This document shows positions 1-64,000 of a stretch of DNA of 64,000 nt, piece by piece (within the stretch, counting starts at the first letter, position 1; every line of letters starts with the position of its first letter). The position numbers and the translations under genes are program-made. Under the pieces are notes generated by a model, which was not told the DNA's origin, did no database searches, and saw only the letters and a list, made by a program, of their open reading frames with translations. The stretch is from Ranitomeya imitator (lineage: Eukaryota). The stretch covers positions 638,538,001 through 638,602,000 of the forward strand of contig NC_091285.1 of the NCBI RefSeq assembly GCF_032444005.1, written 5' to 3'.

Positions 1-123
1 GCACCTGCCTGTCCCTCTGCATTAACTTCTATGCGACTTCTGAAAATATCCAAGCAAGTATGGAGGAGCGTGGACCTTGCAGTGTGTTCTGCAGGATGAC
101 ATTTCCTTTTTTTACACTTTCAG

Positions 124-251
124 GATATACTCCCGTCTCCTGTTCCTGTGGAATGGGCTGTGGATCATACAACTTCAAGACCGCCAACTCATGTGTCTGC
201 GAATGCCTTAACACAGACTGGACGAGTGCCCGATGCTGCAAGAGCGCCTAG
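124..251 (+). CDS. Terminal coding exon of glycine-rich resistin-like gene, upstream paralog (copy A); earlier exons lie before the window
   Basis: Acceptor ttttacactttcag at 110-123, then (G)YTPVSCSCGMGCGSYNFKTANSCVCECLNTDWTSARCCKSA-stop. This is the C-X-C-X3-C-X10-C-X-C-X-C-X9-CC part of the resistin/RELM signature. 125/128 nt identical to 12631-12758. Confidence 0.9.
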
Positions 252-298
252 TAACCGGTCATCTGGGTTCATTAACACAAATACTCATTTTTTGTAAC

Positions 299-304
299 AA
301 TAAA
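299..304 (+). terminator. Polyadenylation signal of copy A
   Basis: AATAAA 47 nt after the TAG, at the same position as in copy B (12806-12811). Confidence 0.75.
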
Positions 305-651
305 ATACATTTAAAAATAAGTCAGAAGCAGCTTCATTTCTTCATGCAGAGACTGCAGAAAAATGCTCTCATTTGTGCTTTCACTATAGGGAGCTTAGTT
401 TTATCACACAGTTTAGACCTGGGCAAAGTGCAGCCCTCATACTGTATATAGGGGGCTATGCGGGGCCTCACACTGCATACAGGAGGTTATGTGGGGGGGC
501 GGACACAGATCGCAAAGAGCCCCTGTGCACCAGGGCACGATCCACAATAACTGCTGAGAATGAAGCTCTCGTCATAGAGAATCGCCATTATGAAGGCATT
601 CAAAATTAAAGATTGCCCCATTGTGACCCATTTTGAAATATGGATACTATA

Positions 652-1147
652 AAAGGGAGTTATCCAGGAGTATATCATTTTTTTTTCAAGTGCCTAAGAA
701 GTGACAGGCAGGTAGTTACTACCTACCTGCCTGTTGTGCCCCGCGCCGATCTCTGTCAGCACAGATTGGTCATTGACCACTCCTGCCGGCGATTCTGTGG
801 CTTCTCCGATGTCATGTTGATAGAGCAGCGGCTTCTCTTCCACCCTGCTCTGTTGATGGGGCGTGATTTCCAGACGTCATGCTGATTGACAGCCGGTTCC
901 CTGCTGCCAAGCTGTCAATCAATCAGCATGACGTCAGCAGTCACGTCCTGTCGACGGAGCAGCCCAGATGAAGAAGAGTTGTTCTGGTAACGTGGAGCAG
1001 CTGAATCGCCTACGGGAAGGAGTTGGTGACCACACTGAGCTGGCGCCGGATACAACAGGCAGGCGACTGCTTCTATTAGAAACTCTCTGCGCATTAGTTT
1101 TAAGGCTCATAGTAAAAATATAGAGTAATCATGGACAATCCATCTAA
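652..1147. mobile_element. Degenerate T2/Kolobok-type MITE
   Basis: AGGGAGTTATCCA at the left and TGGACAATCCATCT at the right resemble degraded terminal inverted repeats; internal palindrome catgctgattgacagc...gctgtcaatcaatcagcatg; similar internal motif at ~62310-62640. Confidence 0.4.
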
Positions 1148-2819
1148 AGTACTTGGCTATTGGTGCTATAGGACATGGATGCTTGATACGAACACGCTTC
1201 TTCAGGCAGGTATCTAATAAAGCTACAATATATGGAATTAAGAGGTAGTTCCAGCTCCTTAAAATTCCGCGCCCTGTGGTATCGGTGAGCTGGCAGAGGC
1301 TTTTAGCCTTTTTTTCTTTTGTTTATCTAATAAAGCTACAAAGCTATATAGCAATAAAGTAGATAATCTGATAATTGCTGCACCAATATACCGTAATTAA
1401 CACGACCTTATGTCTGTAATCTCAGTAAATCCCTCATAGTTGCCTGGACTGTATTTTGTGATATCTATTAAATGGATGCTGTGACCAAAATCTACCAGTG
1501 GTGTCCATCATCCATAGACCTCAATATTAAGAACATTTATCCGATTTTTACTATATTCTGCATGATGGCCTAATAGCCAGAAAAATATACCAGCTAGGTG
1601 GAAGCCAAAAGAAGACTTTTGTGTCCTCCGTCTGGCCATGACGCTGTATGGTCATAGCTTATTTATATAGCATTTTCTATACCAATGTCCTTAATTATAT
1701 TAGATGTATAGCGTGAAAGAACCTCAGGCCTAATACTTCTCTCCTACCAAGTGCCATTTATATCACTGTTGGTTTAATATGCCCCTACATGTACCAGGGA
1801 CCGGGTGTGACTGCTATCCCACACTCCCCGCAGCTACGCTCCTGTCATACAACTTTTGATTTAGGTGATACAGGAACAGGGGATGTTTGGATGATCAGGA
1901 AGGAAATTCGAGACCTGTAATGGCAGCCATGTTAATTGTCATTCTTGCCTACTTTTCCAAAAAAAGAGGAGGCAAGTTTTCCAGGTGTCACATTCGGACT
2001 GCGTGAGGTGGAAATATGGCGCAGGGATTGAGGGAACACGCAGCTGAGGGCACATAGTACACAACTGCAGTGTCTGAGGTAGTGTCTGTACAGTGGCTCC
2101 ATTATTGGCCCGAAGGGAGGTTTAACCATCCATGGAGGTGGGGTCGGTCATGAAGGAATTTGCTGAGATAATTTCTCAGGTCAAATGAACTTTACTTTCG
2201 CTGAGGAGGCCCTCAAACATAGACGTTAGATATGAGTGAATGGGTTTGAAGGACCCTGGACCAGTGGCCTCGTCAGTAGTCCATTGCCATCGGACAGATC
2301 CCTTCAATCTGCCTCCTTCCTGCTGGAATCCCCAACACCTTTTCTGATTTGTAGCCTGGTGTGACGTCATCGATGTGGCATGACTCAGCCATGATGTCAC
2401 CTGGGGCCTACTAATCAGAAGAGGCATATGAATAAATTAAATCGGATAAATATTCAATATATACAATATCTGACCATGTCAGATGATTTTGACAGAAAAA
2501 CTCCCATAAACATGAAAAATTAGAACAATTGGAGTCATGAGAACTGTCTTTAAAGTAAATTAAAAAAAATTTATTTATACATAGACAGAGTATGAATGGC
2601 AATAAAATCACTAAAATATTAAGTAGACAAGTATTATGAAGGTGAAATTACATGTGAAGGACACAAGGCAAAAAGAGGAGGGTCTGGAGAGCAACACTAC
2701 AATAAATAGAAGTATATGACCGGTAGGACAAAGTTTTTTAATATACTAAACCATAAATAACTGAGTGCATGGACTTTTAAGAGGCAAACAATGCAGTGTA
2801 TAGTTCAAAATTGATCCTT

Positions 2820-3130
2820 ACCCATACCGGTCATATAGTGTTGCCACCAGACTGCCAGCCCCTACGCGCGTTTCGCGTACGCAGATTTGTGTGTCACTAG
2901 TAATATATATATGCCTAGCACCAGCTGTTTGAAAGGCGGGACATTTGGTATGGCGCATGAGCACGCGATCCTAGCGCCTGAAGTTGCATCACTGCTCGGT
3001 ATCCGATATGACGCGAGGGGTCAGGTAGTCATTCCCCTAGCAACCGTGACCCGGAAGCGTCACACATTAAGGCGCCGGCGGCGATGATCCGGAACGCACG
3101 CGCCACGAGCATGCGCACATGTCCCTTACA
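2820..3130 (-). mobile_element. Penelope-like/retrozyme-type remnant with a partial hammerhead motif
   Basis: Minus strand reads ...CGC GAAAC GCGC GTA GGGG at 2860-2877, the 3' half of the motif seen at 15812-15841 and 54565-54611; boundaries uncertain. Confidence 0.35.
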
Positions 3131-3789
3131 CAGAAGTCTAAGCATGGAGAAAGTAAGTGAAAGAGCACAGTGTCTAATATATTAAATAAGCAGATCCACT
3201 GCAATATCCATTGATGAAGAAAGTGCAAAAAGTGTCATCTAAAGTGCATATGTGGCAATAAAAATTGTATCTCATTAAGCGAAATATGATCATAATGAAA
3301 ATATACCACAATATACAATTTGCAAAACAACAGTTATACATGCACAAAAACTGTGTATATTGATTCAATCATTTAAAGAAAAAATTAATAATAAATTAAA
3401 AATAATAATGGTGAAATACTGTGATACAATAGTAAACAACACCATAATTGAGTGAACAACAGATCTAAAAAAAAAATTAAATGACACTCTCCACATTCCA
3501 TAGACAAAAACATCATACATCATAGATATTAATGAATAGTACACACAACCTAACTCATTAATAGCATTATTCACATAGATACTGGCTTAGTATGATGACA
3601 TTCACATCACACCACTGGTTGATGATTATTGTATCCATTCAATAGTCCAAAATTTATGAAGGTACTTCATATGATGTACAGATGATGCGGCAGCAATGTA
3701 ATAAAAGTCACCAAATAATACAACAGCTGTAAGAAAAACAAAAAATAACAAACATAAATAACCATAAAGCCAGACACACACAACATAGA

Positions 3790-4369
3790 ATAAAGCCAAT
3801 CCAGAGAAATTAACCAAAAAAATGACATGGGGTCCCCCTATATTTTATAGCCAGAAAGGCTATATAAGATGACATTAAGCCTGGTTAATAATAGAGAAGC
3901 ATCAATAAGACGCCTATCCATCACTAATGCTATTGTACTGAAAGTGTAAAAAAATAAAAAATAAAGACACAGCCAGAAAAAAGTATTTCATTATTCTTAA
4001 TTTCACCATACTTACCATATTCGAGCGCCTGCAAAAATAAAAGGAAAAATAATAAACCAACCATATACTTACTTTCCGCCATAGTCCGATTAATAACGAA
4101 TATCCCACGACGATCTCCCCTATAGAACAGTGACATCGGGTCACCCTTAGTGTTCGGACATTTAGTTTTCATCGCCCCAGCTGAATGATTTACAGCTACT
4201 AGCCAGCCCGAGTACATGTGGGGGTTGCCTGGTTGCTATGGAATCCCCACATGTAATCAAGCTGTCTAGTAGCTGTAAATCATGCAGCTGCTGCGAGGAA
4301 AACAAAATCTCCGAGCAGTCACAAATACTCGGAGCCCACCCGAGCAACGAGTACACTCGCTCATCTCTA
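3790..4369. mobile_element. Non-autonomous DNA transposon (TAGAGATGAGCGA-terminus family) truncating the pogo element
   Basis: Right terminus CTCGCTCATCTC-TA at 4356-4369, the same terminus as the MITEs at 10840 and 22275. The pogo frame runs into it (..RLNT|RDERV..). Left end not found. Confidence 0.55.
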
Positions 4370-7187
4370 GTGTTTAGTCTTGCAAGCCTTTGCTTGGTGC
4401 TGGGAGTTAAATGAGGCCTGAACATATCCCACACCAATAGACTCCATTTTTGAATAAGTCCACCTGGTCGCCTGCTCCATACTTTACCAACCCATAGCTT
4501 TACACCTTCCTCATCCATCCAGCCATTTTCATTCACATGTACGAAACAACCAACAGGGAGCTTGGGTCTAGGCATTGTTTTTCTTTTAAAAATAATCATT
4601 GTTCTCAGTTTGGCGCCATCAGCTGTGCATCCTAATACCACTGTAAAACTGGATTTCTCATGCCCCGTTGTTTTAATTATAATTTTTTTTTTCACTTTTT
4701 TGATGGGCAGTTTTATTATCAACCATATCAAAATTCATCGGAATTTCATCCATATTTCCAATACTACTTAACGGACAGTCATGTTTAGTGCGCTGTTGTA
4801 TTACGTATCGATGGAAACTATTCACTTTGCTATAAAGATCTGCGGGTAATTTTTGGGCAATTTTCATTTTTTGCCTCAGTACCATATTATGCCTTGCCAT
4901 GAATCTAGTACACCAGGATACAGTGGCCTTTAAGCTGTTGCTGTGATCTGGGTTAGATTTGGCCCACTGAAGTGCAAACTAACGTATCTGATTTCGTCTC
5001 ACTCCATAACCGCTTTGGCGGTGCTCATTCACCATGTCTGCTACAGGTCTTTCAAGTTCTGGCCAATGTGTGGTGCCTCTTCTTAACGCACACTTACCCC
5101 TTGGCATACTCTTTAATGCTTTTTAATTTCCTTTCCAGTCCCGGACCATCTTTTCTGTTACTCCATATTGTCTTGCAGCAGCGCAGTTATTATGTTCCGT
5201 GGCAAAGTTTACAACTTTAAGTTTGAAACTGGCTTCATATTTCTTTCTTCGTGGTGTAGCCATGATGGGGTTTTGACGGCTGGATATTTGTATACTGTAC
5301 TGCATGTACTGGTGCTATACTGTATGAACAGGTACTGGTGATGTACTGTATGTGGTATCCAATATACACCAACCAGCCAATGTACCTTACCAGCGATTGG
5401 CTGGTTGTTGTATACAAATCCGGCTTGGATTGGTCAGCCCTCCCTGTCTCCAAGAGCGGTAGCACATCCCTCTGGTCCGCCCTTGTACCCATTACTGGTA
5501 CCTCCAGAGAGCGCGCTGTGCCCAGAAAAACATGCCTCTTTCACCCCTCTGGCCCGCCCTTGTACCTATTACTGGTACCTCCAGAGCGCGCGCTGTGCCC
5601 AGAAGAACATGCCTCTTTCACCTATCTGGCCCGCCATTGTACCTATTACTGGTACCTCCAGAGAGCGCGCTGTGCCCAGAAGAACATGCCTATTTCACCC
5701 GTCTGGCCCGCCCTTGTACCTATTACTGGTACCTCCAGAGAGTGCGCTGTGCCCAGAAGAACATGCCTCTTTCACCCGTCTGGCCCGCCCTTGTACCTAT
5801 TACTGGTACCTCCAGAGAGCACGCTGTGCCCAGAAGAACATGCCTCTTTCACCCATCTGGCCCGCCCTTGTACCTATTACTGGTACCTCCAGAGAGCACG
5901 CTGTGCCCAGAAGAACATGCCTATTTCACCCGTCTGGCCCGCCCTTGTACCTATTACTGGTACCTCCAGAGAGCACGCTGTGCCCAGAAGAACATGCCTC
6001 TTTCACCCGTCTGGCCCGCCCTTGTACCTATTACTGGTACCTCCAGAGAGCACGCTGTGCCCAGAAGAACATGCCTATTTCACCCGTCTGGCCCGCCCTT
6101 GTACCTATTACTGGTACCTCCAGAGAGAGCGCTATGCCCAGAAGAACATGCCTCTTTCACCCATCTGGCCCGCCCTTGTACCTATTACTGGTGCCTCCAG
6201 AGAGCGCGCTGTGCCCAGAAGAACATGCCTCTTTCACCTATCTGGCCCGCCCTTGTACCTATTACTGGTACCTCCAGAGAGCACGCTGTGCCCAGAAGAA
6301 CATGCCTCTTTCACCCGTCTGGCCCGCCCTTGTACCTATTACTGGCACCTCCAGAGAGCACGCTGTGCCCAGAAGAACATGCCTATTTCACCCGTCTGGC
6401 CCGCCCTTGTACCTATTACTGGTACCTCCAGAGAGAGCGCTATGCCCAGAAGAACATGCCTCTTTCACCCATCTGGCCCGCCCTTGTACCTATTACTGGT
6501 GCCTCCAGAGAGCGCGCTGTGCCCAGAAGAACATGCCTCTTTCACCCCTCTGGCCCGCCCTTGTACCCATTACTGGTACCTCCAGAGAGCACGCTGTGCC
6601 CAGAAGAACATGCCTCTTTCACCCGTCTGGCCCGCCCTTGTACCTATTACTGGTACCTCCAGAGAGTGCGCTGTGCCCAGAAGAACATGCCTCTTTCACC
6701 CGTCTGGCCCGCCCTTGTACCTATTACTGGTACTTCCAGAGAGCGCGCTGTGCCCAGAAGAACATGCCTCTTTCACCCGTCTGGCCCGCCCTTGCATCTC
6801 TGCCTCTCAGATCTTGCTCCTGAGGACTGCACAGTGACGAGGTGAGGGAGCACAGTGAAACTGCGCAGGCACACGTGCAAGATCTGAGAGGCAGAGAAAG
6901 AGGTAATAAGATACAAGGGCGGGCCAGACGGGTGAAAAAGGCGTGTTTTTCTGGGCACAGAGCCGCTGGCTGTTTTCCATACCCCGTGACACTTGCAGCT
7001 TGCTTCACCTTCCCCGGTGAGGTGCCACCTCACCTCTTCATCGGTTCCGCTCCCCCCACCATATCTGCCGACCGCAGATTGCTCCGCAACCACTCTATAA
7101 GACGACACCCGGCGTATAAGACAACTCCCTGACTTTTGAGAAGATTTTCAGTGGTTAAAAAGTCATCTTGTACACCGGAAAATACGG
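4370..7187 (-). mobile_element. Degenerate pogo/Tigger-type (Tc1/mariner superfamily) transposon with frameshifted transposase
   Basis: Terminus TA-CCGTATTTTCCGGTGTACAAGA (- strand from 7187). ATG at 5263 gives MATPRRKKYEASFKLKVV..AAARQYGVTEKMVRDW (Brinker-type DNA-binding domain). Further fragments GNMDEIPMNFD and TTGHEKSSFTVVLGCTADG..WMDE..LLVWDMF (DDE_1 domain) lie in different frames. Confidence 0.88.
5466..6794. repeat. 77-bp minisatellite, about 17 copies, inside the pogo element
   Basis: Unit ggcccgcccttgtacctattactggtacctccagagagcacgctgtgcccagaagaacatgcctctttcacccgtct; unit starts at 5551 and 5628 give period 77. Confidence 0.97.
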
Positions 7188-7758
7188 TATATATAACGAT
7201 TCTTGCCATAATCTTGTTGATGCTGTTCACAAATACCCAAGTCTACACTATAAAGAATTATTTTTAAGGCTTAAAAAAGTAATTTCATAACAAATGTGCC
7301 TATTTATGAGATATGGAAAACAAGATCTGAATCTCCGCACTATGAAACAGAGTAAAGACAGCGTCTCCCACCATGGTGGACAATAAAGAGATGCCATGTA
7401 ATACTATTGTCCAATGCACTCAGTGGGTTTAGAAAACCCAGATTTGGTAAAAAATGGGGTTGTCCAACTTCTATTTTCCTATCAATCCATTTGCATCTCC
7501 ATAAGGAGCATCGAGGAGCAAATCCTATAACGTGATCCCACTGACACAATGATTTTCACCTAAATTTCCAATGAGCTTAATGTATTTATCATCCAAAGGA
7601 GGAAGCACAATGTTCTTTTGTTCTCATGAAATTGAATGGCACGTAAAATAGGTATTTGCATTATTATGGGGTGGTGTCAGGCGGGTACACACCTATTAAA
7701 ATTATAGGGCGAAGTCCGGTGTCAAAAATTCTAGCGTGTGATTGAAAATGTAGCAAGG

Positions 7759-7766
7759 TATAAAAA
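7759..7766 (+). promoter_or_regulatory. TATA box of the glycine-rich resistin-like gene (copy B)
   Basis: TATAAAAA 31 nt upstream of a CA initiator-like site at ~7790, which is followed by a short exon with a consensus donor. Confidence 0.75.
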
Positions 7767-7789
7767 GGGACTGGATGCAGACTTTGCAC

Positions 7790-7810
7790 ATTTGCACCTT
7801 GCCAAGAAAG
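7790..7810 (+). other. Predicted non-coding exon 1 of copy B (start approximate)
   Basis: Ends AAAG|GTAAGT at 7810/7811; a 170-nt intron ends ccttttgatttgcag at 7980. A non-coding first exon matches mammalian RETN organisation. Confidence 0.65.
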
Positions 7811-7984
7811 GTAAGTAGCTGGGATAATAGGGTGATGCCAGGAAAGGAAGAAAAGATGGTTCAGTAAAGGGGCAGTCAGTAGATATTAGGGTCCTGTAAA
7901 AAGAGTGGCACTGCGGTTATAGGGGATGCCAGGTCAAGGCAGAAAATCTAATATCTCCTGTGTGTCCTTTTGATTTGCAGAAAA

Positions 7985-8033
7985 ATGGCGTTTCTGACGC
8001 TCCTGTTGTGCAGCCTGCTGGTAACCTCGGCAT
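7985..8033 (+). CDS. Glycine-rich resistin-like protein, copy B, coding exon 1 (signal peptide)
   Basis: Strong Kozak aaaaATGG; MAFLTLLLCSLLVTSA hydrophobic leader; phase-1 donor T|GTAAGT at 8033/8034. Confidence 0.88.
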
Positions 8034-8926
8034 GTAAGTATCCGTATCAACTACAAACACAACTCACTGGTAGACAATAGACTAAAGATATCATCTGCAC
8101 CACCTCAACCAGCTAACCAGGTGGTCCTCGGGAACATAGAACTAGTCAAGAATGGGTAGTAAAAGAAAGGCTGGAATTATAGATTAGCAAATTGACTCAG
8201 TGCAAAGCTAATTTGTGTAAAAATTTTAGTAATTCGCGGAACATTTTGAAATTTGAATCGTGCAAATTGCTTAACAAAGCAATTGCCATTTTACACATTA
8301 TCGAAAATTGTGTCACCAAGAGAAGCTTCACATGACCTTAGTGGCGGCTGGACTTCCGAGTAAAGCCTTACAGCTATAACATCACATGGTATAGCACAGC
8401 CAATTAGGAGGTACTGTCATTGCCTGTATAAAAGCTGAGGCAGGAAATGCAGCAGCCAATGTGTGGTGAATCGTGTCAGCTCACAGCTTAGCAATAGAGA
8501 GAGATAGAGAAAGCCATAAAACACAGAATAAACTGTACAGATGTGTGACAGCACAGCAGTGAAGAAAGATTACCATCCGCTAGCCCATATCTATATATGT
8601 TCAGGTCACTTTGTCATTATTAAGGCTGTGTTTGAATTAAATGTGTGTAATACTTCACTTCTACTGTGGCGGTGTTGCACTATATATACATTTGCCAATT
8701 CTAGTATTAGCCCACCACTAAGAAATTGAGGGTTAAAAGTCATTTCCAGGCATTGAGAGATGAGAGACAGCTTGCTCACTAACTCCCATTTATTTTAAGA
8801 GAGATGGGTAGTTTTCCCATAATCTGTTGAAGGAGAAAATCTCACACGAGTCAACAACACTTATGGAGACAAACTGTGCAGCATTTGTGGAACTCACCAA
8901 ATAATCTGTAACTTGTGAATTTGCAG

Positions 8927-9352
8927 ATGCACAGTTTGGGTGGCCAAGCGGTGGAGGTTACGGTGGTGGAAGCTCTGGAGGAGGCGGAGGTTACGGTGGT
9001 GGAAGCTCTGGAGGAGGCGGAGGGTACGGTGGTGGAAGCTCTGGAGGAGGCGGAGGTTACGGTGGTGGTGGAAGCACTGGAGGAGGCGGAGGTTACGGTG
9101 GTGGAAGCTCTGGAGGAGGCGGAGGTTACGGTGGTGGAAGCTCTGGAGGAAGTGGAGGTTACGGTGGTGGTGGAAGCTCTGGAGGAAGCGGAGGCAATAA
9201 TGGAGGAAACTCTGGAGGAGGTGGAGGCTATGGTGGAGGAAACTCTGGAGGAAGTGGAAGCAACTCAGGAGGCACCACTACTGCAAAATGTGCATGCTCT
9301 TTGACTTGCATAGATGTAAGAACAAGCGGGAACACCGCCAAGTGCCAATCTG
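8927..9352 (+). CDS. Glycine-rich resistin-like protein, copy B, coding exon 2 (Gly/Ser/Tyr repeats plus start of resistin head)
   Basis: Acceptor gaatttgcag at 8917-8926. Stop-free phase-1 frame YAQFGWPS(GGYGGGSSGGG)n...GGTTTAKCACSLTCIDVRTSGNTAKCQS-G; phase-1 donor G|GTAAGA at 9352/9353. Confidence 0.92.
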
Positions 9353-10839
9353 GTAAGATAACTGTTGCCATTGTCTTGTACACGTCTTCTAAATGGCTTA
9401 TCATGTCATTATGTAGCTTGGAGGTAACATTCAATATACAGGGGCTCATATCAGGGGGCTCATATTATCCTGTAACTCCACCAATGCCATTCTATAGAAA
9501 CCATAGAAAAAAATGACATCAAATAATAGCGGGAGCTCAATGTATATGGATTTATGGTTATGTAGAAAGATGACTTCTTCACAGTGGGCACCATCAAGCA
9601 TGGAGCCCTTCATTTTAAACATTTTGCGTTTGCCCCTGGTTTAGTAAATTTATCTGGCTATCTAGTCTTATGTAGCAGGCAGTCCTCCATTAGGTTTACC
9701 TTTCACTAGGTCTGATATATCTATAGCTTTAAAGGGGTTAGGATTGGCCTTCAATATTGGAATAATGGGGGTCCGCCGATCAGCTGATTGAAGAAAACAT
9801 GACTCTCCAGCAAGTATGGCGTCCATTAATTATTGACCAGTCACAGCGCCATACTTTTGGCTGTGGCTATGCCTGGTACTGCAGCACAGTCCCATTCACT
9901 TGTATAGGAATGAGCTGCAATACTGCGCGCAGTGTGTGCGGTGGCCCCTTCCATCAGTCAGCCGGTGCGAGTGCCAAAAGTCAGACCCCTGAACCGATGC
10001 AGTAATATATTGCCGGTCTAGGAAAGGCCAACTATTTTGTGGCCCGTGACACTTTTTATAGTCCTTATTTCTTAGGAGGAGCTGCTATTTGTTCCTTAGA
10101 AATAACATAAACCAAAAAACTTTCTTCTTTGTTTTTGGAGGGGGGGATTCAGTCTTAATTTAGGATATAAAAACGCACACAAATCTTTACAAGACTGAAT
10201 TGTATGAAAAAGACCTAAAGCACTAAGCAGTGCCATTAATTACGTCTTGGGTAACATGTATAGGTGGAGCAATCAGCAATGCTAATTAGCTGATGGTAAT
10301 TATAAATTCTATATAACGCAATGATTACGCAACGAGGCTGGTTTGTTACAATGTATCAGTGTGTAGAGAGTGTTTCAGCATATTCTCCCAATTGTGCAGA
10401 TCAGGAGTCGGCAGGACCAGGCTTTTATACACTCTGCTGGTTAAAGGGAAAGTCTGGTCTGGCTAATAAAGTACACCCAGTAATATGGATTATGAAATGA
10501 AGTCGTTCAAAACAAAATCTCTCTGTAACCTCGTCCTGACGTCTGCAGTCCATATGTGGAGAACAGCAATCCTGGCTGTCTAACCCCTTAGATGCTACGG
10601 TCAATAGTGACTTTGACATCTAGGCGGTACGGGAGATGTTTCCTGCTGTATTCTCATTGCCTTTCTCCAATGCATGATCTTGGGGTGCCATTGGTTTGTT
10701 ATGACAGCCGTGGGCTCAATGATGGCCCCCGGGTCTGCCATTATTTCACATGTATGTATGATGATGATGACGCAATACTCAATAATATGACCATCAGCAT
10801 TACAGTGAAAAGTGCAGGAAATAAAGAGCTATTGCAATA

Positions 10840-11152
10840 AGTGATGACGAACGTACTCGGATAAGGTGTTATCTCAGCATGCTCGTGTCCTAATTGAGTA
10901 TTTTCGGCGCGCGCTCCAAAAATATATTCGAGTTCCCGCGGCTGCATGTCTCGTAGCTATACGACTGCCACAACACATGCAGGGATTACCTAACAAACAT
11001 TGTATCCCTGCATGTGTTGTGGCTGTCAAACATCCGTGAGACATGCAGCCGCGAGGACTCAAACTCATATTATTCCAGCACGCCGAAGATACTCATTTAG
11101 GACACGAGCATGCTGAGATAACACCTTATCCCAGCATGTTTGCTCATCACTA
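10840..11152. mobile_element. Palindromic MITE in intron 3 of the resistin-like gene
   Basis: Long inverted arms GTGATGA..GGATAAGGTGTTATCTCAGCATGCTCGTGTCCTAA / TTAGGACACGAGCATGCTGAGATAACACCTTATCC..TCATCAC-TA. Confidence 0.85.
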
Positions 11153-11429
11153 ATTGTAATGTATGATATAAGTGATCAAAAAATTCTATTGTTAATCCTC
11201 CAAAGGGGCTGGAAAAAAATATATACAAAAATCTTTTTTTCTCCCTTATGCAAATAAAATGAAAAAATCTAAATGGCACCATAATTAGTAGTATCATCAT
11301 GTCTGTGATGAAATCACAGGATACAGATGGATTGCCTGGGCCCCCATGGTTGTTATCTTAGTTCTCCTGTGAAACCCAGCCATCATTTTTCTTACGTACT
11401 ATACTATACTACACTATACTGTGCCCAAA

Positions 11430-12365
11430 AACATGTTTTAAAAATATAAAAAAGAAAAAGTATAAAAGTACGATTTCCCCCTTTCCCAGATAATTTTTTT
11501 TTTTTAAAAAAGCATAGTCAGTCTTGCCGTTTTTGGAAAACTCCGATCTATAAAGTATAACAGTAATAAAGGGGCTGTCCATTCCTCAGACAACCTCTTC
11601 TCAACTACGATATCCCCCCATGTAAAATAAAAGCCCACACCAGTGCCGGAACCGTACCCACAAAGTCAGCGTCGAGTCGCTTGGGGCCCGTGTGACACGA
11701 CGTGTGATGGGGCTTGCTGGAGGGGAGTACAGGCATGATTTTCTTTTTTTTTTTTTTACATGGGGCAATATAGTAATTGGGAAAGTGTTGTTTGATTAGT
11801 GGACAACCCTAGAGGACAGAGAATAATAGAAAACACCAGAATTGCTCTTTCTCAGTTGCTGCACCTAGCCCTAAAAGATCCAATTAAAAGCTATCAAACT
11901 ATCACATACACCCAAATTGGTACCAATTAAAACGTCAGCTCGCCACCCCAAACCCTAGAGGACAGAGAATAATAGAAAACACTAGAATTGCTGTTTCTCA
12001 GTTGCTGCACCTAGCCCTAAAAGATCCAATTAAAAGCTATCAAACTAATCACATATACCCAAATTGGTACAAATTAAAACGTCAGCTCGCCACCCAAAAA
12101 AAAAATCCATACATAACCATACAAACCTAGGAATCATGTCACCTGGTCATTTTTTCAACACAATGAACACGTTAAAAAAAATAAAATAAAAATATAAAAT
12201 AGTACAGTAAATGGTAAAATAAATGGATCAAAACTATAACTCGTTCCACAAAAAAACGAGCCCTCATACGACAATGTCGACAGACGAATAAAAAAAAAGT
12301 TAAGACTCTTGGAATTAGGGGGGAATGAAATAATTAAAAAAAAAAAAACCCCAGTCATGAAGGGG
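11430..12365. mobile_element. Right part of a piggyBac-like non-autonomous element containing a ~146-bp tandem duplication (11805-12096)
   Basis: Terminus GTCATGAAGGGG-TTAA at 12354-12369 is the reverse complement of the TTAA-CCCCTTCATGAC terminus at 57968. Duplicated unit starts aaccctagagg at 11805 and 11951. Left end uncertain. Confidence 0.6.
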
Positions 12366-12630
12366 TTAAAAGAGGTATACTAGAAAGTTACAACATATAC
12401 ATAGAATATGTCACAATTGTCTAATAGATGTGGGTCTAACCTCTAAGACTTATAGGAATCTCTAGAATAGGGCCCCACGTCTCAGCGCCACAAATGCAGA
12501 GGTGGATGCACCTGCCTGTCCCTCTCCATTAACTTCTATGCGACTTCTGAAAATATCCAAGCAAGTATGGAGGAGCGTGGACCTTGCAGTGTATTCTGCA
12601 GGATGACATTTCCTTTTTTTACACTTTCAG

Positions 12631-12758
12631 GATATACTCCCGTCTCCTGTTCCTGTGGAATGGGCTGTGGATCCTACAACTTCAAGACCGCCAACTCATG
12701 TGTCTGTGAATGCCTTAACACAGACTGGACGAGTGCCCGCTGCTGCAAGAGCGCCTAG
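12631..12758 (+). CDS. Glycine-rich resistin-like protein, copy B, terminal coding exon
   Basis: Acceptor tttacactttcag; completes C-X11-C-X8-C-X-C-X3-C-X10-C-X-C-X-C-X9-CC exactly when joined to 9352. Total CDS 49+426+128=603 nt = 200 aa + stop. Confidence 0.93.
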
Positions 12759-12805
12759 TAACCGGTCATCTGGGTTCATTAACACAAATACTCATTTTTT
12801 GTAAC

Positions 12806-12811
12806 AATAAA
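12806..12811 (+). terminator. Polyadenylation signal of copy B
   Basis: AATAAA 47 nt after the stop. Confidence 0.75.
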
Positions 12812-13190
12812 ACACATTTAAAAAGGAGTCCGAATCGGCTTAATTTCCATATCCAGAGACTGCAGAAAAATGCTCTCATTTGTGCTTTCTCATTAGGGAG
12901 CTTACAGTTTTATCACACAGTTCAGACCTGGGCAAAGTTCAGCCCTCATACTGTATATAGGGGGCTATGTGGGGGCTCATACGGAAGCTAATTGGGGGCT
13001 CATAAGGTATATAGGGGGCTATGTAAGGGGTCATACTGGTTATCTTGGGCAGATATTGTATATAGGTGGCTATGTGGGGGTTCATACTGTATATGGGGCT
13101 ATGTAGGGGCTCACACTGCTTATAGTAGGCTAAGTGGGTGCTCATATGGTATATAGTGGTCTATGTGGTTGATCATACGGTATATAGGGG

Positions 13191-16088
13191 CTACGTCATC
13201 ATCTCGCGAGACCGCAATGCACTCTTCAGACCGGAGCGCGCGAGAAGCGTCGGTAACCGCTTCGATCCGGGGGCCAACAGAGGGCGAGTATATGACTATT
13301 TTTTTATTTTAATTTTTTTTTTTTTTCTAAACAGGGATATGGTGCCCACATTGCTATAGACTGCGTGGGCTGTGCAATATATTACGTGGGCTGGGCAATA
13401 TACTACGTGGGCTGGGCAATATACAACATGGGCTACGCAATATACTACGTGGGCTGCGCAATATACTGCGTGGGCTGCGCAATATACTACGTGGGCTGCG
13501 CAATATACTGCGTGGGCTGGGCAATATACATGGGCTACGCAATATACTACGTGGGCTGTGCAATATACAACGTGGGCTGCGCAATATACTATGTGGTTGG
13601 GCAATGTACTACGTGGGCTGGGCAATATAGTACGTGGGCTGCGCAATATACAATGTGAGCTGGGCAATATACAACGTTGGCTGCGCAATATAATACGTGG
13701 GCTACGCAATATACAATGTGGGCTGCGCAATATATAACGTGGGATGCGCAATATACAACGTGGGCTGCACAATATACAACGTGGGCTGCGCAATATACTA
13801 TGTGGTTGGGCAATATACTACGTGGGCTGCGCAATATACTACGTGGGCTGGGCAATATAGTACGTGGGCTGCGCAATATACAATGTGAGCTGGGCAATAT
13901 ACGTGGGCTGCGCAATATAATACGTGGTTGGGCAATATACTACGTGGGCTATGTGGTATCTAATACTGTATATAGGGGCGCACACTGTATATAGGGAGCT
14001 GTGTGGAGGCTCATACTGTATACAGGGGGACTCTGTGGGATCACACTGTATATAGGGGAAGTGTCACCATAATAATAAAAAAAAAATAGTTATATACTCA
14101 CCCTCCGGTGCCCCCCCCCCCCCCCGGATCAGGAACCGGCCTTTCCGGCTCCTCGCGATGCCCCGGTGACCGCTCCATGCATTGCAGTCTCGCGAGATGA
14201 TGACGTACGGTCTCGCCAGACCACTACGTCATCATCTCGCGAGACCGCAATGCACTCTTCAGACCGGAGCGCGCGAGAAGCGTCGGTAACCGCTTCGATC
14301 CGGGGGCCAACAGAGGGTGAGTATATGATTATTTTTTATTTTAATTCTTTTTTCTTTTTTTTTTTTAACAGGGATATGGTGCCCACATTGCTATAGACTG
14401 CGTGGGCTGTGCAATATATTACGTGGGCTGGGCAATATACTACGTGGGCTGGGCAATATACTACGTGGGCTGCGCAATATACTGCGTGGGCTGCGCAATA
14501 TACTACGTGGGCTGGGCAATATACAACGTGGGCTACGCAATATACTACGTGGGCTGTGCAATATACAACGTGGGCTGCGCAATATACTATGTGGTTGGGC
14601 AATGTACTACGTGGGCTGCGCAATATACTACGTGGGCTGGGCAATATAGTACGTGGGCTGCGCAATATACAATGTGAGCTGGGCAATATACAACGTTGGC
14701 TGCGCAATATAATACGTGGTTGGGCAATATACTAAGTGGGCTGCGCAATATACTACGTGGGCTACGCAATATACAACGTGGGCTGCGCAATATACAACGT
14801 GGGCTGCGCAATATACAACGTGGGATGCGCAATATACAACGTGGGCTGCGCAATATAATACGTGGTTGGGCAATATACTAAGTGGGCTGCGCAATATACT
14901 ACGTGGGCTACGCAATATACAATGTGGGCTGCGCAATATACAACGTGGGCTGCGCAATATACAACGTGGGATGCGCAATATACAACGTGGGCTGCGCAAT
15001 ATACTATGTGGTTGGGCAATATACTACGTGGGCTGGGCAATATAGTACGTGGGCTGCGCAATATACAATGTGAGCTGGGCAATATACAACGTGGGCTGTG
15101 CAATATACTACGTGGGCTACGCAATATACAATGTGGGCTGCGCAATGTACTACGTAGGCTGCGCAATGTACTACGTGGGCTGCGCAATGTACTGCGTGGG
15201 CTGCGCAATGTACTGCGTGGGCTGCGCAATGTACTGCGTGGGCTGCGCAATGTACTGCGTGGGCTGCGCAATGTACTGCGTGGGCTGCGCAATGTACTGC
15301 GTGGGCTGCGCAATGTACTGCGTGTAAAGAACAAGGCAAACACTGAAGGCTGTTATAAACAAGTGCAATCATAATAATAGATGTAATCATATAGTATAAT
15401 CAGCCAATACATGGAAAGTGTAGGACACACCACTGCTAATAAGCTAAACCTCTAAAAAATAGTGCAATAGTCCAAATACATAGAAAAAGTTTATTAGATA
15501 AATACAAAAATGAACAAACAAAGTCAGCAAGGTCAGCAAGGTAGGGAGCGTGAGACAACAAACCTCATGGAGCTAAAGAGCAAGGAAGTGTTCCCCAAAC
15601 AAAAATCAATAAATAGGACCTTAGATGGTGCATATAAAATATAGTGGGCTCACATATAAACCTAACATACCGTCTGATAATTGTATCAAGATCATATTAT
15701 ACATAGTACAAAGTAGCAAACCACAGATGTGTGTAGATACAAATAATGCACATATAAACATAAGAGCATACCACTATAGAATGGGGAAACACACCAGCTC
15801 CTGCCCATCCCGACGCGCGTTTCAGTAAAGTCCTTCCTCAGCGTGCGTGCCATGTATTGAGGCAGGTGGAATATATAGCTGCCAGATCGCCAAGTACAGC
15901 CAACAGGCTCCCACATCACCGCAAAACGGCCACACATGGCACCATCGGAAATACACGGGCCCATGTATATACTGCGTGGGCTGTGCAATGTACTGCGTGG
16001 GCTGTGGAATATACTACGTGGGCTGTGCTATACACTACGCATACATATTCTAGAATACCCGATGCGTTAGAATCGGGCTACCATCTAG
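13191..16088 (+). mobile_element. Composite non-autonomous Helitron sequence with an expanded ~20-21-bp internal minisatellite
   Basis: Ends with hairpin cccgat-gcgttaga-atcggg followed by CTAG at 16085-16088. Unit gtgggctgcgcaatatactac is repeated over 13360-13950 and 14400-15325; the block at 13192 is repeated at 14225. Confidence 0.8.
15326..15960 (-). mobile_element. Penelope-like/retrozyme-type insertion interrupting the Helitron minisatellite
   Basis: AT-rich ~635-bp block flanked on both sides by the minisatellite; - strand carries CTGAGGA..GAAAC GCGC GTC at 15841-15812. Confidence 0.5.
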
Positions 16089-16596
16089 TCTACTATATAA
16101 TTGTCTAAGGGTCACTTCCGTCTGTCTGTCTGTCACGGATATTCATTGGTTGCGGCCTCTGTCTGTCATGGAAATCCAAGTCGCTGATTGGTCGTGCCAA
16201 AACGCCCATGACCAATCAGCGACGGGCACAGTCCGGCAGCAAAATGGCTGCTCTTTCCTCCCCGCAGTCAGTGCACGCTCCATACTCCCCTCCAGTCAGC
16301 GCTCACACAGGCTGTGCAATATACTACATGGCTCTACAATATACTACGTGGCTATGTTATATACTACGTGGCTGACCAATATACTACATACCTGTGCAAT
16401 ACACTACGTGGCTGTTATATACTACGTGGCTGTGGTATATACTACGTACGCTGTGTTACATACTACGTAGCTCTGTTATATACTACGTCGGTTGTGTTAT
16501 AAACTACGTCACTGTGCAATATAGTACGTAGCCTGTGCTATATACTACCTACATATTCTAGAATACCCGATACGTTAGAATCGGGCCACCATCTAG
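16089..16596 (+). mobile_element. Complete short non-autonomous Helitron, head-to-tail with the previous one
   Basis: Starts TCTACTATATAATTGTCTAAGGGTCAC directly after the previous CTAG; ends with hairpin + CTAG|T at 16593-16597. Confidence 0.88.
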
Positions 16597-17599
16597 TATT
16601 GTATATATGTGGCTGTGTAGGGAGCTGTGAAGGCTATCCTGTTATTTATGGGGGATTATGGTGGCTATCATCAGGCTGTGGGGGATCATTATAGGGAAGC
16701 ACAGGCGTCATAGAGGAAAAATTAAAATCCATAAAGACATCTTCAGAGAAGGGAGAAAAGCTGACACTTTAACTTCCCTTAAAATAGGTCTTCACATTGA
16801 ATATATGGGATTAATTAAACTTAGAAACAGAGGGACTAATGAAAACAAAGGAAATGAGAGCGAGAGCGAATACTTTCATCTCCACTGAAGTAGGAGCCTC
16901 CTGCGATGACCGGATAATTACAGCAGCGAGATTTGATCCGAAAAAGACCCAAAGTCTGAGATCTGTATATTCAAGAGACAGAGGGATGCTTAGCCCAATG
17001 TAAACAGGGATTAAAATGGGATGATCGGGACAAGGCCCCTTCTTTCTTTACTCTGTATAGTGTTTCTTTTTCTGTAATGATGGGCAATATTTAATTCTGG
17101 CATATTACACCATTTTGTATGCCTGACAAAGACCTATGTCAAGTGGAAATATCGCATCTATCTTTTTCACCTGATTTTGGATTCTGCCTATTTAATATTT
17201 TTAGCATTGTTTTGATGAATCTGAGGGACACGTAGGAGAGTTTGCACTAATAAATCCTGACACAAGCGTGACTCACTATGTGGCCGGGTGTGTCCCTTCC
17301 TCTTGGCAGGATGGGCTCTTTGTTAGAGCATGCAAGAAAAACAAATCTGAACTGTTCTGACAAAAGCCTTAAGAAACGACTTCTCTCATCTACCAGGAGC
17401 TTTCGTACAGATTACCTCATGCTTCAGGTTTCAACACCAGGAACAACACGCAGATCCGCAGAGTCTCATTGATCCTTCCACACAACAGATCTGAGATGAG
17501 AAAAACAATAAAAAAAAAAACTGATGCCCCTAGGATGCAAAACACCTGTGAAAAAGAAATACTCCACTTCTATCAGTAGCATTGGGATATGGCTATAGT

Positions 17600-20290
17600 C
17601 TTAGGTTATGTTTACACTGCGTAATTTTCCTGTAAAAAAAAACATCAGTTTTTCAGTCAGAAGATGCTTCAGAGGTCGCTTCTCTTTTCCTGACGTTTTC
17701 TCAATATTTTGTAATACAAAGCATTTTTTTTTATTTCACGTTATTTTATTCTTCCACCAGCATTTTTGTAGGACGCTTATTTCAGCTTTTTTTTTTTTTT
17801 TTTTAGGGGGGGCATCTTTATTAGTGTTTTTCAGATGCATTTGGAAATCTATTAAGCAATGGTTAAACTGCTAGCATTTTTTTTTTGCAAAAAAGAAAAC
17901 ACCTTAAAAACTGCTCAAAAAGACACCCAGGCATCTTCTATGGTTTTTTTTAGACTTTTTACTGACTTGTCTTCTAAAGTATTGAGCGTCATTCCAGTGG
18001 AAAACGCCTGAAAAAGTGACTTCTTTTAAACGCTTGACTGTTTTGAAAGCCTGATGAATTTTTTTTTTAGCGTTTTTTTTGGAGCAGCATCAATCACCGC
18101 ATTTAGAAAGCAGGTAGCGGGATGGGGCTCCCTCTCCCCTTGATTGGCGCCCTCGGAACATCATTGTGGGGCCCAATTATTGCCATGATGACCAGAGGAC
18201 AAAAATTAATGTCATCTTGTCCCACAAAAAAGAAGCCGCCATACAGCTCCATCAGCGGAAAAAATAGTTATAGCTCTAGGAATAAATCAATGCAAAAATA
18301 ATTATTTTTTCTATAAAATAGTTTTTATTGTGTAAAAGTGACAAAACCTAAAAAAAATTACAAAAAACTATAGAACTGGGGTATCGCTGTAATTGTACTG
18401 ACCGGAAGAATAGAGCTGCTCTATCCATTTTGCCACATGCGGAACGGTATAACCCTCCCCCCAAAAAATAAAAATCAATTCCTGAATTGCTGTTTTTTTG
18501 TTCATTCTGCCTCCCAAAAATTGGAATAGAAAGTGATCAACCAACTTTATGCCCCTGAAAGTGGTACCAATAAAACCATAAACTCATCCCGCAAAAAGCA
18601 AACACTGACAGGATTTTGTCGGCCAAAATATGGAAAAATTATAGCTCTGAAAATATGGCATTTTTTAGTGTTTAACAGCAGGCAGACACAAAAAAATATA
18701 TATATATAAATCTGGTATCGCTGTAAATCGCACCGACCCGAAGATCACTTATACTGCATAAGGAATGGCGTATAAAATAAATAAAACCAATTCTTTACCT
18801 GCTGTTGATTTTTTCTTTCTGCCTCCCAAAGATTGTAGTAAGGTTTGGGGCACATTTATCCTGCACTCTATGAAGAGCGCTTGCACCGTGGTTTCCATGT
18901 AAATCTCTGAACTACGTGCATCAGATGGAACCCCCGGTGGAACAGTCCCTATACTCAGGCAGATGGAGACACTGTGGATGCTGTCTGGCCTATGATCTGG
19001 CGGTATCCGTCTTTTTAGGCGTACATGAAAGTGCGGTCCTACACAGTTTTGTGCACTTCTAAAAAGAACACTGTTGAACAGAGGCCATACAGAGTCCAGA
19101 GTAACTCTGCTGCCTCATATAGTGAATGGATCCCTCAGGGGTTTGATCTTAATCACTTCACTAGGAGATTTAGATGGAATCTCCAAAGTAAGTGCTCAGC
19201 GTAGAGTGCCGGAAAAATGTGATCCGCTCTTCTAGTACTTAGGGGCTCTGTATATGGAGTCTGCGAACTAAACTAGGAAAATCTGCACTCCAGGAGGAAA
19301 ATAACAGTCCATCCCTCCAGAGTCTCTCTGTATGGCTAAGCAGTACTGTACAGCTACATATGAAGTATTTCTACATTCAGCAGAAATTGGGGGACAAAAT
19401 TTGGTGCAATTTTTACCCATTTCCCTTTGTCAAAATGTAAAATCTGGCGAAAACAAAATTTGTGTGGCAAAAATGTAATTATTTTTCCTTCACTGTCCAA
19501 TGGAATATAATTATGTGACCCACCTGTGGTTTTAATATGATCACTGCACCCCTAGATGAATTAATTGAGGTGTAGTTTGTAAAATAGGGTCACTCATGGG
19601 GGTTCTGCTGTTCTGGCACCTCAGGGGCTCTCCCAGTGGGTCATGGCACCTGCAAACCAGAAGAGTAAAATCGCACTATAATATGGCGCTTCTACCCTTC
19701 GCACTGTGCCTCAGAAGTATTTACTGATTACATGTAGTTTATTGGTGCAGTCAGGAGAAATTTTTACACCAAACACAACAAACTGAGGTCCGTTTTTACC
19801 TACTAACCCTTAGAAAAATTAAAAACTCGTGATGCATCCCTCACGCTGCTTCCGCTCCCAAGGATGCTTTGCGACAATGACCCGTGATGATGTAGCGGTC
19901 TTGCGAGACCACTACGTCATGTGGGGTCATTGCCGCAAGGCATTATTGGGAATGGGAGAATCGCGAGGAGCGGGAAGGCTGCGGGGGACGCCGGAAGGTG
20001 AGAATATCACGATTTTTTATTATTTTTAACATTAGAACTTTTTACTATTGATGCTGCATAGTACAAAGTTGGTCACACTTATCAAACACTATGTTTGACA
20101 AGTGTGACCAACCCGTCAATCGGTTTTCCAAGCGATGCTACAGACCGCTTGGAAAACGCTAACATTCTGCAAGATAATTACGCTTGCAAAACGCTAGTGT
20201 TTAGCGGGAATACGCATGCCAATTTCGCATGCGCTTTACCCGCTGCACAGTTGCGGAATTCCGGACGTGTGCACATAGCCTTAAAGAGTT
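17600..20290. mobile_element. Patchwork of degenerate DNA-transposon fragments (Harbinger-type MITEs, piggyBac-like internal sequence, Helitron fragment)
   Basis: Degraded GGCTATGTTCACAC-like termini (17603; 20265-20282) and motifs shared with other repeats in the window; individual boundaries not resolvable by eye. Confidence 0.45.
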
Positions 20291-22274
20291 TTATGATACC
20301 CTTTGCTGGATATTTTACATTTTTTTTGGTGGATACTTGGCGCCCTACAGGGCTTTCCGGGCATAAGAGATCCTTTTATCCATGTGTAAGCCATTTGTGA
20401 TCCAAGTCAGGCTTTCACAATTCAGTGCAAAGTCCCCGGTAGCCCAGCTCCACCTTCTCTTCAAATCCTGATCCAACTGTTCTGCTCCCCCCTCCCCCCC
20501 CCCCGGCCAGTGACTTTGCAGTAATGACAAACTATAGTTCTAATGATGACTCATGCAGGGAAAACAAAATTTCCAGATTCTACATAGAATTTAGAAGGAT
20601 TCAGCTGGTCAGTTTTTAATCACGTGATGTTCATTGCCATAATGGAAAAATAATTAACTGAGAATAAAAGGCAAAATGGGCAATTGTAAGTACACAGTGT
20701 TATATAACAGGACTACAAAATATTGCAAGGATAAAAACCGTGATGGGAGTGCTTCTTGAAAGTAGCACTCCCCAATGTTATTTTCTTTTTAAATTTATCC
20801 TCTCACTGGTCCCCTAATATAAAGTATATATTTATACATATATACACACACATACAGTACATACAAACACCGGTAATTCAGCTAGTAGTACTATATATAA
20901 TTTTCCTTTCTGGAGACTTATCTAATACTTCTCTAGGGGATTGGACAGGTTTATGTTCTCTGAAGTGGGTCACCATCTCAGTGGATAGCAATCTGTACGA
21001 TGCAATTGCATGGATCGTACCGCTAAAGGTTTCCACAGAACAGAAGCTTCTATCAAAGATAATGATGATGACTGCACAGCCCCTGTCGGTTATAATGCAG
21101 AACACAGCTGAACCTACCTTACTATAAACATATAATTAGTTTTTTTAGGAGAATAAAAATGGGAGGATAATCAGGGTCACCCCTCAGATAAGATGACGTG
21201 GACTCTAGATGCCCATGTGATGTTGTGCTGATCCAACATGGGGCTGACAGCGGAGCATAAAGGAATAACATGCAGGATGGGAGCTAGGAGTCAAGATGGA
21301 GGATGATGGGGTTTTCCCATGGAGCTTTGCCTGTAAGACACCAAAGCAGCTGAGTCTCTTCAATGAGTGGAAGCTTCAATAGAAAAAAAAAAAAACATAA
21401 CAGACCGTGCTATTTCTATATGGCTTTATTTAGGAAACTCAACAAGTGCCTTCATTATATATATGCAAATGTACAACAGCAATCAGTTTTCCTCAGTGCA
21501 AATATTAAAACGTCCATACATCCCCAAGACAGTCGGATGCGAGTTTCAAGTCTTTCCTGTTGCCATGGCGATTTAAAGGATATCTCCCCCACCCCCCAAT
21601 ATATACACTTTATTCTGAAGAAATTAGTTTACATTTTTACTTTTATGTTTTTTCTATTCATGAATCAACTGGAAACAGTCATTTTCCTGAGATAATAAAA
21701 AAAAATTATTACTCAAATGGTAATACGCGGGCAGGACAATATCAATCCTCCTGTGATACAGTTAACGATTGTCTTAATTATTCCCAGAGTTCAGACAATT
21801 TGATAAGAGGTATCCACATGGGCCTTGGGGGGGGAGAATATGTATTTAAAGGGCCAGTCCACTTATATGGAAGTCACTCGCTAGTGCAAAATATTTTATA
21901 TATATTTTTTTATATATATATAAATAACTCCTCCCCGTCCATGTCGTCACCATTGGCCACACGGATCTCGCCATGTGGGAGCCCAGCTACGATCAGACTG
22001 GAAATAGTAAAGAAAGGACATACAGAATACCATATTTTTACATTTTAAAGCCAAGTGAGTGCGTGCAAGTCCTAAACGTGCCGAGAAATAACACTAGTGG
22101 GTAGATCGTGTGAAATGGCCACTTGCCATGTGGAAACCAACAGGAAAAAAAAAAAAAGAGGTATCAGAGAGACATGATGATGGGCAGGGAAAACAAATCC
22201 AACCACCATGTGGTAGCCGGAACTAGTCACACAGTGCCCCAGTATGTATGGAGAGGCCACCCAGACGTTGGCTA

Positions 22275-22522
22275 TAGAGATGAGCGAATGTGCTCGGATA
22301 AGGTGTTATCTGAGCATGCTTGTGTGCTAACCGAGTGTCTTCAGTGTTCTCGAATACTATGTTCGAGTCCCCGCGGCTGCATGTCTCACTGCTGTTCGAC
22401 AGCCACAACCGCGAGACATGCAGCCGCGGGGACTCAAACATATTTTTCCAGCACGCCGAAGACATCGGTTAACACAAGCATGCTCAGATAACACCTTATC
22501 CGAGCATATTCGCTCATCGCTA
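22275..22522. mobile_element. Palindromic MITE, same family as 10840-11152
   Basis: TA-GAGATGAGCGAATGTGCTCGGATAAGGTGTTATCTGAGCATGCTTGTG / CACAAGCATGCTCAGATAACACCTTATCCGAGCATATTCGCTCATCGC-TA. Confidence 0.85.
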
Positions 22523-24922
22523 GTTAGCAATGATAAAAAGGTGTCACCGGGTAAACATGACTGTCATAAAGAAGGTGGCCATAACTAAGGGTATGTTCAC
22601 ATGTTTGGTTTTTGGTGCAGAAACAAACCCGCTGCATATAGTAAAAGTGTTCTCACTATGATTTTACCCCTTTTCCCCACCTATCATTTCAATGGATCAA
22701 AAACGCTGCAAAAAAAAAAAAAAAAAACAGTGAAAAAACTGACTTGCTGCAGGTTTAAAACAAACAAAAAAAAAAAAAGACAATGCCCAGTTCAAAAAAA
22801 TGCAGCTTGTAAAATCTCATTCATTTTGCAGGTACTGTAATACACAGCAGACAAATAGAACTGCTGCAAAAACACCACTTGTAAACCTGCCCCAAGGGTG
22901 AGAAGATCGAAGAACAGGCAAGGGGTCCTGCCACAGAGGGGACGCTGCCACATTACCAAGACGGTTTAACGATTTAGTACCATCAATGCATAAAGTGGAA
23001 AAGGGGTTTAACGGAGGTGTTGCACTCTCGGACATTTTTTTGGGCAAAACGTGGGATTAGATTAAGAATTGGTGCGTTTGACCGAAAACAACAGACGTCC
23101 ACTTGCATACGAGATCCAATATTGGGCTTAAAAGTCGAATTCAGACATCTGTGAAATACAGACCGAGTACGGACCTGGCAGACCCAAACAACAGCCTTCG
23201 AGGTGCCCATGAGGCTGTTACGCTTGGGTTAGGAGCCCGGCATGCAGTTACCCTCTGACAGTATGCCTTAATCCCTTTAATAAGTCTATCCAAGCAGTGG
23301 AGGTGACCATTGAATAGAATTCTCAAACCGTACATTTTTTATTTTTCGTCAAAAGATCTTCCCTCTAGAATTGCATTTGGAAGAAAAATCTGATTAAATA
23401 CAGCAGCCCCAGATGGGAAATTATTTGCGCCACTTCCACTTTTAGTACCTTGTGATACTGTTGATCCATCAGTCACATCTGACTTACAAATATTGTGCTT
23501 TTTATTAGGTTGTCAAACAGCACTTCCTTATTAACCGGCGGACTTTGGATTACAAGGGTCTTAAACCGCACCTTTCTCTTATTGCCAAACTAATCAGATT
23601 TTTGTAAAAATTGGAGAAGCTCATTAACGTCTCACATGTAGGAAATAGTTCAACAACTTAGAAAAAAAATATATACAATTACGTTTCTGGTGTTTTTGTG
23701 CAAAATAACTTCTGTTTTGGAGGCATCAAACCATCTATGGTCTTGAGATAACCAAATACATGAGACGCTGCTGGCCAACATTTATCCATCTCACACAAAC
23801 ATCCTATAAAGAAAGACCTAATGTAACAAATATTCTTCCAGAACTGGCTCGATTCGATGGCAAATATCTCATTTCTGTGAGCAGTTATATTTGCAAGGCT
23901 GGGGCTAGATGACGACGACGACATCTACATAGGTCTCACGGCCAAAGATCATACTGTGCAGCGCAATGCAGGTGAATGGGGTTGTGTTGAAACCCGTAGG
24001 GTACCGCGAGAAATAAATCACAAAAAGTTGGAACCGGTTGGAATTTTTGCGACTTGCTTGTCGTCGTACTCTTGAGTCAAGATGCAAATCTGGATTGTAG
24101 CCGACATCGCCGTCTAGACCCAGCCGAACACATTCCCATAACTGAAATCACAGAAAGTTTTACTTGACATTCGCTACATTCCATCTTTCTCAGAACAGTC
24201 CTCCCCGTTTCATAAATTTGATTGCACAGCAAAATTTGGATTATTGAAAAATGCGAAAAAGAAGTTAACATTTCCTGCTCCAATGAGCATTTCACATCTT
24301 TCATCCAAAGAAAAAAAAAGTTTGGACAGAATTTATGGCCGAAGTAAAGTATAGGTCACAGGGCTGTTCCGGTTTTATTTTTAGCTTTCAAAAACAAAAG
24401 GACCATGAAATGTCATAATGGTCTCATAGGTCTGTAATCGGTCCCGCCAAATGTCTTGAAATGGCTTCAAAGAATTAAAATCTGTTTATTCACAAATGGC
24501 TTGATTTAATGTTAAGCTTCACGGAAAACTTCTGTTTCACCTAAAATGTGTGTTTTTTTTTCATTATTATTATTTTAATTGAAACGTTTTTGGAGATAAT
24601 TGTCATTTCTGTACATTCTTCACGGTGACTGGAAAATGGCGGTATATCTGTACATGTTTTAGCCTTGTTCATCTAGTGGGAAAGTTTCCCTCAAATCCTT
24701 CCCATCACCCTCCGAAAAAAAAGATGCCTTTTTTACCCCCTCATTTCTCAGAATCCACGTAGCTCCTCTGGAGATGGTTTATTATCTCCTTCCTTTGGTC
24801 AGATCTTCGCTTCTTCAGGTCTTCAACGAACACAATGGCCACGAATGTTCTTCAAGAACTCTCGAGATTCTTTTTTTTTTGTTGACGGATGCCATCCACT
24901 GGTTTGAGAATCCACCTTGTAG

Positions 24923-25393
24923 TCACAGCCCCTTCCTCTCAAGCCTTTCCAAAATAGACTGCAGTTTTTTCACGGCTTCCTTCCGTGCTTGCCGAATACC
25001 GTCCTGGCCGCCGGTTTCTACTGAATCTAGCTCTAGTAATTCCTTGGTCAACATTTCTTCTAAACACCGGTAACTCATGTCAGTCTTTTTCCCTACAAAC
25101 TCATCCACTTCTTCTTCCAGATCTTCCACCCTTTCCAAGACCTGGCAGATCTTCAGTATTCCCGGATGTGTGGCACTAGAAAGATCGGCTGGGGGATTGT
25201 TGGCTTCTTTAGGCCTGGGAACTGACTCTGGATTTGAAGGCTCCTTTCTATTATAAATTTGCGGAGAAGAGCTGTAATGAGGGTTTGGTGGAGGAAGGTT
25301 TGGCTTCGGTTCAGAAGGTGGGCATGATTGGGGCATGTCTGCGGGGTAGCCAGGGAATTGCCTTTGATGGTAACCAGGATTTTGAGGCGAATC
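24923..25393 (-). CDS. BAG4: BAG family molecular chaperone regulator 4 (SODD), coding exon 5 with BAG domain
   Basis: Acceptor cttttag|GAT. The C-terminus VLERVEDLEEEVDEFVGKKTDMSYRCLEEMLTKELLELDSVETGGQDGIRQARKEAVKKLQSILERLERKGL-stop closely matches the known BAG4 BAG domain. Confidence 0.97.
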   Translation of the reverse strand, partial: DSPQNPGYHQRQFPGYPADMPQSCPPSEPKPNLPPPNPHYSSSPQIYNRKEPSNPESVPRPKEANNPPADLSSATHPGILKICQVLERVEDLEEEVDEFVGKKTDMSYRCLEEMLTKELLELDSVETGGQDGIRQARKEAVKKLQSILERLERKGL

Positions 25394-26211
25394 CTAAAAG
25401 TAGAATTAAGAGACAAAAAAAAGTTATGAAATTTATACTAAATATCAGCTTTGACCCTATGCATATCTCCATAGAATTAGGGAAAACACAATATTTGTAC
25501 TGTAGAACAAAACGGACATGGGTCCATGGAGATTCATCTATGGCAACATCCTCTTCATTGTCGGTCCGCCACCACTGGTTGTGGCTGTATCTGCTATTCC
25601 AACTCAGAACCACTCAGTCCTATTCAAGTGAATGGAACTGAGTTGAGAAAGCAGGCACAGTGACTACTAAACGTAGGATGTAGTACCTGGTAAGCAATGA
25701 ATGGTGTCTAACAATCCAGCTGCAGTGCCATTAATCAGCTGATTTTGTATCCTGGAGAATCCCATTAGAAATCTTTTGGCGTTTCACAGCGACATTTCAG
25801 AAGTTTCTACCATTTGCCGCTCAGAGGTTGAGCTGCTCCATATAGGGCAGGTGATGGCTGTCTTACACAGCAGAGACCCATCTCTAACAGCAGTGACAGG
25901 AGCCAGCGCCGATCACTTATTTAACCATTTCAATGCTGCTGTCAGCTCTGACAGCTACACTTAAGTGGAGCAATCCGATTGTAGAATTCGATTAGACACC
26001 CATTACCCACCTCCTTCCCCTACATGATGCAATTGTGTGATTAGGATAGGTTGCCATCGCAGCTCGGGGGCCTACTGAAGGCCCCCATAGCTGCCACCAG
26101 TACACAGGAGAAATTAATTTTTATTTACTATATTTGTTCATTTATATAAAATAAAAAGTTTGAATCGCCTCCTTTTCCTCATCAAAAATAAATAAATTCA
26201 TCATCATCATC

Positions 26212-26394
26212 GGGAATCTGTCACCTCATTTTGGCCCTATAAACTGCGGCCACCGCCATCACTATAATCTAACCTTTTTTTCTCATCTTTCAGGATACAT
26301 CGGGGGCTTATCTACAGCATTACAGAAAGTTGTAGATAAGCCCCTGATGCCGATGGCAGCAGCCTATAGGCCAAAATGAGGTGACAGATTCCCT
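26212..26394. mobile_element. T2/Kolobok-type MITE
   Basis: Inverted arms GGGAATCTGTCACCTCATTTTGGCC / GGCCAAAATGAGGTGACAGATTCCCT followed by TTAA. Confidence 0.8.
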
Positions 26395-26716
26395 TTAATA
26401 AAAAAAATCTAAAGGTGAAGTTCAGGATGTTGAAATGCCGACTGGTGGGTCAGAAGCGCTGGGCCGATGGCTGCTCTCCTGCTGACCGGCTGTCTGAGTT
26501 TGTCCTCAGCCTCCGAGCAGGGGTGAGGGATTCTGTCCCCCCGTTCTAGTTATAGGTGGGGTCTAAGCACCCAGATCCCGGCTGATCAAACCTTCTGACA
26601 CATCTCTGATGTGAAAGCTTTGTGGGAATTAGACTAACTATAACCACTGGGCTCCTAAACAAAGACATTATTAATACCGTCTGCGGTGCACCCCGACTTC
26701 TACATACAGGACCTAC

Positions 26717-26875
26717 CTTTACATCATACACTGGCGACTGGACGTCTCCTCCGGGCCAGGGTGATCGGCCTCCAGTCACATAATGCGTGTCGTTCAGGTT
26801 CTGCGGCGGGGCCGAGTGCCATTGGTAGGGGTTAGGAGGTGCGTACATATTCCAGCTGTCATCTCTAGGAGCCTG
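26717..26875 (-). CDS. BAG4: BAG4 coding exon 4
   Basis: Branch-point-like CTGAC, acceptor tttcacag|CAG; QAPRDDSWNMYAPPNPYQWHSAP..SPVYDVK; phase-0 donor AAG|GTAGGT. Resembles the RPQEDAW..YPWPS..PK region of BAG4. Confidence 0.85.
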
Positions 26876-27431
26876 CTGTGAAACATACAATACAGGTCAG
26901 AGTAACCTGTTGGCAACATGGCGGCACCTCATGCTTTGTAGAACAGTGCTACACATCCTCTTGGGCTGTCCAGGACTTATGTCATCAATATCAGATTGGT
27001 GGGAGTCTCCACCAATCAGAAATGTTCTGCTCTATACTCCAAGTAGTGGCAGTTCCGCGGTACTGCAGTTCTGCTCCTGAATGGAATAAGAGCTGCAGTA
27101 ACAATGGCCACTACACGGAGCTCTGGCTCCGCACCGTTTACATCCAAGCCCCCATGGAAACGGCAAATCGCTGTTTATGGGGGTGCTAAGGATCGGACCC
27201 CCACCAATCGGATATTGATGACCTACGTCATCAATAGCCAAGTGCCAGACAACACCTATAAGATTAACGTTGTTACATAAAGCTCAGACTGATCTGCTCT
27301 TAGGCAGGGAACACAATTACAGAACTAAAGCTTAGATGTAGGTTATGCTGCTAGTCATACTGTCATGCTGGGACAAATAGTGTTCTGTTATTTGGTGCCA
27401 CTGATAGCCAAAATAGAAATACAACTAAGTA

Positions 27432-30400
27432 CAGACCAAAAGTTTGGACACACCTTCTCATTTAAAGATTTTTCTGTATTTTCATGACTGAAAATTGCAC
27501 ATTCACACTGAAGGCATCAAAACTATGAATTAACACATGTGGAATTATAAACTTAACAAAAAAGTGTGAAACAACTGAAAATATGTCTTATATTCTAGGT
27601 TCTTCAAAGTAGCCACCTTTTGCTTTGATGACTGCTTTGCACACTCTTGGCATTCTCTTGATGAGCTTCAAGAGGTAGTCACCGGGAAGACTGTTAGAAT
27701 TTGTATTATGGCAAGAAAAAAGCAGCCAAGTAAAGATAAACGAGTGGCCATCATTATTTTAATAAATGAAGGTCAGTCAGTCTGAAAAATTGGGCAAACT
27801 TTGAAAGTGTCCCCAAGTGCAGTTGCAAAAACCATCAAGCACTACAAAGAAACTGGCTCACATGAGGACCGCCCCAGGAAAGGAAGACCAAGAGTCACCT
27901 CTGCTTCTGAGGATAAGTTTATCTGAGTGACCAGCCTCAGAAATCGCAGGTTAAGAGCAGCTCAGATTAGAGACCAGGTTAATGCCACACAGAGTTCTAG
28001 CAGCAGACACATCTCTACAACAACTGTTAAAAGGAGACTTTGTGCAGCAGGCCTTCATGGTAAAATAGCTGCTAGGAAACCACTGCCAAGGACAGGCAAC
28101 AAGCAGAAGAGACTTGTTTGGGCTAAAGAACACAAGGAATGGACATTAGACCAGTGGAAATCTGTGCTTTGGTCTGATGAGTCCAAATTTGAGATCTTTC
28201 GCTCCAACCACAGTAACATAGTAACATAGTTAGTAAGGCCGAAAAAAGACATTTGTCCATCCAGTTCAGCCTATATTCCATCATAATAAATCCCCAGATC
28301 TACGTCCTTCTACAGAACCTAATTGTATGATACAATATTGTTCTGCTCCAGGAAGACATCCAGGCCTCTCTTGAACCCCCCGACTGAGTTCGCCATCACC
28401 ACCTCCTCAGGCAAGCAATTCCAGATTCTCACTGCCCTAACAGTAAAGAATCCTCTTCTATGTTGGTGGAAAAACCTTCTCTCCTCCAGACGCAAAGAAT
28501 GCCCCCTTGTGCCCGTCACCTTCCTTGGTATAAACAGATCCTCAGCGAGATATTTGTATTGTCCCCTTATATACTTATACATGGTTATTAGATCGCCCCT
28601 CAGTCGTCTTTTTTCTAGACTAAATAATCCTAATTTCGCTAATCTATCTGGGTATTGTAGTTCTCCCATCCCCTTTATTAATTTTGTTGCCCTCCTTTGT
28701 ACTCTCTCTAGTTCCATTATATCCTTCCTGAGCACCGGTGCCCAAAACTGGACACAGTACTCCATGTGCGGTCTAACTAGGGATTTGTACAGAGTCAGTA
28801 TAATGCTCTCATCATGTGTATCCAGACCTCTTTTAATGCACCCCATGATCCTGTTTGCCTTGGCAGCTGCTGCCTGGCACTGGCTGCTCCAGGTAAGTTT
28901 ATCATTAACTAGGATCCCCAAGTCCTTCTCCCTGTCAGATTTACCCAGTGGTTTCCCATTCAGTGTGTAATGGTGACATTGATTCCTTCTTCCCATGTGT
29001 ATAACCTTACATTTATCATTGTTAAACCTCATCTGCCACCTTTCAGCCCAAGTTTCCAACTTATCCAGATCCATCTGTAGCAGAATACTATCTTCTCTTG
29101 TATTAACTGCTTTACATAGTTTTGTATCATCTGCAAATATCGATATTTTACTGTGTAAACCTTCTACCAGATCATTAATGAATATGTTGAAGAGAACAGG
29201 TCCCAATACCGACCCCTGCGGTACCCCACTGGTCACAGCGACCCAGTTAGAAACTATACCATTTATAACCACCCTCTGCTTTCTATCACTAAGCCAGTTA
29301 CTAACCCATTTACACACAATTTCCCCCAGACCAAGCATTCTCATTTTGTGTACCAACCTCTTGTGCGGCACGGTATCAAACGCTTTGGAAAAATCGAGAT
29401 ATACCACATCCAATGACTCACCGTGGTCCAGCCTATAGCTTACCTCTTCATAAAAACTGATTAGATTGGTTTGACAGGAGCGATTTCTCATAAACCCATG
29501 CGGATATGGAGTTAAACAGTTATTCTCATTGAGATAATCCAGAATAACATCCCTCAGAAACCCTTCAAATATTTTACCAACAATAGAGGTTAGACTTACT
29601 GGCCTATAATTTCCAGGTTCACTTTTAGAGCCCTTTTTGAATATTGGCACCACATTTGCTATGCGCCAATCCTGCGGAACAGACCCTGTCGCTATAGAGT
29701 CCCTAAAAATAAGAAATAATGGTTTATCTATTACATTACTTAGTTCTCTTAGTACTCGTGGGTGTATGCCATCCGGACCCGGAGATTTATCTATTTTAAT
29801 CTTATTTAGCCGGTTTCGCACCTCTTCTTGGGTTAGATTGGTGACCCTTAATATAGGGTTTTCATTGTTTCTTGGGATTTCACCTAGCATTTCATTTTCC
29901 ACCGTGAATACCGTGGAGAAGAAGGTGTTTAATATGTTAGCTTTTTCCTCGTCATCTACAACCATTCTTTCCTCACTATTTTTTAAGGGGCCTACATTTT
30001 CAGTTTTTATTCTTTTACTATTGATATAGTTGAAGAACAGTTTGGGATTAGTTTTACTCTCCTTAGCAATGTGCTTCTCTGTTTCCTTTTTGGCAGCTTT
30101 AATTAGTTTTTTAGATAAAGTATTTTTCTCCCTATAGTTTTTTAGAGCTTCAATGGTGCCATCCTGCTTTAGTAGTGCAAATGCTTTCTTTTTACTGTTA
30201 ATTGCCTGTCTTACTTCTTTGTTTAGCCACATTGGGTTTTTCCCATTTCTAGTCCTTTTATTCCCACAAGGTATAAACCGCTTACACTGCCTATTTAGGA
30301 TGTTCTTAAACATTTCCCATTTATTATCTGTATTCTTATTTCTGAGGATATTGTCCCAGTCTACCAGATTAAGGGCATCTCTAAGCTGGTCAAACTTTGC

Positions 30401-31491
30401 CTTCCTAAAGTTCAGTGTTTTTGTGACTCCCTGACAAGTCCCCCTAGTGAAAGACAGGTGAAACTGTACAATATTGTGGTCGCTATTTCCTAAATGCCCA
30501 ACCACCTGCAGATTTGTTATTCTGTCAGGTCTATTAGATAGTATTAGGTCTAAAAGTGCTGCTCCTCTGGTTGGATTCTGCACCAATTGTGAAAGATAAT
30601 TTTTCTTGGTTATTAGCAGAAACCTGTTGCCTTTATGGGTTTCACAGGTTTCTGTTTCCCAGTTAATATCCGGGTAGTTAAAGTCCCCCATAACCAGGAC
30701 CTCATTATGGGTTGCAGCTTCATCTATCTGCTTTAGAAGTAGACTTTCCATGGTTTCTGTTATATTTGGGGGTTTGTAACAGACCCCAATGAGAATCTTT
30801 GTGCGACTCAGAAAAGGTGAACGGATGGACTCTACATGCCTGGTTCCTACCGTGAAGCATGGAGGAGGAGGTGTGATGTTGTGGGGGGGCTTTGCTGGTG
30901 ACACTGTTGGGGATTTATTCAAAATTGAAGGCATACTGAACAAGCATGGCTACCACAGCATCTTGCAGCGGCATGCTATTCTATCCGGTTTGCGTTTAGT
31001 TGGATCATTTATTTTTCAACAGGACAATGACCCCAAACACACCTCCAGGCTGTGTAAGGGCCATTTGACCAAGAAGGAGAGTGATGGGGTGCTGCGCCAG
31101 ATGACCTGGCCTCCACAGTCACCAGACCTGAACCCATTCGAGATGGTTTGGGGTGAGCTGGACCGCAGAGTGAAGGCAAAAGGGCCCACAAGTGCTAAGC
31201 ATCTCTGGGAACTCCTTCAAGATTGTTGGAAGACCATTTCCGGTGACTACCTCTTGAAGCTCATCAAGAGAATGCTAAGAGTGTGCAAAGCAGTCATCAA
31301 AGCAAAAGGTGGCTACTTTGAAGAACCTAGAATATAAGACATATTTTCAGTTATTTCACACTTTTTTGTTAAGTATATAATTCCACATGTGTTAATTCAT
31401 AGTTTTGATGCCTTCAGTGTGAATGTACAATTTTCAGTCATGAAAATACAGAAAAATCTTTAAATGAGAAGGTGTGTCTGTCCAAACCGTT

Positions 31492-31493
<2 letters not shown>
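27432..31493 (+). mobile_element. Tc1-family transposon with ~254-bp inverted repeats; transposase pseudogene (ATG 27708, stop 31337) split by a CR1 insertion
   Basis: TA-CAGACCAAAAGTTTGGACAC left end; 27432-27685 is the reverse complement of 31240-31493. Motifs WSDESKF, FQQDNDPKH, WPPQSPDLNP; in-frame TGA near 27783. Confidence 0.93.
28212..30797 (-). mobile_element. 5'-truncated CR1 LINE, ORF2 (end of endonuclease + complete reverse transcriptase) uninterrupted to stop at 28319
   Basis: ILIGVCYKPP, VMGDFNYPDINW, GVPQGSVLGPVLF, FADDTKL, LEKRRLRGDL motifs; 3' tail of 8-bp ATGTTACT repeats at 28212-28227. Confidence 0.96.

Positions 31494-31566
<73 letters not shown>
31492..31566. repeat. (TG)n microsatellite at the Tc1 right terminus
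   Basis: About 37 uninterrupted TG units. Confidence 0.97.
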
Positions 31567-31571
<5 letters not shown>

Positions 31572-32410
31572 AGCTGAAACTCCTAAACCCTTCATCCAAT
31601 TTTAATGTGGATACCCTCAAATGAAAGCTGAAAGCCTGAACTTCAACTGCACCCGAATTGTTTTGTTTAAAATTCATTGTGGTAATGTCTAGAACCAAAA
31701 TTAGCAAAATGTTGTCTCTGTCCAAATATATATGGACTTAACTGTATATAAAACCTGTACAAATTTGGACTCATTTATAGGATGCGTCCACGAGTTGCTT
31801 TCATTTTTAAAAACTGGGCCAAAAAACCCCAAAACAAAACACAATAACAGAAGCTTTCATGCGGCCAGATAAAAAAAAAAAAAAAAAGTCAGGTCCTGAA
31901 GGTGCAAAGTACATGGGTCTATAGAGGGTTCAGTATTTAGTGCTCTTATTACCGCACATCATCTTGAAGCGATCAATTTTATCACTCGGGTATCAGTAAA
32001 TTACGTTCCTCCCCAATATGCTGGAGGGAAAGTAGCAGATAAAAAAAAAATAAAAAATGCTATAACGAAAAGTCTCTGGATACAAGCAGCCTAGATCTCA
32101 GTTTCTGCACCTCTGTGAATACAAAGGGTAAGAAAGGATGGTGAACTGACCCCCCAATACATTTAATTAAAACATTGGGGGAGATCTGTGAAAGTGCCTA
32201 CTCAATGAACTGTCTTTATTGTAAATATCAACCAAATCACAGTGCAGTTTAAATTTCATAGTATTCTCTTGAAAAATGAAAGCAGTGCAGTGATTGGTTG
32301 CTAAAGGCAACAAAAATTTTTTTTTTTTGTTTTCATATTTTGCCCTTTAAAAAATTGAAAATAAATAAAAAAGGAAAATGTCATTAATAAATTCCTAAAT
32401 ACTTTCAATT

Positions 32411-34530
32411 ATCCGATCTAATACCAGAGGTGCTGAGGTAAGAAGAGGTTGCTCACACTGCTGTCCTCTCTGTCTATCTGATCTAATACTGGAGATACCA
32501 GAAGTGCTGAGGTAAGAAGAGGCTGCTCACACTGCTATTCTTCCCTGTCTATCTGATCTAATACTGGAGATACCAGAGGTACTGAGGTAAGAAGAGGCTG
32601 CTCACACTGCTGTCCACCCTGTCTATCTGATCTAACACTGGGGATACCAGGGGTGCTGAGGTAAGAAGAGGCTGTTCACACTGCTATTCTTCCTGTCTGT
32701 TTGATCTAATACTGGAGATACCAGGGGTGCTGAGTTAAGAAGAGGCTGCTCACACTGCTGTCCTCCCTGTCTATCTGATCTAATACTGGAGATACCAGGG
32801 GTGCTGAGGTAAGAAGAGGCTGCTCACACTGCTGTCCTTCCTGTCTGATCTAATACTGGAGAAACCAGAGTTGCTGAGGTAAGAAGAGGCTGCTCACACT
32901 GGTGTCCACAATGTATATCTGATCTAATACTGGAGATACCAGAGGTGCTGAGGTAAGAAGAGGCTGCTCACACTGCTGTCCTTCCTGTCTGATCTAATAC
33001 TGGAGAAACCAGAGTTGCTGAGGTAAGAAGAGGCTGCTCACACTGCTGTCCACAATGTATATCTGATCTAATACTGGAGATACCAGAGGTGCTGAGGTAA
33101 GAAGAGGCTGCTCACACTGCTGTCCACCCTGTCTATCTGATCTAATACTGGAGATACCAGAGGTACTGAAGTAAGAAGAGGCTTCTCACACTACTGTCCA
33201 CCCTGTCTATCTGATCTAATACTGGAGATACCAGAGGTACTGAGGTAAGAAGAGGCTGCTCACACTGCAGTCCACCCTGTCTATCTGATCTAATACTGGA
33301 GATACCAGAGGTACTGAGGTAAGAAGAGGCTGCTCACACTGCTGTCCACCCTGTCTATCTGATCTAATACTGGAGATACCAGAGGTACTGAGGTAAGAAA
33401 AGGCTGCTCACACTGCTGTCCACCCTGTCTATCTGATCTAATACTGGAGATACCAGAGGTACTGGGGTAAGAAGAGGCTGCTCACACTGCTGGCCACCCT
33501 GTCTATCTGATCTAATACTGGAGATACCAGAAGTGCTGAGGTAAGAAGAGGCTGCTCACACTGCTATTCTTCCTGTCTGTTTGATCTAATACTGGAGATA
33601 ACAGGGGTGCTGAGGTAAGAAGAGGCTGCTCACACTGCTGTCCACCCTGTCTATCTGATCTAATACTGGAGATACCAGAAGTGCTGAGGTAAGAAGAGGC
33701 TGCTCACACTGCTGTCCACAATGTATATCTGATCTAATACTGGAGATACCAGAGGTGCTAAGGTAAGGGTACCGTCACACAGTGCAATTTTGATCGCTAC
33801 GACGGCACGATTCGTGACGTTCGAGCGATATAGTTACGAGATCACAGTGTCTGACACGCTCCTGCGATCAGGGACCCCGCTGAGAATCGTACGTCGTAGC
33901 AGATCGTTTGAAACTTTCTTTCGTCGTCTAGTGTCCCGCTGTGGCGGCATGATTGCATGGTGTAACATATATCGTATACGATGTGCGCATAGTAACCAAC
34001 GGCTTCTACATCGCACATACGTCATGAAATTATCGCTCCAGCGTCGTAGATTGCAAAGTGTGACAGCAGTCTACGACGCTGGAGCGATATTGTTACGACG
34101 CTGGAGCGTCACGGATCGTACCGTCGTAGCGATGAAAATTGCACTGTGTGACGGTACCCTTAGAAGAGGCTGCTCACACTGCTGTCCATAATGTATATCT
34201 GATCTAATACTGGAGATACCAGAGGTGCTGAGGTAAGAAGAGGCTGCTCACACGGCTATTCTTCCTGTCTGTTTGATCTAATACTGGAGCTACCAGGGGT
34301 GCTGAGGTTAGAAGAGGCTGCTCACACTGCTGTCCATCATATCTATCTGATCTAATACTGGAGATACCAGGGGTACTGAGGTTATCCTTCCTGTCTGTTT
34401 GATCTAATACTGGAGCTACCAGGGGTGCTGAGGTAAAAGAGAGGCTGCTCGCACTGCTGTCCACCCTCTTTATCTGATCATATAAAGGAGATACAAGGGA
34501 TGCTGAGGTAAGAAGAGGCTGCTAACCCTG
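32411..34530. repeat. 74-bp minisatellite, about 23 units, in BAG4 intron 3
   Basis: Unit tctgatctaatactggagataccagaggtgctgaggtaagaagaggctgctcacactgctgtccaccctgtcta; starts at 33136 and 33210 give period 74. Confidence 0.95.
33767..34159. mobile_element. Harbinger/PIF-type palindromic MITE inserted into the 74-bp minisatellite
   Basis: TIR GGGTACCGTCACACAGTGCAATTTT / AAAATTGCACTGTGTGACGGTACCC, flanked by TAA and TTA; the array resumes in register. Confidence 0.9.
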
Positions 34531-35060
34531 CTGTCCTTTCATATTTATTGGCTTTGTTATGACAGGTCACTGATCCTGCAGTGACCGGCCCCCTATTTTA
34601 CATACTGCATAGAATTGTGCGGGGAAAAAAAAAAATTAAAATTCATCACTCAGGCAGTGACGCCTATGCTGTAGCATGATACAATGTATAATATATTATT
34701 CATTAATATCCACGTGTAGATTGCGAATGGCACTTGTATAAACAATTTCAAAACAAACCTCAGACTAATGGAGGCCGAGCACTGAACAAATCCATTAACT
34801 TGATTTGCAAGTTTAAAAAAAAATCTTTAAAAAGAAAAATGTCCAACAGGGGACACTGGTGTGGCCCACATAGAATAAATTGAAAAAATACATTCAATAC
34901 ATGGAAGGGATATAAAATATTTCCAGTATCAAAAACACCTTTCCTATTAAGGACTTATTAGACAGGGATATCGGGCTTGAAGGTTTAGGTTGAATCACTT
35001 TACTCAAAAGGAACAGATGTGTGGGTAATATGCTTCTGATGCTGGAAATGATGTAAGTAA

Positions 35061-35565
35061 GGCTTCTTTCACACTTCAGTTGTTTGGCGTTAGTCTGCTC
35101 CGACAGTGACGGATCGACGGATCCGTCAAAATTGTTGAGAAAACGGTTCTAACGGATCCATTTTTTTTTACGCATCCGTGTATCTGGGAAAAGTATCTTT
35201 TTTGAAGCATGCTCAATTGAAAAAGCGGATTGGGGCGACGGATTCGCCAATTGACGGTCGCAACGGATCCGTCGCCCATAGGCGGCCATTCTAGGAAATG
35301 GCGGACACGACGGATCCGTCACGAACCGCCATTTCGGCGCAGACAAAAAAACGTTGCAATGTCCGTCAATGTGTAGACGACGTCTGCCAAATTTCAACGG
35401 ATCCGTCACATGGCGGATGGAACGGACGACCATCCGCCACATTCCGTCGCTAATGCAAGTCTATTGGAAAATAGCGGATCCGCCCCCCAAAAAATGGCGG
35501 ATCCGCTATTTGATGAAAACGGCGGATTCAAACTGACGCCAAAAGACTGAAGTGTGAAAGAGGCC
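35061..35565. mobile_element. Harbinger/PIF-type MITE
   Basis: TAA-GGCTTCTTTCACACTTCAGT ... ACTGAAGTGTGAAAGAGGCC-TAA. Confidence 0.88.
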
Positions 35566-35664
35566 TAAGGGTCACTGATTCAACATAAAGGTTTGTATTT
35601 AAGCTAGTGCTATGCAAGTCAAACCATCACAGAATCAGTGAGTAAATTAGATGGATGGATTAAA

Positions 35665-36561
35665 TCTACTATATAATTGTCTAAGGGTCACTTGCGTCTG
35701 TCTGTCTGTCTCGGATATTCATTGGTCGCGGCCTCTGTCTGTCATGGAAATCCAGTCGCTGATTGGTCTCGCCAGCTGCCTGTCATGGCTGCCGCGACCA
35801 ATGAGCGACGGCCACAGTCTGATTAGTCCCTCCCTAGTCCCCTGCAGTCAGTGCCCGGCGCCCGCTCCATACTCCCCGCAGTCAGCGCCCGCTCCATACT
35901 CCCCTCACACAGGGTTAATGCGAGTGGTAACGGACCACGTTATGCCGCGGGTAACTCACTCCGTTACCGCCGCTATTAACCCTGTGTGACCAAGTTTTTA
36001 CTATTGATGCTGCCTATGCAGCCTCAATAGTAAAAAGATCTAATGTTAAAAATAAAAAAATCATCATATACTCACCTTCCGCCACCTTTCCCGCTCCTCG
36101 CAACGCTCCTGTGCCGGCTCCATGCAAGCGGCAGGTTCCGGTGGCAAGGATGGTATGCGACAAGGACCTTCCATGACGTCACGGTCATGTGACCGCGACG
36201 TCATCACAGGTCATGCGCTCATCCAACCCTGGGACCGGAAGCTGCCGCCTGCACCGCACACAAGCGCCAGGACTACAAGGGCTCCCTCGGAAGGTGAGTA
36301 TATGTTTATTTTTTATTTTAAGTCTTTTTTAACCTGTTACATACGTGTCTGGGCAATATACTACGTGGCTGGGCAATATACTACGTGACACTGTGCTGTA
36401 TACTACGTGGCTGGGCAATATACTACGCGGCTGGGCATTATACTACGCGGCTGGGCAATATACTACGTGGGCTGTGCAACATACTACGTGACTGGGCAAT
36501 ATACTACGTGGACATGCATATTCTAGAATACCCGATGCGTTAGAATCGGGCCACCATCTAG
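35665..36561 (+). mobile_element. Complete non-autonomous Helitron (897 bp)
   Basis: A|TCTACTATATAATTG ... hairpin cccgatgcgttagaatcggg ... CTAG|T: inserted between A and T with no target duplication. Confidence 0.9.
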
Positions 36562-36573
36562 TATATATATAGG

Positions 36574-36743
36574 CAAGCACTCCAATTGTTTCAGGTGTAA
36601 AAAAGTGAAAGACCTTCTTTTATTCTGTCCCACTCATCCTGGGCAACGTTTCGGCTCCTACTGAGGCTTGACAAAGGCTCAGGAGAAGCTGAAACGTTGC
36701 CCAGAATAAAGTTTTTTTTTCACCTGAAACAACTGGAGTGCTA
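36574..36743. mobile_element. Small inverted-repeat element resembling a Penelope pseudo-LTR with inverted tail
   Basis: gcactccaattgtttcaggtg / cacctgaaacaactggagtgc outer arms and gggcaacgtttc / gaaacgttgccc inner arms. Confidence 0.5.
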
Positions 36744-36879
36744 CCTTCATTTTTTTTTTCTTCTGGTTAGTTTGGCAAGTATTGGACTGTTTGCCTGGAG
36801 GCCTGGCACCTTCTGTGAATTACTGTGATATTCATAAATAAATATTTATTTATTTTTTTTCCTCCCCACAATACTATAT

Positions 36880-39450
36880 TATTATTATTTATTATTTATT
36901 TGTATAGCACCATTGATTCCATGGGAATCCAAGGGGTTACACACAAGTTACAGCTATCACTTACAGTAAACAAACTAACAATGACGGACTGATACAGAGG
37001 GGCGAGGACCCTGCCCTTGCGGAGTTACATTCTACAGGATTATGGGGAAGGAGACAGTAGGTTGAGGGTTGCAGGAGCTCCGGTGTTGGTGAGGCGGTAG
37101 CTTCGATAGTGATGAGGAGGCAGCGGTGTCAGTGCAGGCTGTAGGCTTTCCTGAAGAGATGGGTTTTCCAGTTCCGTCTGAAGGATCCGAATGTGGTTGA
37201 TAGTCGAACGTGTTGGGGCAAAGAATTCCAGAGGATGGGGGATATTCGGGAGAAGTCTTGGAGGCGATTGGATGAGGAGCGAATAAGTGTGGAGGAGAGA
37301 AGGAGGTCTTGGGAGGACCGGAGATTACGTGAGGGAAGATATTGGGAGAATAGTTCAGAGATATATGGAGGAGACAGGTTATGGATGGCTTTGTAGGTCA
37401 GTATTAGTAATTTGAACTGGATACGCTGAGGGAATGGGAGCCAGTGAAGAGATTTGCAGAGGGGGGAAGCAGAGGAGTAGTAGCGAGGAAAGAGATGAAT
37501 TAGTCGGGCAGCAGAGTTAAGGATGGACTGGAGAGGTGCAAGGGTGTTAGCAGGGAGGCCGCAGAAAAGGATGTTGCAGTAGTCAAGGCGGGAGATGATG
37601 AGGGCATTCACAAGCATTTTAGTAGATTGACGGTTGAGGAAAGGACGGATTCTGGAGATATTTTTGAGCTGGAGGCGACAGGAGGTGGATAGAGCTTGGA
37701 TGTGAGGTTTGAAGGACAGGGCAGAGTGGAAGGTTACTCCGAGGCAGCGGACTTCCGGTACGGGGGAAAGCATGATGTCATTGATTGCGATAGATAGGTC
37801 AGGTAAGGAAGATCTATGGGATGGAGGAAAGAGGAGTTCAGATTTATCCACATTGAGTTTGAGGAAGCGAGAGGAGAAGAAGGAGGATATGGCTGATAGG
37901 CACTCTGGGATTCTGGACAGCAGAGCGGTGAGGTCTGGGCCAAAGAGGTAGATCTGAGTGTCATCAGTATAGAGGTGGTACTGGAATCCATGGGACTTTA
38001 TGAGTTGTCCCAAGCCAAGTGTATAGATTGAGAAGAGTAAGGGTCCTAGAAAAGAGCCTTGGGGGACTCCAACAGAGAGAGGGCGGGATGAGGAGGTAGT
38101 GTGGGAGACGCTGAATGTACGAGAAGATCCAGGATAGAGCGAGGTCTTTGATGCCAAAGGAGGAGAGTATCTGTAGTAGGAGGCAGTGGTCAACTGTGTC
38201 GAAAGCAGAGGACAGGTCTAGAAGGAGGAGTACAGAGTGTTGTCCATTAGCTTTTGCGGTAAGTAGGTCGTTAGTGATTTTGGTGAGGGCTGTCTCAGTT
38301 GAGTGATGGGGGCGGAAACCAGATTGTAGATTGTCAAAGAGCAAGTTAGATGAGAGGTGGGAGGAACGTTCAGCGTGGACGTGCTGCTCCAGGAGTTTGG
38401 AAGCGAATGGGAGCAGTGATATTGGGCGATAGCTGGACATAGCAGTTGGATCGAGGGTTGGCTTTTTAAGGATAGGCCTGATTGTGGCATGTTTGAAAGC
38501 AGAAGGGAAGGTGCCAGAAGATAGTGACAGGTTGAAGAGGTGGGTTATGGATGGGATAAGTGTGGTGGTGCAGTTGGGGAGGAGGTGGGATGGGATCGAG
38601 CGCACAGGTGGTGAGGTGCGATTTGGAGAGGAGACAATTAAGCCCCCTTCAGTGATGTTGGAGAGGGAGGTTATGGGGTTTGGGCATTGGTCTGGTATAC
38701 AAAGGGGTTGTGGTGGTTGAACAATGAAGACTTGCCTTGTTTGGTCGATCTTATTTTTAAAGTGTGTGGCAAAGTCCTCAGCAGAGATGAGGGAGGTTGG
38801 AGGGGGCAGTGGGGGGCGGAGGAGGGAGTTAAAGGTTTTGAATAACTGTTTGGGGTTGTAGGATAGGGAAGATACGAGGGTTGTGAAGTAGGCCTGTGTA
38901 GCAGAGGTGAGAGCAGATTTAAAAGTGAGTGTTGCCTGTTTGAATGCAGCGAAGTCGTCTTGCAAGTGTGTTTTCTTCCAACGCCGATCCGCAACCCTGG
39001 ACACTTGCCAGAGCTTTTTAGTGGTGTTATTGTGCCAGGGTTGTCTATTGATACGTCGCACTCTGCTATGGACGAGAGGGGCGACCGCGTCAATAGCTGA
39101 TGCAAGAGTGGCATTGTAGAAAGCAGAGGCACTGTGTGTCGTGGAGTGAGGATATGGATGCCAGTGGTAGGATAGAGTCAGAGAGTGTTGGTGTCTAGGT
39201 GTGCAAGGTTTCCACGGGGGTGCGCATTTTGCTGGACATGGATGACCGGTGAGGAGGACAGGGATGAGAAGGTGAGCAGATGGTGGTCGGATAGAGGGAG
39301 AGTGGAGGTGGTGAAATTAGATAGAGAGCAGAGACGGGTGAATACGAGGTCTAATGTGTGTCCGTCTGTGTGGGTGGCTGCGGAGGACCACTGAGTAAGT
39401 CCAAAGGATGAGGTAAGGGACAGAAGTTTGGAGGCTGTTGACTGAAGACC
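36880..39450 (-). mobile_element. 5'-truncated, frameshifted L2-clade LINE (endonuclease + RT remnants)
   Basis: [48 protein letters not shown] motifs in two frames; (AAT)-rich 3' tail near 36880-36900. Confidence 0.93.
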
Positions 39451-40144
39451 AAATCATAAATGAATATATGCATATTATCCATTGCATCATGCTAATGCGC
39501 AGACACCGCCGTCTACGTGATGAATGTTGATTTTTTTTCCCCCCACACAATTCTATGCAGTAGGTAAGATAAGGGGCAGGTCAGTAAGGGGTCAGTGACC
39601 CACCATAAGTGCATACAGACGAATACCTAAGCAGAACACCACATAAAGCCCCCTCCCCACAGGCCGCCCCGAAGAACGAGAATCTCTAACTGAAAACTAC
39701 AAATACAGATTACACAACAACCACAAGACAGATTTCATCACCAGGTATCACTGTAATCAGTATAACTGCACCAACCTGACACTGTCTGTAGGTTACTGAG
39801 CACAATTCTGCCGATAGGTTCCCTTTAAGCTACAGGGATTGTTGTTTTTCACTGCTCCATGCGGTTGTATGTCAGTAGAGCTTCTGCAGCTGATCGCGCA
39901 GATACACAGGCAACACCGGCCTGATCAACATCACGTATATAGCCACCCCAAAGCGTGCATTTATCAATACTCATGACTGATATATACTATTCAGTATCCA
40001 CTGTACAGGTGATACATTGCTGACCACTAGGAGGGGTGCTGTAACTTAGAGGATAGGACATCAATGAAGAGTCCAGGTTGCCCCCATTAACACCAATCAT
40101 CAAAAACATTAAAAAGACCAATACAGGGAATGGTTGTCACTCAC

Positions 40145-40402
40145 CGGAGCAGAGTACTGAGGAAACTGTGGCCTCTGCTGAGGAATGTTGTGACCACCCT
40201 GCTGAGGGTATCCCCAATGAGAAGGTGCCTGAGGGGCCCCCTGCTGCTGCTGCATGGCTGACTTGTAGGGATCAACAGGATAATGTGGCTGTGAAGGAGG
40301 CGGGTAGTAAGGGTTCGCTGGGTGGACGCTGGGGTAAGGGGGATTCATTGTAGACTGGTTATAGGGTGGTCCATATGAACCATTGGTATAGTGCTCCATG
40401 CC
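40145..40402 (-). CDS. BAG4: BAG4 coding exon 3
   Basis: Acceptor tttcttacag|GGC; GMEHYTNGSYGPPY.. resembles BAG4 SLNSYTNGAYGPTY; phase-0 donor CCG|GTGAGT; 258 nt. Confidence 0.9.
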
Positions 40403-40955
40403 CTGTAAGAAACATCACACATTAGTTGTGTGCACTCTGACCTGTGAAAAAAAACACAAAAAGGAGGAAGGACTTGTAGGAAAAACTGAGTGAAATATAT
40501 ATTTCTTTTCTTTCAGGTAACATCGGGGGCTTCTCTACAGCATTACAGGATGCTGTAGATAAGCCCCTGATGACGGTGAGCTTACCTCATCATCGATTTT
40601 GGGGGTGACAGGTTCCCTTTAAAGGGTTATCCTCAGTTTGGAGGCTATCCCCTATCCTTGGATATCTTCCCTATTACTGAGGGGGTCAGACCGCTGTGAC
40701 GCAAATCGATCCAAGAAGATGATCTATAGTAAATGGAGTGGTGGTGGATGATATGCACCTCTATGAGAGCGTCGAAGACCAGGACTCCTATTTAAGAATC
40801 AATAAAGCAGAGGTGGACATGATTGACAACTGCTCCATCCATCTTCAGAGTCCCAGATTTTTGGGGGTCCAGGTGGCTGGACCCCAGTAATGAGGGAAGG
40901 AGGGGGTTAACAGATGGATAGGGAATAGCGTCCAATTTAATTTTTTCGTGTATTA

Positions 40956-41492
40956 AGCTAGGTTCACATTGCGTTAATGGGTTAACGCTAACGGACTGCG
41001 TTGCACGGCGAAAATGTCACAATTAACGCCGTGCAACGGGTCCGTTAGCGCAGGGGTCCCCAACTCCAGTCCTCAAGGCCCACCAACAGGTCATGTTTTC
41101 AGGATTTCCTTTGCATTGCACAGGTGATGCAATTATTACCTGGGCAAGACTAAGGAAATCCTGAAAACATGACATGTTGGTGGGCCTTGAGGACTGGAGT
41201 TGGGGACCCCTGCGTTAGCGCACCCATTGACAGCAATGTGATTTGTGCCTGTAGCGCATCGCTGGCGCATGCCATTTTCGGCACGCGGTAGCGATGTGCC
41301 GTTCTTTTGTGACAGACCTTGGACGCTGCTTGCAGCGTCTGAGGTGCGTCCGAGGTCCGTCCCTCGCTAGCGCAGATTGGGGATCTGCGCTAGCTAGGAC
41401 GGCAAACGCGGACCCAAAATAAACATTGCGTTAGCGCAATCTGCTAGCGCTAGGCGCTTAACGGATTGCCCTAACGCAATGTGAACCTAGCC
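40956..41492. mobile_element. Harbinger/PIF-type MITE with nested hAT MITE
   Basis: TTA-AGCTAGGTTCACATTGCGTT ... AACGCAATGTGAACCTAGCC-TTA. Confidence 0.88.
41051..41212. mobile_element. hAT-type MITE (162 bp)
   Basis: CAGGGGTCCCCAACTCCAGTCCTCAAGG TIRs with perfect 8-bp target duplication CGTTAGCG (41043-41050, 41213-41220). Confidence 0.93.
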
Positions 41493-41548
41493 TTATGGAA
41501 AATCACCGTAAAAAGGTATAATGATAAGGAATTTTTCAATTGACATAC

Positions 41549-41641
41549 CTGACCGCCAACTGTATACGTGGAGGGATAGGGAGGCTGGGGTTGACCAGCG
41601 CAGGACCAGCCGCTCGGATCGTATCCAGGATATGGAGAATT
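41549..41641 (-). CDS. BAG4: BAG4 coding exon 2
   Basis: Acceptor tgtcctag|AAT; NSPYPGYDPSGWSCAGQPQPPYPSTYTVGGQ shares PYPSTY and terminal GQ with BAG4; donor CAG|GTATGT; 93 nt, phase 0/0. Not in the ORF track. Confidence 0.87.
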
Positions 41642-42411
41642 CTAGGACAGATCAGAATACATTTTTAGAGCAATATCCAGGTTGTAGTAAAGCAAAATGC
41701 ACCAATCCAGACACCATTAATAAAAGGGCCACACAGAGATGCAACAGTAAGCATTTAGCCCTATCCTCAATACTGCGGACTCCAGTACAAGGCTCCTCAA
41801 CCTGGTAAAAATGGCTAAAGACAATAATTCTCAAGGTCACAACGCAGAGGTGCCAGAAATGATTGACAGCGACACATAAGTGATTAAAAATGTGCGATAG
41901 GAGCTAGCTCTGATCGCTGCTGTCAGAGGCAGGTGTCGGCTTCATAAACACAGCCTGCATCTGTCCCGTATGTGGAAGGCTCAGCGACTGAGCCCGCTAC
42001 TTACACCCGCACCCTTATGTGATGCACTTCATCCCTGTGCCTTTTTCAAAGCCCAAACATGGATGGTGCATTCTAGTCAAAGATCATGATGGAAGACAGT
42101 GGTACAGAAGACATGAAATCAGGCCACAGCGAGCAAGTGCTGCCGAGAAAAGTCTGCAATAGGTGGCAGACATTGTAGTGAGAAATTCATTACACTAACA
42201 GCTAAAAAAAACTAATTAAAGGGGTTTTCCCCACATTATTTTAACAGATGAGTGACACTTACTAATATATAAGTATTACAGGTTCTCCTCCAAATAAAGA
42301 CACATAAGAAAGTGGATATTGATTTGGACGAGGCTAATTGAGGAGGTGATGGCCAGACCAGTCCATCAGTGGCCATTTTTTTTTTAGAAGACCTGTGAAG
42401 CCTGTGCCATA

Positions 42412-42597
42412 GGCCACGGTCAGTATTTGGTCAGTATTTTACCTCAGTATTTGTAAGCCAAAACCAGAAGTGGAACAATCAGAGGAAAAGTATAACAAAC
42501 ACGTCACCACTTCTGTATTTATCACCCACTCCTGGTTTTTTTTCTTACAGATACTGAGGTAAAATATTGACCAAATACTGAATATGTGAACGTGGCC
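42412..42597. mobile_element. Harbinger-type MITE
   Basis: GGCCACGGTCA..GTATTTGGTCAGTATTTTACCTCAGTAT / ATACTGAGGTAAAATATTGACCAAATACTG..TGAACGTGGCC. Confidence 0.7.
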
Positions 42598-44261
42598 TAA
42601 GTAGAAGAATCAGTAATACTTATATATTATTACGTGCCACGAAAAATCCCAAATATATTTGATAAAATAAAGGTAAAGTGGACAACCCCTTTAAGAAACA
42701 TTTCCAGCCATTGTTTAAAATAGCATGCTTACTCAGACTAACTGAATGTGACTAAAGATATGGACTTTTCCCTGGAAAAAGAGACTTTGGCCTCCATTCT
42801 CAAGGTAAATTGGAAAGTACTAGCCTGGAGCGCTTTTTTTTTTATGATCCTCTCTAATGCTATATTCACACAGAGTGAAGTTTTGATTATTATTTTTTTT
42901 TTTTAAGCTTCAGTAAACACTCAAGCAGGATAAGTCCAACAAGTTTTGTATTTTGAAGAGTTTTTCAGCCTTTTGATTGGCCAGGATCCAGTTTTGGGAG
43001 GATCCTATCAGCAGCGGCTCTAAAAACGTGATATGTATCCCTCCCCCCCCCAAGGCTTTGTTTTCTCTTTTAAAGAAAAATCCACATACAAAAATCAAAG
43101 TGGATTTACCATAGAAATTAATAAGCAGCGTTTCCAAGTGTATTTCGGGGGAATGATTATTATGCGGCGGATCTGTCAAAACCAAAACAAATCCCCAAAA
43201 CGGTGTTTGAGCCTTATAGTGAGAGCCACTTGTAGCGTTCATGAGTAACGCCAGGTGCCATTTTACTTATCGGGCCGCTGGGATCATCATCCTTGTGGAT
43301 AGGTGATAAAGGTACAGCAAAGTGAAGTTATCTTAAAGGGTTGTGTCGGGAGGACCAAACACTGGGGCGATCAGGTCCCACTCGCAGCACCCCATGAAAA
43401 TAACTGGGGGAAAGCAGCTGCCAGTGTGGCAGGTAAAGGGTAAATGTAAGACAACATGGTGGCCAATTACTACTACAAGTAAAGCTTCACAAAACCTGGC
43501 TTATGGGGTGGAGGACCCTGTCAGGAATAAAGGCAGGGTCTGTCCTAACGACCCTTTAAATAAAAGGGATCTGCTACAGCATATGGGGCTGGCTGAATCA
43601 GGGAAGGAAAGATGACCACGAGAATCCTCAGGTGCAATGTCTGTCAGGGAACGCAAGAGGTAAACTGAAGAAGTTCGAGATTTCTAATGCCACCCGCCGC
43701 ACCCAAACCAGACACTGGGGGGATAAAGTATGCACCCATAACGGCTGCCTCAGACGCCTCAATAATGAGCACAATAGAAAGGAGCCGAAAACCATCCTGA
43801 AAACAAAGCACAAGACTCTGCCGACCCTCACAGTGTGGAGCGACCACTAAAGGTGGAAGACTAGAAGTCAGCAACGGCCAGAACACCGACACCAGGTATG
43901 AAGCACGGCATCCTTACCTCAGACCTGCAGACCAAGTGGCCGCCGACTTCTCCTCACAGGTAACTGAGTCATGCGAAGACAATCGCAGCACGTGACGACG
44001 AGCCCAGACAATTACACAAGGAGTGCTGAGCCTCGTCACCGCCATTACAAGGATCACGCCCGAGACGTCTTCCAGCGTAAATAAAGGATGACTGTGATCT
44101 TATATAATGATGGATGAGCAACTGCAGAGGCACGTCAAAGTCTGCGCACCCCGGGTCAAAGATACTGTCATTGTGAACAGTTAAGGAAATTGCAAAAATG
44201 AAATGATCTCTAAAAGGCTTAAAATTAAAGATTACGTATTTAATCTGTATTTTTGGCAACA

Positions 44262-44324
<63 letters not shown>

Positions 44325-44328
<4 letters not shown>

Positions 44329-45350
44329 TGGTGGCCCGATTCTAACGCATCGGGTATTCTAGAATATGCATGTCCACGCAGTATATTGCCCAGCCACGCA
44401 GTATATTGCCCAGCCACGCAGTATATTGCCCAGCCACGCAGTATATAGCAGAGCCGCGTAGTATATTGCCCAGCGATGGAGTATATTGTCCAGCCACATA
44501 GTATATTGCAGATCCACGTAGTATATTGCCCAGCCACGCAGTATATTGCCCAGCCACGCAGTATATAGCAGAGCCGCGTAGTATATTGCCCAGCGATGGA
44601 GTATATTGTCCAGCCACATAGTATATTGCAGATCCACGTAGTATATTGCCCAGGCACGTAGTATATTGCACAGCGATGGAGTATACAGTACAGAGCTACG
44701 TAGTATAGAGACACACACAAAAAAAAAAATAAACATATACTCACCTTCCGAAGGTCCGTTGAAGTCCTGCTATACTCACCCTCCGCCGCCTTTCCCGCTC
44801 CTCTGGACGCTCCCGGGACCGCTCCATTGCAAGCGCAGCTTCCGGTCCCAGGGCTGGTGTGTGCAGAACCTATGATGACGTCGCGGTCACATGACCGTAC
44901 CGTCACAGCAGGTCCTTCTCGCACACCAGCCCTGGGACCAGAAGCTTGCAATGGAGCGGTCCCGGGAGCGTCCAGAGGAGCGAGAAAGGCGGCGGAGGGT
45001 GAGTATAGCAGGTTTTTGTTTTTTTTTTAAATTATTTTTAACATGACATTTTTACTATTGATGCTGCATAGGCAGCATCAATAGTAAATAGTTGGGGACA
45101 CACAGGGCTAATAGCAGCGGTAACGGAGTGCGTTACACCGCGGGCCGTTACCGCTGCCATTAACCCTGTGTGAGCGGGGAGTGGAGGGGATCATGGAGCG
45201 GGCGCCGGGCAGTGACTGCTGGGGAGGGACTAATCGGACTGTGGCCGTCGCTGATTGGTCGTGGCAGCCATGACAGGCAGCTGCCGAGACCAATCAGCGA
45301 ACGAATAACCGTGACAGAAGGACAGACAGACAGACGGAAGGGACCCTTAG
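44325..45350 (-). mobile_element. Non-autonomous Helitron, both ends eroded into (AT)n tracts
   Basis: Reverse complement of the 3' hairpin at 44328-44370, internal 20-bp minisatellite, and reverse complement of TTGTCTAAGGGTC at 45340-45353. Confidence 0.85.
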
Positions 45351-45378
45351 ACAAATATATATATATATATATATTTTA

Positions 45379-45908
45379 TAGATCAAAAGTTTGGACACCT
45401 TCTCATTTAAAGATTTTTCTGTATTTTCACGACTATGAAACCATAGTAATGATGGCCACTCGTTTTTCTTTACTTAGCTGCTTTTTTCTTGCCATAATAC
45501 AAATTCTAACAGTCTATTCAGTAGGACTATCAGCTGTGTATCCACCAGACTTCTGCTCAACACAACTGATGGTCCCAACACCTATTATAAGGCAAGAAAT
45601 CCCACTTATTAAACCTGACGGGGCACACCTGTGAAGTGAAAACCATTCCCGGTGACTACCTCTTGAAGCTAATCAAGAGAATGCCAAGAGTGTGCAAAGC
45701 AGTCATCAAAGCAAAAGGTGGCTACTTTGAAGAACCTAAAATATAAGACATATTTTCAGTTGTTTCACACTTTTTTGTTAAGTATATAATTCCACATGTG
45801 TTAATTCATAGTTTTGATGCCTTCAGTGTGAATGTACAATTTTCATAGTCATGAAAATACAGAAAAATCTTTAAATGAGAAGGTGTGTCCAAACTTTGGT
45901 CTGTACTA
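45379..45908 (-). mobile_element. Internally deleted copy of the Tc1 family at 27432
   Basis: Both termini present; - strand reads left TIR, leader, ATGGCAAG.., then jumps to the last ~65 bp of the right TIR. Confidence 0.85.
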
Positions 45909-45920
45909 TATATATATACC

Positions 45921-46312
45921 GCCGCTATTAACCCTGTGTGACCAAGTTTTTACTATTGATGCTGCCTATGCAGCGTCAATAGTAAAAACATCTAATGTTA
46001 AAAAAAAAATAAAAAATCATTATATACTCACCTTCCACCACCTTCCCCGCTCCTTGCTACGCTCCGCTGACCGCTCCATGCAAGCGGCAGGTTCCGGTGG
46101 TATGGGAGAAGGACCTGCCATGATGTCACGGTCATGTGATCGAACTACAAGTGGCCCTCAGAAGGTGAGTATGTTTATTTATTTTTTTTTAACCTGTGAC
46201 ATATGTGGATGGGCAATATACTACGTAGCTGGGCAATATACTAAGTGGCTCTGTGCTGTATACTACGTGACTGGGCAATATACTACGTGGACATGCATAT
46301 TCTAGAATACCC
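45921..46312 (+). mobile_element. Helitron 3' part running into an assembly gap
   Basis: Same internal and subterminal sequence as 35665-36561. Confidence 0.8.
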
Positions 46313-46486
46313 NNNNNNNNNNNNNNNNNNNNNNNNNNNNNNNNNNNNNNNNNNNNNNNNNNNNNNNNNNNNNNNNNNNNNNNNNNNNNNNNNNNNNNNN
46401 NNNNNNNNNNNNNNNNNNNNNNNNNNNNNNNNNNNNNNNNNNNNNNNNNNNNNNNNNNNNNNNNNNNNNNNNNNNNNNNNNNNNNN
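46313..46486. other. Assembly gap (N run)
   Basis: Run of N. Confidence 1.
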
Positions 46487-46699
46487 TCCTGCATAGGATA
46501 AATTGATTGATTTTTCAAGTTTTAAACGTTTTCTGTCGCATATTTTCGATGCTAATATGACATATTATATATCGTTTTGTTCAGAATACAATTTTGCATT
46601 CTTTCCCTGTAATATTTTTAGCTTTTGAAGCAGTTTTGCCTGAAATTATTGCAACAATATGGGAATTGAAAGCAGAACTAAACATTGTACAGCTTCAGA

Positions 46700-47540
46700 T
46701 CCAAAATTAGCCAATCACAGATGAGGTTCTTGTGACCAATCATAACCGGGATATGGCAGCCAATCACATTGCATCACGTCTGCTGCTTGGTTTGTTTGTT
46801 TTATCTGTTGGTCTATCTAGTGAATCATACTGTAGAGTTTTATGATGGGAGCCTTCAGATTTTTGCCAGCGGAGGATCGTGTGCGAGTTGTGGTGCTACA
46901 TGAAGAGGGTTATACCGGCCCCCAGATCGCAAGGAAGGGCGGCTGTAATCAGAGTACAGTCGTAAGAATTTTGCAGAAACATAAGCAGCTTGGAATCACC
47001 CAGGACAGGCCCAGATCTGGTCGGCCCAGAAAGTCAACTAAAAGGGAGGATAGAGTACTGATAAGAACATCCCTTGCCAATGGAAAGCTCACCACTCCTC
47101 AGCTTCTGCGAGAATGGCAAGAAAAGTGCAATATTGAGGTAGCAACATCAACTGTTAGGAAGAGATGTTTGGAAGCAGGATTGAGAGGGTGCAAGGCCCG
47201 AAAGAAGCCATTGATGACAGCCATACAAAGACAAAGGCGAAAACTGTGGGCATTGAAATAGTTAAAATGGAGGAAGGAGGAGTGGGAAAAAGTGCTATTT
47301 AGTGATGAAATGATGGCAAGTCTTATGTGAGAAGGTTCCCACATGAAGAGTACAAGCCAGAGTGTTTGAGCTCCTCTGTGAAACATCCTATGAAAGTCAT
47401 GGTCTGGGGCTGTATGGCAGCCAATGGTGTTGGAAGGCTTCATATTGTGGAGGGTATGGTTAATGCAAAAAAATACATAGACATCCTTAATAAGAAAATG
47501 CTGCCTTCTGCTCAACACTCTGAATTAAATAAAAAATAAT
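46700..47540 (+). pseudogene. Tc1-family transposase pseudogene (second family)
   Basis: HTH region ..DRPRSGRPRKST.., ARKKPL, in-frame stop at 47259-47261, then VKHPMKVMVWGCM..GVGRLHIVEG; DDE domain truncated. Confidence 0.85.
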
Positions 47541-47812
47541 AAATCTTAAGAAGTTAAATTTAAGTCTGTGTGAACTTGCATTGGAAGTTAGTGAACTTAG
47601 AAACCTGTTCACCATTCTACACACTGTACTAGTGTAGGTATGGTTATGCTGTAAAAAAAATTATCAAAAATGCACATACCATAACAATTTATACACTTGG
47701 GACATTCAAAAATGAGTATGGCATACAATGAGGGATTACAAAAACATATCTGTTCCACCAGTTTCACTGTAGAGATGCAGAAGTATGAAACATATAGTTT
47801 TCTTCACGCCTA

Positions 47813-47960
47813 NNNNNNNNNNNNNNNNNNNNNNNNNNNNNNNNNNNNNNNNNNNNNNNNNNNNNNNNNNNNNNNNNNNNNNNNNNNNNNNNNNNNNNNN
47901 NNNNNNNNNNNNNNNNNNNNNNNNNNNNNNNNNNNNNNNNNNNNNNNNNNNNNNNNNNNN
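47813..47960. other. Assembly gap (N run)
   Basis: Run of N. Confidence 1.
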
Positions 47961-48807
47961 GACGCACTTTTTTCCCCCCCAAAAAAGGGGGGAAAATGGG
48001 GGGTGCGTCTAATAGTCGCAATGCAGGCTTACCTAGGTGGCAGAGGTGCGGTGGCAGAGGTCCGGTGGCAGAGGTGCGGTTGCGGGGGTGTGGCGGCAGA
48101 GGAGGCGCAGTAAGCGGGGTCCCTTTCCCCGGTATGGTGATGCAGCAGGCCCGGTATGCAGCAGAGCCGGGTGAATCCTCTTGTTATCGGTGGTGGCAGC
48201 CATTTTCCGGAGGCCGCACGTGCGCAGATGGAGCGCTCTGCTTCTCGGGGCTTCAGGAAAATGGCCGCCGCGATCTCCATCTGCGCACGTGCGGCCTCCC
48301 GCGGCCATTTTCCTGAAGCCCCGGGAGCAGAGCGCTTCATCTGCACACACGCGGCCTCAGGAAGATGGCCGCGCCCACCGATAACAAGAGGATTCACCCG
48401 GCTCTGCTGCATACCGGGCCTGCTGCATCACCATACCGGGGAAAGGGACCCCGCTTCCTGCGCCTCCTCTGCTGCCACACCCCCGCCACCGCACCTCTGC
48501 CACCGGACCTCTGCCACCTAGGTAAGCCTGCATGGTACGCCAGGGACCCCTCTCACGCCATACCTCTCACTGCACCTCCTGATCCCAGCACCTCCTGATC
48601 CCAGCACCTCCTGATCCCAGCACCTCCTGATCCCAGCATCACCCCACCTTGCCTCCTGTGACCCTGCTCTGCCACCGCCATAAGATACTGTAAATTCGGA
48701 CAATAAGACGGACCCCCATGTTATAAAAAATCTTTTTTTCTGCAATTTTCACCCCAAATTTGGGGTGCGTCTTATGGTCCGGTGCGTCTTATAGTCCGAA
48801 AAATACG

Positions 48808-48809
<2 letters not shown>
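47961..48809. mobile_element. pogo-type MITE with ~490-bp internal foldback
   Basis: Right terminus ..CGAAAAATACGG; internal palindrome acctaggtggcagagg (48030) to cctctgccacctaggt (48524). Confidence 0.75.
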
Positions 48810-48879
<70 letters not shown>

Positions 48880-48997
48880 TTTTCCGCTTTTACATTTTAA
48901 AAGTGCCAAAAAGGAAAATGGGCCGATGCAAAAGTCTGGGTGCCCATGGAGATTTGTGTGCTCAGATAACTTTGTCCAAGATTTCAGACCTTAATTA

Positions 48998-50884
48998 CCG
49001 TATATACTCGCGTATAAGCCAACCCCCTAATTTTGCCACAAAAAACTTGGAAAACTTAATGACTCGAGTATAAGCCTAGGGTGGGAAATGCAGCAGCTAC
49101 CGGTAAATTTCAAAAATAAAAATAGAAACCAATAAAAGTAAAATTGATTGAGACATCAGTAGGTTAAAGGGCCTCTGTCACCCCCCCCCCCCCCCCCCCA
49201 GGCGTTTGAAACTAAAAGAGCCACCTTGTGCAGCAGTAATGCTGCATTCTGACAAGGTGGCTCTTTTAGTTATTGGGGCTGTAAATGCAGAAATAAAGCG
49301 TTTTGTAATTTGTCAAGAATACCTGTCTTTAGTCCTGGAGGCAGGTCTTTCCCCCCTGCTGCACACGCCACACAGCCATCAGTCAAGTCTTCTCGGCGCC
49401 GGGCGCCGCCTCCTCGGGACTGTTTTCAAATCATCCGGCGCCTGCGCTATTTTGTCTTGCCTGGGGCAGGCGCAGTGAGCGCTGCCCGTCTGACCTCATA
49501 TGCAGTCTTGCTGACTGCGCCTGTGCGGCCGCCCTGCTTGTGAATCCCAGCCCTGCAGTGTCTTATGATTTATCCACACTACGGGGCTGGGATTCCTGGG
49601 CATGCGCACTGCGACCTGGGTGAGTGGCTTAGACACGCAGTGCGCCTGCCCAGGAATCCCAGCCCCGCAGTGTGGATAAATCATAAGACACTGAGGGGCT
49701 GGGATTCACAAGCAGGGCGGCCGCACAGGCGCAGTCAGCAAGACTGCATACCGCACAGGCGCAGTCAGCAAGACTGCATATGAGGTCAGACGGGCAGCGC
49801 TCACTGCGCCTGCCCCAGGCATAACAAAAGAGCGCAGGCAGCGGCAGATTTCAAAACAGCGCTGAGGAGGCGGCGCCCGTCGCCAAGAAGACTTGAGGGA
49901 CGGCTGTGAGGCATCTGCAGCAGGGGGGGAAAGACCTGCCGACAGTACTGAAGACAGGTATTTTGGACAAATTACAAAACGGATTATTTCTGCATTTACA
50001 GCACCAATAACTAAATGAGCCACCTTGTCAGAATGCAGCATTACTGCTGCACAAGGTGGCTCTTTTAGTTTCAAACGCCTGGGGGGGGGGGTTGATAGGT
50101 TCCCTTTAAGTGTTTTTGAATATCCATATTGAATCAGGAGCCCCATATAATGCTCCATACAGTTCATGATGCCCCATAAGATGCTCCATATTAAAATATG
50201 TCCTATATAATGCTGCACAAAGGTTGATGGCCCCATAAGATGCTCCATAGATTATGCCCCATATGCTGTTGCAATGAAGAAAAAAATATATATATATCAC
50301 ATACTCACCTCTCGTCGCTCCGGTCCCCGGAACTTGTGATATTCACCTGTCCCCGGTTCCACTGCCGTGCGCCGCTCCGTATTCTGGCTCTATGACTGTT
50401 CAGGCAGAGGGCAGCAAGCACTAACTACGTCATTGCGCCCTCTGACCTGAATGTCACAGGCAGAGGACGCGGAAGACGGAGCCAGGCGGTGGAATGGGGA
50501 CAGGTGAATATCGCAATGCTCACGCTCTCCCGTTTTACTCACCCTCCTGGCGCTGTCCCTGCTTCTACGTCGTCCTGGGCAGGCAGCTTGTTCCCGAGTT
50601 CAGCAGCCACGTGGTACCGCTCACTAAAGTAATGAATATGCCTCCATATTCATTACTTTAATGAGCGGTACCACGTGACCGCTGAGTACAGGAGAGCTGC
50701 GGGCGCCGGAGAAGCAGGGACATGCAGAGACGCGCCGGGAGCACGTGAGTATGATGGGCAGCTGCAGCCGACCCCCTGGGACAATGACTCGAGTATAAGC
50801 AGAGAGGGGCACTTTCAGCCTAAAAAAAAAAAAAAAAAAAAAAAAATGGGCTGAAAATTTTGGCTTATACTCAAGTATATATGA
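48998..50884. mobile_element. pogo/Tigger-type MITE
   Basis: TA-CCGTATATACTCGCGTATAAGCC left end; GGCTTATACTCAAGTATATA(TG) right end. Confidence 0.8.
49168..50105. mobile_element. T2/Kolobok-type foldback element (938 bp) nested in the pogo MITE
   Basis: TTAA at 49164-49167 and 50106-50109; AGGG..CCCT termini; arms complementary over roughly 430 bp. Confidence 0.9.
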
Positions 50885-51511
50885 TAGCTTGTTTGGGTTA
50901 TGGCTTGTTCTCCACCATCGTTAGGAAAGGCCAATTGAAGCAAATTTCCCAGCTGTATAAAAACCCAGCCTCCTCTAACCTTGTGCAAAAAAAAAAAAAA
51001 ACAGCAGCCATGGGTTATTCTAAGCAGATGCCTAGCACTAAGAAAATGAAAATGGTGGAGGCCCACAAAGTAGGGGAAGGATATGAAAGGATAGCAAAGC
51101 ATTTTCAAACTGCTCTTTCCTCAGTTCAAAATGTAATTACGAAATAGAAGTTAGAAGGAACAGTGGAGGTCAAAATAAGGTCTGGAAGACCAACCAAAAT
51201 TTCAGTGAGAGCTGCTCTTAGGATTGCTGAAGAGGCAAATCAGAACCCCAGCTTGACTGCAAAAGACCTTCAGAAAGATTTAGCAGACTCTGGAGGTGTG
51301 TTACATTGTTCTTCAGAGACACCTTCACAAATATGGCCTTCATGGAAAAGTCATCAGAAGAAAACCTCTCCTGAGTCCTCACCATAAAATACAGAGTCAG
51401 AAGTGTGCAAAAGTACATCTAAACAAGTCTAATGCATTTTGGAAACCAGTCCTGTGGACCAATGAGGTAAAATAGAACTCTTTGGCCACAATGATCAAAA
51501 GTTATGTGTAG

Positions 51512-51667
<156 letters not shown>

Positions 51668-52159
51668 TGATGCAGACATAACAGCATCTGTAAAAAAGCT
51701 GAAGTTGAAAAGAGGATGGCTTCTACAAATGGATAATGATCCTAAACACACATTAAAATCCACAATAGACGACCTCAAAAAGGCGCAAGCTGAAGGTTTT
51801 ACAATGGCCCTCACAGTCCCCTGATCTGATCATCATAGAAAAATCTGTGGCTAGATCTCAAAATACCAAAAGGAATCTCACAGAACTGGAAGAATTTTCC
51901 AAGGAAGAATGGATGAAAATCCCTCAAACAAGAATTGAAAGAATCTTGTCTGGTTACAAAAGGCGTCTACAAGCTGTGAAACTTGCAAAAGGGTGGGGAG
52001 GGGGTGCTAGATACTAACCATTCAGGGTGCACAAACGTTTGCAACAGCCCAGTTTTCTTTTTGTAACTTTTAAAATGTAAAAAGGGGTGCCCATATCTTT
52101 ACATGCCACTGTACATGACAGGTAATAGGACCGCTCTCCAGCCTGCCCACAGCATCATA

Positions 52160-54085
52160 AAACCCAAGGAACACACCAGACAGATCAGGGATAAAGTTGT
52201 AGACAAGACTAAAGCATGGTTAGGTCATAAAAAACAAACAAACGTCAAGCTCTGAACATCTCACAGAGAACTGTGCAATCCATCATTCAAAAACGAAAGG
52301 AGTATGGCACAACTGCAAACCTACAAAGACCTGGCCGCCCACCTAAATCGACATCCCAAGTGTGAGGGACAAGGGAGACTCCATTTTGGATTTATGAATT
52401 CAGAACCAATAGATTATCCAGAGATCTCCCTCCACTTCTGAATTGTGAACCCCCACTCTTGGGAAAAGTACACACTTCCAAAAAGCTCTTAACTTTACAA
52501 CTGGCCAGAGAATTAGAGGCCACATGTTAAAGAAGGGGAGAAGGGGAGCAGAGCTGAGACCCCTGCTGTCTTTGGTGCAAGTCACCTTGCATCAAGTTCC
52601 CTGACTGACCTGAGGGTAAGGGTGGCGCTAGAGAGCTGCTCCATCACAGACTGATGACGGCGAGGGGATATCGGTATCCTCCGGCTCCTCTCATGTGTGG
52701 TTATCTTACACCAAGAAAGGAGAGCACTAATTAGAAGCAGCCAAGAGGCCCATGTGTTATGATCTGGTGGTTAGAACAAATAGTGGACCTGGTAGTTAGA
52801 GCACCAGAAAAGACCTGATAGCACATGAATACAGGACAAGCTCTGGGAAGTGGAACCTCTGCTGCCCGCAATCCCTAATCCTATCACGTACACTAGAAAT
52901 AGCCGTGGAGCGCTCCTATCATGACCTAGGCGCCTCGTCACAGCCTCAGAACTAGCTAGCCCTAGAGATAGGAAAAATAAGCCTATCTTGCCTCAGGGAA
53001 AATTCCCCAAAGGAAAAGGCAGCCCCCCACATATATTGACTGTGAGTAAGATGAAATCACAAACACAGAGATGAAATAGATTTAGCAAAGAGAGGCCCGA
53101 CTTACTAAACAGACAGAAGATAGGAAAGGTCACTTTGCAGTCAGCACAAAACTCTAAAAAAGCCACACAGAGAGTGCAGGGAAAAATACCTTCCGCACCG
53201 ACTAACAGAGCGGAGGCGCCCCTCTGCGTCCCAGAGCTTCCAGCAAGCAAGGCAAAATTCACATAAGCATGCTGGACAGAAAAAATAGCAAACAAGAAAA
53301 AAGCAAAGCGAAACTTAGCTTCTGCTGGAGAAAACAGGTAACCAGGAAGATCCAGGAGCGAACTAGACCAATGCTACAACATTGACAGCTGGCATCGGAC
53401 AAGGATCCAAGTGGAGTTAAATAGAGCAGCCCACTAACGAATTAGCCTCATCACCTGTGGAAGGAAACTCAGAAACACCCACAGGCATCAGAGAAAGTCC
53501 ATGGACAGAACCAGCCGAAGTACCATTCATGACCACAGGAGAGAGCCCGAAAACAGAATTCACAACACCCATGGTCACTCTGGAGGAGCCGCAGAAATCC
53601 ACAGCTCAGGAGGGATAATCGTCCACAAAAGAACTATTAGTCATGTGCTCCACAAATCTGGCCTTTACAGAGGAGTGGCAAGAAGAAAGCCATTTCTGAA
53701 AGCCATAAGAAGTTCCATTTGCAATTTGCGAAAAGTCATATAGGACCACAGCGAGCATGTGGAAGAAGGCGCCCTGGTCACATGAGACCAAAGTAGAAGT
53801 TTATTGGCTAAATGCAAAACACTGTTTTACAGAAAACTAACAATACACATCACCCTCAAAACACCATCCCTACCGTCATTCATGGTGGTGGCAGCATCAT
53901 CTTGCTGTGGTTAGGCTTTTTTCAGCAATGACATGGAACCTGGTCAGAGTTGATGGGAAGATGGATGGAGTTAAATACAGGGCAATCCTGGAGGAAAATC
54001 TGTTAAAGGCTGTAAAAGACTTGAGTGCAGGTTCACCTTCCAGCAGGACGATGGCCCTAACCATACTGCCAGAGCTACAATGGAT
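52160..54085 (+). pseudogene. Tc1 transposase pseudogene (fourth copy) broken by at least two insertions
   Basis: Fragments ..KRPM|VTLEE.., VARRKPFLK, HGGGSII.W, FQQD.GP.H; the frame rejoins across the LTR at CCCATG. Confidence 0.8.
52755..53567. mobile_element. Probable solo LTR (813 bp) with 6-bp target duplication
   Basis: TGTTATGA..TCACAACA termini; CCCATG at 52749-52754 and 53568-53573. Confidence 0.8.
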
Positions 54086-54564
54086 GGTGTAAAACAGGGG
54101 TGGGTAATTATTTTCCCCCCCTCGAGGGCCCCATGAGAGACCGCCCCCAGAGTGGAGCGCTGAGGACAGAAAAGTCACCAACGCTCTGCTGACGTCATAA
54201 CTGCAGAGTCAGGACCTCCTCTTCCATCTACACAGAATGGTGACATGTCCCTCGGCAGAAAGGGACGACTGTCACTACTGTCTACAGCACGACGGTGGCC
54301 CACAGTCAGCAGATGTCACAACAGACTCCCCCAGAGCAAGTTATTGGTAGAGAAAGGGGTTTTCTTATGAATAGTATGTTTCTATAATCGATGGGGGTCC
54401 AATGCCTCGGAAACCCACCGAGTCTACATGGACATAGCCCCATAAGAGTTGTCCTATCACTGACCCCTTATTATATTCGCTCCATTAGAGAGGAACAAAT
54501 CGCTGAGGTTGGAGCGGCAGGAATAGTCAGCGAGAGGCAAAAAATGCTGAAGGAGGCTGCAATA

Positions 54565-54611
54565 ACGCCCCGAGGAAGGAGCTTCTGTTGCTCCGAAACG
54601 CGCGTTGGGGT
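54565..54611 (+). ncRNA. Type I hammerhead-ribozyme-like motif, one core substitution, in a ~600-bp Penelope/retrozyme-type block
   Basis: ACGCC-CCGAGGA-A-GGAGC[TTCTGTT]GCTCC-GAAA-C[GCGC]G-TT-GGGGT; core CUGANGA appears as CCGAGGA. Confidence 0.6.
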
Positions 54612-55029
54612 GGGCTCTAGGTCCCCCACTACTACGCATACCAGGTACTGTATGACTACTCTAGTCTTAATGGCTTGGCGTTGATTATTCGTTATTGATA
54701 TACTCTGTATACATAGATTTATTCCTCTATATCTATGGCCAGTTAGCCAATACAAATTGATCTATGGTGTGCCTGTGTAGGGGGGGTTTCGTATAGCCCC
54801 TACTTGTTTTTGTACTGCCATATAATGTTCCACTTCCCCACTTTAGCTGCTGTACCTGTTCCTGTTAATTGGTTTTAATTTTGTACTTAATAAAGTGATA
54901 TATTTTATGGGATTTATTGACTGCGTTGTTGTGGTGATTAAAATAAATGGAGACTGTGTCCTCCGGCGAAGGCCCCTCCACACGGTGTCTCCAGTACGTC
55001 AGTGTCTCCAGTACGTGTGGTGATAGTTG

Positions 55030-56095
55030 TGCCAAGGAGCACCCCCCGCAGTACGTGCCACGTCCCGAGGAGCACCCCCCGCAATACGTGCCACGTCCCG
55101 AGGAGCACCCCCCGCAATACGTGCCACGTCCCGAGGAGCACCCCCCGCAGTGCGTGCCACGTCCCGAGGAGCACCCCCACAATACATGCCACGTCCCGGG
55201 GAGCACCCCCACAATACATGCCTCATCCCGAGGAGCACCCCCCGCAATACATGCCACGTCCCGAGGAGCACCCCCCGCAGTGCGTGCCACGTCCCGAGGA
55301 GCACCCCCACAATACATGCCACGTCCCGGGGAGCACCCCCACAATACATGCCTCATCCCGAGGAGCACCCCCCGCAGTGCGTGCCACGTCCCGAGGAGCA
55401 CCCCCACAATACATGCCACGTCCCGGGGAGCACCCCCACAATACATGCCTCATCCCGAGGAGCACCCCCCGCAATACGTCCCACGTCCCGAGGAGCACCC
55501 CCCGCAATACGTGCCACGTCCCGAGGAGCACCCCCCGCAATACATTCCACTTCCCGAGGAGCACCCCCACAATACATGCCACGTCCCGAGGAGCACCCCC
55601 CGCAGTGCGTGCCACGTCCCGAGGAGCACCCCCACAATACATGCCACGTCCCGGGGAGCACCCCCACAATACATGCCTCATCCCGAGGAGCACCCCCCGC
55701 AATGCGCGCCTCGTCCCGGGGAGCACCCCCACAATACATGCCACGTCCCGAGGAGCACCCCCACAATACATGCCTCATCCCGGGGAGCACCCCCACAATA
55801 CGTGCCACGTCCCGGGGAGCACCCCCGCAATACATGCCATGTCCCGGGGAGCACCCCCATAATAATATGTGCCACGTCCTGGGGAGCACCCCCACAATAC
55901 GTGCCACGTCCCGGGGAGCACCCCCACAATACGTGCCACGTCCCGGGGAGCACCCCCGCAATACATGCCATGTCCCGGGGAGCACCCCCATAATAATATG
56001 TGCCACGTCCTGGGGAGCACCCCCACAATACGTGCCACGTCCCGGGGAGCACCCCCATATGTGCCACGTCCCGGGGAGCACCCCCACAATATGTG
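55030..56095. repeat. GC-rich 32/33-bp minisatellite, about 32 units, in BAG4 intron 1
   Basis: Units gaggagcacccccacaatacatgccacgtccc (32) and gaggagcaccccccgcaatacgtgccacgtccc (33). Confidence 0.95.
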
Positions 56096-56337
56096 CACTT
56101 TTGGGGACTCTCTGCCCCCGCGGACCAGTCACACCCTCCCGCTTCTTCATGGCACCTGGTGACACCCACCCCACAGACGCCTCCCGGACCGCGGCTGTCA
56201 GCCTCTCTCCGCCTTGCTGACTGCACTGCCGCCATATTGGCCGTCCCCCAGCTCTACCACAGTGGGGCGCCCTAGGAGGCCGCACACGGTGAGGAGGTGC
56301 ACGGTCACTGAAGCACCGGACGGAGGGGACACAATAC

Positions 56338-56511
56338 CTGGGCTCCGGCGGCTCCTCCCATCTCTCCGCCTCCGGCCCAGCTTCTCGCAGTCTCCTGGGG
56401 GTAATACCCGGAGCCCCAGCCGGAGGCGGCCTCCCCCTGCCGCTGCCGCGCCATCACCTCCCCGGAGGGATAATATCCGCTGCCATCTCCGGCTCTGTGC
56501 GTAGCCGACAT
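56338..56511 (-). CDS. BAG4: BAG4 coding exon 1
   Basis: MSATHRAGDGSGYYPSGE..GSGYYPQE..AGAQ shares MSA and GYYPSG with BAG4; phase-0 donor CAG|GTATTG. Exons sum to 174+93+258+159+471=1155 nt (384 aa + stop) with no internal stop. Confidence 0.88.
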
Positions 56512-57133
56512 GAAAGTAGCAGAGTAAACAGCCAGCCGCGCAAACCCACTGCTAGTGCGCAAGCGCGGTACGAAGCATGGCAAGCAACCATGAGCCAATC
56601 ACAGCGGTTGAGAATAATCAGCAGCCAATTAGACTTCAGCGTGCGACATATGACACGCCCACTACAGTTTCAAACAGCCAATAAGGTGTTAGGGAAATTA
56701 TCTGTCACTTTACCCATAAGTTACCGCCTTCACTTGTCCTCTATAAGTATTCTAGCCAATCAGGAGTGCAATAATTCGGTTACGTCACACTAACCTTCTC
56801 AAATAGTAACTGCACTATAAGCGCAAGCGCGTATGATCCATATCATTTCTTGACCGCGCCTACTTTTATTATTTAAGCCAATCAGGATTTAGATGCTAAC
56901 CACGCCTATTTAGAGCCTGCTGTCCAATCGGTGTAACGTAATAATAGACGGCAGCTGTGTAACCACACCCACCCGGCGCGGAAATGTGACGTCATGGTTG
57001 TGGTTATAATCCGCGACTTGTGTGGCGGGCGTCATTTATTATTTTTGTATCGAAGTATGGCGACGGTTCCTGCCGGCTGGTTGGCGCCGTGTCCGGTGTG
57101 AGGCTTTGCCCCGAGTAGGGGGCGGGTGAGAGG
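56512..57133. promoter_or_regulatory. Bidirectional BAG4/LSM1 promoter
   Basis: 622 nt between divergent ATGs; CpG-rich; CCAAT at 56595, 56625, 56678, 56756, 56878, 56924; E2F-like GGCGCGGAAA 56975; CRE TGACGTCA 56987-56994; GCGCAAGCGC twice. Confidence 0.85.
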
Positions 57134-57179
57134 ATGAATTACATGCCGGGGACCGCCAGCCTCATAGAGGACATTGACA
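57134..57179 (+). CDS. LSM1: U6 snRNA-associated Sm-like protein LSm1, coding exon 1
   Basis: MNYMPGTASLIEDID matches the LSM1 N-terminus; phase-1 donor A|GTCAGT. Confidence 0.96.
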
Positions 57180-57597
57180 GTCAGTATAGCGCGCGTCTGG
57201 GGCGGGAGGAGGGGAGGCGGCAGTGACTGAGCTCCACGCTGCCTTCCGGTGGGTTGCCATAGGCAACTGCGGTGCTTTTATTCCACTTAAAGGGATTGTC
57301 CTGAGTATATGCAATGTCTCTCACATGTCCCTTTAAAACTGGGTTTTAAGTTTCAGAAAAGCTCTGTTCCCCCAGCTGAAGGTTTTTGTTGTTAGGCATT
57401 GGCTTTACTCCCATCACCAGGTCCAGCTGCAGCCAATCATTTGCGGTTTGAGCCACTGAGCCCCATTCTTGGCTTCAGCACTGCAGATAATACCCTGGGA
57501 GCAGCGATGGTGATCGGTGATGATACAGGGGAGGGTGAGTAAAGCACAATTGTGTTTTTGCTTGGGAATGTGGTTTCCAAAACCAGAAAACCCCTTT

Positions 57598-57967
57598 GAA
57601 ATCTGTCAGTAGGTTTTTGCTACCTCACCAGAGAGCAGCATGATGTAGGGACGGAGACCCTGATTCCTGCAATATATCATTTTCAGTTTATTGGGTGCAG
57701 TAGTTGTGGTAGTCTTTAGATGTAGCAGAGTTCAGAAAGCTGCCCACACCTGGTTCTACGTGTACGTCATGTAAGCACAGGAGGGGACGTGGTCAGGCCA
57801 GGTGTCAGGAGGGCAGCGGTCCGGCAGTGATAATATCCTGCTGATAAAACACTTATTGTATTGAAACGGCACACATGATCAGTATGTGAAACATCCAGAA
57901 ATCAGGGTCTCGGCTCCTACATTATGCTGCCCACAGATAAGAGCAGCAACCTGCTGACAGATGCCCT
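57598..57967. mobile_element. T2/Kolobok-type MITE in LSM1 intron 1
   Basis: ATCTGTCAGTAGGTT / AACCTGCTGACAGATGCCCT-TTAA. Confidence 0.7.
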
Positions 57968-57971
57968 TTAA

Positions 57972-59249
57972 CCCCTTCATGACCAGGGGATTTTTCGTTT
58001 TTCCGTGTTCGTTTTTCGTTCCCCTCCTTCCCAGAGCCATAACTTTTTTATTTTTCCGTCAATTTGGCCATGTGAGGGCTTATTTTTTGCGGGACGAGTT
58101 GTACTTTTGAACGACATCATTGGTTTTAGCATGTCGTGTACTAGAAAACGGGAAAAAAATTCCAAGTGCGGTGAAATTGCAAAAAAAGTGCAATCCCACA
58201 TTGGTTTTTTGTTTGGCTTTTTTGCTAGGTTCACTAAATGCTAAAAATAACCTGCCATTATGATTCTCCAGGTCATTACGAGTTCATAGACACCAAACAT
58301 GACTAGGTTATTTTTTATCTAAGTGGTGAAAAAAAATTCCAAACTTTGCTAAAAAAAAAAAAAAAAAATGCGCCATTTTCCGATACTCGTAGCGTCTCCA
58401 TTTTTCGTGATCTGGGGTCGGTTGAGGGCTTATTTTTTGCGTGCCGAGATGACGTTTTTAATGATAGCATTTCGGTGCAGATACGTTCTTTTGATCGCCC
58501 GTTATTGCATTTTAATGCAATGTCGCGGTGACCAAAAAAACGTAATTCTGGCGTTTCGAGTTTTTTTCCCGCTACACTGTTTAGCGATCAGGTTAATACT
58601 TTTTTTTATTTGATAGATCGGGCAATTCTGAGCGCGGCGATACCAAATATGCGTAGATTTGATATTTTTTTTATTGATTTATTTTGATTGGGGCGAAAGG
58701 GGGGTGATTTAAACTTTTGTTTTTTTTATTTTTTTCACATTTTTTTAAACTTTTTTTTTTAACTTTTGCCATGCTTCAATAGCCTCCATGGGAGGCTAGA
58801 AGCAGGCACAACTCGATCGGCTCTGCTACATAGCAGCGATCTGCTGATCGCTGCTATGTAGCAGAATTGCACGTGTGCTGTGAGCGCCGACCACAGGGTG
58901 GCGCTCACAGCGACGGGCAATCAGTAACCATAGAGGTCTCAAGGACCTCTATGGCTACAATGGAGACGCATCGCCGACCCCCGGACATGACGGGGGTCGG
59001 CGATGACGTCATTTCCGGCCGCCCGGCCGGAAGCGGTAGTTAAATGCCGCTGTCTGCGTTTGACAGCGGCATTTAACTAGTTAATAGGTGCGGGCAGATC
59101 GCGATTCTGCCCGCGCCTATTACGGGCACATGTCAGCTGTTCAAAACAGCTGACATGTCCCGGCTTTGGTGCGGGCTCACCGCGGAGCCCTGCATCAAAG
59201 CAGGGGAGCCGGCATCGGACGGTATAGTACGTCCGATGCCGGTAAGGGG
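57972..59249. mobile_element. piggyBac-like non-autonomous element (1278 bp)
   Basis: TTAA-CCCCTT ... AAGGGG-TTAA (57968-57971; 59250-59253); no ORF. Confidence 0.85.
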
Positions 59250-61330
59250 TTAAGTGACTGAGATTTTCAGACACTTGGCCAGGAGAAGGGTACGGTATAT
59301 AATAATCATGGTGTATCAGCTGATTCCCCCTCTGCTTCAGAGCTTCCATCCATAATGAGATCAGTGGAACTGAATATCTGCCATGTGGGTATTTATCCTG
59401 AAATCCCAAGTTGTGGAGTCAGTAAGCCAAACATCCGACCCCTCAATTTCCCTGACTCTGACCCCACAGCCCTGGTCACTACTGAGCATGTGCATAAAGT
59501 GCAGCACAGATTCATCTCCACTATTGGCTGAGATCCTTAGATCAGGAACAGAACAGACACTTATAGGACATTTCACAACTTTCCCAAATTCTTATGAAAA
59601 CATTTACAGCACATCCTACATTGTAATACTTCACCCAATGTCTTATATATTTAGGAGTCAGTCCATTTTATACCGACTCCACAGTCCTGGTTAAAACCCT
59701 TTAAGATTGAGCAACATTTTGTTACATAGGTTGAAAAAACACTTGGGTCCATAAAGCACAATCTTTCTCCACATTTTTTTTTTACATTTACCATATCATC
59801 CCCGCAAGAGCCACTATTCTTCTAAACAATGAAAATATAAAAAAAAATAAACCTAATGTATTGTTGGTCGCACTGACTTAAAGAATCAAATTGTCAGGCC
59901 ACAAAAATCCCAGATAATGGTGGTGGTGAGTTTTTTTTAAATATTTTTCAGTACTTCATCTGGTAAATATTTGGCTATATTGTAGGAAAATAAGGTATGA
60001 CTCTAGGAAGGTGGTGAAGGGGGGGGGGGGGGGAGAGATTAAGGGGCACTTGGTTTCTGCTTGCCCAGTTTGAGGACCGGCATAAAGTAGGGGCATAGAT
60101 CTGATTTCACAGCAGGGTCACTTACTGAGCTGCTTGCTGTAGTTATGATTAAAAGGTTTTGTTGTTCTCTAAACAGCTCAGCTAGTCTCAATGTTGAGGT
60201 CCTTGCCCACATGATGATTAGCAGTCTGTATACACTGTGCATAGGCAGTAAGCTGCCAATCAGTGGTGGGGGTGGAGCTGGCCACAGCTCATGAATATGG
60301 AGGATTTTCTAGCAGGATCTCACCGAGAGGACTAACAGAGCTGCAGCCGATCAATGTTTTATCAAAACTGCATCAAGAAGTCCAGTAAGTGACCCAGCGC
60401 AGGAATCGGGGTCTGTCCTTGTATAAAGCTGGGGGAGCAAAAGATTAACAGATTCTTTAACAAAGGGATCCATAGTTTTTTTTTTTTTTCTTTCTAAACT
60501 CTAGTTTTAATATTTCTGGTTATTGTAGTCCACCCATTCCATCTATTACTTTTCCTACTCGCCTCTAAACCCGCTTTAGTTCTACAATATCTTTATAGAA
60601 CACTGGGGCACAAAACTTGACACAATTGGAGAGAATTTATCAAAGACGGGCGTTTCATCTGCCAGTCTTGTACCGAAAACCTGCTTGGCATAGGACGCTA
60701 AGTTTGCGTAAGGGGTGCAACCATTGTGATAAGTCTGGGGCATGGGCAGCGCCAACTCTCTGCCCACTGCAATGTGACGGTCTGTGCTCACTTTTCAGAA
60801 AAGGAAGAAAAGTTGCCAAATTCTTTCACAAAACTACTTGAGATAAACTTTGAGACTTTAATACTAGAAAACTGGCGTAGAGGGTATAACAAGGAGATGT
60901 CGTGGTAAGATTGGGATTTCACTTTAAAGGGATCGTCTGAAAAAACGTACCTGTCCACAAGTGAAATGACAACTTGATTGGACGGGGTCCAGTAGCTGCG
61001 ATCAGCGGAACAGGGCACTTCTATCCCAGTTAGAATAGCGCGGCTTTGTTCATTCTCTATGGGGCTGCAGAAGAATGACGCTGTGGTTGGATGTAATTTT
61101 GCAACGGAGATATGTTCCCCTGAACTGTGTATTGATGCCGGTCCCAGGGATTGGCCTCAATCGATCAGTCCTATAGATAGGTGATAACTTGGACAACCCC
61201 TTTAATGGCTAATAATCAGTGGTGATGCGGGAGCGCCTGGAATCTGCTCAGTCTGACTTCCTCCCCCCTGGGTTTGTCTGTAGATCACTTGGTGGCTCTG
61301 CCATATGACTGTACATTTCTTTTGTTCCAG

Positions 61331-61399
61331 AAAAGCACTTGGTCCTTCTCAGAGATGGAAGAACTCTCATTGGATACTTGAGAAGCATTGACCAGTTTG
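61331..61399 (+). CDS. LSM1: LSM1 coding exon 2 (later exons lie beyond the window)
   Basis: Acceptor tttgttccag; (K)KHLVLLRDGRTLIGYLRSIDQF; donor G|GTAAGT; 69 nt. Confidence 0.97.
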
Positions 61400-63177
61400 G
61401 TAAGTCTCATCTTGGTGGGCTTCATTTCCTTTGAACAGGGGTCTCCAATATGCAACGTTGAGCTGTTAAAAATACTGACATCTTACATTTGTGTGGAGTC
61501 AATACCAGACACAAGATAACTGGAGTGGCCCCTATATTGATTAACCGATTAACCCCTAAATTAATGGCTCAAACAGATTTTTTTTTCAATTACAGAAGCT
61601 TCTTGTGCAGTTTAAAGAAAAAAAAAAAGGCTCTGGACCCAGTAAGGGTGTGTAAAGGCTAGAGCCTCTGCCACTGCTCCCAGAGGTCTGTCTCATCAGC
61701 AGCGCTGCAGCCAATCACTGGGCTTAGCGACTCTACCAGAGTTGACTGCATGAGCTGCTCACTGTTTGGAGCGCTGTCAAATTGAAGTCCGTGCCGCAGA
61801 CTCAGACACTGGGAGCAGCAGTAGACACTCAGTGGGCAGGGTGAGAGAGTTTGTTGTCATAAACAAAAATTAAAAATCCGTAAGACGCCACATTGAACAT
61901 ATGGGATTAGTCACAAGTAGGGAAGAGAAAAGCTAATTGACAAAGTTAGAAACATAGGAAGTGCTAACACTTCAACCTCCATTGAAGCAGGGACCTCCTG
62001 CGGTGACAAAACAGCAGGGAGGTATGCTGGGAAGAGGCAACAAGCCTGAGATCTGTTTATACAGAGGTGGGAAGTATTTTTCCCAAGGATAAGCCTGCCT
62101 TTCATCTAATAATCTTCTTAGACTTTGTCTCCGGCGACCAGATATGGATATTGGGGTTTACATGAATCTGATGTTTATGGTAAATAGATTTTCGGCAGCG
62201 AAGGGATGAACAAAACGCATTCACTCACATCACCATAAGGCCGACAAAAATCCCTTTAACTTACGGTAAAGGGAATATCCGGGACTTTATAAAAGAAAAA
62301 AACGTGTCAAGCACTATCAAGTAGGTAATTGCATCATACCTGCCTGTTGTGCACGGTGCTAATCTTCCCTGGTGCAGAGCGGTCACATATCGCTCCCGGT
62401 GGGGGAGTCTGCTGACAGGGTGGGACTTCTGACAGCATTCTGACTGACAGCGGCTCCCCCAATTAGATATCGGAGATCCAGCTGTCAAAGTCCCACCCTG
62501 TCGGTGGAGCGGGAAAGTCTTCTCCATTCTGTAGACCTGAGGTCAGCAGAGGTTACTGAATGACTGCCAGAAGCATCTGTGCCGGGGAAGAACAGCACCA
62601 GGCACGGCTTGCAGGTAAGTTGCAGTTACCTGCCTGTTAGTGCATAGGTACATTTTGTTTTTTTATAAAGTCCCAGATGCCTCTTTTATAACTAGTCAAT
62701 AGATGATGCTGTTCACAGGGCTGTGGAGCCGGAAAGCCAAACCTCCGATTCCACCAAATTGGGCTCAGATTCCACAGCCCTGGCTGTACATGCCATATAT
62801 CTGTATTGAAAGGTAAAATCGTGATAGAGACCTCCAGGGGTGAAGATATCCTGTAAGTTGGGGATCTCATAAAATTTAGAATGGCCAAACACATCCTACA
62901 AACAGCCCCCGCTTGATCTAATCAAGGGGAGGTATGTGGATGTAACTTTGATTTAATAAGAGCAGACGTTGGGTGTGGTCCTTTGGCAATCCTTGCTGGG
63001 TTCAGTCCATTTTGCTATGTTACTTCCCTCTGCTAAGCTCAGCCATTTCTGTGACATCACGTTTAGTAATGTTTAGTTATCCCTTTTATGTAATTGATGT
63101 AATTGTATATTCCGTATTGTTCTGTTCCCATTTTGCATCATCTTGCATATTTTTATATATACTTCCTACCATTCTGG

Positions 63178-63179
<2 letters not shown>

Positions 63180-63244
<65 letters not shown>
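63180..63244. repeat. (TA)n microsatellite
   Basis: About 32 TA units; similar tracts at 44280-44322 and 48812-48872. Confidence 0.97.
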
Positions 63245-63246
<2 letters not shown>

Positions 63247-64000
63247 TCTAATATATAAAGCTGAATGTGTGTGTATGTATGTACAGTATGTATGTGTGTA
63301 TGTCCGGGATTGGCATCTGCACCGTCGCAGCTACAGCCACAAAATTTTGCACAGTCACATGTCTGGACCCCGAGAGCGTCATAGGCTATGTTGTGAGGCG
63401 AGATTTTAACCCCGCACTTTCCAATTCACCAAACAATTTTGCCCCTATATACATAATGGGGAAAAGTGAAAGGAAAAGTGTTAGAGGCAAATTGACAGCT
63501 GCCAGATTTGAACAAGGGGGACTTAGAGAGAGAGCGATGGCGCCAAAGAGTATATACCGTACAGTTGCTAAGGTGGGGCCCCGACATGGAATACTCACCA
63601 CACATGGGGATATGAGCACACACACAAAATGCACCACACACTACCACGTGCTTGAACACATATTACCCTCAGCACACATTTCACCACACATACACCAACC
63701 TCGCCACACAAGTCGAAACACAAAAGTCGCCACTCAAAACTCGCCACATGCAAAAACTAGGCTCACGCAAAACTCGCCACATGCAAAAACTAGGCTCACG
63801 CAAAACTCGCCACACGTGCAAAACTCACCTCATGGAAAACTCGCCACACGCAAAACTTGCACACACGGAAAAATTGCCACATGCACAAAAGTTGCAACAC
63901 ATGCAAAAGTTGCCTCACAAAAAACTTGCACATACTCAAAAGGCACCACACATAAAACTCGCCACGCGCAAAACTTGCTGCACACAACTTGCTACACTAG
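63245..64000 (+). mobile_element. 5' part of a non-autonomous Helitron-like element with internal minisatellite
   Basis: TC..TATATAAAGCTGAATGTGTGTG start next to (TA)n; repeated caaaactcgccacatg units from ~63730; 3' end not in window. Confidence 0.55.

What the first reader, a model, noticed from the sequence alone, without database searches (positions are those of the whole stretch)
1..470. Second tandem paralog: the locus is a resistin-like gene array under purifying selection
Seen: 1-470 aligns with 12508-12980 (offset 12507). In the 128-nt terminal exon there are three differences (167/12674 TCA/TCC, 200/12707 TGC/TGT, 233/12740 CGA/CGC) and all are synonymous. The 7.5 kb after copy A and the sequence after copy B are unrelated beyond ~470 nt. 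Inference: at least two functional same-strand paralogs, probably more upstream of the window, as in expanded defence or structural gene families. Three sites are too few for a formal selection test.
Basis: partly seen in the sequence, partly recalled or inferred. Interest (0 to 1): 0.72.

Follow-up and report, generated by a model that had tools for sequence, protein, structure and literature searches.

The report
Second copy of frog resistin-like gene end
The first 473 bases of the window are a real second copy of the last exon and tail of a poison-frog resistin-like gene lying 12.5 kb upstream of the complete copy, but whether it is a whole, working gene, or part of a larger array, could not be shown here.

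Summary
Window 1-473 aligns with 12508-12982 at 94.5% identity. Both stretches carry the same 128-nt terminal exon (Pfam Resistin, E 4.6e-13) and differ there at three sites, all synonymous. Copy A keeps its splice acceptor, reading frame, stop codon and AATAAA signal, and it keeps intron sequence, so it is a DNA-level duplicate and not a retrocopy.

- Copy A's upstream exons lie outside the window, so its completeness is untested.
- Similarity is 98.4% over 1-305, intron included, but 88% over 306-473. That fits gene conversion or a recent event better than selection alone.
- In four public runs the three "paralog" sites occur in mixed combinations and none carries 200T, so they are shuffled polymorphisms, not fixed differences.
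- RNA-like contigs show the exon spliced to exon 3 and polyadenylated at high depth, but with copy B's 3' end. No copy-A 3' UTR was seen in RNA.
- A DNA run holds both 3' flank forms. Its depth is ambiguous for two copies and argues against many near-identical ones.
- No further copy lies in the 51 kb downstream, where BAG4 and LSM1 follow.

The scan has already followed up copy B on this same window (s1-279611). Tandem resistin-family duplicates are known in rodents, so this is a modest finding.

The parts
1..123 (+). Copy A: last 123 nt of the intron before the terminal exon (cut by the window start). The acceptor is tttcag|GA, with AG at 122-123.
   Evidence: Homologous to 12508-12630 of copy B's intron 3, 2 differences in 123. 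The presence of intron sequence excludes a retrocopy.
124..251 (+). Copy A: terminal coding exon (phase-1 start, 41 full codons, stop TAG at 249-251). It encodes the C-terminal half of the resistin head.
   Evidence: Pfam PF06954 Resistin, E 4.6e-13, 50 bits against a cut-off of 25. PDB 1rfx/1rgx/1rh7, E 3e-9 to 2e-8. Peptide identical to copy B.
252..320 (+). Copy A: predicted 3' UTR with AATAAA at 299-304. The cleavage site is inferred from copy B.
   Evidence: Signal found. Poly(A) tails start after the B-equivalent of position 320 in the RNA-like contigs of X3 and X4, but those contigs carry B letters at 306 and 318-319.
321..473 (+). Copy A: diverged downstream flank, still homologous to 12828-12982. 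The homology ends inside a high-copy repeat of about 30 nt (436-500).
   Evidence: 17 differences in 153 nt. K-mer depth of 17-19 thousand at 401-500 in DNA run X1.
7981..8033 (+). Copy B: exon 2, with ATG at 7985 and the signal peptide MAFLTLLLCSLLVTSA.
   Evidence: Read from the sequence and translated. Same N-terminus as the frog relatives P0001 and P0004.
8927..9352 (+). Copy B: exon 3, a 119-residue Gly/Ser/Tyr tract (a 33-nt coding minisatellite) followed by the first half of the resistin head.
   Evidence: The last 28-30 nt are joined to the terminal exon in the RNA-like contigs of X3, X4 and X5.
12508..12630 (+). Copy B: end of intron 3, counterpart of 1-123.
12631..12758 (+). Copy B: terminal coding exon.
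12759..12982 (+). Copy B: 3' UTR (AATAAA at 12806-12811, poly(A) added after about 12827) and the homologous flank.

Best explanation
Window 1-473 is the 3' end (intron end, terminal exon, 3' UTR and about 150 nt of flank) of a second genomic copy of the poison-frog glycine-rich resistin-like gene. It arose by DNA-level tandem duplication and lies 12.5 kb upstream of the complete copy, on the same strand. It is most likely the end of a whole upstream paralog. The two copies are kept nearly identical across their transcribed part by gene conversion (concerted evolution). Purifying selection on the cysteine-rich head explains why every exon variant is synonymous. Shown: the duplication, the intact signals, the uneven similarity, and the shuffling of variants among individuals. 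Inferred: that copy A is complete, and that conversion is the mechanism. Not shown: that copy A is expressed.
For: The alignment and the intact acceptor, frame, stop and AATAAA are. The intron is retained, so this is not a retrocopy. Divergence is 5 of 305 in 1-305 against 20 of 168 in 306-473, with a maximum-likelihood change point at 305 and Fisher p = 4e-6; the intron alone against the flank gives p = 6e-4. Letters at 167/200/233 and at 306 occur as mosaics of the window's A and B types in four runs from four studies, as expected if variants are exchanged between copies. DNA run X1, which differs from the assembly, holds both an A-like 3' flank form (3 substitutions and 1 insertion from A) and a B-type form (11 differences), at depths 7.85 and 5.5. 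No assembly gap lies between A and B, and the sequences after A and after B are unrelated, so they are not simple alleles. All four exon variants are synonymous, P = 0.002-0.005. Tandem duplication with suspected concerted evolution is already described for rodent Retnl genes (PMC4467842).
Against: The RNA-like contigs of X3 and X4 carry only the B-type 3' end; no A-type 3' UTR was seen, although contigs show presence and not absence. In X1 the summed depth of the two forms (13-16) is only 1.2-1.5 times that of the flank (10.4-12), not 2 times. The change point coincides with the end of the transcript, so constraint on transcribed sequence could add to the pattern. The mosaics could partly come from bubble-popping in k=31 contigs.
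Confidence: 0.55

Rival explanations
1. Copy A is only a partial duplicate (a 3' gene fragment) or a pseudogene whose upstream exons are missing or disabled. Its clean exon reflects recent conversion from copy B, not function.
For: Only 473 nt of homology are visible. No A-type 3' UTR appears in the RNA-like contigs of X3 and X4, while B-type transcripts are very abundant at depths 877 and 2364. Conversion from B would keep a dead exon intact. One protein per species was found in four other frogs.
Against: The acceptor, frame, stop and poly(A) signal are all intact. Homology runs up to the window edge and is not seen to stop. In run X5 an A-like contig (86G, 2-nt deletion at 113) continues 626 nt upstream of the window start. 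The 12.5 kb spacing leaves room for a 5 kb gene.
Confidence: 0.2
2. Assembly artefact: A and B are two haplotypes of one locus placed in tandem, or A's block was mis-joined at the high-copy repeat at 436-500.
For: Over 1-305, A and B differ no more than alleles do in other runs. The two forms in X1 have depths of 5.5-8.9 each against 10.4-12 in the flank, closer to 1 times in sum than to 2 times. No X1 contig bridges 450-833. The homology ends in a repeat with k-mer depth of 17-19 thousand.
Against: There is no N gap between A and B. What follows A (474-7758, leading into B's own promoter) is unrelated to what follows B, and a false haplotype duplication would not give that. Differences of 11 in 41 nt at 306-346 are extreme for alleles. 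Both forms are present in the assembled animal and in X1. The tool itself warns that contig depth is not a copy number.
Confidence: 0.12
3. One reading: a larger array of three or more functional paralogs extending upstream, kept alike by purifying selection, as in expanded defence gene families.
For: Two copies lie in tandem on one strand. Copy B is the last before BAG4, so any others would lie upstream. All exon variants are synonymous. In X3 and X4 the junction unitig breaks 28 nt upstream of the exon 3/4 joint, which hints at more than one exon 3 form in RNA.
Against: In DNA run X1 a single contig covers the exon at depth 15.4 against 10.4-12 in the flank, so there are not three or more near-identical copies. 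The intron is as conserved as the exon, so selection does not explain the likeness. The relatives in four other frogs are one protein each.
Confidence: 0.1

Closest known systems
Rodent Retnl cluster (Retnla/Retnlb/Retnlg), as described in PMC4467842
   Same: Resistin-family genes multiplied by tandem duplication, with phylogenies that suggest concerted evolution. They have three coding exons and encode secreted cysteine-rich proteins.
   Different: The rodent proteins are about 110 aa and have the usual N-terminal part. The frog gene carries a 119-residue Gly/Ser/Tyr tract instead, lies beside BAG4-LSM1 and not in the Retn (STXBP2-MCEMP1) or Retnl neighbourhoods, and only two copies are seen, one of them incomplete in the window.
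Glycine-rich resistin-like proteins of other hyloid frogs (P0001 Anomaloglossus baeobatrachus, P0002 Rhinoderma darwinii, P0003 Engystomops pustulosus, P0004 Bufo gargarizans 'trihydrophobin-like')
   Same: Same build: signal peptide, Gly-rich tract, KCxCxxxC motif, resistin head. The part encoded by the terminal exon is 76% identical to P0001.
   Different: Their Gly tracts are shorter. One protein per species was found, with no sign of a second copy.
Mammalian resistin and RELM-beta (PDB 1rfx, 1rgx, 1rh7)
   Same: The cysteine spacing of the head is identical. There is a sequence match of E 3e-9. The modelled head of the frog relative superposes at 1.0-1.1 A rmsd over 57 residues.
   Different: There is no helical stalk. 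The 29-residue helix region of the lizard (Pogona) resistin is absent in frogs, and the Gly tract models as disordered.

Membership tests
Resistin / RELM family (Pfam PF06954) | Sequence match to the family profile above its curated cut-off | tested here: met
   Both terminal exons score 50 bits against a cut-off of 25, E 4.6e-13, profile positions 48-87 of 88. PDB resistin chains match at E 3e-9.
Resistin / RELM family (Pfam PF06954) | C-terminal cysteine signature C-X11-C-X8-C-X-C-X3-C-X10-C-X-C-X-C-X9-CC-X3-6-end (signature recalled from the founding papers, not re-read here) | tested here: met
   Copy B has gaps of 1,3,11,8,1,3,10,1,1,9,0 and 3 residues after the last Cys, i.e. the full signature plus two extra N-terminal Cys. 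In copy A only the part encoded by the terminal exon (C-X-C-X3-C-X10-C-X-C-X-C-X9-CC-X3-end) is visible, and it is met.
Resistin / RELM family (Pfam PF06954) | Head folds as the resistin beta-sandwich | tested here: met
   Tested on the natural relative P0001, not on the window's own protein. AlphaFold2 gives head pLDDT of 82-92, and Foldseek finds 1rfx, 1rgx and 1rh7 at E 6e-7, rmsd 0.9-1.1 over 57 residues.
Resistin / RELM family (Pfam PF06954) | N-terminal alpha-helical stalk that forms the trimeric coiled coil | tested here: not met
   In copy B a 119-residue tract of 75 Gly, 21 Ser and 8 Tyr lies between the signal peptide and the head. The stalk of Pogona resistin is a gap in all frog sequences. 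The P0001 model has no helix after the signal peptide. For copy A this region lies outside the window.
Resistin / RELM family (Pfam PF06954) | Three coding exons with introns at homologous places (PMC4467842) | tested here: inconclusive
   Copy B has three coding exons with phase-1 introns. Homology of the intron positions with mammals was not tested. Copy A shows only its last exon.
Tandem array of functional paralogs | Two or more same-strand copies close together | tested here: met
   The terminal exon and its flanks occur twice, 12,507 nt apart on the same strand. No third copy lies in the window.
Tandem array of functional paralogs | Each copy complete (promoter, all exons, open frame) | not testable with these tools
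Tandem array of functional paralogs | Each copy expressed | tested here: inconclusive
   Spliced, polyadenylated transcripts of this exon are abundant in X3 and X4 but end with B-type letters at 306 and 318-319. The exon letters are mosaics. In X5 the contig stops at 305, where A and B fork. Only contigs were available, not raw reads.
Tandem array of functional paralogs | Two real loci rather than alleles (read depth, spanning reads) | tested here: inconclusive
   In X1 the forms have depths of 5.5-8.9 each, the shared exon contig 15.4 and the flank 10.4-12, which lies between the one-locus and two-locus expectations.
Tandem array of functional paralogs | Excess of synonymous over non-synonymous change | tested here: met
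   0 non-synonymous against 3 synonymous changes between A and B (P = 0.009-0.018), or 4 of 4 with the 158 variant of X3 (P = 0.002-0.005). The numbers are small and the sites are polymorphic, not fixed.

The most novel reading that the evidence does not exclude
The poison-frog glycine-rich resistin-like gene exists as a pair, or a small array, of expressed tandem paralogs that exchange sequence by gene conversion across the head exon, while their repetitive Gly-tract exons are free to differ in length. This would be a defence-type locus that produces variants of one secreted protein, in a vertebrate class where only a single, incomplete resistin gene had been reported in 2015.
Probability: 0.2. 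Interest if true: 0.5.

Novelty: new member of a known kind. Interest (0 to 1): 0.3.

Why it matters
If copy A is a whole, expressed gene, frogs would join rodents as a lineage in which a resistin-family gene has multiplied in tandem. Here that would be an unstudied form in which a glycine-rich tract replaces the helical stalk. The pair would then allow a clean test of concerted evolution and of Gly-tract length variation in a very highly expressed secreted protein. If copy A is a fragment or an artefact, the finding matters only as an annotation warning. By itself, a second copy of one exon is an ordinary result.

Tried and rejected
- **Retrocopy:** rejected, because copy A keeps 123 nt of intron.
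- **More copies inside the window:** none by tblastn or self-BLAST.
- **Word search with exon 3:** swamped by Gly-rich proteins, one true hit.
- **Word search with the terminal exon alone:** no candidates.
- **Head-only search with P0001:** five proteins, none from this species.
- **Metagenome scan for a 32-nt exon pattern:** 0 matches.
- **Literature:** no paper on frog glycine-rich resistin-like proteins or on resistin in poison frogs.
- **Copy number from contig depth:** ambiguous.
- **Big representative-protein search:** not run, because Pfam settles the family and the claim does not rest on absence of relatives.
- **Joined spliced protein of copy B:** never built or searched.
- **Cross-species dN/dS:** not possible, because no DNA of the relatives could be fetched.

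Full report
**Observation.** Window 1-473 aligns with 12508-12982 at 94.5% identity (24 mismatches, one 2-nt indel at 396, 737 bits, E 0.0). Each stretch holds:
- the end of an intron, with acceptor tttcag|GA;
- a 128-nt terminal exon (124-251 in A, 12631-12758 in B) ending in TAG;
- an AATAAA signal 48 nt after the stop (299-304 in A, 12806-12811 in B);
- about 150 nt of flank.

The exon differs at 167, 200 and 233, all synonymous third positions, and the two 41-codon peptides are identical. After about 473 nt the two sequences share only units of a high-copy repeat of about 30 nt. The one refinement is that the offset shifts by 2 nt after position 396.

**What the exon encodes.** Both exons match Pfam Resistin (PF06954) at 50 bits against a cut-off of 25. 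They also match the crystal-structure sequences of mouse resistin and RELM-beta at E 3e-9 to 2e-8.

Copy B is a complete gene:
- a TATA-like box near 7758 and an untranslated first exon ending at 7810, both read from the sequence and inferred;
- exon 2 at 7981-8033, with ATG at 7985 and the signal peptide;
- exon 3 at 8927-9352, a 119-residue tract of 75 Gly, 21 Ser and 8 Tyr, followed by the first half of the head;
- the terminal exon.

The Gly tract is a 33-nt coding minisatellite of about 9 units. The cysteine gaps of the head are 1,3,11,8,1,3,10,1,1,9,0, with three residues after the last Cys. That is the resistin signature plus two extra N-terminal cysteines (the signature itself is recalled from the founding papers).

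I did not build or search the joined protein. The exons were searched separately by reference.

**Relatives.**
- A word search with exon 3 found one true relative, from the frog Anomaloglossus baeobatrachus.
- A head-only search with that protein found the same build in Rhinoderma darwinii, Engystomops pustulosus and Bufo gargarizans. It also found a normal lizard (Pogona) resistin with a helical stalk.
- In the alignment the 29-residue stalk of the lizard protein is a gap in every frog.
- An AlphaFold2 model of the Anomaloglossus protein has a confident head (pLDDT 82-92) that superposes on 1rfx, 1rgx and 1rh7 at about 1 A rmsd over 57 residues. Its Gly tract is disordered and it has no helix beyond the signal peptide.
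- This matches the earlier follow-up of copy B on this window (s1-279611). Another note of the scan (s1-294684) calls the genome a poison frog's.

**Is copy A a separate, working gene?** The visible part is clean. The acceptor, frame, stop and poly(A) signal are intact, and the intron is retained, so it is a DNA-level duplicate and not a retrocopy.

No assembly gap lies between A and B; the only N runs are at 46313-46486 and 47813-47960. The 7.3 kb after A leads into B's own promoter and is unrelated to what follows B. A simple tandem placement of two haplotypes would not give that arrangement.

Exons 1-3 of copy A would lie before window base 1.

**Pattern of similarity.**

| Segment | Differences |
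|---|---|
| Intron, 1-123 | 2 of 123 |
| Exon, 124-251 | 3 of 128 |
| 3' UTR, 252-320 | 3 of 69 |
| Flank, 321-473 | 17 of 153 |

The best single change point is at 305: 5 of 305 before it against 20 of 168 after it, Fisher p = 4e-6. The intron alone against 306-473 gives p = 6e-4.

Because the intron is as alike as the exon, purifying selection cannot be the main reason for the 98.4% block. Gene conversion, or a recent event overlaid on an older duplication, fits better. The break lies within about 15 nt of the poly(A) site, so constraint on transcribed sequence may add to the pattern.

Selection on the peptide is still indicated. Three of three differences are synonymous by chance with P = 0.009-0.018.

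**Public reads.** Only one call each of the two reads tools was allowed, and all runs were held as Logan contigs.

Transcripts:
- Three RNA-like runs from three studies (X3, X4, X5) each hold a contig on 123-317 or 123-305.
- Its upstream loose end is the last 28-30 nt of exon 3, which is the exon 3/exon 4 splice.
- In X3 the contig continues as GG plus a poly(A) tail. In X4 it continues as GGAAA plus adapter.
- Depths are 877, 2364 and 34, against 12.6, 34.6 and 10.1 for intron contigs. The gene is therefore strongly expressed.
- The letters at 306 (C) and 318-319 (GG) are copy B's. No contig with copy A's 3' UTR was seen in X3 or X4. Contigs show presence, not absence.

Letters at the three exon sites, with DNA run X1 included:

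| Source | 167 | 200 | 233 | Note |
|---|---|---|---|---|
| Window copy A | A | C | A | |
| Window copy B | C | T | C | |
| X3 | A | C | A | also 158 C>A, a synonymous change (GGC to GGA) |
| X4 | A | C | C | |
| X5 | C | C | A | |
| X1 (DNA) | C | C | A | |

No run has 200T, which sits at a CpG. The three sites are therefore not fixed paralog markers. They are polymorphisms found in several combinations and unlinked from the 3' flank type. Conversion between copies would give this pattern, although k=31 bubble-popping may contribute. With 158, all four exon variants are synonymous (P = 0.002-0.005).

Copy number in DNA run X1, which is not identical to the assembly:
- At 264-376 it holds two forms: an A-like one (3 substitutions and 1 insertion, depth 7.85) and a B-type one (11 differences, depth 5.5).
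- At 34-144 it also holds two forms (depths 8.9 and 6.89).
- One shared exon contig has depth 15.4, and the A-side flank contigs have depths 10.4-12.
- The ratio of shared to flank depth, about 1.4, lies between the one-locus and two-locus expectations, and the tool warns that contig depth is not a copy number. The haplotype-artefact rival therefore remains open at low probability.
- The same figures argue against three or more near-identical copies.

**Array size and setting.** tblastn finds no further copy in the window. Downstream of B lie a BAG-domain exon on the minus strand (24926-25393, E 1.3e-19) and an LSM exon on the plus strand (61309-61431), which is a BAG4-LSM1 arrangement. Copy B is therefore the last copy on this side. 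BAG4 and LSM1 are not mentioned in PMC4467842, which places human RETN between STXBP2 and MCEMP1.

**Known context.** PMC4467842 reports the following:
- resistin genes of about 110 aa with three coding exons;
- one incomplete gene in Xenopus;
- tandem Retnl clusters in rodents, with possible concerted evolution.

No paper on frog glycine-rich resistin-like proteins was found.

**Verdict.** My estimates are:
- about 0.55 that this is the end of a whole second paralog homogenised with copy B by conversion;
- 0.2 that it is a fragment or pseudogene;
- 0.12 that it is an assembly artefact;
- 0.1 that there is a larger array.

As a tandem duplicate in a family already known to duplicate in tandem, it is a new member of a known kind and of modest interest. 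The more unusual feature, the Gly-tract architecture, belongs to the sibling finding already followed up on this window.

Noticed in passing
window 436-500 and 12947-13193: The A/B homology ends inside units of a repeat of about 30 nt (GGGGCTATGTGGGGGCTCATACTGTATATAG-like). Its k-mer depth in DNA run X1 is 17-19 thousand. Copy A has about 2 units and copy B has several, followed by long arrays.
   Followed up: partly
window 13356-13950 and 14393-15324 (relatives at 16310-16548 and 44374-44707): A 21-nt minisatellite (ATATACTACGTGGGCTGCGCA) of 29 and 45 copies lies just downstream of copy B, with related arrays elsewhere in the window.
   Followed up: no
window 5471-6794: A 77-nt satellite of 17 copies, 95% alike, lies in the spacer between the two copies.
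   Followed up: no
window 700-960: A palindromic, inverted-repeat element (704-734 and 845-962) has k-mer depth in the thousands and many internal-deletion joints in DNA run X1. It looks like a high-copy MITE-like element.
   Followed up: no
window 8953-9252: The Gly/Ser/Tyr tract of exon 3 is a 33-nt coding minisatellite (8.9 copies, 88% matches) and is therefore prone to length change.
   Followed up: partly
window 28322-30949, minus strand: An uninterrupted 876-codon frame carries an endonuclease and a reverse transcriptase domain (RVT_1, E 1e-32). It is an apparently intact LINE ORF2 inside the BAG4-like gene.
   Followed up: partly
window 24926-25393 (-) and 61309-61431 (+): A BAG-domain exon and an LSM-domain exon suggest a BAG4-LSM1 head-to-head pair. 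The resistin-like copy B converges on BAG4's 3' end. This is not the STXBP2-MCEMP1 neighbourhood of Retn described in PMC4467842.
   Followed up: partly
alignment A1 (P0001-P0005 with window 9262-9351): Frog proteins keep the KCxCxxxC motif that in the lizard (Pogona) resistin precedes the helical stalk. The 29-residue stalk is missing right after it, so the third cysteine of the motif takes the place of the first head cysteine at the canonical X11 spacing.
   Followed up: partly
window 9322-9352 (exon 3 end of copy B), seen through runs X3 and X4: In both RNA-like runs the junction unitig breaks exactly 28 nt upstream of the exon 3/exon 4 joint, at very high depth (5000 in X4). This suggests two exon 3 variants in the transcripts, either paralogs or alleles.
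   Followed up: no
window 11805-12099: A 146-nt unit is repeated twice (95% alike) in intron 3 of copy B.
   Followed up: no

Follow-up and report, generated by a model that had tools for sequence, protein, structure and literature searches.

The locus analysed here, within a 64,000-nucleotide stretch of Ranitomeya imitator DNA (the window), is a functional, tandemly duplicated four-exon frog gene. From its N-terminus, the product has a signal peptide, then an uncharged Gly/Ser/Tyr tract of 119 aa, a C-x-C pair and finally a ten-cysteine resistin head. On the basis of sequence comparison, it represents a neobatrachian-specific resistin-like (RELM/FIZZ) subfamily and not a one-off. The protein is secreted and most likely functions in host defence.

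Gene model and transcripts

The features of the locus are listed in Table 1. The original prediction of four GT-AG exons forming a stop-free 200-aa frame was borne out by in-silico splicing and translation, with GT donors directly after 7810, 8033 and 9352 and AG acceptors directly before 7981, 8927 and 12631. The proposed span of 7759-12811 had to be adjusted at both ends, as 7759 marks the TATA box and not the transcript start, and 12806-12811 is the polyadenylation signal. Given the position of the TATA box, the transcript probably starts near 7790, so that exon 1 would be a 5'UTR of ~20 nt; the AATAAA places the transcript end some 15-25 nt beyond.

Table 1 Features of the gene and its surroundings in the window
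Feature	Position	Strand	Basis
Upstream tandem paralog: last intron end, last exon (CDS 124-251, AATAAA 299), downstream flank	1..470	+	Similarity to 12508-12979
Proximal promoter block, conserved	7579..7759	+	Similarity to Engystomops orthologous locus
TATA box, TATAAAAA	7760..7767	+	Direct reading; kept in Engystomops as TATAAGAA
Exon 1, non-coding, start approximate, donor AAG/GTAAGT after 7810	7788..7810	+	Donor and next 15 bases identical in Engystomops
Exon 2: 4 nt 5'UTR, ATG 7985, signal peptide to codon 17 base 1	7981..8033	+	Translation; X13 contig; joint 8033/8927
Exon 3, coding	8927..9352	+	Frame/translation; depth in four runs from four studies
Coding tandem repeat, 33 bp x 8.9 copies, 11-aa unit G-G-Y-G-G-G-S-S-G-G-G, 88% matches	8953..9252	+	Tandem Repeats Finder
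Exon 4: rest of resistin head, CDS to 12755, stop codon 12756-12758, 3'UTR, AATAAA; end approximate	12631..12830	+	Pfam; contig ends
Polyadenylation signal AATAAA	12806-12811	+	Direct reading

The RNA evidence came from contigs of public runs. Their RNA label is itself a guess, and it is the depth contrast together with the spliced contigs that marks these runs as RNA. Exon 3 reached depths of 1e3 to 2.8e5, versus 10-50 in the introns, and the exon/intron ratio was ~80-5000x in four runs from four studies. Of the three junctions proposed for checking, 8033/8927 (GT..AG) was present in contigs of run X13, in which depth in the bin 7906-8033 was 23888, and contigs of X1, X5 and X17 continued after 9352 into exon 4 from its first letter, over 17-28 letters. 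Junction 7810/7981 had no supporting contigs in the public runs, which is expected of an exon of ~20 nt, and is based on the conservation of promoter, TATA box and donor in Engystomops. Joints that skip the Gly tract were not found among the public-run contigs. Two X17 contigs (9088-9150 and 9121-9353) showed zero differences from the window, and in-frame 3-bp length differences were observed among runs at 9043 and 9266. Some RNA data sets contain the transcript in extreme abundance, and other runs of the same species nearly lack it: X21-X23, which carry the same species label as X17, contained next to none of the sampled gene words.

Both the promoter and the exon structure are conserved in Engystomops. 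Positions 7579-7825 matched 9075-9322 of its orthologous locus (L001) with 72% identity over 254 bp; the similarity ends just past the exon 1 donor and returns at the exon 2 acceptor, and exon 2 is 78% identical to its counterpart. The genomic neighbours of the gene are BAG4-LSM1. The paralog at the start of the window is 94.7% identical to the corresponding region of the gene, and identity falls sharply past 12813. All 43 residues aligned by tblastn are identical between the two copies, and the coding part of exon 4 differs by three synonymous and no non-synonymous changes.

The resistin head, the Gly-rich tract and frog relatives

Assignment to the resistin/RELM family, as originally proposed, was supported by both domain search and structure. 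Exon 4 alone (41 aa) matched Pfam Resistin PF06954 with E=1.1e-12 and 48.8 bits (cut-off 25), which is far beyond chance. Cysteines 144-197 fit the predicted spacing C-X11-C-X8-C-X-C-X3-C-X10-C-X-C-X-C-X9-CC exactly; outside this signature are two additional cysteines at 138 and 140 (C-x-C), which the prediction had omitted. The head is mildly basic (6 K+R vs 3 D+E, pI 8.3). Comparison with Engystomops gave a head dN/dS of 0.19 (dN 0.19, dS 0.99), which shows that the head evolves under purifying selection; such selection was seen on the head and not on the tract sequence. Two changes extend across the whole clade in the alignment: C-G-S-Y-N/S stands in place of C-G-S-W-D, and C-H-C-Q-C no longer has its His.

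For structure and complex, the protein modelled was a relative from Anomaloglossus (P0001), 75% identical to the window head over 56 columns. In its AlphaFold2 model, pLDDT was 83-95 in the head and <50 in the tract, and the stretch from signal peptide to head contained no helix. The head is modelled as a resistin beta-sandwich: Foldseek matched it to 1rgx, 1rh7 and 1rfx at E 2e-7 to 5e-7, with rmsd of 0.8-0.9 Å over 59 columns and 44-46% identity to 1rgx and 1rh7. The heads are also predicted to trimerise without a stalk, as the head-only trimer had an ipSAE of 0.89 (best control 0.00), to be read against a mark calibrated on two copies, not three, and passed by 21 of 30 one-chain-pair proteins and 0 of 23 single-chain proteins. 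The prediction runs shared at least 96% of contacts, partner pLDDT was 88, and residues 101-105, including C-x-C, lay within the predicted interface. It should be noted that this prediction may be a recall of solved resistin trimers.

The N-terminus is signal-peptide-like on direct reading of the translation, as had been suggested. Our recount of residues 25-132 likewise agreed with the earlier figures of 74 Gly and 8 Tyr among 108 residues, and 20 others are Ser. Over the tract, which is set between the signal-peptide cleavage site and a conserved basic-C-x-C motif, Gly accounts for 63% of residues and charged residues are absent; there are eight [G/S]-Y-[G/S] motifs and a single Pro, outside the repeats. 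The tract is long and fast-evolving: across frogs its length ranges from 143 aa down to 14 aa in Eleutherodactylus, in which the head is still intact. The description of a Gly-Tyr tract held for the Gly-rich low-complexity sequence, present where mammalian members have none, but not for Tyr, which is unconserved across frogs (0 in Eleutherodactylus, 2 in Rhinoderma).

The original prediction also held that the helical stalk had been replaced by the tract. The alignment of members with canonical resistins confirmed that the ~28-aa helix, which would separate the N-terminal Cys from the first head Cys, is missing, and with it the coiled coil. However, the motif C-x-C-x3-C adjoins the head, the tract is N-terminal to this motif, and Pogona resistin has the same spacing where its mature chain begins, ahead of the helix. 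Thus, the helix has been deleted, not swapped for the tract, which expands the short N-terminus of the mature protein.

The architecture had been thought undescribed. Although we found no paper in the literature describing a Gly-tract resistin form, the architecture recurs among automatic annotations of at least seven other frog species: Anomaloglossus, Bufo (two), Rhinoderma, Engystomops, Eleutherodactylus and Lithobates. The Bufo members, for instance, are called "trihydrophobin-like". The Gly-type heads formed one clade with 100/99 support versus 21 other heads.

Possible functions

The best explanation, which we hold at roughly even chances, is that the product is a mucosal host-defence effector of skin or gut, acting as a stapled, stalk-less trimer with a Gly-rich arm. 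Signal-peptide cleavage would leave Gln first, probably cyclised, in the Q-x-x-W tip conserved among frog members. The heads would trimerise on their own, and we infer that C-x-C pairs at the three-fold axis could staple the chains via interchain disulfides, standing in for the coiled coil. The head might work like that of mammalian RELM-beta, in which the C-terminal region, when isolated, binds acidic lipids and makes bacterial membranes permeable; lipid binding may not be retained, given the clade-wide changes at canonical head residues. As a disordered spacer or self-associating arm, the tract could retain the head in mucus or in the secretion of glands, or raise its concentration there. 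It should be noted that antimicrobial-defence peptides are typically cationic, unlike this uncharged tract, and that the only mildly basic charge of the head also speaks against the reading. Such a build would be like that of type II crustins, with a signal peptide, a variable Gly-rich region and a disulfide-rich killing domain.

A structural or material protein is conceivable but rather unlikely. Its tract would be the working part and would self-assemble, coacervate or cross-link (through dityrosine or disulfides), thereby forming or stiffening an extracellular material such as skin mucus, a gland plug, egg jelly or an adhesive, with the head only a trimerising, disulfide-linking knot. With its [G/S]-Y-[G/S] motifs and its lack of charge, the tract resembles the sticker-spacer pattern typical of self-associating low-complexity domains, transcript depth is extreme, as in bulk secretory products, and a predicted trimer with two spare Cys per chain would be multivalent. 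However, cross-linking is weakened by the poor conservation of Tyr, the tract of Eleutherodactylus is very short beside an intact head, selection is visible on the head alone, and the 11-aa period is unfit for a collagen or polyglycine-II register. We consider it unlikely that the protein is a signalling ligand (hormone, cytokine or pheromone-like), with a head that engages a receptor of the host or of conspecifics and a tract that tunes diffusion or presentation. Cytokine or hormone roles are reported for mammalian family members (PMC9869618, PMC13647132), receptor binding has been proposed for resistin and RELM-alpha, and tandem duplication with fast divergence would also suit reproductive proteins. 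In Plectrohyla, a 'resistin-like' transcript is listed for the secretory output of the lip gland of males, a courtship gland, but its architecture was not given (PMC8613984). Moreover, there is no known receptor, and a transcript depth exceeding that of the introns by a factor of thousands is commoner in bulk effectors than in hormones.

Frog skin peptides are commonly cut out of precursors, and a cut at the conserved basic residue before C-x-C would free a Gly-rich pyroglutamyl Q-x-x-W peptide and a stalk-less head, both of them with separate activities. K or R directly precedes C-x-C in six of eight members (A-A-R in Rhinoderma, Glu in Lithobates), and the K-R of Eleutherodactylus is a classical convertase site. 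This two-product precursor nevertheless seems quite improbable, as the other seven members lack a dibasic site, six having a lone basic residue and Lithobates none, and the freed Eleutherodactylus peptide would be just ~12 aa of G/N. That the locus is no working gene, being a chance frame, a pseudogene or an assembly artefact of a glycine-coding minisatellite beside a resistin exon, is hardly credible. Such repeats are hard to assemble and exon 1 is without contig support, but the reading is contradicted by abundant spliced contigs in four studies, including the exact X17 matches, by the intact frame and the conservation in Engystomops, and by the head dN/dS and the like layout in seven species.

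Comparison with known systems

Mammalian resistin and RELM-alpha, -beta and -gamma (FIZZ; 1RFX, 1RGX, 1RH7) share with the frog form the signal peptide, the identically spaced ten-Cys head with its Pfam domain, the head fold (on the Anomaloglossus model), the predicted head-to-head trimer and spare N-terminal Cys outside the head. The frog form has two such Cys, abutting the head, whereas the mammalian proteins have one, before the helix. It also differs in the absence of helix and coiled coil, in the repeat tract ahead of the head, in the W-D to Y-N change and lost His, and in its BAG4-LSM1 neighbourhood; the mammalian genes are located elsewhere. Canonical ectotherm genes (Xenopus tropicalis 'resistin-like beta' P0019, Pogona resistin P0056 and Erpetoichthys P0012) encode the same domain, but their proteins are 110-112 aa long, keep the ~28-aa helix and are separated from the Gly-type clade by the 100/99 branch.

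Collagen-stalked resistin heads (lamprey P0017, hagfish P0035, Gastrophryne P0040) are similar in placing the head on a Gly-rich, non-coiled-coil repeat stalk. Their stalks are true Pro-rich G-X-Y collagen repeats, a known trimerising element, whereas the window tract has an 11-aa period, is almost devoid of Pro and is predicted to be disordered. In the tree, which did not include P0040, lamprey/hagfish-type heads (P0035 and P0014, the latter with the collagen stalk and head of P0017) grouped with canonical heads. G-G-Y and G-G-G-S style repeats also occur in acanthoscurrin, shepherins, loricrin and keratin tails. Those proteins either stand alone as peptides or serve in cornification inside the cell, unlike the uncharged, secreted, domain-fused tract, and no sequence relationship of the tract to Gly-rich antimicrobial peptides or Gly-loop proteins was found.

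The antimicrobial type II crustins of decapod crustaceans also have a signal peptide, a very variable Gly-rich region (~50% Gly) and a disulfide-rich domain. Crustins have been described with a variable-length Gly-rich region between signal peptide and Cys-rich signature and automatically named 'trihydrophobin-like' (PMC10363340), the misleading pipeline name that the Bufo members share. However, the Cys-rich portion of crustins is a WAP four-disulfide-core domain and has no relationship to the resistin head. Any resemblance is convergent, and the comparison is one of possible working and not of membership.

Gene structure, transcription and genomic context

Direct reading and splicing of the sequence exactly reproduced the four-exon model of the original prediction, whose stop-free frame of 200 codons runs from the ATG at 7985 to the stop at 12756-12758 and is bounded at each junction by consensus GT and AG sites. 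The composition given for residues 25-132 was also recovered (74 Gly and 8 Tyr, together with 20 Ser and 5 Asn), and the cysteines from Cys144 to Cys197 matched the resistin spacing C-X11-C-X8-C-X-C-X3-C-X10-C-X-C-X-C-X9-CC as a regular expression with zero deviations. The predicted limits of 7759-12811 need small corrections: 7759 is the TATA box, so that true exon 1 is only ~20 nt, and 12806-12811 holds the polyadenylation signal and not the end of the transcript. At the orthologous locus of Engystomops pustulosus (L001), a 254-bp region from the promoter through the TATA box to the donor of exon 1 is conserved at 72% identity, so that exon 1 is independently supported; the similarity ends shortly past this donor and restarts at the exon 2 acceptor. 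The same locus contains a signal exon, a Gly/C-x-C exon and a last exon, and the intron position within the head is identical. As read directly, the protein would begin with a secretion signal in which Met is followed by a hydrophobic core of 12 residues and by A-Y-A, with Gln19 next. In the AlphaFold2 model of the Anomaloglossus relative P0001, a helix occupies residues 2-16 within a signal-peptide-like start, which is common to all members of the frog clade described below. We consider it very probable that the locus is a working gene with this product.

Exon 3 was present, in whole or in part, in 18 public sequencing runs from seven studies. Contigs of four of these runs (X1, X5, X13 and X17, from four studies), presumed to be RNA, were placed on 7650-11470; they give neither strand nor transcript start. 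Word depth over exon 3 was ~1,100 in X17, 770-1,130 in X5, 3,800-22,000 in X1 and 58,000-280,000 in X13, in comparison with 5-55 in the flanking introns in the same runs. This contrast persisted at the non-repetitive end of the exon, where an X17 contig (9121-9353, depth 1097) showed 0 differences from the window. The contigs also included a few in-frame 3-bp length variants within the repeat. With regard to the predicted junctions, 8033/8927 was found as a GT..AG joint in X13 contigs. For 9352/12631, contigs ending at 9352 in X1, X5 and X17 go on into exon 4 sequence (its initial 17-28 letters), but these are loose ends only and cannot distinguish the gene from a near-identical paralog. Junction 7810/7981 was not recovered, as no exon 1 contig occurred in the four runs. 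Skipping of the Gly tract, an outcome against which the original prediction had staked its model, was not observed: none of the contigs of these runs on 7650-11470 carried a bypassing joint. In three runs sharing the X17 species label, the sampled words were all but missing. Expression limited to certain tissues may be the reason, although an absence cannot be proven with the index.

Some features of intron 2 (8418-8930) should also be mentioned. A second TATA-like element, TATAAAAG, is located at about 8428, the X1 and X17 contigs switch to unrelated sequence at 8422, and an X1 contig at ~1% of exon depth is unspliced from 8518 into exon 3. These features may be explained by a repeat boundary, by pre-mRNA or by a minor internal start.

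At the left edge of the window, a tandem paralog located upstream of the gene is represented by its 3' end, and the array runs on past this edge. Its last coding exon differs from that of the window gene by 3 synonymous and 0 non-synonymous substitutions. The satellite between the two copies has long open frames in three phases without Pfam content. Downstream, BAG4 is encoded on the minus strand and therefore converges with the resistin-like gene. The BAG4 and LSM1 matches (73-83% identical to the queries) were taken as self-validating. Mammalian resistin genes are not known to be adjacent to BAG4-LSM1. Two LINEs lie between the last coding exon and the expected start of BAG4, presumably inside its introns, and a GC-rich block is probably its CpG island and Gly/Pro-rich first exon. 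Weak Gly-rich tblastn matches at 55.0-55.6 kb (minus strand), in this block near the expected BAG4 5' end, look like chance low-complexity similarity and were rejected as a family member; a marginal Ribosomal_S5_C match in the block (22.9 bits) looks spurious.

Features of the window (window coordinates)
Feature	Position	Strand	Details
Tandem paralog, 3' end	1-470		Upstream copy; last exon CDS 124-251, AATAAA 299; 94.7% identical to 12508-12979
DDE_1 transposase-domain ORF	4162-4731	-	E=7e-10; DNA-transposon remnant between the two resistin-like copies
77-bp satellite	5471-6794		Located between the gene and its paralog; 17.2 copies, 95% matches
Exon 1 of the gene	to 7810	+	GT donor after 7810
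Exon 2	7981-8033	+	AG acceptor before 7981, GT donor after 8033
Exon 3	8927-9352	+	AG acceptor before 8927, GT donor after 9352
Coding minisatellite (tract)	8953-9252	+	33 bp x 8.9 copies (11-aa unit), 88% matches
Exon 4	from 12631	+	AG acceptor before 12631
BAG4 last coding exon (BAG domain)	24926-25165	-	75% identical to the human sequence
LINE	28319-30943	-	874-aa ORF; domains: endonuclease, reverse transcriptase
Second LINE	37129-39061	-	Reverse transcriptase across two frames
GC-rich block	54865-56285	both	Several open frames
LSM1 exons 1 and 2	57134-57187, 61315-61404	+	Head-to-head with expected BAG4 start

The resistin head, the missing helix and the glycine tract

Pfam scans were run on the exon 3 and exon 4 translations separately, and structures were analyzed on P0001. 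The exon 4 translation alone (41 aa) matched the Resistin family (PF06954) with 48.8 bits (E=1.1e-12; gathering cut-off 25), as the original prediction had anticipated, and chance is therefore excluded; exon 3 translations gave no Pfam match. Resistin family matches were also obtained in two word-indexed searches and in an exhaustive HMMER pass, the latter queried with exon 4. The P0001 head, which is 75% identical to the window head over 56 columns, is modelled by AlphaFold2 as all-beta (pLDDT 83-95), and in Foldseek it matched 1rgx, 1rh7 and 1rfx with E values of 2e-7 to 5e-7. It superposes on mouse resistin and RELM-beta (1rgx, 1rh7) with an rmsd of 0.8-0.9 Å over 59 columns; thus, P0001 is predicted to have the disulfide-rich beta-sandwich head fold of Resistin/RELM. 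In comparison with Engystomops, the window head is under purifying selection (dN 0.19, dS 0.99, ratio 0.19). The alignment further revealed a clade signature, in which C-G-S-Y-N/S-F replaces C-G-S-W-D-I/V and the His of C-H-C-Q-C is gone.

The mammalian coiled-coil stalk is regarded as part of the family definition and as the basis of oligomer formation; this helix is a feature of the solved mammalian Resistin/RELM members and not of the PF06954 domain. It had been proposed that the Gly tract replaces the helical stalk. This view was not borne out, in that the helix segment is absent in all eight Gly-type frog proteins (those with a Gly-rich tract, C-x-C and a helix-less head) and C-x-C-x3-C abuts the head (alignment A1). 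In the window protein, the C-x-C is formed by two extra cysteines, Cys138 and Cys140, directly N-terminal to the head. [quoted passage not shown] Since Pogona resistin has the identical C-x-C-x3-C spacing at its mature N-terminus, ahead of its helix, the sequences suggest that the frog form arose through helix loss and that the Gly tract grew in the short segment from the cleavage site to the cysteines.

Three copies of P0001 96-164 gave a predicted trimer with an ipSAE of 0.89 (best control 0.00), a score that may be recall of solved resistin trimers. The ipSAE mark was reached by 21 of 30 proteins whose solved structures are pairs of one chain and by 0 of 23 whose solved structures are single chains, in a calibration on two copies rather than three. 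The trimer runs agreed in at least 96% of contacts (partner pLDDT 88), and the C-x-C segment sits inside the predicted interface. We regard this model as a likeness to resistin trimers and not as proof. The heads would trimerise, and the paired C-x-C cysteines would form interchain disulfides substituting for the coiled coil.

The tract is a coding minisatellite with no K, R, H, D or E in residues 19-136 (118 residues before Lys137), and lacks the net positive charge of cationic glycine-rich antimicrobial peptides. Its one Pro is within the Q-F-G-W-P tip. The P0001 tract is predicted to be disordered (AlphaFold2 pLDDT <50). A collagen-like or collectin-type stalk was rejected on the basis of the 11-aa period, which is not G-X-Y, the single Pro and the predicted disorder; a collagen or polyglycine-II triple helix was likewise rejected in view of this period.

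Distribution among frogs

The architecture proved not to be unique to this genome, as the same layout was found in automatic annotations of seven other frog species. Common to these proteins are a signal-peptide-like start, a Q-x-x-W tip on the mature chain, a tract rich in G/S/N/Y and C-x-C, which in most of them is preceded by a basic residue. The distance from the cleavage site to C-x-C ranges from 14 aa in Eleutherodactylus through 53-58 in Bufo, 82 in Anomaloglossus and 119 in the window gene to 143 in Lithobates; repeat units vary between species, with composition retained and sequence and length not.

Annotated frog proteins sharing the layout of the window protein
Species	Length	Annotated name
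Anomaloglossus baeobatrachus	164 aa	Uncharacterized
Bufo bufo	139 aa	"trihydrophobin-like"
B. gargarizans	134 aa	"trihydrophobin-like"
Rhinoderma darwinii	160 aa	Resistin isoform X1
Engystomops pustulosus	114 aa	Hypothetical protein; mis-modelled N-terminus
Eleutherodactylus coqui	95 aa	Resistin-like
Lithobates pipiens	272 aa	Resistin

In a maximum-likelihood tree of 29 heads (56 columns), the eight Gly-type rows formed one side of a 100/99 branch, opposite Xenopus, reptile, mammal, fish and jawless-fish heads; the inner forks were mostly poorly resolved because of the small number of columns. With the Lithobates head as a query, only this head itself was retrieved, so that a single automatic prediction represents the ranoid branch. 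At L001 9575-9623 and 10001-10222, the annotated Engystomops protein (P0054) begins inside the Gly exon in an apparently shifted frame, and a good signal-peptide exon is present 380 bp upstream. When the 5' end of Engystomops exon 3 was rebuilt, no acceptor yielded an in-frame Q-x-x-W start, which may be due to an assembly indel in the repeat or to a real difference.

Other stalk arrangements were also observed. Resistin heads on collagen G-X-Y stalks occur in Petromyzon marinus (P0017), Myxine glutinosa (P0035) and Gastrophryne carolinensis (P0040), automatically named 'collagen alpha-2(I)-like' or 'collectin-43-like'; here, in jawless fishes and in a frog of the microhylids, the family stalk has been exchanged in a further way. 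A 623-bp ENA metagenome contig (P0034) encodes a resistin-like head after a Q/N/T-rich, probably coiled-coil segment, and in a 347-aa protein (P0031) three head-like repeats precede an Ala-rich tail; both fall outside the tetrapod pattern.

Possible roles and comparison with type II crustins

The claim that no resistin of this architecture had been described held for the literature, where we found no description of a helix-less Gly-tract resistin in work on resistin and frogs, poison frogs or amphibian skin secretion, but the form was already in public annotations under uninformative or wrong names. The domain and the family are known, and the window form is a lineage-specific subfamily, not a new system. 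Resistin-like proteins have been studied almost entirely in mammals. What is new is an entire frog clade without the stalk whose head is still under selection, which suggests that the head can assemble and act by itself and provides a natural experiment on the part of RELM responsible for killing microbes. The clade merits its own name, and the N-terminus is wrong in at least one annotated model, that of Engystomops.

Barrier host defence is a credible, if tentative, role for the window protein. Murine and human RELM-beta make bacterial membranes permeable (review PMC13647132), and because of these findings a stalk-less head could still be an effector. This abundant, tandem-duplicated and misnamed transcript could plausibly supply a component so far lacking from the picture of mucosal defence in skin or gut, a subject that matters in amphibians because of chytrid-driven declines. 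A material or adhesive role seems unlikely. Signalling or pheromone use, in favor of which a study of the male lip gland of Plectrohyla lists a "resistin-like" transcript (PMC8613984), appears rather improbable, and processing into two products slightly more so. An intracellular role in cornification was rejected on account of the apparent signal peptide; a preprint on tadpole cornification (10.64898/2026.09.30.755311) makes no mention of resistin.

With host defence as the preferred reading, a more specific and rather doubtful proposal is a neobatrachian class of barrier effectors. A self-trimerising helix-less head locked by a C-x-C disulfide ring would carry three uncharged Gly/Ser/Tyr arms, quickly adjustable in length and with pyroglutamyl Q-x-x-W tips; through these arms the protein would condense or become anchored in the mucus of skin or gut, and the membrane-permeabilising head would be concentrated at the surface. 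If true, this might bear on how frogs resist chytrid fungi and other skin pathogens. The clade remains of value as a lead in amphibian mucosal immunity and in studies of RELM structure and function.

The stalk-less head would then be the effector in a layout like that of type II crustins, which likewise have a signal peptide, a Gly-rich region of variable length and a disulfide-rich domain. The crustin Gly region varies in length and content and is judged by the authors to have little relevance to antimicrobial activity (PMC10363340). The WAP four-disulfide-core domain of type II crustins was absent from the exon 3 and exon 4 Pfam scans, in which only Resistin was found, and the likeness is confined to layout. 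If the proposed effector class is real, it would be an independent vertebrate counterpart of the crustacean type II crustins.
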